Assembly (NCBI GenBank): GCA_963422395.1
Contig: OY729431.1
Location: 992,001-1,056,000, forward strand
From: Vicinamibacteria bacterium
GTDB lineage: Bacteria; Acidobacteriota; Vicinamibacteria; Marinacidobacterales; Marinacidobacteraceae
Direction of reading: 5' to 3'
Length of the DNA: 64,000 nt
Part shown: positions 1 to 64,000 of the stretch, one piece after another
How the letters are laid out: each line of letters opens with the position of its first letter
Numbering within the stretch: position 1 is the stretch's first letter
Program-made: the position numbers and the translations under genes
Notes under the pieces: generated by a model
Database searches by the model: none
What the model was told of the DNA's origin: nothing
What the model saw: the letters and a program-made list of their open reading frames with translations, nothing else

Positions 1-470
1 AGGAGCTGCGGAGGTTCGACCGGGCGCGCGCGAAGACGACGACGAATCGGCGGCGCGTTCGTGGTGAGCACGGGAAGCGCCTGCTGCGCCGGCGGGGCGA
101 GTTGGTGGAGCGCTCGTTTGCGCACGGTTACGAGACCGGGGGGATGCGGCGGCTGTATTTGCGCGGACGGGGGAACATCGGGAAGCGGCTGTTGATCCAG
201 GCAGCGGGCTTCGACCTCGGGCTGCTGATGCGCCACCGGTGCGGAATCGGCAAGCCGCGACGACTGCAGGGGCGCGCGGCGGCGTTCGGCGGCGCGCTTT
301 TCGCTCTCATTTTCGCCTACCGGAGCCGGGAAACGCCCGCCTGGGCCTGGATAGCGCCCTGTCGGGCGGTTTTCCCGCGCAGACCGCGCCCGCACGCCGT
401 ACTGCGCCGATCACGCCGCCCCCTCCGGGGCCGCTGATCCTCACCGATTACAGCAGTTTTCCACGGGCTG
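1..470 (+). mobile_element. Right part of an IS1182-like insertion sequence (cut by window edge)
   Basis: Transposase C-terminal motif followed by terminal sequence TTTTCCACGGGCTG ending at 470 and an ATAG (CTAG-like) flank. The terminus matches the ends of the MITEs at 2400 and 18402. Confidence 0.75.
3..437 (+). pseudogene. IS1182-like DDE transposase fragment, apparently internally deleted
   Basis: Frame from nt 3: ELRRFDRARAKTTTN-RRRVRGEHGKRLLRRRGELVERSFAHGYETGGMRRLYLRGRGNIGKRLLIQAAGFDLGLLMR, a typical C-terminal motif of this family. Confidence 0.7.
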
Positions 471-597
471 ATAGGCCCATTCTCTGAGAACGGTTTGGAT
501 GAAGCGCTCGGCTTTCCGTTCTCTGCTTTCCCACAGGCGGCGTCTTCCGGGCATGACGACCAGAGCGGCCAGATACTCGACGGTGTACGGCCGCCGG

Positions 598-2370
598 TCA
601 GCGCCCCGGACTCCCGTTCGCCTGACCGATGGTGATCGTGCGCTCGTGACGCCCGGCGCGTTTGGCCCAGGCTTCTACGGTGACTTCCATCGGACCTTCT
701 CCCTCGACTGTCCAGCCGACGGATTTGGTCGATTCGTCGGCGCCCGATCCCCAGCGGCGGATATAAGCGAGTTTGCCCAGAATGTGCCCGGCATCCACGG
801 TGGCCGCGCCTGTCACCTCGCCGCCCCGAACTCGGATCTTCGCGAGAATCGGATAGTCGAGCCGGATCTCCAGCGCCTTCCGGGTCACATAGGTGGAGAG
901 GAAACCGTGATTCTGCAGGACTGCCGTTACTCGGTGCTCGTTTACGGAAATCCGTTCCGCCGTGAGGTCGCTGATCTGGAGCAGCGGGGACAGGTCGGCG
1001 ATGTGCAGCAGATACTGGTAGTGGATGCCGCTTTCGAACTCGAGGCGCTCGTCGATCCCTTGCGGCAGGCCCCGGTAACCGCCGATCTCCACCTCTCCGA
1101 GCTCCGGATGCCGATACGGCGTCCAGGGTGCGAAGTAAACGCCGTCCTTCTCCTCGTCGTTCCAGCGCAGGATCTCGTACTGGGTCACATAGCCGTCCTG
1201 GTCGTAGTCGCGGCCTGCTCCCGAGATCTCCGGCAGCAGGCTGTGAATCCCGACATGCATGTAGGCCCAGTCGTTGGAAAACCCGTGCATCGTTTCGCCG
1301 TAGAGGCCGGCTTTGACCTCCTGCGCGTAGTAGTTGTTGTTCATCACGCCCCCGCGAGAGAGCACCGACCAGATAGCCCCCGAGCGGGTATAGAAGTCGT
1401 TGTCCTCGGGGGGCATGTATTCGAAGGGGTGGCTCATCGGAGGCCGCACGATGTAATTTCGGGCTCCGCCGCCCGAATGGATCGTGTAGGTGAAGAAGAT
1501 GTTGGGGTGGGAGGTGATGAAGTCGGCCACCGCGCGCACTTCGGGTAGCGAGAACGGATAGGGACCGGCTCCCGGCTCGTTGCGCTGCCATTCCCCTGAC
1601 CAGTTCCGGTTGAAGTTCGCTTCCTCGCGTTCGTCGGTCACCTCGCGTTCGAGGCTCGCGCCCTCGGTGTAAACGCGGTAACGCCGGTCGGGGGGGGCCA
1701 GATCTTCCTCGAAGTGCTCCGGCTCTTCGAGCGTCGTCGGAACGAAGTTCCAGCGGCCCCCGGTGCGGTCGCGGACCCGGAGCATGAGCCGCTCGTCGGT
1801 TGGGCTGGGGTAGGACTCGCCCGCGGGGTCGCGGACCCGCATCCGGGTGATGTACCCGTCGCCGTCAAGATCCCTGCCGGCGTGCTCCTCCGGCTTGTGC
1901 TCCGACCAGGCCGGATGCCGGGTCAGGGCGATCTCGCCGCCGTCGGCGTCGAAGATCGGCATGACATAGAAGGTGCGGGTGTCAACGAGACGGGTTGCGA
2001 CCGGGTCCTTGCCGTAACTGGCGAGGACGGCTTCCGCGAAGTACAGAAGCAGTTGGCGTCCGGTGACTTCGACCACGTGGATATTTCCGTCGAGCCAGAG
2101 CGCCGGCTTCGACTCGCCGGGGCCGGTCTCGAAGTTGGTGATCTCGATGATCCGGAGATCCCGCCCTTTCCGGCTCTTCCCGATGATGTGGGTCCGGGCG
2201 AGATTCGGGTGCAGCCCCGCGAGTTCATCCAGCCGGTCGGAGACTTCCTGATGCAGGGGATAGGGCCAGCGCTCGAAGTCGAAGTCGAGATCCCCGAGAA
2301 TACTTGCCATTTGGGCTCCATGGAGCGGAACTGCGATGAGCAGCAGGGCGAAGAACGACAGGCTGCGCAT
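598..2370 (-). CDS. Secreted M14 family zinc carboxypeptidase
   Basis: Signal peptide; LDGNIHVVE (HxxE), NFNRNW and TIHSG motifs; RBS AAGGAG upstream. Confidence 0.85.
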   Translation of the reverse strand: MRSLSFFALLLIAVPLHGAQMASILGDLDFDFERWPYPLHQEVSDRLDELAGLHPNLARTHIIGKSRKGRDLRIIEITNFETGPGESKPALWLDGNIHVVEVTGRQLLLYFAEAVLASYGKDPVATRLVDTRTFYVMPIFDADGGEIALTRHPAWSEHKPEEHAGRDLDGDGYITRMRVRDPAGESYPSPTDERLMLRVRDRTGGRWNFVPTTLEEPEHFEEDLAPPDRRYRVYTEGASLEREVTDEREEANFNRNWSGEWQRNEPGAGPYPFSLPEVRAVADFITSHPNIFFTYTIHSGGGARNYIVRPPMSHPFEYMPPEDNDFYTRSGAIWSVLSRGGVMNNNYYAQEVKAGLYGETMHGFSNDWAYMHVGIHSLLPEISGAGRDYDQDGYVTQYEILRWNDEEKDGVYFAPWTPYRHPELGEVEIGGYRGLPQGIDERLEFESGIHYQYLLHIADLSPLLQISDLTAERISVNEHRVTAVLQNHGFLSTYVTRKALEIRLDYPILAKIRVRGGEVTGAATVDAGHILGKLAYIRRWGSGADESTKSVGWTVEGEGPMEVTVEAWAKRAGRHERTITIGQANGSPGR

Positions 2371-2399
2371 GACAGCACTCCTTGAAAAGCTGTTCCTAG

Positions 2400-2680
2400 C
2401 AGCCCGTGGACAAAGTTACACGACATTGCCGAGTAGCGAGGGGCTCCCGGTCGAGGATCCCCGACCGGGAGCCCTCACTCTCCGGCGTGCTCGCGGGGCC
2501 ATATTCGGCCCCGCTCGGAGCGACCGGCGATGCCCAGTCCTCCCGGTGGGGGCCCTGGCTGAACCGCTTCGCTCTTCGTTGCAAATCAGTCGGAATACGC
2601 CCGGTATGCCTCCCGATTCGCGCCTTGTCAGCCAGGCGCCTCCCCGATCTCGGTGCTCGTGCCACTTTATCCACGGACTG
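2400..2680. mobile_element. MITE copy 1 (281 bp) with CTAG target duplication
   Basis: TIRs CAGCCCGTGGACAAAGT / ACTTTATCCACGGACTG; CTAG at 2396-2399 and 2681-2684; homologous to 18402-18571. Confidence 0.85.
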
Positions 2681-2741
2681 CTAGCGGCGGAGCCCGCGAA
2701 TCGCGCCCCGGGACGGTTTCCGCGACGGTCGCCCGGATGTA

Positions 2742-3728
2742 TCACGACGGCGCCCCGGCCTGCGAATCCGAACGCCGCCGGCGCTGCTGCGCCGGTACCG
2801 CGGTGTCCGGGATCTGGTTCGCCGCGTGGTACGAACTGCGGACCAGCGGGCCGGCCTCCACATGGCGGAGCCCCATCGCCTCGCCGCGTTCGGCGAGCTC
2901 CGCGAATTCCGCGGGCGGCACGAAGCGGCGCACCGGCAGGTGGGCGGGGGTGGGCTGCAGATACTGGCCCGCGGTCAGGATGTCCACGCCGACCCCGACC
3001 AGGTCCTCCATCAGCGCGTCGAGTTCTGCGACGGTCTCGCCGAGCCCGAGCATCACGCCGGTCTTGGTGATGGCACTCGGCCGCAGCTGTTTCGCGGAGC
3101 GCAGGAGATCGAGCGAACGGCGGTAGCGCGCCCCGGGGCGCACGGCGCGGTAGAGCCGGGGAACGGTCTCCACATTGTGGTTCAGGATTTCGGGGGCCGC
3201 GGCCATCACGGTGGTGAGGGCTTCGGCATCTCCCCGAAAATCGGGGATGAGGACTTCGATCGTCGTTTCCGGGTTGCGCTGCCGCACCGCGCGGATCGTC
3301 TCGGCGAAGATCCCGGCGCCGCCGTCCGGCTGGTCGTCGCGGTTCACCGAAGTGATCACCGCGTGGCGCAGCTCCATGGTCGCAACGGCGTCGGCGACCC
3401 GCTTCGGTTCCTCCCGATCCAGCCCCCGGGGAAGGCCGGTGGTCACCGCACAGAACCCGCAGGCGCGGGTGCAGATGTCTCCGAGGATCATGAAAGTCGC
3501 GGTGCCCTGTCCCCAGCACTCGGCGACATTGGGGCAGCGCGCTTCCTCGCAGACGGTGTGGAGGTTCTTCTGCCGCAGGAGGCGCCGGAGCCTCGACCAG
3601 ACCGGGCCCGAGGGCATTTTGACCCGGAGCCATTCGGGGCGTGGGGCGCGGGGCGCCGGGGAAAGCGCGGGCGGCTCCGGCGGGCGGGCCGCAGCCACGA
3701 CCGGAAGCGGAACGATCCCGGTGCTCAA
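2742..3728 (-). CDS. lipA: Lipoyl synthase (radical SAM)
   Basis: [12 protein letters not shown] and CTRACGFC clusters, NHNVETV and RSSYHA motifs. Confidence 0.97.
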
Positions 3729-3784
3729 GAGCCCGAGGTGCCGGCTCGCAGCCGGGAAGGGGGCGCTGGGTCCACGAGTGGCTG

Positions 3785-5155
3785 CTAGGCCGGCATCCAG
3801 CCGCCGCCCTCGGGCCAGTGTTCGAGCCGGCTCTTGACCGACGCCATGAACTGGTCGGCCACCGCCCCGTCGATCAGTCGGTGGTCGAAGGAGAGGGCGA
3901 GGAAAACCATGGACCGCACCGCGATGGCGTCCCCCTCGACGACCACCGCTCGCTTGTGAACCCCGCCGACCCCCAGGATGGCTACTTGTGGTTGGGCGAT
4001 GATCGGAGTGCCGAAGAGGGCCCCGAAGGGGCCGGGATTCGTGATCGTGAAAGTGCCTCCCTGCACCTCGGCGGGGGTGAGCGAGCCGGAGCGCGCCCGC
4101 GCGGCGAGGTCGGTGATTCCCCGCGCCAGGCCGACGAAGTTTCGTTCGTCGGCCCGCTCCAGCACCGGAACGATGAGCCCGTCGGGCAGGGCGACCGCGA
4201 TGCCCAGCCCGACGGCACGGTGATGGACGATTTCGTCGCCGGAGAGCGATGCGTTGAGGATCGGGAACTCGGCGAGGGCTTCGATCGCGGCTCGGGTGAA
4301 GAACGGCATCAGCGTCAGTCGGACGCCCGCTCGCGCTTCGAACGCTGCCGCCTCCTGGCTACGGATCGCGGTGACCCGGGACAGGTCCACTTCGAAAACG
4401 GTGGTGACATGCGCCGAGGTTCGGCGGGAGCGGACCATGTGCTCGGCGATGGTGCGCCGCATCTGCGAGAGCGGCTCGGTCCGGTATCCGGGGGCCGGCT
4501 CTACCCGCGAAGCGGGGAAGACCTCGGGAGTCGGATCCGGCGGGCCAGCAGGTGAGCCAACCGGGAGCGGGTCCGCTGGAAGCGGGTCCGTTGGGAGCGG
4601 GGTCGGATCGGCCCTGGCTGGCGTTTCGGCAGCCGCGGGCGTCTGCGCCGAAGCAGCGGGCCGTTCCTGCTGTTCGAGCCAGTCCAACATGTCCTGTTTG
4701 CTGACCCGGCCTCCTTCGCCGGTTCCGGGAACCTCGGCGAGGTCCACGCCATGCTCGCGGGCCATCCGCCGGACCAGCGGGGAGCTGCGAGGGCGGCGGC
4801 GGCTCGGAGTGGAGGCTCCGCCGGACGGAGTCTTCGCGTTCCCGATCTCGTTCGCCTCGGAGTCTTCCCGTTCTTCCGGAGGGTCCGGCGCGGCGCTTCC
4901 AGGGGACCACGCCTCGCCTTCCGCCGCGATCCGCGCCACGACGGTGTTCACTTCCACCGTTTTTCCCTCAGCGACCAGGATCTCCACCAACCTCCCGTCG
5001 AGCGCCGCCGGCACCTCGGTGTCCACCTTGTCGGTGGAGATGTCGAAAAGGGGATCGTCGCGCTCGACGGCTTCGCCGACTGCCAGGCGCCACCGGGTGA
5101 TGGTGCCCTCGGTGATGCTCTCCCCCATCTGGGGCATGATCACATCGGTCGGCAC
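3785..5155 (-). CDS. 2-oxoacid dehydrogenase E2 dihydrolipoamide acyltransferase (SucB/DlaT-like)
   Basis: Lipoyl domain (STDKVD), E3-binding [15 protein letters not shown], catalytic FDHRLIDGA. Confidence 0.93.
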
Positions 5156-5231
5156 AGGCCGAAATTGTAATGCGGACGGTCCGGTCCGGAAGGAAGAAGG
5201 ACGAGCTCGAAGCAGGAGCCGCCGGCACTCC

Positions 5232-7325
5232 TCACCGCAGCGCGGGGACCGGAAGGTGCACCGAAAGGAATTCGAGGATCTTCTCGAAGAAGGCGTAGGC
5301 GGCCCCGCGATCGGTCTCCCAGCGGAAGACGGACCTGCCGCTGTCGCCGCGGAAATACAGCTCGACGAGGGGGTAGTCGGCGCGCGCCCGGAGCGCTGCG
5401 AGAAAGTCCTGTTTCGCTTCGAGCGGCGCTTCCGGCACTTCCTCCCCGTGGAAGGAGAGCAGCGGGGATCGGATCGATACGGCCTCGCCGGTGAGGGAGA
5501 GACGGCGGTAGGTCTCGAGGTTGCCGCGCAGCGGCCCGAGTTCGGTTTCGAGATGCGCTCGCCGGCCCGTATCCAGTGCCCGGTGCAGCCGCTGGAGATC
5601 CGCCATTCCCATCGCTTCCACGCCGCAGTCGAAGAGGGCCGGGTGGCGGGCGAGTGCGGCGAGCGTCAGGAACCCGCCGTATCCGATCCCGAAGACACAG
5701 GCTTCCTCGGCGGAGATCCCGGGCCGCGCCTGTGCGGCTCGGGTGGCGGCGGCCAGGTCTTCGAGGTCCCCGCCGCCCCAGTCCCCGTCGTTCAGAGCGG
5801 CGAAGGCCGCGCCTCGGCCGCCGACGCCGCGCACATTCGGAATGAGCACCGCGTAGCCGCGCGCCGCGAAGAGCTGGACGATGGGATCGAAGCCGTCTTG
5901 CCAGGCTTCTCCCGGCATCCCGCGGAGGTGTACGAGGAGCGGCGCGACCGCAGACGATCCGGCGACCGCTTCCGCCAGCTCTCCGGCCGGAGGGCGGTAG
6001 AGGAAGGCGTCCACCGTCGGCCCCTTTCCGCCCCCGGCCTCGATCCGTTCCGGTCGCGCGAAGGCGCGGACATCGATGGCCGGAAACAGGGTGTCCGAGA
6101 CCCGCCGACGGCCTCCGGCGAGCGGGAAGAACCAGACATCGCGGGGGAACGCTGCCGCTTCGTGGAGCGCTGCGAGCGCGGAGCCGTCGTCTTTCCAGCG
6201 CAGCGACTGCGCGACCCCGGCCCCTCGGGTCACGATCCGGACCCGCCCCGAAGGACTCCATCTCCCGTCCGGCCCCCGGTGGAGGCGGGCGTGGTGGATC
6301 CGCCGGCTGCCCCGGTCGGACTCGATCCAGGCGAGTTCTCTTTCCCCATCCGGATCCGCTGCCGGTCGGAAACGGGGTTCCCCGAGGTCCCGTTCCGCCG
6401 CGACGAGCGCGTAGGGCGGGGAGAGGCCGGCGGAGTCCGCGAAGTGGATGGCGTCGTAACCGCCGTTGGAACACTCCTCGATGCAGCGGGCCGCCCAGGC
6501 CAGACCGGCGCCGTCCGGGGTCCAGTCGGGCAGGCCGCTTGCGGCGGGCGCCGGTTTCGGGGTCAGGACCTGTGGTTCCGGCAGGAGATCGCCTGCGCCG
6601 CCTCCGCCGACGGCGGCGACGACGGCAACGAAGGAAAGGCCAGCTCCCGCAGGGGCGGCGAAACGGTAGGCGATCCGCTCTCCGTCGGGCGACCAGACCG
6701 GGGCGCCCTCGTCGCCGGGGTGGCGGGTCAGGCGGCGGGCTTCGCCGCCGGCCGCGGGCAGGGTCCAGAGGTCGTAGCCGGTGCCGGGTTCTTCCCTGGA
6801 GGCCGCTTCTCGCCGCCGCTTGCCGAGAAAAGCGATCCGTTCTCCGTCGGGGGCGACCGCCGGCGACCTGACGAGCAGCTCCGGTCCGCTGAGCGGCTCG
6901 GGGTCGCCGCCCAGCGAGAGGCGGAAGAGACGGCCCGCTTCGGGATCGGTCCCCGAGGGAGGGGGGCCGGAGACGAAGACCACTGCGGTGCCGTCCGCGA
7001 GAAAGCGGGGCGCCGAATCCCAGCGCCCGCTAGTGAGCGCGCCCGGCCGGGCACCCGCAGCGGCGAGGAACAGGTTCGAGCGGTTCGAGACGGCAACTGC
7101 CAGCACTGCCCGGCGGCCGTCCGGAGACACATCGAAATCGAGAGTCCGGGGCAGCCCGAGTGCGGTGTCGAGAGCCAGCCGCTCCTTCGGTTCGAGGAGC
7201 TGCGGGCTCGGCGGTTGGGCTGCCGTACCTCCGGCGAGAAGAACGAGGAGAAGCAGAACCGGGGAGGCCGGAAAACGGAAGGCCAGCAAGGGGAAACCCC
7301 GCTTCGCGCTGCCGGAACGATCCAT
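5232..7325 (-). CDS. S9 peptidase-like protein with TolB/PD40 propeller; catalytic triad degenerate
   Basis: SPDG repeats then alpha/beta hydrolase (RGYAVLIPNVRG, DWGGGDLED); nucleophile motif reads GIGYGG. Start codon uncertain. Confidence 0.8.
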   Translation of the reverse strand: MDRSGSAKRGFPLLAFRFPASPVLLLLVLLAGGTAAQPPSPQLLEPKERLALDTALGLPRTLDFDVSPDGRRAVLAVAVSNRSNLFLAAAGARPGALTSGRWDSAPRFLADGTAVVFVSGPPPSGTDPEAGRLFRLSLGGDPEPLSGPELLVRSPAVAPDGERIAFLGKRRREAASREEPGTGYDLWTLPAAGGEARRLTRHPGDEGAPVWSPDGERIAYRFAAPAGAGLSFVAVVAAVGGGGAGDLLPEPQVLTPKPAPAASGLPDWTPDGAGLAWAARCIEECSNGGYDAIHFADSAGLSPPYALVAAERDLGEPRFRPAADPDGERELAWIESDRGSRRIHHARLHRGPDGRWSPSGRVRIVTRGAGVAQSLRWKDDGSALAALHEAAAFPRDVWFFPLAGGRRRVSDTLFPAIDVRAFARPERIEAGGGKGPTVDAFLYRPPAGELAEAVAGSSAVAPLLVHLRGMPGEAWQDGFDPIVQLFAARGYAVLIPNVRGVGGRGAAFAALNDGDWGGGDLEDLAAATRAAQARPGISAEEACVFGIGYGGFLTLAALARHPALFDCGVEAMGMADLQRLHRALDTGRRAHLETELGPLRGNLETYRRLSLTGEAVSIRSPLLSFHGEEVPEAPLEAKQDFLAALRARADYPLVELYFRGDSGRSVFRWETDRGAAYAFFEKILEFLSVHLPVPALR

Positions 7326-7419
7326 CTGCGAAGCGTACTGTCGCTGGCAGTCCGTGGACGAAGCGGCGCGGGTACCGCGCCTGAAGGCGGCGCGGGGCCA
7401 TAATGCGAGCCCGCGTCCC

Positions 7420-9069
7420 ATGTCCCGGCCCGCTCCGATCCGCTTCGAGACCCATCCGTCGCGTTATCGGCACTGGACCCTCGACACCGAAGGTCCGGTC
7501 GCCTGGCTGACGCTGGCGGTGGACGAAGGGGGCGGGCTGCGGCCCGGATACGCGCTGAAGCTGAACAGTTACGACCTCGGGGTGGACATCGAGCTCGCCG
7601 ACGCGGTGGAACGGCTGCGTTTCGAGCATCCGCGGGTGCGCGCGGTGGTGGTGCGGAGCGGTCTCGATCGGGTGTTCTGCTCCGGCGCGAACATCTTCAT
7701 GCTCGCCGCGGCCTCGCACGGATTCAAGGTGAACTTCTGCAAGTTCACGAACGAAACGCGCCTCGCGATCGAGGACGCGAGTGCGAGAAGCGGGCAGCGC
7801 TATCTCGCGGCGCTGTCGGGAACGACTGCCGGCGGCGGGTACGAACTCGCCCTCGCCGCCGACGAGATCCTGTTGGTGGACGATGGCAGTTCGGCGGTCT
7901 CGCTTCCGGAGGTGCCGCTGCTCGGGGTCCTTCCCGGCACCGGGGGTTTGACCCGGGTCCTGGACAAGCGCCGGGTGCGGCGCGATCTCGCCGATGTGTT
8001 CTCGACGCTCGCCGAGGGCGTTCGGGGCCGCCGGGCGCTCGCCTGGGGGCTGGTGGACGGGCTCGCGCCCCGCAGCCGCTTCGAGGACGAAGTCCGCCGG
8101 CGGGCGGCGTCGCTCGCTGCCTCGTCCCCCGCCGCCCTCCCCGAGGCGGCGGTCGGCATCGCCCTGGAGCCGCTCGATCCCGAAGAAGGGGAATGCGGGA
8201 TCCGCTACCGGCATGTCGAGCTCCATTGCGACCGCAGCGCCCGCACCGCCACCCTGACGGTTCGGGCTCCGGCGAACCCGCCCCCGGCCACTGCTGCCGA
8301 GCTGCGGGCTGCGGGATCGGCGCTATGGCATTTGCGGATGGCGCGCGAGCTCGACGACGCGCTCTGCCGGCTGCGCTTCCACGAACCGGAACTCGGAGTG
8401 GTGCTCCTGCGCACAGCGGGAGATCCGGATGCGGTTCGGGAAGCGGATCTCCGGCTGGGCGGGCTCGCTGCGGAGTGGCTCGCGCGGGAGGCCCGCTTTC
8501 GGGTTGCGCGGACTCTCCGCCGTCTCGATCAGACCGCCCGCAGCTTCTTCGCGGTCGGGGAGCCGGGGGAACAGTTCGTGGGGACCCTCGCCGAACTGCT
8601 GCTCGCCGCCGACCGCTCATACCTCTGCGACGATCCCGTCCGGCCTGCCCGGGTCGAGCTGACTCCGGTGAACTTCGGGGCCTATCCGACGGCGAACGGA
8701 CGCTCGCGACTCGAGAGTCGTTTCGTCGGGGAGCCGGAGCGGATCGAAGTCCTGCGGGGGCAGGGGGCGGCGTCCGCCGCCGAGGCCGAGAGGCTCGGGC
8801 TCGCCACCTTCGCCCCCGACGATCTCGACTGGGAAGACGAACTGCGCGTCGCCGTCGAGGAGCGCGCCGGGTTTTCGCCCGACGCGCTGACCGGGATGGA
8901 GGCTTCGCTCCGGTGTCCTGGTCCGGAGACGATGGAAACGAGGATCTTCGGCCGTCTCTCGGCGTGGCAGAATTGGATCTTCCAGCGTCCGAACGCGATG
9001 GGCGAGCGGGGCGCGCTCACCGTATACGGCCGCCCCGAGCGCGCCGCCTTCGATTGGGAGCGGACCTGA
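7420..9069 (+). CDS. boxC: 2,3-epoxybenzoyl-CoA dihydrolase
   Basis: LKLNSYDLGVDIEL, KVNFCKFTNETR and GRLSAWQNWIFQRPNA motifs; ATG at 7420 preceded by CATAAT. Confidence 0.95.
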   Translation: MSRPAPIRFETHPSRYRHWTLDTEGPVAWLTLAVDEGGGLRPGYALKLNSYDLGVDIELADAVERLRFEHPRVRAVVVRSGLDRVFCSGANIFMLAAASHGFKVNFCKFTNETRLAIEDASARSGQRYLAALSGTTAGGGYELALAADEILLVDDGSSAVSLPEVPLLGVLPGTGGLTRVLDKRRVRRDLADVFSTLAEGVRGRRALAWGLVDGLAPRSRFEDEVRRRAASLAASSPAALPEAAVGIALEPLDPEEGECGIRYRHVELHCDRSARTATLTVRAPANPPPATAAELRAAGSALWHLRMARELDDALCRLRFHEPELGVVLLRTAGDPDAVREADLRLGGLAAEWLAREARFRVARTLRRLDQTARSFFAVGEPGEQFVGTLAELLLAADRSYLCDDPVRPARVELTPVNFGAYPTANGRSRLESRFVGEPERIEVLRGQGAASAAEAERLGLATFAPDDLDWEDELRVAVEERAGFSPDALTGMEASLRCPGPETMETRIFGRLSAWQNWIFQRPNAMGERGALTVYGRPERAAFDWERT

Positions 9070-9084
9070 CGAACAGCGAGCAGG

Positions 9085-10491
9085 ATGTCCGAACTCGATT
9101 CCCTGATCCCGAACAATGTGGACCTGTCGGCGGATCCCCGCCTCCAGCGGGCGCTGCTTCGCTGGCAACCCGCTTTCCTCCGCTGGTGGAACGATATGGG
9201 GCCGGAGGGTTTCCGGGGGGACGAGGTGCTGCTGCGGACTGCGGTTTCGGTGGAGCCGTCGGGGTGGTCGCACTTCGATTTCGTGCGGATGCCCGAATAT
9301 CGCTGGGGGATCTTTCTGGCGCCGCCGGAACCGGATCGCCGCATCGGCTTCGGAGACCTCGTCGGCCAGTCGGTGTGGCAGCAGGTTCCGGGAGAATTCC
9401 GGGGCGACCTGAGGCGGCTCATCGTCACCCAGGGGGACACCGAGCCGGCGAGCGTCGAGCAACAGCGGAAGCTCGGCAGTACGGCTCCGAGCCTCTACGA
9501 CCTGCGCAACCTCTTCCAGGTCAATGTGGAGGAAGGGCGCCACCTCTGGGCGATGGTCTATCTGCTCCATTCGCACTTCGGCCGGGACGGCCGCGAGGAA
9601 GCCGATGCGCTGCTCGAACGATCGAGCGGCGATCGAGACCGGCCGCGCATCCTCCAGGCCTTCAACGAGCCTTGCGACGATTGGCTGAACTTCTACCTCT
9701 TCACGATGTTCACCGACCGCGACGGCAAGTACCAGCTCCTCGCGCTCGCGGAAAGCGCCTTCGACCCGCTGTCGCGGACCACGCGCTTCATGCTCACCGA
9801 GGAAGCGTTCCACATGTCGGTGGGGGAGACCGGCGTGGGCCGGATCGTCGAGCGGACCGCGGCGGTGATGGCCGCCGGGGCGGAAGCCCCCGAAGAGGCC
9901 GGGGTCTTCGACCTGCCCCTGATCCAGCGCCACATCAACTTCTGGTTCAGTGCGTCTCTCGACCTGTTCGGCGGAGAGGTGTCCTCGAACGCCGCTCACT
10001 ACTTCGCGAGCGGACTCAAGGGTCGGGCTCGGGAGTCGCGGCACCGGGATCATGCCGCGCTCGAGGGGGTCTATTCCCTGGAGATTCCCGAGGACGGAGC
10101 GTTGCGGCGGCGCGAAGTAGCGCTGCGGAACGCGATGAACGAGGTGCTGCGCGACGATTACATCCGGGATTGCGAACGCGGCGTCGCGCGCTGGAACCGC
10201 ATCCTCGAGGAGGCGGGACTCCGCGAACGTCTCACGCTCCCGAACCGGCGTTTCCACCGGCGCATCGGAGCCTACGCGGCCCACCGGTTCGATCCCGGGG
10301 GCGATCTGGTCGAAGAGGACCGCTGGGAGCGGTGCCGGGACGACTGGCTGCCGACCGCCGCCGACCGCGCCTATGTCGAAAGCCTGATGATTCCGGTCAC
10401 CGAACCGGGCCGGATGGCGTACTGGATCGCGCCGCCGCGGAACGGCGTGAACGGCAACCCGGTCGGCTACGAGTATGTGCGCCGCCCCTGA
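9085..10491 (+). CDS. boxB: Benzoyl-CoA 2,3-epoxidase (diiron) subunit
   Basis: IPNNVDL, QGDTEPASVEQQ, VNVEEGRH and LTEEAFH diiron motifs. Confidence 0.95.
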   Translation: MSELDSLIPNNVDLSADPRLQRALLRWQPAFLRWWNDMGPEGFRGDEVLLRTAVSVEPSGWSHFDFVRMPEYRWGIFLAPPEPDRRIGFGDLVGQSVWQQVPGEFRGDLRRLIVTQGDTEPASVEQQRKLGSTAPSLYDLRNLFQVNVEEGRHLWAMVYLLHSHFGRDGREEADALLERSSGDRDRPRILQAFNEPCDDWLNFYLFTMFTDRDGKYQLLALAESAFDPLSRTTRFMLTEEAFHMSVGETGVGRIVERTAAVMAAGAEAPEEAGVFDLPLIQRHINFWFSASLDLFGGEVSSNAAHYFASGLKGRARESRHRDHAALEGVYSLEIPEDGALRRREVALRNAMNEVLRDDYIRDCERGVARWNRILEEAGLRERLTLPNRRFHRRIGAYAAHRFDPGGDLVEEDRWERCRDDWLPTAADRAYVESLMIPVTEPGRMAYWIAPPRNGVNGNPVGYEYVRRP

Positions 10492-10536
10492 AGCCGATCC
10501 CCTGACCGACGGCGCTTCCTGTATGGAGCTCCCCTG

Positions 10537-11712
10537 ATGGAGGTCGTGGTCGCGGGAGCGCGGCGCACTCCGATCGGGCGGTTCGGGGGTGCGCTGGCCC
10601 CGCTGACCGCTCCCGAACTCGGCGCGGCCGCGGCGCGGGGGGCGCTCGCCGCGGCCGGCCTGCCGGCGGAAGCGGTGGACGAAGTCGTCTTCGGGAACGC
10701 CCGGCAAGCCGGAGTGGGGCCGAATCCGGCGCGCCAGATCGGGCGGCGCGCGGGGCTCTCCCACGCGGTTCCGGCGCGCACGGTGAATCAGGCCTGCGCT
10801 TCGGGGCTCCGCGCGATTCTGGATGCGGCTGCGGCAGTTCGCCTCGGTGAGGCGCAAGCGGTTCTCGCCGGGGGCGTGGAGAGCATGAGCAACACGCCGT
10901 ACTTGCTGCCTGCCGCGCGTTTCGGGCATCGGTTCGGCGATGCCCCGCTCGAAGACGGCATGTTCCGGGACGGATTCCACTGCCCGCTGGCCGATCAGCT
11001 CATGGGGGAGACCGCCGAGACCCTCGCCCGGCAGTACGGGCTCTCGCGTACCGCATGCGACCGGTATGCCGCCCGCAGCCAGAACCGCGCGGAGGCGGCG
11101 CGCGATGCCGGCCGTTTCGAGCCGGAGATCGTCCCGCTGCTGGTGCCGGCGCGGAAGGGGGAGATCGAGGTCACCCGGGACGAGCATCCCCGAGACGGCG
11201 TGACCGCGGAGTCGCTCGCCCGGCTGCCTCCGGTGTTCCGAGAGAACGGGGTCGTCCACGCCGGGAATTCCTCGGGCATCACCGACGGCGCGGCGGCGGT
11301 GGCGGTGCTCTCCGGGGCCCGGGCGGCCGAGCTCGGGATCGAACCGATGGCGCGTCTCGTGGGCAGCGCCACGGCGGGAGTGGATCCGCGGTTGATGGGC
11401 ATCGGGCCGGTTCCCGCGGTCCGTCAGCTGCTGGCGCGAACCGGGCGCCGCCTCGCGGACATCGCGCTCGTCGAGCTGAACGAGGCGTTCGCGCCGCAGG
11501 TGCTCGCCTGCGCCCGCGATCTGGATCTCGCCCCGGACCGGCTCAATGTGAACGGCGGGGCGATCGCGCTCGGGCATCCCATCGGGGCGAGCGGCGCGCG
11601 CATCGTGGTCACTCTGCTCCACGAAATGGAGCGCCGGGATGTGGAGTACGGAATCGCCGCCCTCTGCGTCAGCGGCGGGATGGGGTCGGCGGTCCTCCTC
11701 TCCCGAATGTAG
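10537..11712 (+). CDS. Acetyl-CoA C-acyltransferase (thiolase)
   Basis: [21 protein letters not shown] and CVSGG motifs. Confidence 0.95.
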
Positions 11713-11804
11713 CGGCGAGATCCCAGCCCCCGGTCTGCGGGGCGCGGCAGAGCCTCCTGCTTCGCTGCGGATAGGTCCGCTTCTTCCTGCGTAGAATCGT
11801 TCCG

Positions 11805-13607
11805 GTGCGCTTACTGGACTACCTGGCGATTCAGAACTTCAAGCAATTCGGGGAGGAACAGCGGATTCCGCTCGAGCACCCGGCGGTTCTGATCGGACCC
11901 AACAACTGCGGCAAGACGACCGCGATCCAGGCGCTCGCGCTCTGGTCCCAAGCCGTCAGGACCTGGTTCGCGGCCAAGGGAGCGGCGCCGCCGAAACAGC
12001 GCACGGCCACCGCCCTTAACCGGCTGTCCATCATCTCGGTTCCGGTACAGCGCACCCGTTACTTCTGGCGGGACACCGTGGTGCGGCGCGGCAACCGGGA
12101 CATTCCGCTCCGAATCACCGTCGGCCTCCGGCGCGGGAACGCCGTCGAACCGGTGACCATGCGTTTCCGGAACCAGGGCGAGGACATCGTCTATTGCGCC
12201 CCGGACGAAACCACCCTGCAGGCGCCGGAATCCATCGAGGCGGCGGCGCGTCTGCGGGTTGCGCTCCTCTACCCGCTGTCAGGGCTCGATACCGAAGAAC
12301 CGGTGCTGCAGCCCGGGCGCATCGATGTGCTCATCGGACAAGGACAGACGGCACAAGTGCTCCGCAACCTGTGTCTGCTCATTCACCGGGATGCTCCGGA
12401 AGATTGGAAACGAATCCTCCAGTGGATGGAGCGGCTCTTCTCGGTCCAGCTCGGTGACCCGACGGAGACCGGGCGCGGAAGCATCTCCCTGCGCTACCGC
12501 CAGGCGAAGGTGAAGGAACCCCTCGACATTTCTCTCGCCGGCCGCGGGCTCCAGCAGATTCTGCTGCTTCTCGCCTACCTCTACTCCCACCGGAAGAGCG
12601 TGCTGTTGATCGACGAGCCGGACGCGCACCTGGAGATCCTGCGCCAGAGACAGATCTACATCCTCTTGCGGGACATCGCGGCGGAAAATGAATCGCAGGT
12701 CGTCATGGTCACGCACTCCGAAGCGATCCTCGACGAAGCCCTCGACCGAAACCTGACCTTGCTCCTGGGAGGCCGGGCCGACGATCTGGCGGCCCGCACC
12801 GGCATCCGCACCGCGCTGAAACACTACGGCACCGAGCACTATCTCCGGGCGGTCGAGCGGCGGTATGTCCTCTATGTCGAGGGACGGACGGACCTCGATG
12901 TGCTGCGGAGCCTCGCAGCCCGGATGGAGCATCCGGTAGCCGAAGGGTGGGACCAGAGGCTCAATGTTTTCTTCGTTCGGGACAATTACCCGGGGGAAAC
13001 TCTCGACAGGGAAATCGAACGGGTCGAAGGCGCTTTCGGCGCCACACCGAAAGAGCATTTCTTCGCGCTGCGCGAGATCGTGCCCGAGCTGCGCGGGCTC
13101 GCGCTCCTCGACAGCGACGGCGGTCTACGCTCCGACACCGACGAGGGCGGCCTGAGGATCGCCTGGTGGAAGCGCTACGAGGTCGAGAACTACATCGTCA
13201 CGCCGGAGGTGCTGCTGGCGTACACCGCGCACCGATACGGTGAGTCCTCTCTCTTCGGAGGCTTCCGCGAGGAAGCCGAAACGGTTCTCGACACCCTGAT
13301 CCGGCAAAGAGTCTTCGACGACGAGAGAGACTTCGAGACCTGGAGAAGTCTCTCTTCGGATCAGGCGCAGCTCGTTTGGGTATCTCGTACCGAGCGGCTG
13401 AAGCTCAGCGAATTCGCCGAAGAATTCTTCCGGCGCCTCGGCGAGCAGATCGGCCAGCCGATGCTGTTGCGCAAGGGGGAATTGCACCGTCTGGTTCCGT
13501 TCGCCGCGCCGGCTTCCCTCTCTTTGGAAGTGAGGGAAAAACTGGACCTGTTGCAGGCACTCTTCGATCGGGCCGATCGAGCACCGGCGGCGGGCGCTGG
13601 TGCGTAG
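11805..13607 (+). CDS. ABC-type ATPase fused to TOPRIM-like domain (OLD/PARIS-like, putative defence)
   Basis: Walker A GPNNCGKTT, Walker B LLIDEPDAHL, H-loop VTHS; TOPRIM-like YVEGRTD...LLDSDG...YEVENY. Confidence 0.8.
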   Translation: MRLLDYLAIQNFKQFGEEQRIPLEHPAVLIGPNNCGKTTAIQALALWSQAVRTWFAAKGAAPPKQRTATALNRLSIISVPVQRTRYFWRDTVVRRGNRDIPLRITVGLRRGNAVEPVTMRFRNQGEDIVYCAPDETTLQAPESIEAAARLRVALLYPLSGLDTEEPVLQPGRIDVLIGQGQTAQVLRNLCLLIHRDAPEDWKRILQWMERLFSVQLGDPTETGRGSISLRYRQAKVKEPLDISLAGRGLQQILLLLAYLYSHRKSVLLIDEPDAHLEILRQRQIYILLRDIAAENESQVVMVTHSEAILDEALDRNLTLLLGGRADDLAARTGIRTALKHYGTEHYLRAVERRYVLYVEGRTDLDVLRSLAARMEHPVAEGWDQRLNVFFVRDNYPGETLDREIERVEGAFGATPKEHFFALREIVPELRGLALLDSDGGLRSDTDEGGLRIAWWKRYEVENYIVTPEVLLAYTAHRYGESSLFGGFREEAETVLDTLIRQRVFDDERDFETWRSLSSDQAQLVWVSRTERLKLSEFAEEFFRRLGEQIGQPMLLRKGELHRLVPFAAPASLSLEVREKLDLLQALFDRADRAPAAGAGA

Positions 13608-13660
13608 CGCCGGGCGGCCCGAGGGCGACCCTCACCCGCTGCCCGAAACACCTGTTGCGC

Positions 13661-13795
13661 ATCCGGATCGAGCAGGCATGGGTTGTTCATATCGGCGACC
13701 GACACCGACAAATCGATCAGAGAACCGCCATCATCGGATCGGGGGATTCGACCATCTCCGGGTGTGCCAGGCCAGCAGTCTTCATCGTACAGCGG
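13661..13795 (-). repeat. Decayed direct-repeat copy of the upstream region and 5' end of the gene starting at 15684
   Basis: Aligns by eye to 15607-15748; translates DGGSLIDLSVSVADMNNPCLLDPD versus MDGGSLIELSVVLVADGNNPSLLNPD. Confidence 0.8.
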
Positions 13796-13971
13796 GGAAT
13801 CGCGTTGCGATGAAGAAGGTGCGGCGAGGGTGGCAGCTGGAGCTGGGAAGTCATCCGCGAACTCCGCGGTGCCCTGACCCTCTCTGATCCCGGTCTCGAT
13901 TCGGCCGCCTGCCGAGCGGCGTGAGGAGACTCGCTGGGGACGGACTCGGCATCGGATCGCGAGCTCGCGTA

Positions 13972-14421
13972 TCAATCTGAATCTCCCCAAGTCGAATCTC
14001 CAGATCCCGGACGAGCCTGCCAGTGCGAGGCATCGGCCAATTCCTGGGCGTGCCGCTTCTGCTCCGTACGGTCCTCGACCACGGCGCGGGGCAGCACGAT
14101 GTCTGCGTGCCATCGATTGCCGGGTACGGGTGAAGAGCACACCTGCCGGGGTTTCTGTCCTGCCATCGCTGCGTCAACGACCGCCCATCCATGGAACGAT
14201 CTGTTCCGCCCCGCGCCTGCCTGTTCGGCGACGGCCAAGGATTCTCCGGGAGACGCTCTGCTCAGTCGATCCACGGAGATTTCGACCTTCCCTGCCTTCT
14301 CGAGAAACACATTGAGCGATACTCGAGTTCTCCGAGCGCGCTTCGATTCTCGCTTCGAGAATACGCCGCGCCCGAGACGCTCCTCCGGTGCGATGGGGGT
14401 GTCTTCAGGGGGCCGGGGCAT
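13972..14421 (-). CDS. Small protein, putative ADP-ribosyltransferase/RES-like toxin (149 aa)
   Basis: ATG at 14421 overlaps the upstream gene end; pattern LGR...F...ISVDR...P.PGNRWHADI. Function inferred. Confidence 0.6.
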   Translation of the reverse strand: MPRPPEDTPIAPEERLGRGVFSKRESKRARRTRVSLNVFLEKAGKVEISVDRLSRASPGESLAVAEQAGAGRNRSFHGWAVVDAAMAGQKPRQVCSSPVPGNRWHADIVLPRAVVEDRTEQKRHAQELADASHWQARPGSGDSTWGDSD

Positions 14422-15052
14422 CGAGTTCGGCCAGCGCTTCGTCGAGGAAACCGTCCGGCAGGACAGCCGCCGCGGCGTAGGCCGCGCGGCGATGTCCGGT
14501 CTTCGCATCGACGAGACATTGAACCCCGCCCGCCGAGGCACACAGCAGCAGCACCGATTGCCCCCGCCCATCCGGGGCATCCAGGGCGACTTCGCCGTCC
14601 GGGGTGGGGTAGATCTCGTAGCGCCGCCTGGATATGGCGAACATGCGCCGCAGCAGACGGCCGGCGTTGTCGACCGCCGGCTCGGATGGCTCGGGGAAGC
14701 CCTCCTCTCTCGCCTCGTCCCGGACTTCGTCGAGGTCGCGAAGCGCATCGGCGAGGTCTGTGGGAAAGTCCTCGGCGCCGTGACTCGCCGAAATCTCGAG
14801 CAGCTCTTTTTGCAATGACGGGATGCTTTGCCAATCCAGAAAACGCTTGAACAACGGCTGGATTAGTGAGCGCCAGATCCGCATCTTGGTTTCGGAATCG
14901 ACAGTCGGCGAGGTCTGGAATGGCATCGACTGCGACGACACGCTTTCCTCTGGAACTCGAAAATCCGGAGGTGCTGCGATAGGAGCCGGGAATACGGACG
15001 AGGAGGAAACCGGGCTGTGCGTCGAGGTATCGACGGCGGAGGTCGGTGTCAT
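14405..15052 (-). CDS. Hypothetical protein, S/T/P-rich N-terminus plus globular C-domain (putative antitoxin)
   Basis: ATGA overlap with upstream gene; C-domain EGFPEPSEPAVDNAGRLL...YPTPDGEVALD. Confidence 0.7.
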   Translation of the reverse strand: MTPTSAVDTSTHSPVSSSSVFPAPIAAPPDFRVPEESVSSQSMPFQTSPTVDSETKMRIWRSLIQPLFKRFLDWQSIPSLQKELLEISASHGAEDFPTDLADALRDLDEVRDEAREEGFPEPSEPAVDNAGRLLRRMFAISRRRYEIYPTPDGEVALDAPDGRGQSVLLLCASAGGVQCLVDAKTGHRRAAYAAAAVLPDGFLDEALAELDAPAP

Positions 15053-15684
15053 GCTGTCGCCGTAGCTCCTCTGAATTGCTGCATCAGGCCGCGGACATCG
15101 GCCAGGTCGGAGTGCCAGCCGTTCAGAACGGATTCGACCTGCCGCTCGTTCGTGATCGTGTTCTCGCCGGACAGGTCACGGTGTACGTTCGCCAGGAACA
15201 CCCTGGCACCGGATTTCTCTGCGATGTCCAGTGTGATCGTTCTGTCACCGCAGGGGTAAACGAATTTCAGCTGAACATTCGGCCCGATCCCGCGGAACGA
15301 CATCCAGCGGCCCCGGTCGCGCAGAGCCGTCTCGAGGAGGGGGGCAGGTGCCGGCAGAGACTGCCGGAATCGCGGATTGATCCCCAAGGCGCGGCATGGG
15401 GGATGGGGGACGTGCTGCAGGTAGCGCATCGCAATTCTGGGAATCGAGTCGATCCGCTCGGCCGAATCGGAGGTGAAGACGATCCGCTGCGGATCAGCCG
15501 TGACGGTGACGCCGTCTTCAAAGGTCACTTGGGAAAAAACGGGGGTCGAGACCTGTGGGGAAGTGGGCCTGGACCCGTCCTCCACGATCCCGTGGCGAAT
15601 GAGGAAATCCGGATTCAGGAGGGACGGGTTGTTTCCATCGGCGACCAACACGACCGACAACTCGATCAGAGAGCCGCCATCCAT
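15049..15684 (-). CDS. Hypothetical protein, TIGR04255-like (possible SecB-like chaperone fold)
   Basis: Start MDGGSLIELSVVLVADGNNPSLLNPDFL; GINP and FLANVHRDL motifs; coupled to the next gene. Family call tentative. Confidence 0.65.
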   Translation of the reverse strand: MDGGSLIELSVVLVADGNNPSLLNPDFLIRHGIVEDGSRPTSPQVSTPVFSQVTFEDGVTVTADPQRIVFTSDSAERIDSIPRIAMRYLQHVPHPPCRALGINPRFRQSLPAPAPLLETALRDRGRWMSFRGIGPNVQLKFVYPCGDRTITLDIAEKSGARVFLANVHRDLSGENTITNERQVESVLNGWHSDLADVRGLMQQFRGATATA

Positions 15685-15785
15685 CGGATCGAGAGAGGAT
15701 GCAACCATCACCATCAGGTGCAACGCACCAGCCCCCATCGTATCGCGGAAGGTGCGGGAGCGCCCCTGCCGAAAAGTGCTCGACT

Positions 15786-16421
15786 TCAAGGGGCGACCGA
15801 TCCGCTGGTGCGGATTCTGGCCGCCGCGTGGGCGGCGAGCGCCCGGAGGTGGCGGCGGGCGACGGGAGCGAGGCTGCGGTTGTAGAGGATCGCCGCCGGA
15901 TGGTAGAGAGCGACGAACTCGCGGTCGGGCCAGGCGGGCAGGGGGAAAAAGCGGCCGACGCGGGCGGAAAGCGGGCCGGTCGCGCGCTTGGGATCGAAGC
16001 GGCGGAGCGCGGTCGCTCCCAGCAGCGCCACGATCCGGGCAGGGGAGAGCGCGAGCTGACGGTCGAGGAAGGGCCGGCAGGCGGCGGCCTCCTCGCTCCG
16101 GGGAGCGCGGTTGCCCGGCGGTCGGCACTTGACCACATTCACGAGCAGCATATCTTCCTCGGTGGAGAGGCCCGCCTCCCTGCAAAGCTCGTCGAGCATC
16201 TTCCCGGCCCGACCGCAGAACGCGAACCCGGCGGCGTCCTCGGAAGCGCCGGGGGCTTCTCCGACGGCGAGGATCGCCGCTTCGGGGTTTCCCCGGTCCA
16301 CTACGATTTGGCTCCGGCCGGCGGCGAGTCCGCAGCGCTGACAGCCGCCCGTCCGCAGCCGCTCTCGGAAATCCCGGTAGTTTTCGGCTTCGAGCTCGAT
16401 TTCGAGCGGGGCGGCGCTCAC
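15786..16421 (-). CDS. udg: Uracil-DNA glycosylase family 4 (Fe-S)
   Basis: CQRC, GEAPG, VKCRPPGNR and YHPAA motifs. Confidence 0.92.
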   Translation of the reverse strand: MSAAPLEIELEAENYRDFRERLRTGGCQRCGLAAGRSQIVVDRGNPEAAILAVGEAPGASEDAAGFAFCGRAGKMLDELCREAGLSTEEDMLLVNVVKCRPPGNRAPRSEEAAACRPFLDRQLALSPARIVALLGATALRRFDPKRATGPLSARVGRFFPLPAWPDREFVALYHPAAILYNRSLAPVARRHLRALAAHAAARIRTSGSVAP

Positions 16422-16428
16422 CGGTTGC

Positions 16429-17994
16429 TCACCGGTGCTCGCCGAAGACCGCCCGGAGCGCGTCGCTGATCTCGCCGACGGTGGCCCGGGCGGCAGCCGC
16501 GCCGAGGATGGGCGGCATCAGGTTCCCGCTCCCGCCGGCGACCCGGCGCACTTCGGCGAGCGCCCGTTCCACCGGCTCGGGGCTCCGGTGTTCCCGCACC
16601 CGGCGAACGCGCTCCACCTGCGAGGTCTCCGCCTCGGGGTCGAGCGTGAAGGGCGCCGGCCGGCTCTGTTCTCCCTCCTGGCGGAACCGGTTCACCCCGA
16701 CCACCGTCTCCCGGCCTTCCTCCAGGTCGCGCTGGAAGGCATAGGCCGCTTCCTGGATGCGCGCCCGAACGAAGCCCGATTCGATGGCTGCCGCCGCCCC
16801 GCCGAGACGGTCCAGCTGCTCGATCCACGAGACCGCCTCCGCTTCGAGCTCGTCGGTTAGCGCCTCGATGGCCCAGGAACCGCCGAGCGGGTCGGCGGTC
16901 GCCGCCACTCCGCTCTCGAAGGCGATCACCTGCTGGGTGCGGAGCGCCAGTCTCGCGGTCTCCTCGGTCGGCAGGCCGAGCGCCTCGTCGAGCGCGTTCG
17001 TGTGCAGCGACTGGGTTCCGCCGAGGACCGCGGCGAGCGCCTCGAGCGTCGTCCGCACCACATTCACCTGGGGTTCGAGCGCGGTGAGGGTCGAGCCTGC
17101 GGTCTGGGCGTGGAAGCGCAGCATCTGCGCCCGCGGGTCCTTCGAGCCGAAGCGCTCGCGGAGCAGCGTCCCCCAAAGCCGCCGGGCGGCGCGGAACTTG
17201 GCGACCTCTTCGAGGAAGTCCCGGTGGGCGCCGAAGAAGAAGGAAACCCGGGGGGCCACCTCGTCCACCGTGAGGCCGCGTTCCACCGCCGAGCGGACAT
17301 AGGCGAGGCCGTTCGCCAGGGTGAACCCCACCTCTTGCGCCGCAGTGCATCCGGCCTCGCGCAGGTGATAGCCGCTCACGCTCACCGGCTGGAAGCGGGG
17401 CAGCTCGCGCCGGCACCACTCGATCACATCGGCGGCGAGCCGGAGCGAAGGCTCCGGTGGATAGATCCAGGTTCCCCGCGCCGCGTATTCCTTCAGGATG
17501 TCGTTCTGGACCGTTCCCGAGATCGCCTCGAGCGCCGTTCCCTGCCGCCGGGCCACCGTTACATAGAGCGCCAGCAGGATGGCGGCGGTGGCGTTGATCG
17601 TCATCGAGGTGGAGACGCGCCCGAGCGGAATGTCCGCGAACAGCGTCTCCATGTCCTCGAGGGAATCGATGGCGACCCCGACCCGCCCGACCTCGCCGGC
17701 GGCGAGGGGATGATCGGAGTCGTATCCGATCTGGGTCGGCAGATCGAAGGCCACCGAGAGCCCGGTCTGCCCGCTTTCGAGCAGGCGGCGGTAGCGGCGG
17801 TTCGAGGCGGCGGCAGTGGCGTAGCCCGCGTACTGGCGCATCGTCCAGAGCCGCTCCCGATACCCGGAGGTGCGGATGCCGCGGGTGAAGGGGGCTTCGC
17901 CGGGGAGTCCGAGGCGCGCCTCGCCTCCCGGCGCGTCCTCCGGCCGGTAGAGCGGGCGCAGGGGCCGCCGGGAGCTCTCGGGCGCCGAACTCAC
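16429..17994 (-). CDS. Methylmalonyl-CoA mutase, substrate-binding subunit (no B12-binding domain)
   Basis: [37 protein letters not shown] motifs; GTG at 17994 overlaps the upstream TGA. Confidence 0.92.
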
Positions 17995-18602
17995 GGCTCC
18001 GGCTCGGGCGCGCAGGCGAACTCGCAGACCAGCACCCGGCTCCCCCAGATTTCGGAGCGCGCCTGGTCCAGCGGGCAGAGGCGAACCAGCTCTTCTTCGA
18101 AGAACAGCGGGCATTCCTCGGCGAGCGCGGGGCCGAGGTCTTCGGGGCGGGCGATGGTGAGCTCGAGCCGCCGGCGGAGCGGGGTCCAGCCTTCGGTCTC
18201 GCCGAGGCCGCGCAGGTCCCCGAGGAGCTGCTCGACCTGACGGCGGGCGTCGGGGAGCGGCAGGTCCCCATCCTGAACTTCGGCCAGGATGGCGCGGGCG
18301 CGCTCGCGGAGCCCGCCGATGGAATCCTGCCGAGCGGACCGGACCGCCGCCGGTGCCGGATCTTCGGGGACGCCGGAGGCGGCGGCCGCCGCCGACCCCA
18401 GCAGTCTGTGGATGAAGTGGCGCGAGCCCAAAAGCCGGTGAGGCGCGCGGCGGACAAGGCGCGATTCGGGAGGCACACCGGGTGTATTCCGACTGAATCG
18501 CAACGCCGAGCGAAGCGGTTCCGCCGTGATGCATCGCCGGTCGACGGCCGTGTGACTTTGTCCACAGGCTGCTAGAGCGGCAGCGAGCAGGAGGGGCCGC
18601 AT
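17991..18602 (-). CDS. Exported hypothetical protein carrying an in-frame MITE insertion
   Basis: Sits between phyH-like gene and mutase with tight spacing; 174 bp (58 codons) derive from the MITE and its target duplication. Confidence 0.7.
18402..18571. mobile_element. MITE copy 2 (170 bp), inverted relative to copy 1
   Basis: Ends CAGTCTGTGGATGAAGT / ACTTTGTCCACAGGCTG; flanks CCAG (18398-18401) and CTAG (18572-18575). Confidence 0.85.
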
Positions 18603-18608
18603 GACGCG

Positions 18609-19574
18609 CTATCGAGGCTCGGCGGACTTTTGCTGCGGCTGCGACGAAGGGGGCCGCCAGAGCCTCGCCTTCCCGATCCGAGAGGCGAGCCACGAACGGA
18701 GCGGCACATCCTCGGGCTGCGGTTGGTAGAAGCCCACCTCGGTCTTTCCGTCGCCGAGCAGCTGGCGCAGCACCGGATCGCAGCGCTCGAGGAAACTCGC
18801 GGGAAGGGCGGTGGAATCGAGCGGCCGGAGCCAGCGGTAGCTGTAGCCGAAGAAGAGCGACTTCCGCACTCTCTCGGAGGTGTTCTTCCCGTGCCGGTGC
18901 CACAGCCGCCGGTCGAAGATCGTCGCGTCCCCCGGCGCTCCCCCGAGGAGAACCCGCCCCTCCCATTCCGAATCGTTCGAGCGGGGTGGAGGTGCATCGA
19001 GGCGGTGGCTGCCGGGAATGGCCTCCATCGCCCCGCAGTCCGGCGCGCGGGTGTCGGTGAGCCAGTAGGCCGTCTTGACCGAGAGCCGCGGGGCGGGCCG
19101 CTCGAGCTCCAGTACCGGGCGGCCGCTGTCCTGGTGCCAGACCGGCGCCCGGCATTGGGCACCGCCCCAGGTCTCGGGGGGATACACCACCAGATGGGAG
19201 ATGTAGAGCTGGATGTTCCAGCCCAGGATGTCCCAGACCTTGGGGAAGGTTCGCGGCTGATCCACGAGTTCGAGGAACGCCGGATCGAAGCGGATCACCG
19301 AGAAACGGGACATCATGTCGCCGCGCGCGAGCTGCAGTCTCCCGCGCTCGGCGGTGTCGAGCCGGTCCACCGCGGCGAGGAGCCGGGAGACCTGCTCCGA
19401 ATCGAGCGCCTCGGGGATGTGGAGGAAGCCGTCCCGTTCGAACGCGGCGAGCTCGTCGGGAGTCGCGGCTTGCTCGAGGTGTTCCTTCGTGAGTCCGCCG
19501 AAACGGAAGCCCGCGGGATCGAAGCGGATCTCCGAGTCCAACGGTTCGACCGGAGGGGCCACCAGCTTACCCAT
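18609..19574 (-). CDS. Phytanoyl-CoA dioxygenase-family Fe(II)/2OG oxygenase
   Basis: [28 protein letters not shown] motifs. Confidence 0.88.
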
Positions 19575-19633
19575 CGTTACGCGGCTCCGCCGCGAAGGAA
19601 CCCGGTGCTCACGGGGCCGTTAGTATTGTCGAA

Positions 19634-20272
19634 GTGAGCCGCCGGCGTATGCAGCTGCTCGCGGGGTGGGCCGTTTTCTTGGCTCTCGGCGCGAGCATCT
19701 ATCTCGGTCCCTACTTCGCCGCCTGGCGGATCCGGGAAGCCGTCGCGGCGGGAGACTCCGAGGCGCTCCGCGACTTCGTGGACTTCGAGGCGGTCCGGGA
19801 AAATCTCAAGGCCGAGTTGCGCCGCACGGTGGAGGCGAGCCGGCGGGCGCGCGACCGGGAAGAGAGCGAAGAGCCGGCGGACGCCGGGCCCGAAGAAGAA
19901 GAGGAAGAAGCGGAGCTCGATCTGGGCAGCCAGCTCGCGGTCGCGGTCGGCGAAACGATGATCGACCGTTTCGCCACTCCCGAGGGAGTGGATCGGGCAC
20001 TCCGCGATCCTCCGGAGGAGGGCAGCGGCTGGTCGTCCTTCCTCGGGCTCGGAGCCGGAGATGGCGGAGAGGAGGAAGAAGGTGGAGGAGTGTCGGTCCG
20101 CGCCGGCTACGACGGATGGAGCGACTTCACCGTCCGCCTCGGAGTGGATCGGGACGCCTCGGACGGCGAGCCGCTCTGGGCCGACATCCTGTTCGAGCGG
20201 CGCGGTATCTGGACCTGGCGGGTCACCGGAGCGCGGGTGAGTCCCGACGCCATTCCCCTCCTCACCCGCTGA
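19634..20272 (+). CDS. DUF2939-like membrane-anchored protein
   Basis: N-terminal TM then PY...IREAV..GD...L..FVDFEAVRENLKAEL. Confidence 0.7.
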   Translation: MSRRRMQLLAGWAVFLALGASIYLGPYFAAWRIREAVAAGDSEALRDFVDFEAVRENLKAELRRTVEASRRARDREESEEPADAGPEEEEEEAELDLGSQLAVAVGETMIDRFATPEGVDRALRDPPEEGSGWSSFLGLGAGDGGEEEEGGGVSVRAGYDGWSDFTVRLGVDRDASDGEPLWADILFERRGIWTWRVTGARVSPDAIPLLTR

Positions 20273-20449
20273 TTCCCCGCCGTTTTACTCGACCCGCTGA
20301 TTCACCACTGATTTCGTCCATCCGCTGATTGCGGGGCCGCGCCGCCGCGCGGAGCGCGTTTTCGATCCCTCCCTCCTAGCGCGCCGGGGCGGTTTTCGGG
20401 GCTTTTGGGCGCTTCTTCGCTCGGCTCCTTACAATCGCCCCCCTCCCCG

Positions 20450-23400
20450 ATGCGTGAGACCTTCTTCGAGCGCCCGATCCTGAACTCCCCCTACGAGGTT
20501 CCGGACCGCCATTGGAAACTCGGCCCGGACGGAGTTCCGACCGACGAGATCGCCGCGGCCCGCCGGGCAGCGGAGTTCCTCTCTCCGGTACCCCCGCCGA
20601 AGCCGCAGCGAGGGGGGCCGCGTCGGCTGGCGCTGGGAGAAGCGCGCCTTTCGACCGCCGAACAGCAATACGACCCCTATCCGGTCATCAATCGGATCCG
20701 CCAGGAGGTGGACCGCTGGCGCGAGCTGCCCGAGGCGAAGTGGGGCGTCACCCGGGAGACCGCCCTCCTCCTCCGCCACTGGCGCAGCCACGAATTCAGC
20801 ACCCGCCGCCCCTTCTTCTGCCAGGTCGAGGCGGTGGAGACCGCAATCTGGCTCGTCGAGGCCGCGGGGTTGCTCCGGGAATCGGGGGAGAACCTGCCGC
20901 ACCGTTTCCGCCGCATCTGGAAGCACCTCCACCACGCGAACCGGGCGGCGAATCCGCAGCTCCTCCGGGTCGCGCTGAAGATGGCGACCGGCGCCGGGAA
21001 GACCACGGTGATGGCGATGCTGATCGCCTGGCAGACGGTCAACGCGGTCCGCCACCCGAAGCGACGGAGCTTCACCCGCGGCTTTCTGGTGGTGACTCCG
21101 GGCATCACCATCCGCGACCGGCTGCGGGTGCTGCTCCCGAACGATCCGAACAGCTACTTCCGAAAAGGCAGTGAACTCGTTCCCCGCGAGATGCTCGGCG
21201 ACCTCCAGCGCGCCGAGATCGTCATCACCAATTTCCACGCCTTCCAGCGGCGCGAACGGATGAAGCTCGCGAAGGGAACCCGCTCGCTGCTCCAGGGCCG
21301 GGGGACCCCACCCAGCACCGTAGAAACCGAGGGCGAGATGCTCCGCCGGGTGATGTCCCGCCTCCTGGGGAAGAAGCACATCCTGGTCCTGAACGACGAG
21401 GGGCACCACTGCTACCGGGAGAAGGCCGGCGGAAGCGAGGAAGGGAGGCTCGTCGGGGAAGAAAGGGAGGAAGCGCAGAAGAACCAGCAGGCAGCGCGCG
21501 TCTGGATCAGGGGCATCGAGACGGTGCGGCGGAAGATCGGCGTTCCCGTCGTCTTCGACCTCTCCGCCACCCCCTTCTTCCTGCGCGGCTCCGGCTATGC
21601 CGAAGGGACGCTCTTCCCCTGGACGGTCAGCGATTTCTCACTCATGGACGCCATCGAGTCCGGCATCGTGAAACTGCCGCGGGTTCCGGTCTCGGACAGC
21701 GTGAACCCCGACGACCGGCCGCGGCTCCGAGACCTCTGGGAGCACATCGGGAAGAAGATGCCGAGGAAGGGCCGCCGGCAGAGCGCCGGTTCGCTCGATC
21801 CGGGACACCTCCCACCGCTCCTCGAGACCGCCTTCTCGGCGCTCTATTCCCATTACGAGAAGACCTTCGACCGTTGGCAGGAAGCCGGTATCGAAACGCC
21901 GCCGGTCTTCATCGTCGTCTGCAGCAACACCGCGGCCTCGAAGCTGGTCCACGACTACCTCGCGGGATACGAACGAAAGCGCGCGGACGGCGAAACCGAG
22001 GTCGAAAACGGCCGGCTGGAACTCTTCCGCAACTACGACGAGAACGGGACCCGCTTGCCGCGCCCCCGGACGCTGCTCATCGACAGCGAACAGATCGAGT
22101 CCGGCGACGCACTCGACCCCGCTTTCCGGAAAGCCGCGAAGGATCAGATCGAGCGCTTTCGGCGCGAGATCGTGGACCGCACCGGCAGCCGAGCGGATGC
22201 AGAGGCGATCTCCGACGCCGATCTGCTGCGCGAGGCGATGAACACTGTCGGCAAGCCCGGGCGGCTCGGGGAAGACATCCGCTGCGTGGTGTCGGTCTCG
22301 ATGCTCACCGAAGGCTGGGACGCCAATACGGTGACCCACATCCTGGGCATCCGGGCTTTCGGAACGCAGCTCCTCTGCGAACAGGTGGTGGGCCGGGCGC
22401 TGCGCCGGCAGTCGTACGAGCGAAACAGCGAAGGCCGGTTCGATCCCGAATACGCCGAGGTGCTGGGCATTCCCTTCGACTTCACCGGCAAACCGGTTCC
22501 CGTTCCCCTTCCCAAGCCGCCGCCCCCGGTGACGCATGTCCACGCGGTGCGGCCCGAGCGCGACGCCCTGGAAATCCGTTTCCCCCGCGTCGCGGGGTAT
22601 CGAAGGGAGCTCCCCGAGGATCGGCTGACCGCCCGCTTCACCGCCGACTCCACGATCGTCCTGACTCCGGCACTCGTGGGGCCGATGAAGACGACGAATC
22701 AGGGAATCGTCGGCCTTCCCGCCGAGTTGCGGCCCGATCGGAACCAGGACATCCGCGAAGCGACGCTCGCCTTCCATCTCGCCCGCGACCTGCTGCGCCG
22801 CCATCTCTACGGTGCGGGCGAAGAGCCCCGCTTCCATCTCTTCGGTCAGGTGAAGCGGATCGTGCGCGATTGGCTCCGGGACGGGCACCTCGTCTGCGAG
22901 CCGGGAACCCATCGGGGGCAGCTGCTCTACGAAGAACTGGCGGCGATGGCATGCGAACGGATCACTGCCGCGGTCACCGCCGCCTCCGGCAGCGAGCGGC
23001 TGCTGGCGGTCCTCGACCCCTGGAATCCGGAAGGCTCGACGGGGGCCGTGGACTTCCGAACCTCGAAGACGACGCTCTGGCGGGCCGACCCCGGGAAGTG
23101 CCCGGTGAACTGGGCGGTCTGCGATCTCTCCTGGGAGGAAGAATTCTGCCGGGTGGTCGAGGCGGAGCCGAGCGTCGGGGGGGTTGCCGTCGAGGGGTTT
23201 GCCGTCGAGGCGTATGTGAAGAATGCCGGGCTCGGGTTCGAGGTTCCCTACCGACTCGCCGGAGAGGCCCACCGCTATCTGCCGGACTTCATCGTCCGGG
23301 TCCGGGACGGTGCGGGCGAGCCCGTCCACATCGTCGTCGAAGTCAAGGGGAGGCCGGACGAGAAATCGAAGGCGAAGGCGGAGACGATGCGCTCCCAGTG

Positions 23401-23530
23401 GGTTCCCGGAGTGAACGGCCTCGGAACCTTCGGCCGCTGGGCGTTCCTGGAACTGCGGAACATCTCCAGCATGGCGGCGGAGTTTCGGAGGTTCGTCGGC
23501 GCGCTCGGCGCCGAAAGCGAAGCTGCCTAG
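20450..23530 (+). CDS. res: Type III restriction endonuclease subunit (BPTD_3080-like)
   Basis: KMATGAGKT, NDEGHH, LSATP, MLTEGWD helicase motifs; C-terminal YLPDF...VEVKG nuclease. Confidence 0.92.
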   Translation: MRETFFERPILNSPYEVPDRHWKLGPDGVPTDEIAAARRAAEFLSPVPPPKPQRGGPRRLALGEARLSTAEQQYDPYPVINRIRQEVDRWRELPEAKWGVTRETALLLRHWRSHEFSTRRPFFCQVEAVETAIWLVEAAGLLRESGENLPHRFRRIWKHLHHANRAANPQLLRVALKMATGAGKTTVMAMLIAWQTVNAVRHPKRRSFTRGFLVVTPGITIRDRLRVLLPNDPNSYFRKGSELVPREMLGDLQRAEIVITNFHAFQRRERMKLAKGTRSLLQGRGTPPSTVETEGEMLRRVMSRLLGKKHILVLNDEGHHCYREKAGGSEEGRLVGEEREEAQKNQQAARVWIRGIETVRRKIGVPVVFDLSATPFFLRGSGYAEGTLFPWTVSDFSLMDAIESGIVKLPRVPVSDSVNPDDRPRLRDLWEHIGKKMPRKGRRQSAGSLDPGHLPPLLETAFSALYSHYEKTFDRWQEAGIETPPVFIVVCSNTAASKLVHDYLAGYERKRADGETEVENGRLELFRNYDENGTRLPRPRTLLIDSEQIESGDALDPAFRKAAKDQIERFRREIVDRTGSRADAEAISDADLLREAMNTVGKPGRLGEDIRCVVSVSMLTEGWDANTVTHILGIRAFGTQLLCEQVVGRALRRQSYERNSEGRFDPEYAEVLGIPFDFTGKPVPVPLPKPPPPVTHVHAVRPERDALEIRFPRVAGYRRELPEDRLTARFTADSTIVLTPALVGPMKTTNQGIVGLPAELRPDRNQDIREATLAFHLARDLLRRHLYGAGEEPRFHLFGQVKRIVRDWLRDGHLVCEPGTHRGQLLYEELAAMACERITAAVTAASGSERLLAVLDPWNPEGSTGAVDFRTSKTTLWRADPGKCPVNWAVCDLSWEEEFCRVVEAEPSVGGVAVEGFAVEAYVKNAGLGFEVPYRLAGEAHRYLPDFIVRVRDGAGEPVHIVVEVKGRPDEKSKAKAETMRSQWVPGVNGLGTFGRWAFLELRNISSMAAEFRRFVGALGAESEAA

Positions 23531-23552
23531 CAGCCGCGTAGAGGGAGACCCG

Positions 23553-26530
23553 ATGGCGAAGAAGCGCACGACGAAGAAGCCGATCGCGGTGGAAGCGACC
23601 CGGCACTCGTCCTCGAATCGGCTGAACCTGCCGAGCGCCGAGCACGAGCCCCTCGTTCCGGAGGGCGACCGGGCTCCGATTCCGGTTCGCTACCCGCGAA
23701 ACCCGGACCTCGACCCGCAGCTGGTCTGGAGGGGAAAGGACGAACGGGCAGAAGAGTCCGAGCTCGTCGTTCCGGCGCCGCCGCTCTACATCCAGGAGCG
23801 GGTGCAGCCGAAGGCGCTGGTGGACGACCTGCGCCGAGAGACCCTGCACCGGAAGATGCAGCGCAGCGAAGACTGCGCTGAGAATTCGGGGGGGGGGGGG
23901 GGGTAGCTCCCTCTCTCTTCGCTGATTTCAACGGCCTTCCGGAGGGCGCCGACCGGACCGATTTCTATCAGCACCGGGGGAACTGGTCGAACCGGATGAT
24001 CCTGGGAGACTCGCTGCGGGTGATGGCGAGTCTCGCCGAGCGCGAGGGGCTGCGCGGCAGAGTGCAGTGCATCTACCTCGATCCCCCCTACGGGATCAAA
24101 TTCCAATCGAACTTCCAGTGGTCCACCGGCAGCCGGGATGTGAAGGACGGCAAGAGGGAGCACATCAACCGCGAACCCGAGCAGGTGAAGGCGTTCCGGG
24201 ATACCTGGAAGGACGGCATCCATTCCTACCTGAGCTATCTGCGCGACCGGTTCGCCGCGGCGCGGGAGCTGCTGACCGAGAGCGGCAGCCTCTTCGTCCA
24301 GATCGGCGATGAGAATGTCCACCGTGTGCGCGCTCTGCTGGACGAAGTGTTCGGCCCGGAGAACTTCGTCAGACAGATCGTCTTCAAGAAAACCGGCAGC
24401 ATGGTTTCCGATGCGTTGGGAAGGACGGGCGACTACATCCTTTGGTATGGAAGGGTCAGCAGAGATCTGAAATATCGACAGTTGTTCACGCAGAAAGAAC
24501 CAGATGCCTTCTACAACTTCGTGGAGAAGGCTGATGGTGCGATCGTGAAGCTCACCGACGCGGAGAGGGCTGGATTGCCCCAGGAGACTCGAGACTCACG
24601 AGTCCTCCGACTCGTGAGTCTCGAGTCTCCTGGGGCAAATCGAGAAGACTCTCCCTTCGCGTTCGAGGGTGAAACCTTCAGCCCCAAGGGAAACAGCCAC
24701 TGGAAAGTAACTTGGCCGGACAGCATGAATGCTCTCGTGAGATCCGGTCGAGTGGTCAAGGCAGGACAGAAACTGCGGTGGAAATACTTCATCAAGGACT
24801 ACCCGGTCAAGGTGATTTCCGAGATTTGGCAAGACACTTCGGGCTTCAATCGGGATCAAAGGTATGTCGTCGAGACGCGACCGAAGGTCATTCAGCGTTG
24901 TGTCCTGATGACCACCGATCCCGGGGACCTGGTGCTCGACCCCACCTGCGGCTCGGGCACGACGGCGTATGTCGCCGAGCAGTGGGGGCGGCGCTGGATC
25001 ACCATCGATACCTCGCGGGTCGCCCTCGCGCTCGCCCGCGCCCGGATCATGGGCGCGCGCTTCCCCTACTACACCCTGGCCGACAGCCCCGAAGGGCAGC
25101 AGGCCGAGGCGAAGCTTTCGGGCCGGGCACCGCAGACCGGCCCGACGTACGGCGACCTGCGCCAGGGTTTCGTGTATGGGCGGGTCCCCCACATCACCCT
25201 CAAGGCCATCGCCAACAACGCCGAGATCGATGTGGTCTGGGAGCAGCGGCAGCCGGCAGTCGAGGCAGCGCTCGCCGGGCTGAACCAGGCGCTCGCGGGG
25301 CACCAGTCCCCGTTCCCGGTGGCCCGCGGCGCCCGGAAAGGGCAGGCGGTGCACTTCACCTCTCGGAGTGGAACGGTCCGACTCCCGAACGGCGACCCGG
25401 CGCCGGCCGCCGGCCTCCTCGAATGGGAGGTCCCGCGCGAGCCGCCCGCCGATTGGCCCCCCGCCGCCCGCACTGCGGTCTCCTCGTTCTGGAGAGCCCG
25501 AAAGATACGGCAGCAGGAGATCGACGCCGCGATCGCCCGGCAAGCGGATTTCGAGCCTCTCCACGATAAGCCGGCCGAAGACGAGACGAGAGTCCGGGTC
25601 GCCGGTCCCTTCACCGTCGAGAGCCTGGCCCCCCACCGGACCCTGGCGGTGGATGAAGAGGACGAGCCGATCCTGCGCGCCGCCGAGCCCCGCGCCCCCT
25701 ATGGCAGCGGGAGCAGCGGCCCCGGCGATTTCGCTCCCATGATCCTGGAACAGCTGCGCACCGCTGGAGTCCAGCAAGCGCGGAAGCGAGACCGGATCGA
25801 GTTCTCCTCGCTAACCCCCTGGCCGGGTATCTACCTCGCCGCCGAAGGGCGCTACTCCGAAGGGGAACGCGAGCGGCGCGCCGGGATCCTCATCGGCCCG
25901 GAGTTCGGCACGGTTTCGCGTCCGGATCTCGCCGCCGCGGCGCGGGAGGCGGCCGAAGCCGGTTTCGATGTCCTGGTGTGTTGCGCCTTCGCCTACGACC
26001 CGCACGCCGCCGACCTTGCGAAGCTCGGCAGGGTGCAGGTCCTGAAGGCGCGGATGAACGCCGACCTCCACATGGCCGAGGTTCTGAAAGACATCGGGAA
26101 GGGCGATAAAACGAAGGGCAATCTGTTCGTGATCTTCGGCGAACCCGACATCGAGATCGAGGAGATCGGGCCCTCCGGTGAATCCGGCGGCGGTGAGGAG
26201 CGGTTTCGAGTGCGGCTCCGGGGCGTCGATGTGTTCCATCCGCAGACCGGCGAGATCCGCAGCGACAGCGCCGACGGGGTCGCCTGCTGGTTCCTCGACA
26301 CCGAGTACGACGGGGAGAGCTTCTTCGTCCGCCACGCCTACTTTCCCGGCACCGCGAACGACCCCTGGAAGGCGCTCCGGAAGACCCTGAATGCCGAGAT
26401 CGACGAGGAGGCCTGGGAGAGCCTCCGCCGCGATGTCTCCCGCCCCTTCCCGAAGCCCCCGACGGGCCGCATCGCCGTCAAGGTCATCAACCATCTCGGC
26501 GACGAAGTGATGCAGGTCTTCCGCGTCTGA
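23553..26530 (+). CDS. mod: Type III DNA methyltransferase, frameshifted at a G16 tract (OFF as assembled)
   Basis: 23553-23906 stops right after the G tract; G17 or G14 joins it to VAPSLFADFNGLPEGADRTDFYQH..NWSNRMILGDS; DPPY and DPTCGSGTT motifs. Confidence 0.9.
23888..23903 (+). repeat. Homopolymer G16 in mod
   Basis: AATTC-G16-TAG read directly from sequence. Confidence 0.9.
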
Positions 26531-26560
26531 GCGGAGGGCCGACCGACGACCGTCTCCGCC

Positions 26561-29500
26561 TCACGGCGGGGTGACATCCAGCACGATCACCGCGGCGCGC
26601 TGCCGCTCCTCCGGGGTCAGCTGCGCAACGAGCCGCTCCCGCAGCTCCTCGGGAGTCCGGGGCCGCGACCCCTCTTCGGCCGGGGCGGTGCGCTCCGGCC
26701 CGAACCACAGGACCAGGAAGATCCCGAGGCCTGCTGCCGCCGGATCGTTCGCATAGTGCGGGAGCAGCTGCTTCTGCACCGCCTGCCAGAGTTCCCGGTG
26801 GCAGTTCTTCTTGATCTCCACCGGGACGGCGAAGCCGCCGCACGCGATGCGGAGGTCGGCGCGCCGGCCCCCGGCGTGCTGCTGTTCCGGTAGCGCTTCG
26901 CATCCCCGGGGCAGCTTCGAGCGCAATAGCGGGAGCAGGGCGTCCCGGCAGGAGTTTTCCGGTTTGGGTTCCGTCGGCCTGGCGTGACGATCCTCGTTCC
27001 AGAACTGCCGCCAGAGGTTGGCATTCGTGGTTCGGGTCTCCTCGGCGATCTGTTCCAGCCGGTCTACCACCAGCGCGCGCAGATCGGCCGCGCTCGCGGG
27101 CGGCCCGTCAGCGAGTGTCGCGATCACTTCTTCCGGGGCGGGAGGCCGGTAGTCGGCGTCCCGGCGAATCACCCGCTGGGTGTCCAAGGCGTGCTCGAGG
27201 CGGCTCCGCCATGCCGAGAGCTCCGGATCCGAAGCGAGACCGCAGAGGATTCTCGTCGTCTGTGCCTCCGGAGACCTGGAGAGATTCCCGATGAGGCTTT
27301 CGATGAGGTCGGGGGATACGCCGTCGAAGGCCCTGGTCCTGCCCGGCGGGAGCGGGTCGGTGGACCTTCCGAGCGTCCGGATGGTGAGCTCCAGCACCGG
27401 GGGCGTCAGGCGCTCGATCAGGCCGGGCGGCGGGGATGACCCCAGCGACCTGAAGAAGCCGGCGAAATTTCGGACCCGGGCTTCCGAACCTCGCAGTTCG
27501 GCGGACAGCACGGCAAGGAACCGGTCCGGATCGAGCACCAGCCCGGCCGTCAGCCAGCGCAGCCGGGCGCCCCGGGTCGTGCTCTTCTGTGCGGCTTTCC
27601 TCTCGATCAGCTCTCGGAACGCCGCTTCGCCGGACCCGGAGTCGAGATAGCGCAGGCCGCTCAGCAGGAGAGCATCGAGGAGGCCGAGCTGTCCTTCCCT
27701 CGCCCGCGCCGGAAACGCCCGCAGCAGCGGCAGCACGGCGCGCCGCGCCACCGGTTCGTGGCGTTCCTCGTGGGCCAGCCGGTGGAAGTCGGGGATATAG
27801 ATCTCTCCGGCTTGCAGCAGGATCCGGCCGGCGATCACAAGCACCTCCGCCGCCAGCTCCGGCTGTTCCTGGACGCACTGCCAGTACCAGTCGGCCTCCT
27901 GGGAGAAGGCGTACTGGTCGTGGAAGCAGAGGCGGCAGGCGAGCACCGTCCGCAAGCGGGCTTTCGTCAGCCGCCGGAAGCGGTCCGGTTCCATTTCCGC
28001 GGCCGCCGCCAGCACCGGCAGCACCAGGAGATGCATCCGGTCGCGCCGCCTCGCCGCCAGGATCTCCTTCGCCGAGGGCAGGTCGGGCCGGTCGGAGGTG
28101 TCGAGCACGGCGCCGAGAGCGGTCGTCGTCAGCGCCTCGTCGCCGCCGAGGGCCTCGGTCAGCCGGTTCCGCCGATCCAGTCGGCTGTGCGCCCCCGGCT
28201 CGTAGCTCCCTGCGTAGTACTCCTCGGCGATCTCGAAGAGCAGTTCCGGACGCCCCCGATTCGCCCGGAGTTCGTCCGCCGAGCGGCGCACCGCCTCCAG
28301 CAACGGGGCGTGCGGCGGTGCGGTTTCGCTTCGCAGCTGCTTCCAGCGTTTCGCCTCGTCGAGGTGACACCGGCCGATGTCCTCGGGAAGGCTCGATCGG
28401 TAGAGGAGCGCGTCCAGAGCAGGGCTCTCTTTCGCCCGCAAGGCCGTCCGGATCACCGCTTTCTGGACATCGGGGTTCGCTTCGAGCCAGGCGGCGACCG
28501 GACGGAACGTTTCTCGGGGCTGGTCTCGGGGCTGGTCGAGTGCGGCCGCCGCTCCTGCCTGGAGCCAGTGGAAGAGGCGCAGAGGTTCCACCTCGGTGCC
28601 GTACCGCTCTAGGCCGCGCGCGAGCAGCCGTGAGAACGAGCTGCGCAGGGAACGGTCGAACCAGGTGCGTTCCAGCCAGGTGCTTGCGAGCGGCCCGGCG
28701 CCTGAAAGGCGGTCGAGATGGATCGGCAGGTGGTCCTTGGGGCAGCTCTCATAGAGTCTCTGCCAGAAACCGTAGGGGCGCTCCATGACCGGACGGGACC
28801 GATGGGGGAGGTAATCCCAGACTTCCGCGGGTTCCAGGCCGCCGGGATAGAGCTCGTCGAGCAGTCTGCCGGGCAGTTCTCCGTCGGGGGCGTGGATTCG
28901 TCCCTGGTGGATCTCGTCGAGGAGGCTGCGGAGGCGGCCGACTCGGTCGGGCTCGTTCTGCAGGCTCGCAATCCAGGTGTCGAGAGCGGACCGTCGCACC
29001 CGCGACTCGCGGGAGTCGTCGCGAACGATCTCCAGCAGCTCGTCCGCCAGCCGGAGTGCCAATCGGGATGCCAGTCGGGCGCTGGAGAGCGCCATCATGG
29101 CGACTTCCACCACCCTGCGGTCGGGATCACGCAGCGCCTGCTTCAGCGTGGGCTCCAGGTCCGGGGTGGCGAGAGCGCCGAGAGCGGAGACCGCCCCGCC
29201 GGTGTCTCCGAGACGGTTGGACTCCCGTCCGACGGCGTGGAACAGGAGCCTCTTCTCTTCGAGGGTGGATTCGGTGACATCGCCGTAGAGCAGCACCGCG
29301 GCCGGATCGCGCTCGATCAGCGGTCGGCGGAGTGCCGGCGAGGCCGCCGCGAGCCAGGCGGCGAGCCCGCGCAGCGGTGTCGGCGGGACATCGTCCGTTC
29401 CGGCGAGAAGCGCCAGGACCCGCCCCCGCGGGAGGCTTTCGGCGACGAGCCGGGAGAGCCACCGCGCGGCGAGGAAGGCGGCGAGGTGCGCGTGCTGGGG

Positions 29501-30430
29501 TCGGAAAAATCCCTTTCCGGCGGAGGTCCTGTCGGCGGAGAAAAGCCGGGTCCCGAGCACTGCGCGGAGCGCATCCCGGCACTCGTCTCCGTGAGCCGTG
29601 ATCGGGATCCAGTCGTTTTGCGGCGCATCATCCCGGGAGAGTGCGTGCCCGGCGGCGCCGGAGAGCAGCTGGACGGCCGAGAGCCGCCCGGCGGCGTCCA
29701 GCAAAGCCTCCAAAGCCTCCATCAGCGGCTGATTCCGGTTTCCGATTCGGTGTTCTTCGTTCTCTTCCCGGGCGAGGAGCTTCGAAGCCTGCTCGAAGGT
29801 CTCCCGCCGGCTCGCCGGCCACTCGCCGGTCGTGCCGAAGACTTTCGCCAGCAGCGTCAGGTTCTGTGGATTGCGAAGCAGTCCGTCGAGTCCCCGGCCC
29901 CGAGCTTCCCGGAGGAATTCCTCCGGATCGCCGATATCCGGGCGCTCGGAAACGAGCCGGCGGGCTTCCTCGCCGGTCAGCGGCTCCAGGCGGAGGACCA
30001 CGACTTCCCGGTTCGGCGAAACCTTCTCCAGGTGCTTTCGGTCGTTGCTTCCGAGCCAGTCGGCCTCCCGGCAGGAGAGGCGGAAGGGCGGTCGTTTCAG
30101 CTCGTCGAGGCGGGAGTGGATCCTGTCGAAGGGTCGACGCCCGTCCGGCTCGCCGGCGCGCACCTCGTCGAGTCCGTCGATCAGCAGCGTCCGGCCTCGC
30201 CATTCGGGGTTCGGCTCGCCGGCCAGGAAGTCCCGAGCCGAGAGGAAGAGTGCGTTTCCCTGCGCGGCTTCGGCTCGGGCTTCGGTCTCGAACGCGGTCG
30301 TCTTCCCGGCGCCGGGATCGCCGAGCAGCACATAGGCGGGAGTGTCCCGGTACGCCGCGAGCGGTTTCGACTCGTACAGTTGGCCGTTCGGCCCGATCCG
30401 CTGGACGGAGCGGTCGAGGATCTGTCCCAT
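26561..30430 (-). CDS. NACHT/STAND NTPase with C-terminal PD-(D/E)xK-like nuclease (Avs/bNACHT-like)
   Basis: GDPGAGKTT, LLIDGLDE, long helical region, C-terminal RRADLRI...VPVEIKK. Confidence 0.82.
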   Translation of the reverse strand: MGQILDRSVQRIGPNGQLYESKPLAAYRDTPAYVLLGDPGAGKTTAFETEARAEAAQGNALFLSARDFLAGEPNPEWRGRTLLIDGLDEVRAGEPDGRRPFDRIHSRLDELKRPPFRLSCREADWLGSNDRKHLEKVSPNREVVVLRLEPLTGEEARRLVSERPDIGDPEEFLREARGRGLDGLLRNPQNLTLLAKVFGTTGEWPASRRETFEQASKLLAREENEEHRIGNRNQPLMEALEALLDAAGRLSAVQLLSGAAGHALSRDDAPQNDWIPITAHGDECRDALRAVLGTRLFSADRTSAGKGFFRPQHAHLAAFLAARWLSRLVAESLPRGRVLALLAGTDDVPPTPLRGLAAWLAAASPALRRPLIERDPAAVLLYGDVTESTLEEKRLLFHAVGRESNRLGDTGGAVSALGALATPDLEPTLKQALRDPDRRVVEVAMMALSSARLASRLALRLADELLEIVRDDSRESRVRRSALDTWIASLQNEPDRVGRLRSLLDEIHQGRIHAPDGELPGRLLDELYPGGLEPAEVWDYLPHRSRPVMERPYGFWQRLYESCPKDHLPIHLDRLSGAGPLASTWLERTWFDRSLRSSFSRLLARGLERYGTEVEPLRLFHWLQAGAAAALDQPRDQPRETFRPVAAWLEANPDVQKAVIRTALRAKESPALDALLYRSSLPEDIGRCHLDEAKRWKQLRSETAPPHAPLLEAVRRSADELRANRGRPELLFEIAEEYYAGSYEPGAHSRLDRRNRLTEALGGDEALTTTALGAVLDTSDRPDLPSAKEILAARRRDRMHLLVLPVLAAAAEMEPDRFRRLTKARLRTVLACRLCFHDQYAFSQEADWYWQCVQEQPELAAEVLVIAGRILLQAGEIYIPDFHRLAHEERHEPVARRAVLPLLRAFPARAREGQLGLLDALLLSGLRYLDSGSGEAAFRELIERKAAQKSTTRGARLRWLTAGLVLDPDRFLAVLSAELRGSEARVRNFAGFFRSLGSSPPPGLIERLTPPVLELTIRTLGRSTDPLPPGRTRAFDGVSPDLIESLIGNLSRSPEAQTTRILCGLASDPELSAWRSRLEHALDTQRVIRRDADYRPPAPEEVIATLADGPPASAADLRALVVDRLEQIAEETRTTNANLWRQFWNEDRHARPTEPKPENSCRDALLPLLRSKLPRGCEALPEQQHAGGRRADLRIACGGFAVPVEIKKNCHRELWQAVQKQLLPHYANDPAAAGLGIFLVLWFGPERTAPAEEGSRPRTPEELRERLVAQLTPEERQRAAVIVLDVTPP

Positions 30431-30449
30431 TTCTCAATCCCAGAATCGG

Positions 30450-31727
30450 TCAGCCAGAATCGGTCAGCCAGAATTCGGCGGGTTCGGACAGAAACTCGAC
30501 GAGCGGAACTCCGCCCTCTCCGACGACCATCGTCCGGGCGTGCGGGAACTGCTTCTGGAAGGCGGCGAGGCCGGGGTGCGGGCCGCGAAACGGGCCGGCC
30601 TTCACCTCGACGGCGAGCAGATGGGGCCCGCGCTCCAGCACGAAGTCCACTTCGAGATCGTCGCGCCGGCCGCGCCGCCAGTAGTGGAGGCGAGCTCCGG
30701 GGCGGCGCGTCCGGAAGAGGTGTGCGCCCGCCGCCGACTCGACGACCCGGCCCCACCAGGAGCGGTCGGCGAGCGCCTCCGAGTAGCCGTACCCGGAGGG
30801 AGCGGTCATCAGCGCGGTGTTCAGGACGAGCAGCTTCGGGCTCGACCGCCGCCGGAGCGGCGCCGCCGTGTAGCCGGTGAGCCCGGCGACCAGCCCGGCG
30901 GCTTCGAGGAGGTCGAGGTAGCGGGCGAGGGTCGTGGTGTTCCCGGCGTCCTGGAGGCGCCCGAGCAGCTTGGTGAAGGAGACGATCTGCCCGGAGTAGA
31001 GCGCACTCATCTCGAAGAGCCGCTTCATCAACGCCGGCTTGTCCACGCGGGTCAGGGCCACGATGTCCCGCTCGATGGAGGGGCGGATGCAGCCGTCGAG
31101 CACTGCCCCGCGCCATTCGTCCTGCCGCTCCTCGCGCGCCAGCTCTGCGGGTCCGGGGTATCCGCCGAAGAAGAGGTAGCGGCGCAGATCGAAGTCGAAG
31201 GCTTCCGCCATCTCTCGCAGCGACCAGTGGTGGAGCGGCAGCGGCGCGAACCGGCCGGCGAGGCTCTCGGTGAGGCCGGATTGGAGGAGCAGCGGGGCCG
31301 AGCCCAGGATCACCAGCCGCGGGCGGCGGGTCCGGGCGCGGTCGGCGTCCCAGAGACCCTTGACGGTGTTCGACCAGTCGGGGATCTTCTGGATCTCGTC
31401 GAAGACCAGCACGCATCCGCCGCCGGCTCGCCCCGCCCGGGCGCGGGCGTCTTTCCAGTGCCCGACGATCCAGTCCGCGCCCGGCGCCCTGGCGGATCCG
31501 GGCCGTCGGACGCTCTCCCCTTCGTCCGTCGACGGGTCCGCCTCGGGTTCGTCGGTTGCGCGGTAGAGCGTCTCCATGGAGGACTCGCTGCGGACCCGGG
31601 CGAGGGCCTGGTCCACGATCGTCGTCTTCCCGCTCTGCCGGGGGCCGAACAGCGCGATGATCCGCCGCGGGGCCTCGCCGAGGCGCTCGATGAGCGTGCC
31701 CACCTGGGCTCGTTCGTATGCCGACAT
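30450..31727 (-). CDS. AAA_14 ATPase with DUF4143 domain
   Basis: GPRQSGKTT, FDEIQ, LGS, ESLAGR, GGYP, EVDFV...AVEVK motifs. Confidence 0.9.
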   Translation of the reverse strand: MSAYERAQVGTLIERLGEAPRRIIALFGPRQSGKTTIVDQALARVRSESSMETLYRATDEPEADPSTDEGESVRRPGSARAPGADWIVGHWKDARARAGRAGGGCVLVFDEIQKIPDWSNTVKGLWDADRARTRRPRLVILGSAPLLLQSGLTESLAGRFAPLPLHHWSLREMAEAFDFDLRRYLFFGGYPGPAELAREERQDEWRGAVLDGCIRPSIERDIVALTRVDKPALMKRLFEMSALYSGQIVSFTKLLGRLQDAGNTTTLARYLDLLEAAGLVAGLTGYTAAPLRRRSSPKLLVLNTALMTAPSGYGYSEALADRSWWGRVVESAAGAHLFRTRRPGARLHYWRRGRRDDLEVDFVLERGPHLLAVEVKAGPFRGPHPGLAAFQKQFPHARTMVVGEGGVPLVEFLSEPAEFWLTDSG

Positions 31728-31740
31728 CCTGAATCGCTCT

Positions 31741-31820
31741 ATCGAGTGAATCCACTCGATATCGTAATCAAGTGTATATTACTATATTGAGTAAAATTGA
31801 TCGATCGAGTAATCGATCGT
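31741..31820 (-). promoter_or_regulatory. AT-rich promoter/operator region of the AAA_14 gene
   Basis: Inverted repeat ATCGAGTG-AATC-CACTCGAT (31741-31760), repeated GAGT(A/G)A motifs, sharply AT-rich. Confidence 0.55.
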
Positions 31821-31891
31821 CTTTGCGACCGAGCGGCGGCGATCCGAGGGAGCGCACTCCCTGTGCCTTCCTGCGGGACGGCGCTTCGGGA

Positions 31892-32749
31892 TCACCGCCC
31901 GGGGCCGGCAGTCCTCCCGAGGCGGGAGGCTGCCTCCCCGAGGCTGGGCACGCCCTCGGTCCCGGGCGATTCGACGCTGATCGCCGCTGCTGCCGCGGCG
32001 AGGCGGGCCGCCGCTGCGGGCGGCATCCCCCGCCAGAGCGAGACCGAGAGCGCTGCCGCGAACACATCGCCGGCTCCGGTCGGGTCCCTCTCGAAGGCCG
32101 GTACCGGCGGCACCTCGGCGTCGGGCCGGCCCGGACGGCGCAGGACGGCGCCGCACCGCCCGCGGGTGATCGCGAGCAGCGGGACCGAGAGCGCCGGACC
32201 CTCTTCCCGGCATTCTTCGAGTTTTTCGAATTCTCCCGCGGAGAGACAGCACAGATCGAGCCCGGCGAGCCGGGTGTCCAGCCCCTCCGGCCGCGAAACC
32301 GAGACCCTTCCCTCGCCGTCCCAGCGGCGCAGGAGGCCCTGCGGCGCACAAGCGGCGAAGCTCCCCTCGCCGGCGGGCCGGGGCAGGGGGCCGCTTCCGC
32401 CGAGTTCCCTCGCCACCGGGGCGTAGAGGACCGCCGACCCCGGCGGCAACCCGGCGGCCGCGCGGCGGATCGCGGCCTCCGGGATCACCGCCGCCCGGCT
32501 CAGGATTCGCTGTTCCCGCGCGCCGTCTTCGCGGTAGTCGTTGTGGAAGCGGGTCCGGTCGGAAGAGGTGAGGCGCCGGATCGAGATTCCGGCCAGCGCC
32601 TCGAGGAAGGGGAACTCTCGGTCCACCGCGGTCAGGATCGCAGTGGGGGCGCCGAAGCGATGCGCGAGCAGTCCGGCGAAGGCCGCGGCACCGCCCAGTC
32701 GGGAGCCCGCCGGGGTCCGATCTTCGCTGAGGTGGCCCACCACCAGCAT
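31892..32749 (-). CDS. PfkB family carbohydrate kinase
   Basis: VVGHLSED, LGGAA, DPTGAGDVF motifs; start may be 32800. Confidence 0.88.
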   Translation of the reverse strand: MLVVGHLSEDRTPAGSRLGGAAAFAGLLAHRFGAPTAILTAVDREFPFLEALAGISIRRLTSSDRTRFHNDYREDGAREQRILSRAAVIPEAAIRRAAAGLPPGSAVLYAPVARELGGSGPLPRPAGEGSFAACAPQGLLRRWDGEGRVSVSRPEGLDTRLAGLDLCCLSAGEFEKLEECREEGPALSVPLLAITRGRCGAVLRRPGRPDAEVPPVPAFERDPTGAGDVFAAALSVSLWRGMPPAAAARLAAAAAAISVESPGTEGVPSLGEAASRLGRTAGPGR

Positions 32750-32798
32750 CCGGGCGCCGCCGGATTCCCTAGAATCGTCCCCGCGTTCCCCCCTCGTC

Positions 32799-33377
32799 AT
32801 GCTCGTCTGGACCTCGCTCGTCGTCCGGGGAAAACGTCGTTCCCTGCTGTCTCTCTCCGGAATCGTTCTCGGCGCGCTCTTCTTCTTGCAGCTGGCCCGC
32901 TTCTACGGCTGGAGTCTTCCCTGGATCGTCCTCGGCGTGGTGGTGGGACTCTTCGTCGTGAGGTCGATGGGGGCGACGGTGTGGTTTCTTTCCCGACACC
33001 CGTTCGCGTCCGGTGATCTCGGACTCAGCGAAGCTGCGGTTCCCGGCGGTGCGGTCCGCTGCGCGGTGCGGATCCTTGCGCGCCGCGCCGTCGAGATCGA
33101 AAAGTTGCAGATCACTCTGACGGCGGAGAGCCGCGACAGCGCCGGCACGACGAAGCGCCTCTTCACGGACAGCCGGGAGCTGCTGGAACGCACTGCGCTC
33201 CCTCCCGGCGGCGATCCGCTCGAAGCCGCCGCGGAGATCCCCCTGCCGGAAGATGCGCCGTTGTCCTACCGGTCGTTCGAGGGCCGGGTTCGCTGGCTCG
33301 CCCGGGCGCGTCTCGAAGTGTCGGGTTACGGCGCCTTCGAGGAAGAGATCGAGTTCCTGGTGGCGCCGAACGCCTGA
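32799..33377 (+). CDS. Hypothetical membrane protein (2 TM plus beta-rich domain)
   Basis: Two hydrophobic segments; TAGAAT at about 32770 upstream. Confidence 0.65.
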   Translation: MLVWTSLVVRGKRRSLLSLSGIVLGALFFLQLARFYGWSLPWIVLGVVVGLFVVRSMGATVWFLSRHPFASGDLGLSEAAVPGGAVRCAVRILARRAVEIEKLQITLTAESRDSAGTTKRLFTDSRELLERTALPPGGDPLEAAAEIPLPEDAPLSYRSFEGRVRWLARARLEVSGYGAFEEEIEFLVAPNA

Positions 33378-33422
33378 AGAAGCCGGGAAGACTCCTAGGT
33401 TTCGCCGCCGGCTTCCGAACGA

Positions 33423-33854
33423 TTACCGCTCCGGTTTTTTCCAGTCGAGCGGGTTCGGGCGATAGCGGGGTTCTGCCCAGGGAGTCTCCGCCACGGGCAG
33501 AGCGGCGGTGGGGGCCGCTCCGGCTCCGGGAGGCTCGCCGGAGTCCGGGTCGGTTCCCTGAACGACGGCCAGATACTCGAGGATCTGCTCCCGGACTTCG
33601 GGTTCGAGCGGTGGCATCCCCATTCCCAGCATCAGATCGAGGATTCCGTCCCATTCGCCGCGCGCGAGTTTCAGGGAGACGATGTAGCTGTCGTCGTGGC
33701 AGTAGAGACAGTTCTCGCGCACGAGTTCCACCCCCTCGCCGTCCTTCAGAGAGTCGGCGGGGGGGAGCTGCGGCGACGGCGCCGCAGCGAAAGCGGAGAC
33801 CGGCAGCGAAATCAGAACGGGCAGGGCGGCGAATACCGCGCCGAGGGGCCGCAC
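33423..33854 (-). CDS. Periplasmic monoheme cytochrome c (SorB-like)
   Basis: Signal peptide, CLYCH heme motif, directly downstream of sulfite oxidase. Confidence 0.85.
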   Translation of the reverse strand: MRPLGAVFAALPVLISLPVSAFAAAPSPQLPPADSLKDGEGVELVRENCLYCHDDSYIVSLKLARGEWDGILDLMLGMGMPPLEPEVREQILEYLAVVQGTDPDSGEPPGAGAAPTAALPVAETPWAEPRYRPNPLDWKKPER

Positions 33855-33855
33855 T

Positions 33856-35082
33856 TCAAACCACCGTGACCGCGATGCGGTGCATGGCGTTGTTCAGGTA
33901 GCCGCGCGGGTTCCAGCCGGGCGTCACCATCGGCTGCTGACGGCCCCGGTGGTCGGTCGCCCGCGCCCAGACCTCGTAGTGGCCGGGGATGTCGAAAGCC
34001 ACCGAGCCTTCGAAACGCTGCCAGGCGAAGCGGTTCTCGGGCTCTTCGAGGCGGCACTCGATCCAGCGGGCGCCGAAGTCCGCGCTCACCTCCATCGCTG
34101 TCACCGGTCCACCCCCGGCCCAGGCCCAGCCGTGGACGGAGAGCGGGCCCGCCACCGGATGCCGCATCCCGGTTCCGGGACGGGTGATGACGGATTTCAC
34201 CGGCATCTCGCCGATGATCTCCATGTCCTCTTCCGGAACCTCGGCGCCGGGGGACACCGGATAGCGCGGCATCCGGTAGGAATGACCGGTCATCTTCGGA
34301 CCGTCGTGCACCCGGTCGCGTACCCACAGTTGGCGCAGCCACTTGCCGCTGGCCGAGGCCGGGAGACCGGGAGCGACGAGGCGGAGGGGAAAGCCGTGGT
34401 GCGGGGGCAGGGGCTCGCCGTTCATCTCCCAGGCGAGCAGGGGAGATTCCTCCATCGCCTTCGAGATCGGCAGCCCGCGGGAGATGGGGATCTGGTCCGG
34501 GTCACCGCTCAGGTGCGGGTCTTCGCCGTACCAGGCGAGATAGACGGCGGTGTCGAGGATTCCCGCGGCGTGCAGCACATCGCGGAGCCGGACTCCGGTA
34601 TAGCGAGCGCAGCCGACCGCGCCCAGCCACCACTGGTTGCCCGAAGTTCCCGGCGAGAATCCAGCCCTGCCGTTTCCGGCGCATTCCAGCACCAGCGCCC
34701 GACGGACATTCTCGAAGCCCGAGATCAGATCCTCGAGCGAGAGCGTCAGCGTCTGCTCGACCTCTCCGACCACTTCGAGCGACCAGCCCTCGAGCTCTCC
34801 GGAGAGCGCGCGGGCGGGCACATCTCCGTTGTTCCGCACGAAGTGTTTCTCGTTCGGAGTGAAGCGGGGATCGAGGTCGGTCACCCAGGTCTCGGCGTTC
34901 ACCGGGCGCTCGCTGAGGACTCGGAGATCGCTCTTGCCCTCGACCGACCCAACGGACCGGGCGGCCTGCTGTCCGCGCCGGGGAGACCCCGCCCCCGAAT
35001 GCGCCGGAAGCGCCGCGGCGCCGATCGCGACCGGCGCCGTTCCGAGGAACCGCCGTCGCGAAAGGGCCGCTCCCGGTTCCAT
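33856..35082 (-). CDS. Sulfite oxidase family molybdoenzyme (SorA/SoxC-like), Tat exported
   Basis: SRRRFLG Tat motif, HFVRNN, LECAGNGR, HGFPLRL motifs. Confidence 0.92.
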   Translation of the reverse strand: MEPGAALSRRRFLGTAPVAIGAAALPAHSGAGSPRRGQQAARSVGSVEGKSDLRVLSERPVNAETWVTDLDPRFTPNEKHFVRNNGDVPARALSGELEGWSLEVVGEVEQTLTLSLEDLISGFENVRRALVLECAGNGRAGFSPGTSGNQWWLGAVGCARYTGVRLRDVLHAAGILDTAVYLAWYGEDPHLSGDPDQIPISRGLPISKAMEESPLLAWEMNGEPLPPHHGFPLRLVAPGLPASASGKWLRQLWVRDRVHDGPKMTGHSYRMPRYPVSPGAEVPEEDMEIIGEMPVKSVITRPGTGMRHPVAGPLSVHGWAWAGGGPVTAMEVSADFGARWIECRLEEPENRFAWQRFEGSVAFDIPGHYEVWARATDHRGRQQPMVTPGWNPRGYLNNAMHRIAVTVV

Positions 35083-35213
35083 GGGGGGCGAATTCTATCC
35101 GACGGCGCGGAGGCGGCGACCTTTCTTCCCCCTGCTCTCGTACCGCACGCCTCTCCGCTCGCGCGCTTCATCCCCGGATGTATGGGCTCGCCGTTTTCGG
35201 TTAGAATCGTTGC

Positions 35214-35540
35214 CTCGTTTTTCTTCCGGGGCGGGTGTTCTGCTCCGGTTTTCCCCGACCTCCGGGGGATGCGCTCCGGATTCCGGAGCCATGCTTCGGG
35301 GTACCGCCTGGCTGCGCTGCTCGGCATGGTGCCGGGCAAGACTGAAGGCTCTGCTGGCTGGTGGTCAGGCAGGATTTCCGGCAGGGTCCTGACCTCGCTG
35401 TCGCGGCGAGGGGGTGGAAGAGCCCTTTCGCGGCGGCCGATCCTAAGTGAGGGTCTGACAACCGTCGGAAGTGCCATCCGCCGGGCGGGCAGCTGCCAGA
35501 AGGACCTGACGCTGCGCCCCTCCCGGGAGGGGCGTTCGGG
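35214..35540 (+). ncRNA. Candidate structured leader or non-coding RNA (no family recognised)
   Basis: TAGAAT at 35202 followed by dense hairpins and no convincing CDS until 35651. Confidence 0.3.
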
Positions 35541-35650
35541 GGCGAACCGAACGAGCGGAGCGACGGCTTCGCCGGGCGGCTCCTCTTCCTGTCCGAGATC
35601 CCGGACCGCTTCGGACACGGTCCCCACCCTGCGGAATGCTGATATCCGGA

Positions 35651-36238
35651 ATGAGCGAAGAACCCCTGCACCCTCCGCCTCCCGCTGCCGGAGGCTCGTC
35701 GGCAGAAGAAGCCTTTGCCGGAGCAGCCTTTCTGGCGAACGCCCGCTTCGAGTTCGGACGGCTCCGCCGCCTCGCCGAGGCTGCCGTCGCGCAGGTTCCG
35801 GACGATGCCGCGCTCCATCGCCGGCTGGCGCCGGACGGCAACTCCATCGCCATCCTCATGCGCCACCTCGCCGGCAACCTGCGCTCCCGCTGGCGGGATT
35901 TCCTCACCACCGACGGCGAAAAGCCGGATCGGAACCGCGAGGCCGAGTTCGAACCCTGCGATCGGCGAACCCGCGCCGAGCTCCTCCGCGAGTGGAACGA
36001 GGCGTTCGCCCTCCTCGACTCGGAGTTCGAAAGGGTCGCTCCCGGAGATCTCGATCGGACGGTGACGATCCGGGGCGAGGAGTTCTCCGTCCTCGAAGCG
36101 GTCCAGCGGCAGATCGCACACCTCGCCTACCACACCGGGCAGGTCGTGTTGCTGGCCCGGGCCTCTGCGCCGGCCTGGAAGTCGCTGTCCATTCCTCGGG
36201 GCGCCCCGCCCGCCGCGGCGTACCGCTACCAGCGATGA
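35651..36238 (+). CDS. DinB/DUF1572 family protein
   Basis: NSIAILMRHLAGNLRSRWRDFLTTDGEKPDRNR and HLAYHTGQ motifs. Confidence 0.88.
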   Translation: MSEEPLHPPPPAAGGSSAEEAFAGAAFLANARFEFGRLRRLAEAAVAQVPDDAALHRRLAPDGNSIAILMRHLAGNLRSRWRDFLTTDGEKPDRNREAEFEPCDRRTRAELLREWNEAFALLDSEFERVAPGDLDRTVTIRGEEFSVLEAVQRQIAHLAYHTGQVVLLARASAPAWKSLSIPRGAPPAAAYRYQR

Positions 36239-36312
36239 GCCCTCGTCCGTCGGGCTTGCCGTCCTGTTCGCCTCCTGGTCTGCCGCTTGGCTGGCATCCT
36301 GGCTTCCTGCTG

Positions 36313-36918
36313 ATGCGGCTCCTTCCGGCGCTCCTCACCCTCGCGGCTATCGGCTGCGCCGGCAGCCGGCGTCCGCCCGCCAGCCCTGCGGACGGCGTGG
36401 AGTTCGGTCAGGCATCCTGGTACGGGATCGAGGAGAGAGGGCGGCTCACCGCGAACGGCGAAGTGATGGACCCCGGGGCGATGACCGCGGCGCATCGCAC
36501 GCTGCCCTTCGGGGCCGTCGTCCAGGCCACCGACCTCGACACCGGACGGGTCGTCCAGGTGCGGATCAACGACCGGGGTCCTTTCATCGCCGGGAGGATT
36601 CTCGATCTCTCCCACGAGGCCGCCCGTCAGTTGGGGATGGTGCAAAAGGGCATCGCCCGGATCATGCTGACCGTCGTCGAACTCCCTCCGGGCCTGCCTT
36701 TCACCGTTCAGGTCGCGGCCTTCCGCACCTCGGCGGCTGCCGAGCGGCTCTCCGCTGACCTGCGGGCGAAGGGGTATTCCCTGGTGGAGATCCGCCGGAG
36801 CGGCAGCCTCCACCGAGTGCGGGTAGGCCGCTTTCGGCGCCGCGGGGATGCCGAATCCGTCGCCCGGGCGCTCCGGCGGCAGGGATACGAAACGCTGGTG
36901 CTGCGCGCCCGCCTCTGA
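36313..36918 (+). CDS. rlpA: RlpA lytic transglycosylase lipoprotein with SPOR domain
   Basis: Lipobox AIGC; ASWYG, TAAHRTLPFG, RINDRGPF; C-terminal SPOR (VQVAAF, HRVRVG). Confidence 0.92.
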   Translation: MRLLPALLTLAAIGCAGSRRPPASPADGVEFGQASWYGIEERGRLTANGEVMDPGAMTAAHRTLPFGAVVQATDLDTGRVVQVRINDRGPFIAGRILDLSHEAARQLGMVQKGIARIMLTVVELPPGLPFTVQVAAFRTSAAAERLSADLRAKGYSLVEIRRSGSLHRVRVGRFRRRGDAESVARALRRQGYETLVLRARL

Positions 36919-37030
36919 TCGAGGGCGGTGAAGCCGGCCGACGAGGGAAAGAGAGCCGCGGGGACGGCCGCCGCCCGGCGGCGGGTGCGGGTTGCGCCGG
37001 CGGCGGCTCCTGCCGATCGGGTTCGCCGAT

Positions 37031-37627
37031 CTAGTTCAGGGGGATGTCCAGGAATTCGTGTTCGTAGATGGCTTCGCGGATCTGGGCTGGACTCGCCCCT
37101 TCGTCATGCATCTTCTTGGCCAGGAGGACCTCCTGGAGACAAGTGCTTCAAGTGGCCGCGTGGTTGTCCACATAGCAGTCGAGAAGGCTGCCGTGATCCT
37201 CGGCCTGAGAGTGGCACCCGCAGAGGCAGGGCAGCTGGACCAGCACTTCCGGGATCTCTTTGGCGAGCGCGTAGGTCGTGCGCAGCGCCTCATGGGTGTA
37301 GGTGTTCGGCGGCAGCGTGACCGGGAACGGCCGGGCCTCCTCGGGAGAGTCGTGGTACGGGAAGGACTTCGCCCCGGAGTGGGCGTCCGGGGCCAGATCC
37401 TGAGCCGGGTCTCGGGACAGCTCTTCCCTGCCGGCGGTGTCCGTGGTGTCGTCGCCGACGACGGCCACCAGGAAAACCGCCGCGCCGCCGACGAGAAACG
37501 CCACGGCCAGGAAGGGGGCGAAGCGAAAGCCCTGCTTCCGGGCGGACGACTCCGCCGGTCGGGCCGGGGGGAGCCCGGAGGGGGGTCCGGGCGGGCGGGA
37601 GGTCGAATGCGAGCGTCGTTTCTTCAT
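37031..37627 (-). CDS. PCYCGC/CYCXC-type metal-binding protein, probable selenoprotein (UGA at 37148-37150)
   Basis: LPCLCGC...LLDCY..NHAAT-UGA-STCLQEV...IREAI continues in frame to TAG at 37031; SECIS-like hairpin; selB in window. Confidence 0.85.
37115..37143 (-). promoter_or_regulatory. Bacterial SECIS-like hairpin
   Basis: CCAGGAG-GUC-CUCCUGG stem-loop starting 11 nt after UGA, GU-first loop, CUUG/CAAG lower stem. Confidence 0.75.
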
Positions 37628-37653
37628 GGCCGGCCCCATATCCTAACAACCTC

Positions 37654-39819
37654 TTGGGCGACCTCTCAGGCAGGATCCGGATCTCCGGCGTGCTCTCCGG
37701 CGCGTCCATCTTCCTCGGCGCGCTGCTCCTCTTCGTGGTCCAGCCGCTTTCGGCGCGGAGCCTGCTCGCCTGGTACGGCGGGGCGCCGATGGTCTGGGCG
37801 GTCGCGCTCTTCTTCTTCCAGACCGCTCTCCTCGTCGGCTATCTCTACGCCCACCTGCTGGTGACCCGGGTCTCGCCCCGGCTCCAGCTCGCGATACACG
37901 GCGGGCTGCTGGCCGCCGCCGCGGTTTCGAGCCTGTCGCCCCTTCCCGATTCCAGCTGGGAACCGACCGGCGGCGAGGCGCCGGCGGCGTGGATCCTGCT
38001 GACCCTGCTGCGAACCCTCGGTCTGCCCTTGCTGGCGCTCGCGGCGACCACTCCGCTGGTGTCGGCATGGCGAGTCCGTTCCGGGGCGGGGCCGACTCGT
38101 TCCGGGGCGGGGCCGACTCGTTCCGGGGCGGGGCCGACTCGTTCCGGGGCGGGGCCGGCGGGCGGGAGCGTGTATCGGCTCTACGCGCTCTCGAACGCCG
38201 GTTCGCTCCTCGGCCTGGCGCTCTACCCGCTCGTGCTCGAGCCGCTGACCGGGCTCCGGGGGCAGAGCTCCTGGTGGTCCGCCGGCTTTCTGGTCTTCGC
38301 AGCCCTCACCCTCCTGGCCGGACTCTTCGCTGGCGTCCGGGCAGGCCGTCCGCAACCGAAGCCAGCGGCGGCCGATCCGCAAGCGATCGGGCCGCGCCCC
38401 GCAGCGTTCCATCCCGGCGCGTTCGGCCTGGCGGCGGCCGGGTCGCTGACCCTGGTGGCGGTCACCACCCAGCTGACCCGGGATGTGGCGGCGATTCCCT
38501 TCTTCTGGATCGTGCCCCTCGCAGGATACCTGCTGACTTTCATCCTCGCCTTCCGGGGGAGCGGCGCCCCGTATCCCCGCCGCATCCTGACGCCGCTCCT
38601 GCTGGTCTCGGTGGCGGCGTGCCTGTTCCTCTGGTTCCGCGATCTCACCGGGGAGCTCGAAGACTCGCTTTCGTCCCAGGCGGCGGCGGGACTCGCCTTC
38701 CTCTTCGCCGCCTGCTGGATCGCTCACGGCGAGATCGCGCAGCGGAAACCGGCGCCTGCGGACCTCACCGGCTTCTATCTCTCACTCACCGCGGGCGGCG
38801 CCCTCGGCGGCCTGCTGGCTTCGCTCGCGAGCCCGCTCGTCTTGCCGAATGTCTGGGAGTTTCCGCTGGCGCTCGTGCTGGCGGTCGGGATCGCTCTCTT
38901 CGCTCCCCGGCGTTCCCGGAAGCGCCGCTGGCCGCTGGTCCCGAAGGCGATCCTGGGAGCGGCGCTGGGAGCGGCGATCGCGGTGTCCGCGCTCGAGCAC
39001 CGGCGCCCGCTCGCCGCGAGCCGCAACTTCTTCGGGGTGATCCGGGTGATGGAGGCGTTCCCCGGTGCTCCGGACTGGCGCCGCGATCTCTGGCACGGCG
39101 GCATCGCCCACGGTTCCCAGTGGTTCGCTCCGGGGAGACGCCGAGAGCCGACGCTCTACTACTACGAGGGGACCGGGATCGAGGCGGCGCTGACCCGCCA
39201 CCCCCACCGGGAGCGGGGCCAGCCGCTGCGGGTCGCGGTGATCGGGCTCGGCGCCGGATCCCTGCTGGTCCACGCCGAGCCCGGAGATCTGTTCCGCTTC
39301 TACGAGATCGATCCGCAGGTCGTCGCGGCGGCGCGCGGATTCTTCACTTTCCTCGCCGATACCCCGGCGAGCGTCGAGATCGCGCTCGGCGACGGCCGGC
39401 TCGGTCTGCTCCGGGAAACCGACGATCCCGGTTTCGATGTGATCGTGCTGGACGCCTTCACCGGCGACGCCATTCCGGTGCATCTGCTGACCGCGGAAGC
39501 CTTCGATCTCTACGAGAGCCGTCTGGCGCCCGGCGGAGTGCTCGCCGTCCACATCTCGAACCGGCATGTGGACCTGGCTCCCGTGGTCCGGGCCCAGGCC
39601 CTGCGGCTGGGGCTGCTCTCCCTGCTGACGGTCGGCAAGCCCGACCCGGCCCGCTACCGGTACACCGCGACCTGGGTCCTGCTGACCCGGAACGGCGACT
39701 TCGTGACCGATCCGAGCGTGCTGGGCCGCGCCGAGCCGTGGGTCGGCGAGGCGGCGGCGCCGGGGCAGGACTTTCTCTGGACCGACGATTTCTCGAACCT
39801 GCTTCGCGTTCTGCGTTGA
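37654..39819 (+). CDS. Membrane protein fused to spermidine-synthase-like SAM-binding domain
   Basis: Many TM helices, YRLYALSNAGS, IGLGAG, YEIDP, GDGR, LDAFTGDAIPVHLLT, WTDDFS; start uncertain. Confidence 0.88.
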   Translation: MGDLSGRIRISGVLSGASIFLGALLLFVVQPLSARSLLAWYGGAPMVWAVALFFFQTALLVGYLYAHLLVTRVSPRLQLAIHGGLLAAAAVSSLSPLPDSSWEPTGGEAPAAWILLTLLRTLGLPLLALAATTPLVSAWRVRSGAGPTRSGAGPTRSGAGPTRSGAGPAGGSVYRLYALSNAGSLLGLALYPLVLEPLTGLRGQSSWWSAGFLVFAALTLLAGLFAGVRAGRPQPKPAAADPQAIGPRPAAFHPGAFGLAAAGSLTLVAVTTQLTRDVAAIPFFWIVPLAGYLLTFILAFRGSGAPYPRRILTPLLLVSVAACLFLWFRDLTGELEDSLSSQAAAGLAFLFAACWIAHGEIAQRKPAPADLTGFYLSLTAGGALGGLLASLASPLVLPNVWEFPLALVLAVGIALFAPRRSRKRRWPLVPKAILGAALGAAIAVSALEHRRPLAASRNFFGVIRVMEAFPGAPDWRRDLWHGGIAHGSQWFAPGRRREPTLYYYEGTGIEAALTRHPHRERGQPLRVAVIGLGAGSLLVHAEPGDLFRFYEIDPQVVAAARGFFTFLADTPASVEIALGDGRLGLLRETDDPGFDVIVLDAFTGDAIPVHLLTAEAFDLYESRLAPGGVLAVHISNRHVDLAPVVRAQALRLGLLSLLTVGKPDPARYRYTATWVLLTRNGDFVTDPSVLGRAEPWVGEAAAPGQDFLWTDDFSNLLRVLR
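38077..38157 (+). repeat. In-frame 21-bp VNTR (CGTTCCGGGGCGGGGCCGACT, ~3.9 copies) encoding RSGAGPT
   Basis: Direct reading. Confidence 0.9.
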
Positions 39820-39915
39820 TCCGGACGGGTCGAATCCCGATCGGACCCCAATCGGATCCCTGCTGGACGCGAAGGGCATAGGATTCCGCCTCCTCGACGA
39901 TACGGAGGGACTGCG

Positions 39916-42012
39916 ATGATCCATATCAAGACCTCGATGATGACGACCCCGATGCTCCCCCGGCGGGCGGCGGTGCGGCTCGCCGGCGGGCTCGCCATCG
40001 CGCTCCTGCTGGGATCCCCCCTCGCCGCGCAGAACCGCGACATGCCCGAAGGGGAATGGCGGTACCAGAGCGGCGACGCCTGGGGAACCCGCTCCTCGCC
40101 GCTCACCGAAGTGAACGCCGACAACTTCGAGGAGCTGGAGGTCGCCTGGATCTGGCGCGCCGACAACTTCGGCCCGAAACCCAGCTACCTCTCGAAATCC
40201 ACTCCCAGCTACATCGACGGGAAGCTCTTCACGGTGGCCGGCTACCGGCGGACGATCGCCTCGATCGATCCGGCGACCGGAGAGACGCGCTGGACCTATA
40301 GCGAGCCCTCCACCCGGCGCTTCGAGGAGTCCATGCGCTCCAGCTACGGCAAGGGAGTGGCCTATGCCGAGCTCGACGACCGGCTGGTCATCTACGGAAT
40401 CAGTCCGGCGTTCTTCCTCCACGCGCTGGACGCCGAGACCGGCCGGCACCTCGAGGGCTTCGGCAAACCGGTGCCGCTCCCGGGGTTCCCCGAGACCGGC
40501 GTCGTGGACCTGCTCGCCGACTTCGGCCACAACTACGATCCCGACGAGGGCCTGCCGCCGACGATCGGCTATATCACGAGCTCCTCGCCCCCGATCGTGG
40601 TGAACGGGACGGTCGTGGTGGGCAACTCCCACGCTCAGGGCTACCACCAGACCCGGATCGAGAACATCCCCGGCGACATCCTCGCCTACGACGCCCGGAC
40701 CGGCGAGCACCGGTGGAAGTTCCATGTCATCCCGCGCTCCCCGGAGGAGTTCGGAATGGACACCTGGGAGAACGACGCCTGGAAATGGACCGGTGATGTC
40801 TCCTCGTGGGCGCCGCTCTCCGCCGACCTCGACCGCGGCATCGTGTACATCCCGACGAACGCTCCGACGATCGATTTCTACGGCGGCTTCCGCCCGGGAG
40901 ACAATCTCTTCGGGACCAGCGTCATCGCGCTCGATGTCCAGACCGGCGAGCGGGTCTGGCATTTCCAGACCACCCACCACCCGATCTGGAACTACGACCT
41001 CCCCAATGTTCCGATCCTGGTGGACGCGACGGTGAACGGGGAGAAGGTGCCCATGGCCATCCAGACCACGAAGCAGGGGCTCACCTTCGCTTTCGACCGG
41101 GAGACCGGCGAGCCGGTCTGGCCCATCGAGGAGCGCGCGGTCCCGCAGTCCATCGTCCCCGGAGAGCAGCTGTCGGAGACCCAGCCGTATCCGACGGTTC
41201 CGGCGCCTCTCGAGCCGCTCGATCTCAGCGAAGACAACCTGATCGACTACACCCCCGAGCTTCGGCAGCAGGCGATGGAGATCGTGAGCGAATACCGCGT
41301 CGGGGGGCCGTACATGCCCCCGGTGCCCAAGGGGCACGATGAGGACAAGGGCTGGGTGGCTTGCGGCAGCACCGCCGGGGTGAACATCACCCATCCGGCG
41401 GCGCTCGACCCGGCGACCGGCATCCTCTACCAGTCGTCCGGCCCCTCCTGCTCCGGGCGGATGGTCCAGCCCGGAGTGGATGCCGACCAGCCGGTCCACG
41501 GCTGCACCTCCCCGAGCGGCGAGTGCACCACGATCGGCGAGACCGTCGCCGACTGGGTGAACTATCGGACGATCGGCGTCCCCGGGCCGGACGGCCTGCC
41601 GATCTACAAGCCGCCCTACAGCCGGGTGACCGCCATCGACATGAATACCGGCGAGCACCTCTGGTGGGTCCCGGTGGGCCAGCCGAACGAGCGGATCCGA
41701 AACCACCCGGCGCTCGCAGGAAAGGACCTCTCGCAAGTCGGCGGAATGGGCCGCGCCATCCTGATGGTGAGCGGCGACCTCCTGCTCACCACCGAAGGCA
41801 TGGGGGGGCCGTCGGTGCTGAACGCCCACGACAAGGCGACCGGCGAGAAGATCGGCAGCATCCCCCTTCCGGCCACCGGGATGTACGGCATGATGACCTA
41901 CCTCCATGAGGGTCGGCAGTACATCGTGGTGCAGATCGGCCGGCGGGGCGAGATGCCGGAGTCGCTGGTGGCGCTCGTCCTTCCGAAGGCGGAGGAAGGC
42001 TCCGGCGGCTGA
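39916..42012 (+). CDS. PQQ-dependent dehydrogenase (glucose/quinate-like beta-propeller)
   Basis: Signal peptide, A.D..TG...W repeats, WHFQTTHHPIWNYDLP, KPPYSRVTAIDMNTG. Confidence 0.88.
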   Translation: MIHIKTSMMTTPMLPRRAAVRLAGGLAIALLLGSPLAAQNRDMPEGEWRYQSGDAWGTRSSPLTEVNADNFEELEVAWIWRADNFGPKPSYLSKSTPSYIDGKLFTVAGYRRTIASIDPATGETRWTYSEPSTRRFEESMRSSYGKGVAYAELDDRLVIYGISPAFFLHALDAETGRHLEGFGKPVPLPGFPETGVVDLLADFGHNYDPDEGLPPTIGYITSSSPPIVVNGTVVVGNSHAQGYHQTRIENIPGDILAYDARTGEHRWKFHVIPRSPEEFGMDTWENDAWKWTGDVSSWAPLSADLDRGIVYIPTNAPTIDFYGGFRPGDNLFGTSVIALDVQTGERVWHFQTTHHPIWNYDLPNVPILVDATVNGEKVPMAIQTTKQGLTFAFDRETGEPVWPIEERAVPQSIVPGEQLSETQPYPTVPAPLEPLDLSEDNLIDYTPELRQQAMEIVSEYRVGGPYMPPVPKGHDEDKGWVACGSTAGVNITHPAALDPATGILYQSSGPSCSGRMVQPGVDADQPVHGCTSPSGECTTIGETVADWVNYRTIGVPGPDGLPIYKPPYSRVTAIDMNTGEHLWWVPVGQPNERIRNHPALAGKDLSQVGGMGRAILMVSGDLLLTTEGMGGPSVLNAHDKATGEKIGSIPLPATGMYGMMTYLHEGRQYIVVQIGRRGEMPESLVALVLPKAEEGSGG

Positions 42013-42152
42013 ATCCTCACCCCGATCCGGTCCGCTCCACGAGCCCGGAGCTCGCGGAGCGGCGCCCTCGAAAAGGCGGCGATTGGGAGATCGGAGGTCT
42101 CTCCGGGATGCGCGCGGGCTGCTTCGGGCACTGGATTCCAGCGATGCCGGGA

Positions 42153-43649
42153 ATGGATGACCTCGGGCTTTCGCCGCGGCAGCTGGCGGGCGCGGCGGCC
42201 ATCATCCTGATCGGGGCTGGCTGCACTGGGCTGAAAGCACCGGTCGCTCCTCCCGATCTGCCGCTGGCACCCGAGAACCCAGAGGCCCCTGATCCGGTTG
42301 CCGAAAGCAGCGCCGCAGCCCTTTCGGCGGTGCCGGACACCGGTTGGTGGACCTCGTTCGGCGATCCCGCCCTCGATCGGATCGTAACGCGCGCGCTCGC
42401 GAGAAATCTCACCCTGGAAGGGGCGGCGGCGCGGCTCGCCCAGGCGGCCGCCGATGCGGGGATAGCGAGGAGTGCGCTCTATCCGCAGCTGGGCGCCGGC
42501 GCCGACCGTCTCGCCGAACGGCGGAACTTCATCGGGCTCCCCATTCCCGGGACCGGAGGCGACGAGGTCCTCACCGCGGAATATGTCGCCTACGGGCTCT
42601 CACTCGACCTGTCGTGGGAGATGAATCTGTGGCGGGCCGCCACCCCCGCCGCGCGTGCCGCGAACGCCGGGTTCGAAGCGGCGCTCGCCGAAGTGGCCGG
42701 CGCTCGGATCTCGCTGGCAGGCCAGATCGCACGCCTCTATTTCCTGGCCCTCGAGGCGAGAGAGCAGACCCGAATCGCTGACGCCCTGGCGGCCAATCTC
42801 GAACGATCGGCCCGTCTGGTTCGGGAGCGGGCGCGGGTCGGCCGAGCTCACCTCGCCGAGGTGGACACCGCGGCGGCTCGGCTCGCGGCGGCGCAGGGGG
42901 AGGCCGCGTCGCGCCGGCAGGCGAGCTCCGCCGCAGTCCGCAGCCTGGAAGTGCTCCTCAACGATTACCCGGACGGCGACCCCGGGCCGGACTGGGATCT
43001 CGGGCCGCGCCTCGCCGGCCCCGACTCTCCCGCTCCTCCCGGGGTTCCCGCCGATCTGGTGTCGCGCCGCCCCGATGTGGCGAGTGCCGAGCGTCGGCTG
43101 GCGGCGTCGCGGGAATTCACCCAGATCGCCAGGCGGGCGCGCTATCCGCAGTTCCGGCTCACCTCTTCGGCAGGGACTGCGAGCGCCCGGCTGCGCCAGC
43201 TGGTGAACGGTGATTTCTCGGTCTGGAGCCTGATCGCCGGGATCGCCGCGCCGGTGTTTCAGGGAGGCCGCATCCGAGCCCGGATCCGCCGCGAGGAGGC
43301 CAGGGATCGGGAGGCCCTCGCTGCCTACGCCGGCACCGTCCTCACCGCCTACCAGGAGGTCGAAGCCGGGCTCGCGGCGGAAGAGGCGCTGCGGGAGGCC
43401 GAAGTCCGCGCCGCGGAAGCGCTTGCAGCCTCCCGCCGGGCCTGGTTGCGGAGCGAAGCGCAGTGGCGGAGCGGCCTCGTTTCCCGGCGCGCCGCCGAAG
43501 ACGCCGAACGGGCGGCACTCGCGGCGGAATCCGCCCACCTCGCGCGGGTCCGCGCCCGGCTCGACAACCGGGTCAACCTCTTCCTCGCGCTCGGCGGCGG
43601 TTTCGAGAGTCCGCCCCGGTCCCACCGATCCTCCCGAGAGTGCCGATGA
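42153..43649 (+). CDS. Outer-membrane efflux lipoprotein (TolC/OprM family)
   Basis: Lipobox GAGC, WWTSFGDP, RRPDV, LFLALGGG; start uncertain. Confidence 0.9.
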   Translation: MDDLGLSPRQLAGAAAIILIGAGCTGLKAPVAPPDLPLAPENPEAPDPVAESSAAALSAVPDTGWWTSFGDPALDRIVTRALARNLTLEGAAARLAQAAADAGIARSALYPQLGAGADRLAERRNFIGLPIPGTGGDEVLTAEYVAYGLSLDLSWEMNLWRAATPAARAANAGFEAALAEVAGARISLAGQIARLYFLALEAREQTRIADALAANLERSARLVRERARVGRAHLAEVDTAAARLAAAQGEAASRRQASSAAVRSLEVLLNDYPDGDPGPDWDLGPRLAGPDSPAPPGVPADLVSRRPDVASAERRLAASREFTQIARRARYPQFRLTSSAGTASARLRQLVNGDFSVWSLIAGIAAPVFQGGRIRARIRREEARDREALAAYAGTVLTAYQEVEAGLAAEEALREAEVRAAEALAASRRAWLRSEAQWRSGLVSRRAAEDAERAALAAESAHLARVRARLDNRVNLFLALGGGFESPPRSHRSSRECR

Positions 43650-44920
43650 AACCGTTCCTCCGGCGTTTCGGGTTCGTCCTCATCCTGCTGGCGGCAGCCG
43701 GGATGGTCTGGCTGCTCACCGCGCTCGGACCGAAGCCGGTCGCCCGGGAACTCGAAACGCTGCCTCCCGAAGTCCGGGTGATGACGGTGCAGCTCGCTCC
43801 CTACCGGGTCACCGTGAGCGCCGACGGGTCGGTCGAGCCCGCCCGCCGCACCACGGTTACCGCCGGGGTGGCCGGGCGGATCCTCTGGGCGGCGGCGGGG
43901 CTCAGGCGCGGGGTCCGGGTCGCCCGGGACGCCCCCCTCTTCCGGGTCGAGCCCGCTGCCTATGAACAGGCGCTCCGCCAGGCCGAAAGCCGCGTCGCCG
44001 AAGCCGAGCTCCGGCGGGTGACGGAACGGGCCGCCGCCGAGATCGCCCGCGCCGAATGGGAAGAGGAGCCGGGCGACCCCGATCCGCTCGCTCTTCGCAT
44101 CCCCCAGCGAGCCGCCGCCGAAGCGGCGCTCGCCGCCGCGCGGGCCGCGCTCCGGCGGGCCGAACGAGATCTCGAAAGCACGGAAATCCGTGCGCCCCAC
44201 GACGGTCTGGTCGGGATGCGCGCCGCCGAGGTCGGCGAATGGGCGGCCCCCGGCCTGCCCCTGGTGGAACTCCTCTCGGTGGCGGCGGCCGAGGTCCGCG
44301 TGTCGCTGCCGGACGCGGCGCTCGGACTCCTGGATCTGCCCTTCGGAGCCGTTCCGACCCGAAGCGCTCCCCGCGCCCGGCTGACAGCTGTCCTCGGCGG
44401 TCCGGGAGCGCAGGCGCCCTGGTCCTGGGAAGGGCGCCTCGTCCGGATGGAGGGGGAAGTGGATCCGGCGACCCGCTTCCTGCCGGCGGTGATCGAGGTC
44501 CGGGACCCCTATGCACCGGGGCCGGCGGGCCGTCCGCCGCTGGCGGCCGGAATGTTCATGCGCGCCGAGATCGCCGGGAAGGAGTTCCCCGGGGTGGCCG
44601 TCGTGCCCGAGAGCGCGTTCCGCGAGGACGGACAGCTGCTCCTGGTGGACGGTGAGAACCGCCTCCGCATCCGAGAGGTGGACGACTTCTGGTACGACGG
44701 CGCGGGCGGCGTCCTCGTCCGCTCCGGGCTCACCGACGGAGATCGCGTGGTCATCACCCCGCCGGCCATCGTCAGCGACGGAATGCCGGTGCGGGTCCTG
44801 CCGCCGGGCACGGCCTCGCCCGCTGCCGGAACCGACGCGCCCCTCTCCGGTCTTGGAGATCGCGTCCCTTCGTCCACGGCTGCTGGTCCGTATCGCCCGG
44901 GGAGCGTCCCGCCGGAATGA
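43646..44920 (+). CDS. RND efflux membrane fusion protein
   Basis: ATGA overlap; N-terminal TM, IRAPHDG, VDPATR, GLTDGDRVV. Confidence 0.9.
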   Translation: MKPFLRRFGFVLILLAAAGMVWLLTALGPKPVARELETLPPEVRVMTVQLAPYRVTVSADGSVEPARRTTVTAGVAGRILWAAAGLRRGVRVARDAPLFRVEPAAYEQALRQAESRVAEAELRRVTERAAAEIARAEWEEEPGDPDPLALRIPQRAAAEAALAAARAALRRAERDLESTEIRAPHDGLVGMRAAEVGEWAAPGLPLVELLSVAAAEVRVSLPDAALGLLDLPFGAVPTRSAPRARLTAVLGGPGAQAPWSWEGRLVRMEGEVDPATRFLPAVIEVRDPYAPGPAGRPPLAAGMFMRAEIAGKEFPGVAVVPESAFREDGQLLLVDGENRLRIREVDDFWYDGAGGVLVRSGLTDGDRVVITPPAIVSDGMPVRVLPPGTASPAAGTDAPLSGLGDRVPSSTAAGPYRPGSVPPE

Positions 44921-47900
44921 TCCCCTGGTTCGTCCGGAACCGGGTGGCGGCGAACCTGCTCCTGTTCGGAATTTCGCTGGGCGGCTTTCTCACCCTCGGA
45001 GGAATTCCCCAGGAACTGCTCCCCGAGGCCGGGCCGGCGGCGCTCACGATCCGCACCGTGTTCCCCGGGGCCGGAGCGGCGGTCGTCGAGGAAGGCGTCC
45101 TCATCGGGCTCGAAGACGCACTCCGCGAAGTCGAGGGCGTCTCCGAGATGGCGGCGACGGCCGCCGATGGCCTCGGGGTGCTGACGCTCGAAGTGGAAGC
45201 CTGGGCCGATTTCCGGACCGTCAGCGAGGAGGTCCGAGAACTCGTGGAAGCGTTCGCCAGCCTCCCCGAGGGCGCCGAGGATCCGGTGATCTCGGAGGTC
45301 GCGGTGGACCGGGAGCTGCTCCGGATCGCGGTGCACGGCGCTGCCGACGAGCGCAGCTTGCGGGAGGCCGCGCTCTTCGTTCGAGACGCGGTCGGCGAGG
45401 TGCCGGGAGTCTCGAGGGTTGCGCTCGCGAGCGGGCGCGAGTACGAGATCGCAATCGAGGTTCGGGAAGAAGCGCTCACCCGCTTCGGTCAGACCTTCGA
45501 CCGGCTCGCGGCCGCGATCCGGCGTGGTTCTGCCGACATTCCGGGCGGCTCGCTCCGCACCGGGGAACGCGAGGTCCGCCTGCGCGCGGAGGCCGAAGCG
45601 GCTACCGCCGCCGATTTCGCCCGAATTCCGGTGATCGCGACCCCCGGGGGAGGGCTGGTGACCGTCGGCGACCTCGCCGCCGTCACCGACGGATTCGCCG
45701 ACTCCGAGCGCGAAGCGCGGATGAACGGGGAGCCCGCCGTGTTCCTCACGGTGTCCCTGGCGCCGAAAGCACGGCTGCTCGACACCACCGACGCCGTCCT
45801 CGCCCGTATCGAATCGATCCGCCTCCCCGAAGGGATCGGGGTGACCCCCTGGTACCAGACCTGGAGGCTCTTCGAGAGCCGGATGGAGGTGCTGGTGCGG
45901 AACGGGCTCTCCGGGCTCGCGCTCATCTTCCTGGTGCTGTTCTTCACCCTGTCCAGCCGTCTCGCAGTCTGGACCGCGGCGGGCCTGCCGGTGGCGTTCT
46001 TCGGCGCCTTCCTGCTCATGCCGGGCCTTTCGATGACGGTGAACATGATCAGCCTCTTCGGATTCATCCTCACGCTCGGCATCGTGGTGGACGACGCGAT
46101 CGTGGTCGGGGAGAACATCCAGCGGCAGCTCGAAGCCGACGGGCCATCGGACGGGCGGACGGACCAGCAGGCTGCGGAGACGGCCGCAGTGCGCGGAACG
46201 CAGCAGGTTCTCGTCCCGGCGGCCTTCGGGGTGCTGACCACCATGGCGGCGTTCCTGCCGCTCCTCGGTCTCCCCGGGGCCCTCGGCGAACTCATGGGAA
46301 CGCTGCCCCGGATCGTGATCCCGGTGCTCGCCTTCTCTCTGCTGGAAGCAGCCTGGATCCTCCCCCACCATCTGGCCCATGGCGGCGTCGCCGGGTTTCG
46401 GAGAAGCCGGCGGCTGGCTCGCCTGCGCGCCGGGGCCGCCGCGGTACTCGACGGGACAGTCCGCGTGCTGTACCGCCCGGCCCTCCGGTTCGCCCTCGGA
46501 AACCCTCTCGTCATCCTGGCCTGCGGAGTCTTCTGGCTCGCGCTCGCCGTCGGTCTGGTGCGGGGCGGCTTCGTTCCGGTGGACACCGTTCCGCCCTTCG
46601 AAGCGGACACGGTGGTCGTACAGCTGAGGCTTCCTCCGGGGTCCGGAGCCGATGCGACCCGGCGCGCGGCGGCGCGGATCGAGGGCGTCATCGGGCGCAT
46701 CCGGGAGGAGATCCGGGCAGCGAAGGGAATCGAGGTGCAGCAGCATCTGGCGGTATCGATCGGAGAGCGGCTTGCGACCGGGCGGGGCGGGGCGATCGGC
46801 GGCGAATCGGCGAGGGCGGGGGGCGCTCTCGGCCAACTCGTGTGGGAGCTCCGTCCCGCCGATGAACGCCCCGAGGCTTCCACCCGGCAGCTCGCCGACC
46901 GGCTTCGGGAGCTCGCTCGACCGCTTCCGGAAGGTGCCGAGATGACGCTCGGGACCTCGATTCTCGGCGGTGCGGCGGACATCTCCCTCCAGATCAGCGG
47001 CGACTCCATGGAGGAACTCCGGCAGGCCTCGGTGCTGCTCCAGTCCCGGCTCGCCGCCTACCAGGGGGTGGTCCTCGTCCGGGACGACTTCGAGGCCGGC
47101 GCCGCCGAGGTGGTGGCGCGCGCCCGGCCAGCCGGAGCCGGGCTCGGGATCGGCGCCGCCGATTTCGGAAGACAGCTGCGCCAGGCCTTCCACGGCGAGG
47201 AGGTGCAGCGGATCCAGCGCGGCGGCGACGAGATCAAGGTCTTGCTCCGCTACCCCGACTCCGCGCGCCGGAACCTCGAAAGCGCCGCCCGAATGCTCGT
47301 GCGCCGCCCCGAAGGGGGAACCGCACCGCTCGGCGCGGTCGCTTCGCTCTCCCGCGAGACGGGCCTTTCGGTGATCCGCCGGGTGGATGGACGGCGCGCG
47401 GTGACGGTGCATGCGGATGTGGATCCGAGCCTCGCCTCGAGCGGCGCCGTCCTCGGTGAAGTCCGCAGCCGGACGCTTCCCGAACTCCGGGAGCGCTTCC
47501 CCGAAGTCCGGTTCGCAGTGGTGGGCCTGGCCGGCGAACAGGCGGAGACCCTCGGAGCGCTGGGGGGACATGTCCTCCTCGCCCTCCTGGTCGTCTATGT
47601 GCTGCTCGCCGTGCCGCTGGCCTCCTGGTCGCAGCCTTTCGTCATCCTGGCCGCGGTTCCGTTCGGCCTCGCCGGCGCGGTCTTCGGACACCAGATCCTG
47701 GGAGTGAACCTCGGGATGACGAGCTTTTTCGGGATGGCGCCGCTGGTGGGGATCGTGGTGAACGACGCGCTGGTGCTGCTCCACTTCATGAACCAGAAAC
47801 GCCGCGAGGGGATGTCGGTCCGCGAGGCGGCGTTCGCGGCGGGTCTGCGGCGCTTTCGCGCCGTCGTCCTGACCTCGGTCACGACCTGCGCCGGGCTCGC

Positions 47901-48063
47901 CCCGCTCCTCGGTGAGCGCAGCGTTCAGGCGCAGTTCCTGGTCCCGATGGCGGCCTCGCTCGCGTTCGGTGTCGCCTTCGCGACCCTGATCACCCTGCTG
48001 CTGGTACCCGCGCTCTATGTGCTGCTGGCCGATCTCGTCCCCGCCGCCTCTCGCCCGCGCTGA
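44917..48063 (+). CDS. RND efflux permease (AcrB family)
   Basis: GIVVDDAIVVGEN, GIVVNDALVL, RFRAVVLTSVTT motifs. Confidence 0.93.
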   Translation: MIPWFVRNRVAANLLLFGISLGGFLTLGGIPQELLPEAGPAALTIRTVFPGAGAAVVEEGVLIGLEDALREVEGVSEMAATAADGLGVLTLEVEAWADFRTVSEEVRELVEAFASLPEGAEDPVISEVAVDRELLRIAVHGAADERSLREAALFVRDAVGEVPGVSRVALASGREYEIAIEVREEALTRFGQTFDRLAAAIRRGSADIPGGSLRTGEREVRLRAEAEAATAADFARIPVIATPGGGLVTVGDLAAVTDGFADSEREARMNGEPAVFLTVSLAPKARLLDTTDAVLARIESIRLPEGIGVTPWYQTWRLFESRMEVLVRNGLSGLALIFLVLFFTLSSRLAVWTAAGLPVAFFGAFLLMPGLSMTVNMISLFGFILTLGIVVDDAIVVGENIQRQLEADGPSDGRTDQQAAETAAVRGTQQVLVPAAFGVLTTMAAFLPLLGLPGALGELMGTLPRIVIPVLAFSLLEAAWILPHHLAHGGVAGFRRSRRLARLRAGAAAVLDGTVRVLYRPALRFALGNPLVILACGVFWLALAVGLVRGGFVPVDTVPPFEADTVVVQLRLPPGSGADATRRAAARIEGVIGRIREEIRAAKGIEVQQHLAVSIGERLATGRGGAIGGESARAGGALGQLVWELRPADERPEASTRQLADRLRELARPLPEGAEMTLGTSILGGAADISLQISGDSMEELRQASVLLQSRLAAYQGVVLVRDDFEAGAAEVVARARPAGAGLGIGAADFGRQLRQAFHGEEVQRIQRGGDEIKVLLRYPDSARRNLESAARMLVRRPEGGTAPLGAVASLSRETGLSVIRRVDGRRAVTVHADVDPSLASSGAVLGEVRSRTLPELRERFPEVRFAVVGLAGEQAETLGALGGHVLLALLVVYVLLAVPLASWSQPFVILAAVPFGLAGAVFGHQILGVNLGMTSFFGMAPLVGIVVNDALVLLHFMNQKRREGMSVREAAFAAGLRRFRAVVLTSVTTCAGLAPLLGERSVQAQFLVPMAASLAFGVAFATLITLLLVPALYVLLADLVPAASRPR

Positions 48064-49367
48064 TCGGGCCCCTCGAGAATCGTGGCGGCGCCGGAGGCGG
48101 CGCCGTCGAGCAGGTGGCGCTCGTCCGGGTCGGAAATGCCGCGCGGGGCGTAGAAGCGTTCTCGGAGTCCGCGCCGGAGGGGATGCTCCGCCGCCGGCGG
48201 CACGAGGATCACCACCGAGCCGCCGAGACCGGCTCCGGTGAGGCGCGCTCCCAGCGCTCCGGCGTGCCGCGCCTCGGCGACGAGCGCGTCCAGTTTGGGA
48301 GTGCTGACCTGGTAGTCGCGCCGCAGGCTCTCGTGGGAGCGGTCGAGGAGTGCGCCAAAGGCTTCCGCATCGCCGCGGCGAAGACAGCGCCGGGCCTCGG
48401 CTACCCGCTCCGCTTCGGTCACGAGGTGCCGAAACCGTCCCCCGAGCGGATCGGGAAGCCGGCGCGCCGCCGCCAGCAGGTCCGGGAGCGAGTGGCGGGC
48501 GACGAGGCCCGGATAGCCATGCCGATAGCCGCCGGGACTGCCGCCGTCCTTCCTCTCGGGCTCGCCGAGAGCGCGCCGGGCCAGGGCGAGTGCCTTCCGG
48601 GCTTCCCGGACCCGCCGGTCGTACACCCTTCCCGCCGCGCCCCCCTTGTCGGCGGGCTCGCCGCTATAGGCCACCAGGAAGGAGAAGCGGGAGGGATCTA
48701 CCGGGACGAGGTGCCACTCCGGCGGTTCGAAGGCGATCCCGAGTGCGTATCCGGCAGCGGCGCCGAGGCAGACGGACTGGTCCATCGCGCCTCCCTGGAT
48801 CGCTGCTCCCCGCTCTGCGGCGGCGAGATCGAGGGCGAGGCGCCGCGCCCCCGGAGGCGGAATTCCGATCCCCGGCGGGATTCCGGTTCCGACGGGCGGG
48901 AGGCGTCCCGCCGCCGCCAGCAGCGCGAGCGCCGCCGCCACCACCAGCGCCGAAGACGAGGAGAGCCCGGAGGCGACCGGCAGGTCCGAAGCGAGGAAGC
49001 CGTCGAATCCGGGACTCTCGCCCGGGACCCAGCCGCCGGTGCGGAGCCCGCTGGCGGCAGCCGCCAGGTAGCGCCCGAATCCCGCCGTCGGCGGGGGGGC
49101 GTCGGGTACTACCGCGGCCTCTCCCTGGTGCCCGGGCTCGGTGCTCAGGCAGCGGATTCGGGGGTCGCCGCGCCGCCGAAAGGCCAGGGCGATGCCGCGG
49201 GAAAGTGCCGAGGGCAGCACCGGCAGGCCGCAGTAGTCGAGATGCTCGCCGATCAGGTTCACTCGGCCGGGAGCGAAAACGACCGCCTCGGGAGGCCGCC
49301 CGAAATGCTGCTCGAACCTCCGGGCCGCATCGAAGGCAGGGCCGCCGCGGCGCGGAGGAGGATGCAT
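48015..49367 (-). CDS. galK: Galactokinase
   Basis: APGRVNLIGEHLDY, PVASGLSSSSA, MDQ, GARLTGAGLGG. Confidence 0.9.
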   Translation of the reverse strand: MHPPPRRGGPAFDAARRFEQHFGRPPEAVVFAPGRVNLIGEHLDYCGLPVLPSALSRGIALAFRRRGDPRIRCLSTEPGHQGEAAVVPDAPPPTAGFGRYLAAAASGLRTGGWVPGESPGFDGFLASDLPVASGLSSSSALVVAAALALLAAAGRLPPVGTGIPPGIGIPPPGARRLALDLAAAERGAAIQGGAMDQSVCLGAAAGYALGIAFEPPEWHLVPVDPSRFSFLVAYSGEPADKGGAAGRVYDRRVREARKALALARRALGEPERKDGGSPGGYRHGYPGLVARHSLPDLLAAARRLPDPLGGRFRHLVTEAERVAEARRCLRRGDAEAFGALLDRSHESLRRDYQVSTPKLDALVAEARHAGALGARLTGAGLGGSVVILVPPAAEHPLRRGLRERFYAPRGISDPDERHLLDGAASGAATILEGPDQRGREAAGTRSASST

Positions 49368-49368
49368 T

Positions 49369-52300
49369 TCAGGCGGTGCCGATGCCAGCGGAGGCGTTCT
49401 GGCGGGTCAGCACCCCGTTCTCCAGCGTGAGGCTGTCGCTCGAAGACACCGGCACCCGGGGGCCGGGGAACAGGATGCCGGAAAGGTTCAACGGGTCGGC
49501 GGCGCCGAGGGTGAGCGGTTCGCGCGCCCGTCGTTCGGCACCGGAGCCGCCATCGCGCCGGATCCGGCGCAGCGTCTCCACTGCTTCGGGGAGCGCGAAC
49601 TGCTCCCCGGCGAAAGCGGTCACGAATTGCCCGCCGACGACTTCGCCGCGCATCTCGAGCCGCCGCAGGGCGAGCTGCAGCCGCCGCCAGCGGCCTTCGA
49701 GCCGTTCCCGCTTCAGCAGGTCGCGGAAGAGGACCCCCCAGCGGTCGAGCAGCTTGCGGGCGAGCGCCTCGTCGGAGTCCGGACCGTCGGAGGCCGTCGC
49801 TTCGCCCGCTTCTTCGGGAGCCTGCGGGCCGAGCAGCGCCCAGCGGCCCGGCGCGTAGCGAGCCTTCCGCCGCCGATACCGGCCGAAGGCGGTTCGCCGG
49901 CGGGGATCCATGAGCGCCCGCAGATTGTCGAAGCCGTCCGCGGTCACTCTCCCCCAGGCGGCGAGCTCCCAGAGTGCATCTTCGAGCACCGCCGGAAGCA
50001 GCCCCGAGGCGCCCTCGAGCTCGGCGAAGAACTGCGCCCCGCGCGCCTCGAGCAGCGACAGAACCTTTTGCGCCGCGCCCGAGAGCCGCTTGAGGTTCTC
50101 GGTGCGCGGCGTGAGCCAGAGCGCGAGGTCTCGACGCAGGAGCAATGCGATGGGAGCGGCCCGGGTAGGGCGGGCGGCGCGCGCCCCGGATTCTTCCGCC
50201 GCGGACATCCGGCCCCAGACCACCTCCCCGGAGAGGCAGTTCTCGTCGAGCCAGTCTCGCCGGTAGCCCTCGACCCGGAGCGGCAGGATCCGCGATTCCC
50301 AAGCAGCCGCCGGCGCTTCGAGGCCCTGGAGCTGGGCGAGGACGCGCTGCACTCCCCGCGGGCCGCGGAGCCGGGTTCCCGGGGCCGCGTGCTGCCAGGC
50401 AGTGAGGAAGTCGAAGAGCACGGCGGCGCTCACCGGCGCCGATTCGCGCCGGAGCCGGGCGAGGGTCAGCCGGTGGATCCGCGCCAGTACCCGCCGGTGG
50501 CACCACTCGATGGGCGCTCCGCTCGCTCGGGGAGCGCGGAAGCGGCCCTGCAGCACCACGCCTTCCGCCTCGAGCAGGGTGAGGGCGGCGGTAGTCTCTT
50601 CCTCGGGGAGGGCGAGCCGCGCCGCGAGCCCGGCCGCCGTAACCGGACCCGAACAGTCCAGCGTCCCCCGGAGAACGGCGGCCAGGGCTCCGGCGCGGGT
50701 GTCCGGGATTCCGCCAGCCTCGACGGAGCTGCCGCCCGGAACTCCGGCAGGGGCTCCCTCGGGCCAGACGGCGCGGGCCAGTGCGAGGCGTTCGACGGCG
50801 ACCCACAGGCGCCGCCCCGCAGCAGCCGAAGAGGTCCCTGTCCGGGAGGCTCCCGCCTGGAAGGCCGCGGCTCGCCCGCCGGCCTCGAGCTTCCGAAACC
50901 ACTCCGACCATTCGCGCTGCTCGGGCATCGCTCCGAGGGTGAGCAGGGCGTCGTGCAGTTCCTCGCGGTCCCGGACCTCCGGCGCGGCTTCGGCTTCCGC
51001 CCGCCGGATCGCCTCCGGATCGAGTACCGCTTCGGGATCGAGCGCCGGGGGGAGCGCGCTCCGCATCCGCACCGCCCGGGCTCGGCGCTCCTCGAGCGGG
51101 GCGGGGTCGAGGAAGGCGAAGGGGTTGGCGTTCAGGATCTCGGCGGCGAAGGGCGACGGCTCGACGGTGTCCACCCAGGCCGTACGCAGGGCGCCGCTGC
51201 CGAGGTCTTCGAGTACCCGGGTCAGCCCTTCGAGGTCCATCGCGTCTCGCAGGCAGTCGGAGATCGCCTCGTCCACCAGCGGGTGCTTCGGGATTCGCAC
51301 TTCGCCGGCGAGGTTCTCGGCGCACGCCGCCTGATCGGGGAACACGGCAGCGAGCAGATCGTCGGTGAGCATCCGCTGCAGCGGCGGCGGCACCCGCTGT
51401 CCGCGGCGGCGCCGAGGAACCGCCAGCGCGCGGGAGACGGTCCAGCGCCAGCGCACGGAGAACAGCGGGACGCCGAGCACCGCCTGGGTGAGCACCGCTT
51501 CGACGGTCTCGGGACGGAGGAAGGAGAACACCGACGCCAGCGGGAACGAGTGGAGGTCGGTGAGCGAGATGACGATGCCGTCGTCGGTCGCCGCCGCCTG
51601 GAGTTCCAGGTCGAAGGAGCGGCAGAAACGTTTCCGCAGCGCGAGCCCCCAGGCCCGGTTGATCCGGCTGCCGAAGGGAGCGTGGAGGACGAGCTGCATC
51701 CCGCCGGAGTCGTCGAAGAACCGCTCGGCGACGACGGTGCGCTGGCTGGGCAGGGCGCCGAGCGCAGCGCGCCCGGCGGCGAGGTAGCGGATCACCTGGT
51801 CGGCTCCCGCGGCGTCGAGCCCGGCAGCACCGGTCAGGAAGGCGGCCGCCGCTGCCGGCGGGCTGCGGTCCACCCGCTCCCGGAGCTCCGAGACCCGGGC
51901 GCTCAGCTCGGCGGTGCGTCCGGGCGCTTCCCCCCTCCAGAAGGGGATCGTCGGTGCGGCGCCCTGCGCGTCCTCGACCCGCACTTGCCCCTTTCCGATA
52001 CGCCGGATTCGCCAGGAGGTGGTGCCCAGCAGGAAGACATCCCCGCGGTAGCTCTCGATCGCGAAGTCCTCGTCGAGCTGTCCCACGACGCGGTCGTCGG
52101 GCTCGGCGACCACCTGGTACTGCGCGGTCTCCGGGATCGCCCCGCCGCTCTCGATGGCCGCCATCCGGGCGCCGCGCCGGGCGCGGACGGTTCCAGCGAC
52201 CGAATCCCGGTGGAGATACGCCCCCCGCCGGCCTCTGGAGGTGGCGACGCCTTCGGCGAGCATGGAGATCACCGCATCGAAGGCGCCGCGCTCCAGGTTT

Positions 52301-53748
52301 CGGTAGGGAAAGGCACGGCGTGCGAGGGCGAAGAGTTCGTCGAGCGCGTGGTGCTCCTCCGGGGCGGCGGCGGTCTCGGCGACGATCTGCTGGGCGAGGA
52401 TGTCCAGCGGAGCCTCGGGAATGCGGATCCGGTCCAGTTCTCCGGAGGCCGCCGCGGCCGCCAGCGCCGCGCACTCGACGAGATCGTCGCGGGTCGTCGG
52501 AAAGAGCCTTCCTTTCGGAGTCGCCCCGAGCCAGTGGCCGGAGCGTCCCACCCGCTGCAAGGCGACCGCGATGGAGCGCGGGGAGCCGAGCTGGCAGACG
52601 AGATCCACCGAGCCCACATCGATTCCGAGTTCCAGCGAGGCGGTGGCGACGATGGCGCGGACCTCGCCGGCGGCTAGCCTCCGTTCGGCTTCGAGACGGA
52701 CTTCGCGGGCGAGGCTGCCATGGTGGGCGAGGACCGATCCGGCGTCGATTTTCTCGCTGAGCGCGTGGGTCAGCCGCTCCGCCATCCGGCGGGTGTTCAC
52801 GAAGACCAGCGTGGTGCGGTGCTCCGCGATCAGCGCGGCGATCCGGTCGCGGAGATCCTCCATGATCTCGTGGGTGGCGACCGCCCCGAGCTCGCCGCCG
52901 GGAACCTCGACCCTGAGGTCCAGCTCCCGGAGGTGGCCCACGGCGACCACCGTGGGTCCGCCGGGAGCAGATTTGCCCGGTGTATCGAGTCCGCTCGTCT
53001 CGGGCTCGCTGGTTTCGGTTTCGGGGAGGTGCGGGCTCAGGAAGCGGGCGGCGGCGGCGAGCGGCCGTACGGTGGCCGAGAGACCGATGCGCTGAAGGGG
53101 GCGGCCGGCAGGAGAAGCCCCGGAAGGAGAAACCGGAAGGTCCGCTGGCCGTTCCGACCGTTCCCCCGGTTCCAGTCGAACCAGCCGCTCCAGCCGTTCC
53201 AGCGAGAGCGCGAGGTGGCTTCCCCGTTTGTCGCGGGCCAGGGCGTGGATTTCGTCCACGATCACGGTGTCGGCGGTGCTGAGCAGCCGGCGCCCGCCCG
53301 CGGCGGTGAGCAGCAGGTAGAGGGACTCGGGGGTGGTGACCAGGATGTGGGGCGGTTTCCGGAGCATCCGGGCTCGGTCGGCAGCCGGGGTGTCGCCGGT
53401 CCGGAGCGCGGCGCGGACCGGCGAGGCGCCGCCGCTGCGGGCGGCGATCTCCGCCAGCGGGGTTTCGAGATTTCGGCGGATGTCGGCGGAAAGCGCCTTG
53501 AGCGGCGACACATAGACCACGCGGGTAGCGTCTTCGAGCCCGCCGCTGCGCGCCTCGCGGGTCAGCCGATCGATGGCGAAGAGGAAAGCGGCGAGCGTCT
53601 TCCCGGAACCGGTCGGAGCCGTGATCAGCACATCGCCGCCGCCGGCGATCGCCGGCCAGCCCTCGATCTGCGGCTCCGTGGGAGATGCGAAACGTTCTCG
53701 GAACCAGCTGGCCACCGCCGGATCGAAGCGGGAGAGCGGGTCTGTCAA
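49369..53748 (-). CDS. lhr: Lhr-like large ATP-dependent helicase
   Basis: APTGSGKT, VDEIH, LSAT, SLELGID, QRVGRSGH; long C-terminal extension. Confidence 0.92.
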   Translation of the reverse strand: MTDPLSRFDPAVASWFRERFASPTEPQIEGWPAIAGGGDVLITAPTGSGKTLAAFLFAIDRLTREARSGGLEDATRVVYVSPLKALSADIRRNLETPLAEIAARSGGASPVRAALRTGDTPAADRARMLRKPPHILVTTPESLYLLLTAAGGRRLLSTADTVIVDEIHALARDKRGSHLALSLERLERLVRLEPGERSERPADLPVSPSGASPAGRPLQRIGLSATVRPLAAAARFLSPHLPETETSEPETSGLDTPGKSAPGGPTVVAVGHLRELDLRVEVPGGELGAVATHEIMEDLRDRIAALIAEHRTTLVFVNTRRMAERLTHALSEKIDAGSVLAHHGSLAREVRLEAERRLAAGEVRAIVATASLELGIDVGSVDLVCQLGSPRSIAVALQRVGRSGHWLGATPKGRLFPTTRDDLVECAALAAAAASGELDRIRIPEAPLDILAQQIVAETAAAPEEHHALDELFALARRAFPYRNLERGAFDAVISMLAEGVATSRGRRGAYLHRDSVAGTVRARRGARMAAIESGGAIPETAQYQVVAEPDDRVVGQLDEDFAIESYRGDVFLLGTTSWRIRRIGKGQVRVEDAQGAAPTIPFWRGEAPGRTAELSARVSELRERVDRSPPAAAAAFLTGAAGLDAAGADQVIRYLAAGRAALGALPSQRTVVAERFFDDSGGMQLVLHAPFGSRINRAWGLALRKRFCRSFDLELQAAATDDGIVISLTDLHSFPLASVFSFLRPETVEAVLTQAVLGVPLFSVRWRWTVSRALAVPRRRRGQRVPPPLQRMLTDDLLAAVFPDQAACAENLAGEVRIPKHPLVDEAISDCLRDAMDLEGLTRVLEDLGSGALRTAWVDTVEPSPFAAEILNANPFAFLDPAPLEERRARAVRMRSALPPALDPEAVLDPEAIRRAEAEAAPEVRDREELHDALLTLGAMPEQREWSEWFRKLEAGGRAAAFQAGASRTGTSSAAAGRRLWVAVERLALARAVWPEGAPAGVPGGSSVEAGGIPDTRAGALAAVLRGTLDCSGPVTAAGLAARLALPEEETTAALTLLEAEGVVLQGRFRAPRASGAPIEWCHRRVLARIHRLTLARLRRESAPVSAAVLFDFLTAWQHAAPGTRLRGPRGVQRVLAQLQGLEAPAAAWESRILPLRVEGYRRDWLDENCLSGEVVWGRMSAAEESGARAARPTRAAPIALLLRRDLALWLTPRTENLKRLSGAAQKVLSLLEARGAQFFAELEGASGLLPAVLEDALWELAAWGRVTADGFDNLRALMDPRRRTAFGRYRRRKARYAPGRWALLGPQAPEEAGEATASDGPDSDEALARKLLDRWGVLFRDLLKRERLEGRWRRLQLALRRLEMRGEVVGGQFVTAFAGEQFALPEAVETLRRIRRDGGSGAERRAREPLTLGAADPLNLSGILFPGPRVPVSSSDSLTLENGVLTRQNASAGIGTA

Positions 53749-53941
53749 GGGGAAAGGGCGAGAAAATGAGGTGAGAGGAAGAGGAAAAGAGGATACGACC
53801 GCGCCGGGCGGGGACGGCTCGTATTTCGGCTTGGGGAGGTCCGTTTTTCGGGAGCGGCCGTTCCTATAATCGGATCATGGGTTCGGACCGGCGCGGGCAG
53901 CCGGTATCTGCGGGGGGCGCGTACCGCGAGGAGGGGCTTCG

Positions 53942-55225
53942 GTGAGTGCCGCGGAGAAGGCGGCGTCCGGTCCGCTGGGACGGGAGGCCCTCCTGGAGTG
54001 CGACCGCGCCGATCCGCTCGCCCGATTCCGCGACCGTTTTCGCCTCCCGGAGGGGGTGCTCTACCTCGACGGCAACTCGCTCGGGCCGCCGCCGCGGGCC
54101 ATGATGGAGCGCGCCGAACGGCTGATCGCCGGCGAGTGGGGGGAGGACCTCATCGCCTCCTGGAACCGGAACGGTTGGTTCCGGCTGCCCGAGCGGGTGG
54201 GCGCCCGGCTCGCGCCGCTGCTCGGAGCCGGCGAGGACGAGGTGATCGCCGCCGATTCGGTCTCGGTCAATCTGTTCAAGCTGCTCGGAGCGCTGCTCCG
54301 TCTCGCCGGAGGCCGAGGGGTGGTGCTGGCGGACGAGGGTGACTTCCCGACGGATCGCTATATGGCGGAGGGGCTGGTCCGCTTCCTCGAGGCCGGGGGA
54401 GTGGAGGGTGGCGGCGCCCGGCTGCGTCTCGTCCCTGCCGAAGATTTCGAGGGGGAGATCGGGCCCGAGGTCGCGGTGGCGTTGCTCAGCCAGGTCGATT
54501 TCCGCAGCGGCCGGATGCGCGATCTGCGGCGGCTGACCCGGGCGGCGCGGGAACGGGGCGTCCCGCTGATCTGGGATCTCTCCCACAGCGCCGGCGCGGT
54601 CCCGCTCCGGCTCCGCGAGGACGGTGTCGAGTTCGCCGTCGGCTGCGGCTACAAGTACCTGAACGGCGGTCCGGGGGCACCCGGTTTCCTCTATGTGGCG
54701 CGAGAACGCCAGGACGCGCTCCAATCGCCCCTCACCGGCTGGATGGGGCATTCTCATCCCTTCGCCTTCGCTGCCGGCTACCAGCCGGCGCCGGGAATGC
54801 GGCGTTTCCTGGTCGGCACGCCTCCGATCCTCTCCCTGGCCGCCTTCGAGGAAGGGCTGCGCAGTTTCGAGGGGGTGGATCTCGGGAATCTCCGCGAAAA
54901 GAGCGAAGCGCTCGGGGACCTGTTCCTGTGCCTCGCCGAGGAACGGCTCTCCGGATTCGGAGTGACGGCGGCGAGCCCTCGGGAGGCCCGCGAGCGCGGC
55001 AGCCAGGTGTCGCTCCGCCATCCGGATGCCTACCCGGTGATGCAGGCGCTCATCGCCCGAGGCGTAGTCGGCGACTTTCGGGAACCGGATCTCCTCCGCT
55101 TCGGACTCGCGCCGCTCTATGTCCGCTATCGGGACATCGGGGACGCGGTGGAAGCGCTCCGACAGGTACTCGCGGGCGGAGAGCACCGGGAGCCGCGCTT
55201 TCGAAAACGCAACCCGGTGACCTGA
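53942..55225 (+). CDS. kynU: Kynureninase
   Basis: YLDGNSLG, WDLSHSAG, GCGYKYLNGGPG, RGSQVS. Confidence 0.95.
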   Translation: MSAAEKAASGPLGREALLECDRADPLARFRDRFRLPEGVLYLDGNSLGPPPRAMMERAERLIAGEWGEDLIASWNRNGWFRLPERVGARLAPLLGAGEDEVIAADSVSVNLFKLLGALLRLAGGRGVVLADEGDFPTDRYMAEGLVRFLEAGGVEGGGARLRLVPAEDFEGEIGPEVAVALLSQVDFRSGRMRDLRRLTRAARERGVPLIWDLSHSAGAVPLRLREDGVEFAVGCGYKYLNGGPGAPGFLYVARERQDALQSPLTGWMGHSHPFAFAAGYQPAPGMRRFLVGTPPILSLAAFEEGLRSFEGVDLGNLREKSEALGDLFLCLAEERLSGFGVTAASPREARERGSQVSLRHPDAYPVMQALIARGVVGDFREPDLLRFGLAPLYVRYRDIGDAVEALRQVLAGGEHREPRFRKRNPVT

Positions 55226-55911
55226 TTCCGGCGCGAAGCGCCGGGCGGTCCGGGAACGGGGCGTTTTCTCTCGTGCCACAGGGGTGCGGGGGGCGACACG
55301 AGATCACGCCCCGCCCGAGAGAGTCGCGATCTCCGTTGCGGCCTAGAAAACATCTGATGCGGCCGAAGCTGTGCTTCGGGCGCGGCGCGGTGGGGGAAAG
55401 TGTGAAAGGGGGTTCACCCCCGTTCACGAATTGGTGACACCGAATCGCACTCGCTGCCGCCACGCTTCCAGCGTGACGGCGAACCGGGTTCGAGGAGCGG
55501 AGGGAGCGGCAGGAGTGCGATTCCCGGCGCGAAGCGGCGGGCGGCCCGGGAAGGGGGCGTTTTCTCTCGTGCCACAGGGGTGTGGGGCGCAACACGAGAT
55601 CACGCCCCGCCCGAGAGAGTTTCGACTTTCCTCTGCGGCCCAGAAAACATCTGATGCGGCCGAAGCTGTGCTTCGGGCGCGGCGCGGTGGGGGAAAGTGT
55701 GAAAGGGGGTTCACCCCCGTTCACGAATTGGTGACACCGAATCGCACTCGCTGCCGCCACGCTTCCAGCGTGACGGCGAACCGGGTTCGAGGAGCGGAGG
55801 GAGCGGCAGGAGTGCGATTCCCGGCACGAAGCGGCGGGCGGTCCGGGAACGGGGCGTTTTCTCTCGTGCCACAGGGGTGCGGGGGACAACACGAAATCAC
55901 GCCCCGTTCCC
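55224..55911. repeat. Tandem ~296-bp palindrome-rich repeat, about 2.3 copies
   Basis: Units start at about 55224, 55519 and 55816 (GATTCC..GCGAAGCG); near-identical apart from a short variable segment. Confidence 0.9.
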
Positions 55912-57861
55912 GGCCCGCTCGGCCCGGATGCGCCTCCGGTTGCCGATCCGCACCGTGACCCGTTCCCGGTCCAGCCACTCGAGCAGCGGGATCGCGTATT
56001 TCCGACTCAAGTCGAAGTTCTCCTTGAACCAGCCTACCGAGATCTCGGGTGTGCTCTTCTGACCGGCCTCGGCGCCGAGCGCGCCGTGGTCCACCACCGC
56101 CTGCCGCAGCCGGGCGAGGTGTTCGGCGTCGAAGTAGAGATCGGGGCTGACCGCCACCGCCCGGCCCTCGCGCTCCAGCAACCGGCGCAGCGCGGAAACG
56201 AGCGCCAGCGGCGCTCGGAGCGCGGTCGCTGCCTCGGCGAGGGTAGGGGGCGCGACTCCCCGTTCCGAAAGGAGTCGGACGAAGCCGTCGGACACCCGCT
56301 GCTCCGCTGCAGTCAGCTCGATCCGCCGCCCGGCGCTCTCCACCGTGTCCTGGGTTCGCTCCACCGCCCCGTCTCTCGCGAGCCGATCCAGGAGGCCGCC
56401 GGTGACCGCGGGGGAGATGCCCGCCTGTTCCCGGAGTTGTTCGACCGCCATCCCCGCCCGCAGGCGGTGGTTCGCTTCCCAGGTGGAGAGCAGGGTGAGC
56501 ATCCGGGCTTCGAGAGACGAGACGCTCGCTGCCGCGAGCAGGGTTCGTGCTTCTCCGGCGCCGAAGCTCACGAGCTGGCAGCGCCCTTCGAGCGCCCGGA
56601 CCACTTCCGCCGCCGCCGCCGGTCGGAGTCCGAGCCGCGGGGCGAGTTCGGCCTCGCTCGTTCCCCGCGGGCCGGCTTCCGCAGCGAAGGCGATGGCGGC
56701 GGCCGCATCGTCTCTGCCTTCGAGCGCGGCCACCGCAGCCCGTCCCCGCCGGCTTCCGGGAGACCGCTTCGGCGGGGAGGCATCGAGCACCGTGCCTCCG
56801 CCGATGGTGATCACCGGAGAGTAGCGGCGGATGATGTAGCGGTCGCCCCGCACCGCGGCGAGAGGGGTCTCGAGACGGAACTGGACGAAGTCGGACTCGC
56901 CCGCGGGGAGCTGTTTCCGGCCGCCGAGCAGGCGCGCCCGGGCGAGGACTGCGGCGGCGCCGAGGTGCAGATGCACGCGGTCTTCGTCCCGGAGCGGCCC
57001 TGCGGCCCCGTCGAGCAGTTCGAGCCTGGCGTCGAGCATCCGGGTGGCTCGGAGCTCCCCCGGTGCGGCGACCAGCGCCCCCCGCTCGGGGCGCAGCCGG
57101 CCGCCGGCGCGGCCGCTCCCGGCGAGGTTCAGGGCAGCCCGCTGCCCGGCGCTGGCGGCGGCGGCGGCTTCGCCGTGCACCTGCAGCCCCCGCACCCGGG
57201 CACGCTCCCCGCCGGGGAGGATCTCGACTTCTTCCCCGATCGCGGTCCGGCCGGAGGTGAGGGTGCCGGTGACCACCGTGCCGAAGCCGCGCATGGTGAA
57301 GGCGCGGTCCACCGGAAGCCGGAACGGGCGGTCCGTTTCCCGAGATCCGATCGTAGCGGCCGCCTCTTCGAGCGCGGCGAGCAGCCGGTCGAGCCCGGCG
57401 CCGGTCCGGGAGGACACCGGCAGGATCGGCGCCCCGGCCATTGCGTTCCCGGAGAGCAGTTCACTGACTTCGAGGCCGGCGATTTCGATGAGCTCCGGAT
57501 CGTCCACCAGATCGGTCCGGGTGAGCGCGACCACCGCGCGTTCGACGCCCAGCAGGCGGCAGATCTCGATGTGCTCGCGGGTCTGGGGCATCACCGACTC
57601 GTCGGCTGCCACCGCGAGCAGCACGACATCGAAACCGGCAGCGCCCGCCAGCATGTTCCGCACGAAGCGTTCGTGGCCGGGAACATCCACGAAGCCATAG
57701 GTGACGCCCCCGCGCTCCAGGTGGGCGAACCCCAGATCCACCGTGATTCCCCGCGCCTTCTCCTCTTCGAGCCGGTCCGGATCGATCCCGGTGAGCGCGA
57801 GCACCAGCGAGCTCTTGCCGTGGTCTATGTGGCCGGCGGTACCGACCACGAGGTGCCGCAT
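55897..57861 (-). CDS. selB: Selenocysteine-specific elongation factor
   Basis: [26 protein letters not shown]-terminal [13 protein letters not shown] winged helix. Confidence 0.96.
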
Positions 57862-57975
57862 GAGCGCCGGATTCTAGGGCCCGGCTCTCTCGGTCGGCCC
57901 CGGCTTCCCGGCTCGTCGGGATAATCCTCTCGCCATCGCTTTATTTCCGCCTCGTTCCGAACGGAGGACCCGGCC

Positions 57976-58890
57976 ATGTTCTTCAGTCCGCCCCTGCTGC
58001 TCGTTTTGCTCGCGGCTTTCACCCTGCTCCCCGCCCTGTTGCCTGCCCGCGTTCCCGCGCCGGCTGTTGCCGCCGGTACCGCCGGGCAAGCGCCCGCGAG
58101 AGGCCCCGAGAAGGGGTCGCTGGTGATCGTGGGCGGAGCACTCCGCGACGAAGCGATCCTCGAGCGCTTCCTGAACCTCGCCGGCGGCGAGGACGCTCCC
58201 CTCGTGATCATCCCGACGGCGGGCGGCGAAGACGACTATGACGAGTGGTACTCCGGAGCCCGGCGTTTCCGGGCACTCGGTGCCGGCGACCTCACCGTTC
58301 TCCACACCTGGGACCGCGAGGAGGCCGACCGGGAGGATTTCGTCGCTCCCATCACCCGGGCGCGGGGGGTGTGGTTCCCCGGCGGCCGGCAGTGGCGGCT
58401 GGTGGACGCCTATGCCGGCACCCGCACCGAGCGCGAACTCCACGCGCTGCTCGCCCGCGGCGGAGTGATCGGCGGGTCGTCGGCAGGAGCCACCATCCAG
58501 GGCGAGTACCTCGCCCGCGGCGACACCAGCAGCAACACGATCATGATGGGAGACCATGAGGAGGGCTTCGGCTTCCTGCGTGGGGTCGCCATCGATCAGC
58601 ACCTGCTGGTGCGGAATCGACATTTCGATCTCCTCGAGATCCTCTCGGCGCGTCCCGAGCTGCTCGGCATCGGGATCGACGAGGACACTGCGATCGTGGT
58701 GCGCGGCAACCGTTTCGAGGTGATCGGCCAAGGCTATGTCGCCATCTACGACAACACGCGGATCTTGCCGAACGGCGGCGGCTTCTACTTCCTGATGCCG
58801 GGAGACCGGTACGACCTCGAGACCCGGGAGCCGCTCCGCCTCGAGTTCGGGGACGGTGCGTTCGCCACCACGGTCCGCAAGAAGCGGTGA
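57976..58890 (+). CDS. Exported cyanophycinase-like S51 peptidase
   Basis: Signal peptide; LVIVGG, IPTA, GGRQ, GSSAG, IDQH, GIDEDT. Confidence 0.88.
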   Translation: MFFSPPLLLVLLAAFTLLPALLPARVPAPAVAAGTAGQAPARGPEKGSLVIVGGALRDEAILERFLNLAGGEDAPLVIIPTAGGEDDYDEWYSGARRFRALGAGDLTVLHTWDREEADREDFVAPITRARGVWFPGGRQWRLVDAYAGTRTERELHALLARGGVIGGSSAGATIQGEYLARGDTSSNTIMMGDHEEGFGFLRGVAIDQHLLVRNRHFDLLEILSARPELLGIGIDEDTAIVVRGNRFEVIGQGYVAIYDNTRILPNGGGFYFLMPGDRYDLETREPLRLEFGDGAFATTVRKKR

Positions 58891-59049
58891 GCTGCGGAGG
58901 CTCGATCTCGGGACCTGGGAGCGCCTGGGCCGCTTCCGGCGCCGGATCGATCTGCGGTTGCCCGAGCGGACGCTGCGCCTGCGCCCGGCAACGGCCTGCG
59001 GCGAACCACTCCGGGGGGTTGGCCGCCGGCAGCAGCCGGCGGAGCGCGG

Positions 59050-59922
59050 TTAGCCGATTTCGCTCTTCGACGGGGGTGGAGGACTGTCGCCCGGCACCGC
59101 CGGCTGGATGACGAAGCTGCCGTCTTCGAGCCGCATCGCGGTCAGCGACCCTCCCCAGACGCAGCCCGAATCCAGGCAGACGGCGTGCTCCGACACCATG
59201 AGGCCGAGCGCCGCCCAGTGGCCGAAGAGCACCCGCAGCCCTCCGGGCGCGGGGGACCTCTCGAAACCCGACTTTCCGAAGTTCGACTTCTCGAACCAGG
59301 GCCGGTAGCCGGCGGGGATCGCCTCCGGGGGGCCGTCGAAGGCGAACTCGGGGGCCCCCTCGCGATCCACGATGCGGAGACGGGTGAACGCCGACGCCGC
59401 CCGGGCACCGTCCGCGGCGGCCGGAGAAACCGGCCCCCTCTCGGCAGCCTCTCCGCGCAACGCATAGAGCGCATCGAGAAAACCGCGGCGGTCCTGCCGG
59501 AGCGCCCGCCTGGCGAGCTCGGCGCCGCGCTCGATGTCGTCGAGGGTCCAGTCCGGCGGTACCCCCGCGTGCACCAGCAGCTCGCGGCCCTCGCGGTGGA
59601 CGAACGGGCGGTCCGCCAGCCAGTCGCACAGCGCACCCGCATCCGCTGCTTCGAGTACCGGGTCCAGCGTGTCCCGGCGGCGGGCGCCGAGGATTCCTTC
59701 GTACCGAGCGAGCAGGTGCAGGTCGTGGTTCCCGAGCACCGAGACCACCGAGTCGCCCTGATCCCGCACCCAACGGAGGGTTCCCAGAGAATCGGGGCCG
59801 CGGTTCCCGAGGTCGCCGACGAGCCACATCCGGTCGCGTTCCGCCCGCCAGGAAATCCGGCGGAGCAGCGCCCGAAAGGTGCTAAAACACCCGTGCACAT
59901 CGCCGACGACCCAAGTTGTCAT
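59050..59922 (-). CDS. apaH: Symmetrical bis(5'-nucleosyl)-tetraphosphatase
   Basis: GDVHGC, GDLGNRGP, LGNHD, VHAG, FGHWAA, LDSGCVWG. Confidence 0.93.
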   Translation of the reverse strand: MTTWVVGDVHGCFSTFRALLRRISWRAERDRMWLVGDLGNRGPDSLGTLRWVRDQGDSVVSVLGNHDLHLLARYEGILGARRRDTLDPVLEAADAGALCDWLADRPFVHREGRELLVHAGVPPDWTLDDIERGAELARRALRQDRRGFLDALYALRGEAAERGPVSPAAADGARAASAFTRLRIVDREGAPEFAFDGPPEAIPAGYRPWFEKSNFGKSGFERSPAPGGLRVLFGHWAALGLMVSEHAVCLDSGCVWGGSLTAMRLEDGSFVIQPAVPGDSPPPPSKSEIG

Positions 59923-59989
59923 TCGACGAAAGGCTAGTTGACAGCGCGCGGCGAAAGAAGCTCTCTTCGCCGCCGGCCCTCTTTCTCCG

Positions 59990-61552
59990 ATGTTTTCCGA
60001 GCCGCCGCTGCCCGCCGGCCTCTACGCGGCGATCGACCTCGGCTCCCGCAGTTTCCACCTGACCGTGGCCCGCGTCCACGGAGAGAACATCGAGGTGGTG
60101 GACCGGCTTCGGGAGCCGGTCCGGCTCGCTGCCGGTCTCCAGGAGAAGCGATTCGAAGCCGCGGTGTGGGAGCGAGCCGAAGCCGCCCTCGCCCGGCTCG
60201 GAGAACGCGTCCGGGATATTCCGCCGGCACAGGTCCGCGCCGTGGGCACGAATGCGTTCCGGCAGCTGCGCGGCCGGAAGGCGGTGCTCGCCCAAGCTGC
60301 CCGGGTGCTCGGGCACCGGGTCGAGGTCATCTCCGGCACCGAGGAAGCGCGCCTCATCTACCTCGGGGTCAGTGCGTCGCTGCCGCCTGGCGGCGGGAGG
60401 CGCCTGGTGCTGGATATCGGCGGCGGCAGCACCGAACTCGTGATCGGCCGGGGAGAGGAGCCGCTTTGCACCGCGAGCCTCTACATGGGGTGCGTGTCGT
60501 TCACCCGGCGCTTCTTTCCTGGCGGGGCCATCACGAAATCCGCCTTCGCTGCCGCCGAGACCGAAGCGCGCAGAGAGCTCGAGACCGTGGAGGAAAGGTT
60601 CTTCCGGGTGGGATGGACCGACGCCTTCGGCTCCTCCGGCACCGTGCGCGCGGCTTTCGATCTGCTCCGCGGCGATCTGCTCCGCGGGAAGGGCGGTCTC
60701 ACCCGGGCCGGGCTGAAGCGTCTCCGTGATCGGATGATCCGAGCCGCCGATGTCACAGCGCTGGCCGAAGGACCGGATGCCATCCCCGGATTTCCCGAAG
60801 ACCGCGCCCGGGATTTCCCCGGGGGTGTCGCGATTCTCCGCGCCGCGATGAAGACCCTGGACCTCGGGGAGCTCGAAGCCGCTGACGGAGCGCTGCGGGA
60901 GGGGGTGCTGTTCGACCTCATCGGACGGCGCCGCCGCCAGGATGTGCGCGAATCCACGATCCGCAACCTCATGGCCCAGTATCGGGTGGACCTCGAACAG
61001 GCCGCCCGGGTGCAATCCACCGCGCTCGCCGGGCTCCGGCAGCTGAAAGACGCCTGGGGACTCGGAGACGAGTCCTCGGAGCGGTTCCTCCGCTGGGCCG
61101 CCGACCTCCACGAGATCGGGCTCTCGGTGTCGTTCAGCGGCCATCACCGCCACGGCGCTTACATCGTCCGGAACTCGGAGATGCCGGGGTTTTCGCGGGA
61201 CGATCAGGAGCTGCTCGCGGCACTCATCGAGACCCAGCGCCAGCGTATCCGCGCCGGCCGGCTCGAAGAGCTCGCCGCCGCCGACCCCGCTGCCGCCGGC
61301 CGGCTCGCCGCCATCCTGAGGATCGCGGTGCTGCTCTGCCGCCGCCGGAGCCGGGAGCCGCTTCCGCGGATCGGCGCTGCCGCCGCCGGAGCGAGCCTCG
61401 ATCTCTCCTTCCCGCCGGGATGGCTGGGGCGCCACCCACTGACCCGCGCCGGGATCGGGCGGGAGACCGGCGAGCTCGCCGCGATCGGCATCGCGCTGAG
61501 CATCCGCGAGCCGGACGGGGGAATCGGCGGGTTCAGTCGGTCACGAAGCTGA
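59990..61552 (+). CDS. ppx: Exopolyphosphatase / pppGpp phosphohydrolase
   Basis: AIDLGS, ISGTEEA, DIGGGSTE, ALREG, LHEIG. Confidence 0.92.
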   Translation: MFSEPPLPAGLYAAIDLGSRSFHLTVARVHGENIEVVDRLREPVRLAAGLQEKRFEAAVWERAEAALARLGERVRDIPPAQVRAVGTNAFRQLRGRKAVLAQAARVLGHRVEVISGTEEARLIYLGVSASLPPGGGRRLVLDIGGGSTELVIGRGEEPLCTASLYMGCVSFTRRFFPGGAITKSAFAAAETEARRELETVEERFFRVGWTDAFGSSGTVRAAFDLLRGDLLRGKGGLTRAGLKRLRDRMIRAADVTALAEGPDAIPGFPEDRARDFPGGVAILRAAMKTLDLGELEAADGALREGVLFDLIGRRRRQDVRESTIRNLMAQYRVDLEQAARVQSTALAGLRQLKDAWGLGDESSERFLRWAADLHEIGLSVSFSGHHRHGAYIVRNSEMPGFSRDDQELLAALIETQRQRIRAGRLEELAAADPAAAGRLAAILRIAVLLCRRRSREPLPRIGAAAAGASLDLSFPPGWLGRHPLTRAGIGRETGELAAIGIALSIREPDGGIGGFSRSRS

Positions 61553-62111
61553 AGATCTTGAAGCGGCCGTCCTGCTCGATCATCGAGCCGAAGAGCTGGA
61601 CGACAGCCTGTTGTCCGCCCGGGCGGCGGACGGTGAGCGTGGTCTGGCGGTGGACCCGGAAGGGTCCGTAGTCGGTGGTCTCACCGGCGAAATCCACAGC
61701 GACGAGTTCCAGCGGCTCTCCCCGGTAGCGGTCGAGGGTGAACGCCAGCGAGTTCCGGCTGCGCTGATGCAGCATGCTCCAGACGAAGTCCGCCGAAGTG
61801 TTCCGCTCGGGGCGGCTCGCCGGCAGCTCGGGGTACACCAGCTCGTGGAATTCCGTTTCATCGAGGGCGATCTCGTGCAGGGTTTCCGGATCGCCGTTTT
61901 CGATCAGGTCGAGGGCCCGTTGCGCCGCCGCCTCGGCGGATTCGAATCCGCCCGTGAAGGAGACAACGGCTTCTTCCATCTCCCGAGGGAGATGCGCCGG
62001 TTGTTCGGAAGACCGGCCGCTGCTGCACGCGGCACCGGCGACCGCGAGAGATGCGGAAAAAACCAGAGCCGACTTCAACGCCGGGCTCAGTTCTGCGCGA
62101 AGTCGGTCCAA
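61533..62111 (-). CDS. Hypothetical lipoprotein
   Basis: Lipobox-like AGAAC; last gene of the TonB receptor operon. Confidence 0.7.
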   Translation of the reverse strand: MDRLRAELSPALKSALVFSASLAVAGAACSSGRSSEQPAHLPREMEEAVVSFTGGFESAEAAAQRALDLIENGDPETLHEIALDETEFHELVYPELPASRPERNTSADFVWSMLHQRSRNSLAFTLDRYRGEPLELVAVDFAGETTDYGPFRVHRQTTLTVRRPGGQQAVVQLFGSMIEQDGRFKIFSFVTD

Positions 62112-63439
62112 CCTCGGAACCAGTCGTCGTCCGGGCCGCAGGCGCCGGCGTAGGTCACGGGGTCGAAGAACCCGTCAGCCGGAGGCAGCGCGGTGCCGGG
62201 AGTCAGGAGCGCCGGCGAACCGGCCTGAGGCCGGCAGTCGGGAGCGGTGAGGTTGTACGGATCGGTGAGCATCGGATCGAGCTCGACGAGCAGCGCCGCG
62301 GCGGCGAAATCCCGGGTCGAGAACGAGGGCGCCGGGTCCTCGCCGGAATCGTCGTCGAAGTTGGCTTCGAGGTTGCCCCAGAAGATCGAGTTCTTCACCA
62401 CCAGCGATCCGTTCTCGGCGTTCTGGTAGGTCGCGGCGTTGTCGATGTCGAGCCCGGTCTCCTTGAAACCGATCACGATCGCGTTCGCGATGGTGGCGGC
62501 GGTGCCCTCGCGGAGCAGCATGCCGATGTCGCTCTCGTCGCCCTCGTCGGTATCGGGGTCTCCGATCAGGGTGAGGTTGTAGAGGGTCGGGTTCGAACGC
62601 GGGATCAGGTCGTTGTTCTCGCCGTTGTTGTCGGCCTCGATCCCCTGGTCGGCGTCATCGCCGCGCTGCTGGGCGATCCAGAACTGTCCGCGGCCGGTCC
62701 AGCCGTCGGTCCAGTCGAAACTGTCGTCGGCGATCCCGGTACAGATCACATGTTTGGCGTCCACCGTTCCGCCGAAGAATTCGACACCGTCGTCCTTGTT
62801 GAAGTGCACCTGGATGTAGTCCACGACGGTGCCGTTGCCGACGCCCTGGAAGGCGATGCCGTTCAGCTCGTTGTCCGGGCTGAACTCGGTGCCGGCGAAC
62901 TCGACGCGGACATAGCGGAGCACGCCGCTGTCGTCGGCCCGGAGCAGCCCGCCGTAGATCCCGGTGCCGCCTTCGCCCTCGGCGGTCCCGCCGGGAATGT
63001 TCAGCGGAGCGTTACCGTTGATGATGAGACCGCCCCAGTCGCCGCGGCTCCGCTGGCCGTCGGGCTGATCGCTGGTCATCACGATGGGCGCCTCGGCGGT
63101 GCCGTCCGCGACGATCTTGCCGCCGCGCGAGACGATGAGGGCGCCGTTCGTCGCGTTCTCTCCGAAGATCCGGGTGCCGGCCTCGATGGTGAGGGTGGTG
63201 CCGGAGCCCACGAACACTGCGCCGCGCAGCACGTACTCGGTGTCCGCAGTCCAAGTGGTTTCCGCTGAGATCGTGCCGGTGACGATGGTGGGTCCGGTGG
63301 CCCCGACAGGCCCGGTGGGCTGGGCGGCCGGAGTGGTCGTGGAACCACCGTTGTCCTCGCAGGCGGAGAAGCCGGCGAGGGGCGCTGCCAGCAGGATGGC
63401 GGAGAGAGCTCGAGGGAAAGCGGTGTTTTTCTTGCGCAT
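62087..63439 (-). CDS. Acidic surface lipoprotein, beta-helix-like, associated with TonB receptor
   Basis: Lipobox FSAC; DDSGVLRYVRVEFAG, NELNG, DDGVEFFGG, DDSFDW motifs; RBS AAGGAGG. Confidence 0.8.
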   Translation of the reverse strand: MRKKNTAFPRALSAILLAAPLAGFSACEDNGGSTTTPAAQPTGPVGATGPTIVTGTISAETTWTADTEYVLRGAVFVGSGTTLTIEAGTRIFGENATNGALIVSRGGKIVADGTAEAPIVMTSDQPDGQRSRGDWGGLIINGNAPLNIPGGTAEGEGGTGIYGGLLRADDSGVLRYVRVEFAGTEFSPDNELNGIAFQGVGNGTVVDYIQVHFNKDDGVEFFGGTVDAKHVICTGIADDSFDWTDGWTGRGQFWIAQQRGDDADQGIEADNNGENNDLIPRSNPTLYNLTLIGDPDTDEGDESDIGMLLREGTAATIANAIVIGFKETGLDIDNAATYQNAENGSLVVKNSIFWGNLEANFDDDSGEDPAPSFSTRDFAAAALLVELDPMLTDPYNLTAPDCRPQAGSPALLTPGTALPPADGFFDPVTYAGACGPDDDWFRGWTDFAQN

Positions 63440-63570
63440 GGAGAAACCTCCTTCAGCTGCGCTGATCGAAGAGGGGAAGGAAAGGGCGAGTGGCAGGGAG
63501 GCTTCCAGGAAATCCCTCTTCGCCTCGGATTCACCGTGGTGCCAAGGATGCGGGATGCCGAAAGGCGCGG

Positions 63571-64000
63571 TCAGAAGACCGCATAGGAGAGGCCGATGGA
63601 GAACGAGCGGCCGAGGCTGAAGACCCGCTGGAGTCGCCCGCCCTGGGTGAACTCGTACGGGGAATCCAGCAGGTTGTCGAACGCGGCACGCAGGTTCAGC
63701 GAGCCGAAGCGTTTGAGGAACACCGCGTCGAGCACCCCGCGCCCGGTCTCGTGGATGTCCGGCATTCCGAGCGATCCGACATCCACGATGCGGTCCCCGA
63801 AGTAGTTGTAGAGGATGCGCACGCTGCTCCCGATTTCGGGCAGGTCCACCTCCAGGCTCAGGTTGAAGACATGCGCCGACTGTCCTGCGAGCGGCCGCTC
63901 GAGGCTCGTCTGCACCTGTCCAGCGGTCTCTTCGAGTTCGATCTGCGAGTTCACGAAGGTGTAGTTCGCCGAGCCCGTCATCCGGCCGAGGCGCCGCCGG
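63571..64000 (-). CDS. TonB-dependent receptor, C-terminal part (cut by window edge)
   Basis: ANYTF..S, RPLAGQS, FDNLLD, terminal GRSFSIGLSYAVF. Confidence 0.88.
   Translation of the reverse strand, partial: RRRLGRMTGSANYTFVNSQIELEETAGQVQTSLERPLAGQSAHVFNLSLEVDLPEIGSSVRILYNYFGDRIVDVGSLGMPDIHETGRGVLDAVFLKRFGSLNLRAAFDNLLDSPYEFTQGGRLQRVFSLGRSFSIGLSYAVF

Follow-up and report, generated by a model that had tools for sequence, protein, structure and literature searches.

The window, by which we mean the whole 64-kb stretch of DNA that was analysed, carries on its minus strand, from 37627 to 37031, a full coding sequence of the CYCXC/PCYCGC (OS_HP4) family that runs from ATG to TAG and, with an in-frame TGA read as U, translates into 198 residues with U at position 160. 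Under translation table 11 the open reading frame ends at 37148, with the TGA at 37150-37148; after U160 the frame continues with STC, in total 38 sense codons, to the TAG. Retranslation with TGA as U bears out the first-pass annotation, which had described this stop and this continuation. The ATG at 37627 was picked as start because homologues start at the same methionine, and an alternative in-frame ATG lies 12 nt upstream, at 37639. No sigma-70 promoter match was found for the gene, and two terminator-like matches both fall inside it. Translation of 37031..37627 on the plus strand gave no family-like protein and was discarded. The gene is on its own in this setting: a fused MFS/spermidine-synthase-like gene and a PQQ dehydrogenase gene diverge from it, rlpA converges with it, and a SorAB-like pair lies close by. 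This pair (33423-35082, minus strand) comprises a SorA-like molybdoenzyme and a SorB-like cytochrome c, both below NCBIfam cut-offs; 17 of 81 loci have a SorA-like gene in the vicinity of the CYCXC gene, the more distant L029 and L036 among them.

The protein scores 101.2 bits on NCBIfam NF041379, "CYCXC family (seleno)protein" (OS_HP4; cut-off 90), and 41.7 bits on Pfam PF13798 (PCYCGC; cut-off 25). It shares the UxxC of the family, with the selenocysteine of that motif present at the level of sequence. Its CxCxC motif reads PCLCGC (residues 133-138, 37214..37231, minus strand; C134, C136 and C138) and is followed by the further conserved positions C151, U160 and C163. The family comprises 2,145 representatives at 50% identity; no phage copy was found. 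Recoding is already known for the CYCXC/OS_HP4 family, to which the window gene adds one member. Two reviews, PMC13188914 and PMC9312934, tabulate OS_HP4 as a UxxC protein, and PMC9312934 credits it to Zhang and Gladyshev 2007 (PMC1976440), the main text of which does not name OS_HP4. These tables and the NCBIfam entry substantiate the statement in the first-pass annotation that selenocysteine (Sec) forms of the family had been annotated.

To compare the site across genomes, we scanned GTDB genomes, which gave at least 582 loci, and retained the 80 best; among these 80, the closest relatives of the window protein come from Acidobacteriota genomes labelled Candidatus Marinacidobacterium or Vicinamibacteria. 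At codon 160 (37148..37150, minus strand), the predicted selenocysteine and first position of UxxC, 39 loci have TGA, 36 TGC and 5 TGT, and the xxC and conserved tail follow the site in all 80, the tail being 38-45 codons long in the TGA loci. Cysteine occupies the U160 position in all 148 other rows of the protein alignment. In these alignments, the in-frame UGA is aligned with a conserved cysteine and has conservation on either side, so that the UGA takes the place of the first Cys of the family CxxC, as had been proposed, and the Cys/Sec pairing and conservation past the UGA that the first-pass annotation suggested looking for are both present. The loci share kinship, so that neither the TGA/Cys counts nor the stem counts given below are independent; on a tree rebuilt without the SECIS-constrained columns, the Sec/Cys states need 4 changes, and at least 2. 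On the tree that retains those columns, two loci labelled Heliobacteriaceae (L027 and L049) sit among Blastocatellia, pointing to mislabelled bins or transfer.

Database proteins present a different picture from genomic DNA. Among 65 protein hits, 48 (the window's own included) end right before the codon and 17 go on with Cys. Since the frame nevertheless stays open in the genomes, these ends are attributable to truncation by gene callers, which the first-pass annotation had anticipated. Homologues ending at this position, which it had named as a refutation, do therefore occur as database entries, but the genomic frame runs on. The annotation loss is considerable: the 48 truncated entries have lost both the UxxC and the final three helices.

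The TGA is followed, after an 11-nt spacer, by a hairpin that we assign from its fold and from comparison as a putative bacterial SECIS upper stem-loop (37120..37136, minus strand). Its arms (37136-37130 and 37126-37120) form 7 Watson-Crick pairs around a 3-nt loop, GUC (37129-37127), that starts with G, then U, and lies 18 nt from the UGA; the stem coordinates confirm the 7-bp, GU-first hairpin 11 nt past the UGA noted in the first pass. The bacterial SECIS model of PMC13188914 (Fig. 2 legend) has a loop of 3-9 nt, a stem of 4-16 bp, a spacing of 16-37 nt, a G within the first two loop positions and an energy of -7.5 kcal/mol or lower, and the window hairpin falls within every one of these limits. 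With the stem also conserved in the Sec loci, the earlier claim of bacterial SECIS geometry holds. Loop size and GU start, 7-bp stem, 18-nt loop distance and an energy below -7.5 kcal/mol are shared with the Escherichia coli fdhF-type SECIS/SelB recoding system; unlike that element, the window hairpin constrains the protein sequence and is without an Rfam match, none being found at gathering scores anywhere in the 64-kb window. The folding energy (-13.8 kcal/mol over 41 nt; z -1.43) was equalled by 16 of 200 shuffles and is thus not unusual alone, and 51 of the 915 TGA triplets in the window, which has 70% GC, satisfy a relaxed SECIS pattern. A strict geometry, in which 6 or all 7 pairs form at +12 and the loop is GU, fits a single one of the 915, namely CYCXC codon 160, and 40 of 28,562 across the 80 loci, 39 of which are the family's own codon. 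As this strict pattern was defined from this very hairpin, the real evidence is the comparative test.

In that test, a perfect 7-pair stem is present at the same offset in 38 of 39 TGA loci versus none of 41 Cys loci, and the loop begins with GU in 39/39 versus 1/41. From the peptide and local codon usage, only 0.91 perfect stems would be expected among the 39 TGA loci, and the chance of one in the window's own gene is 0.07. Compensatory changes on both sides occur in 3 of the 7 pairs, and 99.4% of cells are paired in the alignment (25 of the 40 Sec sequences aligned), compared to 37-58% in slid controls. The putative SECIS also shapes the protein's sequence, as judged from codon comparison: the loop codon (37127-37129) encodes Val (GTN) in 39/39 Sec loci and 1/41 Cys loci, and across the 80 loci Gln or Lys at +5 covaries with a CTG or CTT Leu codon at +9.

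A selB gene for the selenocysteine-specific elongation factor, which acts in trans, lies 18 kb off on the same strand (55897..57861). It had already been reported in the first pass, and with 295 bits it exceeds the TIGR00475 equivalog cut-off of 242 over model positions 2-580 of 581. Its neighbours are a kynureninase gene and a cyanophycinase-like gene; neither selA nor selC was seen alongside. Neither ARAGORN nor Rfam located a tRNA-Sec gene (selC) in the 64-kb window or near selB, the 28 ORFs scanned in the window included no selA or selD, ARAGORN found no tRNA-Sec within the 39 Sec loci, and tblastn found no selB in any fetched locus. TGA is also the usual stop in the window, terminating 17 of the 22 further genes that were checked; the code is thus not reassigned, and recoding would be site-specific.

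We consider it very probable, from the site comparison and the hairpin, that UGA160 is decoded as selenocysteine to give the 198-aa product with UxxC. Two other readings have to be weighed. An opal-reading tRNA could insert cysteine, or some other residue, at the UGA: according to PMC5389517, selC*-type tRNA-Cys whose anticodon is UCA occurs next to selB-like genes, and there are suppressor-like allo-tRNAs in Acidobacteria; the window, where no selC was found, would be compatible with such a tRNA. Against this, the passages on selC* in PMC5389517 place it in Firmicutes, Thermodesulfobacteria, Nitrospirae and Proteobacteria, the hairpin agrees with bacterial SECIS, selB exceeds an equivalog cut-off and curators list the family among the selenoproteins, making this reading highly improbable. 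Still more improbable is that the UGA is a true stop in a truncated gene or pseudogene. The 48 of 65 database hits ending at this residue would agree with a stop, as would the results for selA and selD among the window ORFs scanned and for selC in the window. However, all 39 TGA loci have an open frame of 38-45 codons with xxC that matches the Cys forms, and the hairpin is kept at synonymous sites and absent from the Cys forms, including L040, a Cys locus without stem that sits among Sec loci on the tree that retains the SECIS-constrained columns. Locus comparison, codon-usage expectation and covariation thus largely refute the true-stop reading, as far as sequences can, and leave selenocysteine as our preferred assignment.

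From N- to C-terminus, the protein consists of a basic, disordered segment, a hydrophobic helix (residues 37-57; 37457..37519, minus strand), acidic residues, a linker and a conserved helical core (residues 102-190; 37058..37324, minus strand) delimited by profile, alignment and core model. The helix has a hydropathy of 2.8 and separates 9 K+R versus 1 D+E before it from 2 K+R versus 7 D+E after it, so that it is predicted to be an N-in/C-out anchor or signal sequence that places the core outside the cytoplasm. A hydrophobic N-terminal segment is present in 127 of 140 family members and a strict Tat motif in none of the 140. The membrane-anchored, exported protein envisaged in the first pass is supported by these predictions, and we think it likely that the protein is exported and helix-anchored, with its core outside the cytoplasmic membrane. 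The long N-terminal extension with helix anchor distinguishes the window protein from the Bacillales copies seen, which are lipoprotein-like.

Eight positions of the core are 99-100% conserved among 149 proteins: C134, C136, C138, H145, C151, H156, C/U160 and C163. The core model (pLDDT 95, pTM 0.87) contains helices only, and in the predicted structure UxxC opens helix 161-175. In fold searches neither the full nor the core model matched anything at E 0.001 or Z 8, the best hit (Z 5.3) being a designed protein, a result that does not show that the fold is new; searches of PDB sequences with the window protein returned nothing useful. At the H156 position, the three aligned Burkholderiales copies have Met; at the U160 position, one Bacillus copy has His and two have Gln. 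Met or His in place of His, Cys or Sec keeps a soft-metal ligand. The Met at H156 and the His at the U160 position would thus fit a ligand role, and in the aligned copies the Gln in two Bacillus proteins shows that the U160 position can be lost. Fused forms also occur: P0118 has two CYCXC domains, a c-type cytochrome stretch and a domain that looks similar to the CcmH domain (Pfam) of P0196, P0149 is a tandem duplicate, and P0163 carries a ResA/TlpA-like domain. A search for longer fused forms returned none, which is weak evidence by the tool's own note.

To see what accompanies the gene elsewhere, we compared all ORFs of at least 80 aa in the 80 loci with 12 query proteins of copper handling. 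No copper gene was found in the 64-kb window or in the loci of its 22-row clade. By contrast with this lone setting, in 8 of the 80 GTDB loci the family gene is part of, or close to, a cusCBA-type operon, and four of the eight are Sec forms. TIGR00914 scores above its cut-off in 7 of the eight, and in L023 its match is cut by the locus end. The family gene directly follows cusA, with gaps of 3 to about 100 nt, in L043, L050, L063, L064 and L067, follows cusA and one further gene in L047, and directly precedes cusC in L034; in L023 cusC follows at a distance of 3.8 kb, and a multicopper oxidase gene lies upstream. The copies in L063 and L064 are in addition flanked by a copper-type P1B-ATPase gene. 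A more distant CusA/CzcA-family pump 3 kb away in L039 was left out of the eight. The other 71 of the 80 loci, a set in which 24 are shorter than 16 kb, gave no match to a CusA/CzcA-type pump, CopA or multicopper oxidase. Fewer than 1% of random 16-kb stretches would be estimated to hold cusA. Mapped on the rebuilt tree, the cus label takes 5 changes, only 1 of them forced by well-supported branches. As to other neighbours, a chromate transporter gene follows the Cys-form genes in L071, L072 and L079, with DoxX between in L072 and L079, and the Cys-form genes in L060 and L073 are convergent on a MauE gene.

Relatives 27-37% identical to the window protein occur in 38 records of a plasmid collection, 13 of which, picked to cover genera, were examined; these copies are a biased sample that favours metal islands and includes several near-copies of one island. 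All 12 annotated regions, from Burkholderiales and Bacillales, lie amid copper/heavy-metal genes. The Burkholderiales neighbours are cus-type pumps, cueR, multicopper oxidase, CopC/D, SCO, DsbD and TlpA; those in Bacillales are P1B-ATPases, ArsR/SmtB, CopZ, a four-helix copper-binding protein, YdhK, ars and mer. The 13th region is unannotated, and a profile scan found a Zn/Cd-type P1B-ATPase four genes upstream; its order is ArsR-like, Zn/Cd-type ATPase, SCO-like, DsbA-like, DsbB-like and PCYCGC, the genes other than the ATPase being named by likeness to an annotated region. Such islands do not single out one metal, since they contain Zn/Cd, As and Hg genes as well. A chromosomal family copy adjoins an Fe3+-binding protein gene in PMC13068155.

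Five acidobacterial copies come right after cusA, where the Burkholderiales islands carry a "copper-binding protein" gene, a position that invites comparison with CusF. Like SCO proteins, whose genes are also neighbours, the family would be anchored and thiolate-based. CusF is a beta-barrel and SCO an anchored, thiolate-based protein with a thioredoxin fold, whereas the core model has helices and no beta strands, so both are works-like candidates only.

These observations suggest the following model. SelB would bind the GU-loop hairpin after the UGA and insert selenocysteine at residue 160. The protein would then be exported and anchored by helix 37-57, leaving its long, flexible linker and its Cys/His core on the outer side of the cytoplasmic membrane. 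There, five Cys, one Sec and two His may coordinate Cu(I) or other soft metals. The protein would serve as a buffer or chaperone alongside metal efflux systems (CusCBA, P1B-ATPases, multicopper oxidase) and would rely on thiol-disulfide relays of the envelope (DsbD/TlpA, BdbC/BdbD); Sec may tune one ligand, as a more ionised, softer donor. With eight conserved Cys/Sec/His donors and neighbours in metal efflux and thiol relays, soft-metal binding is the simplest reading, and since the window gene stands alone, a metal function is carried over to it from the family. Whether the core acts as an extracytoplasmic binder, buffer or chaperone for Cu(I) or soft metals is, in our judgement, evenly balanced. 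The first-pass annotation had left the function at "metal or redox"; this is still inferred, and the neighbourhoods tilt it towards copper/heavy-metal handling. We would put forward more tentatively, as a possibility we would not bet on, that CYCXC/PCYCGC proteins are an unrecognised extracytoplasmic copper-resistance component, a thiolate/selenolate Cu(I) buffer or chaperone with a fold that lacks a solved relative and is perhaps CcmH-derived, and that some Acidobacteriota CusCBA operons use the Sec form, which would be a selenoprotein acting directly in copper detoxification.

The same selenoprotein might instead be a thiol-disulfide oxidoreductase, with UxxC as catalytic redox pair in a fold remotely related to CcmH/NrfF. 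The remaining Cys and His would then hold a structural metal or disulfides, and the protein would repair or reduce envelope thiols, for example in copper stress or cytochrome c maturation. A helix N-terminus is the usual location of a redox pair, and UxxC is predicted at one. Foldseek ranks two CcmH N-domains highest for the core model (2kw0, E 2.5; 2hl7, E 3.6), comparison of the model with 2hl7 gives Z 3.6 and rmsd 4.4 over 65 aligned residues, and profile alignment (hhalign) to three CcmH-like domains scores 23.7 with 37% probability, above 40 of 40 column shuffles. The CcmH profile is limited to these three rows because a search for more CcmH-like domains gave only the query. The fusions in P0163, P0196 and P0118 would also suit a redox role, as would the DsbD, TlpA, CcdA, BdbC/D-like and SCO genes that recur close to relatives. 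CcmH/NrfF proteins (PF03918; 2hl7, 2kw0) resemble the family further in being small and helical, in placing a Cys cluster behind the first helix and in having a comparable helix-turn-helix at the C-terminus.

However, all structural scores for this likeness are below significance, the CcmH-like templates were chosen by eye, and when the family profile was run on two CcmH-like N-terminal domains, 124 and 11 of 200 shuffles scored as high. The window protein has six Cys/Sec and two His where CcmH has one CxxC, shows no match to Pfam CcmH at E up to 1, and is not encoded in a ccm operon; a Pfam CcmH match occurs in 1 of 149 members, via the fused domain of P0196, and ccmF with a ccmH-like ORF lies about 3 kb off in 1 of 80 loci (L022). 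The Gln and His at the U160 position in the three Bacillus copies would, moreover, not be tolerated in a catalytic thiol unless those copies are inactive. We therefore regard the oxidoreductase as a less favoured, though not far-fetched, explanation and the CcmH link as a lead only. Metal binding and redox activity are not exclusive of each other.

What is new is the lead that places the CYCXC family in copper/heavy-metal handling outside the cytoplasm. A full-text literature search, with subscription papers mostly outside its scope, returned none linking PCYCGC/CYCXC proteins to copper. PMC13188914 names other selenoproteins tied to heavy-metal resistance, and a copper role, even if true, would extend this known theme. 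With Sec at this site in 39 of the 80 nearest loci, nearly all labelled Acidobacteriota, the family also offers a clean natural Cys/Sec pair.

Several further features were noted in the loci and the window. A loose scan of both for other UGA-plus-hairpin candidates returned, by eye, only shadow-frame noise; it did not flag short AhpC/TSA and CMD fragments near Sec-form genes (L038, 8330-8590, and L048, 5160-5402, both minus strand) that could be UGA-split selenoproteins. In L092, a second, degenerate PCYCGC copy (8049-8537) that has lost 2 of 6 Cys lies 1.7 kb from the intact one across a transposase, and a DDE transposase is near the family gene in L004 and L014 (14286-15605 in L014). The window itself starts with an ORF that appears transposase-like by eye (102-437, plus strand). 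A 96-nt tRNA-Arg(GCG) called by ARAGORN (3690-3785, minus strand) overlaps the lipA start, is without Rfam support and is probably false. At 9085-11712 (plus strand), boxB (benzoyl-CoA epoxidase, above cut-off) is followed by a thiolase, both genes of aerobic benzoate degradation. Finally, of three long ORFs at 20405-30430, two (20405-26530) resemble by eye a restriction-modification pair and the third (26561-30430; 1289 aa) looks NTPase-like; together they may form a defence island.
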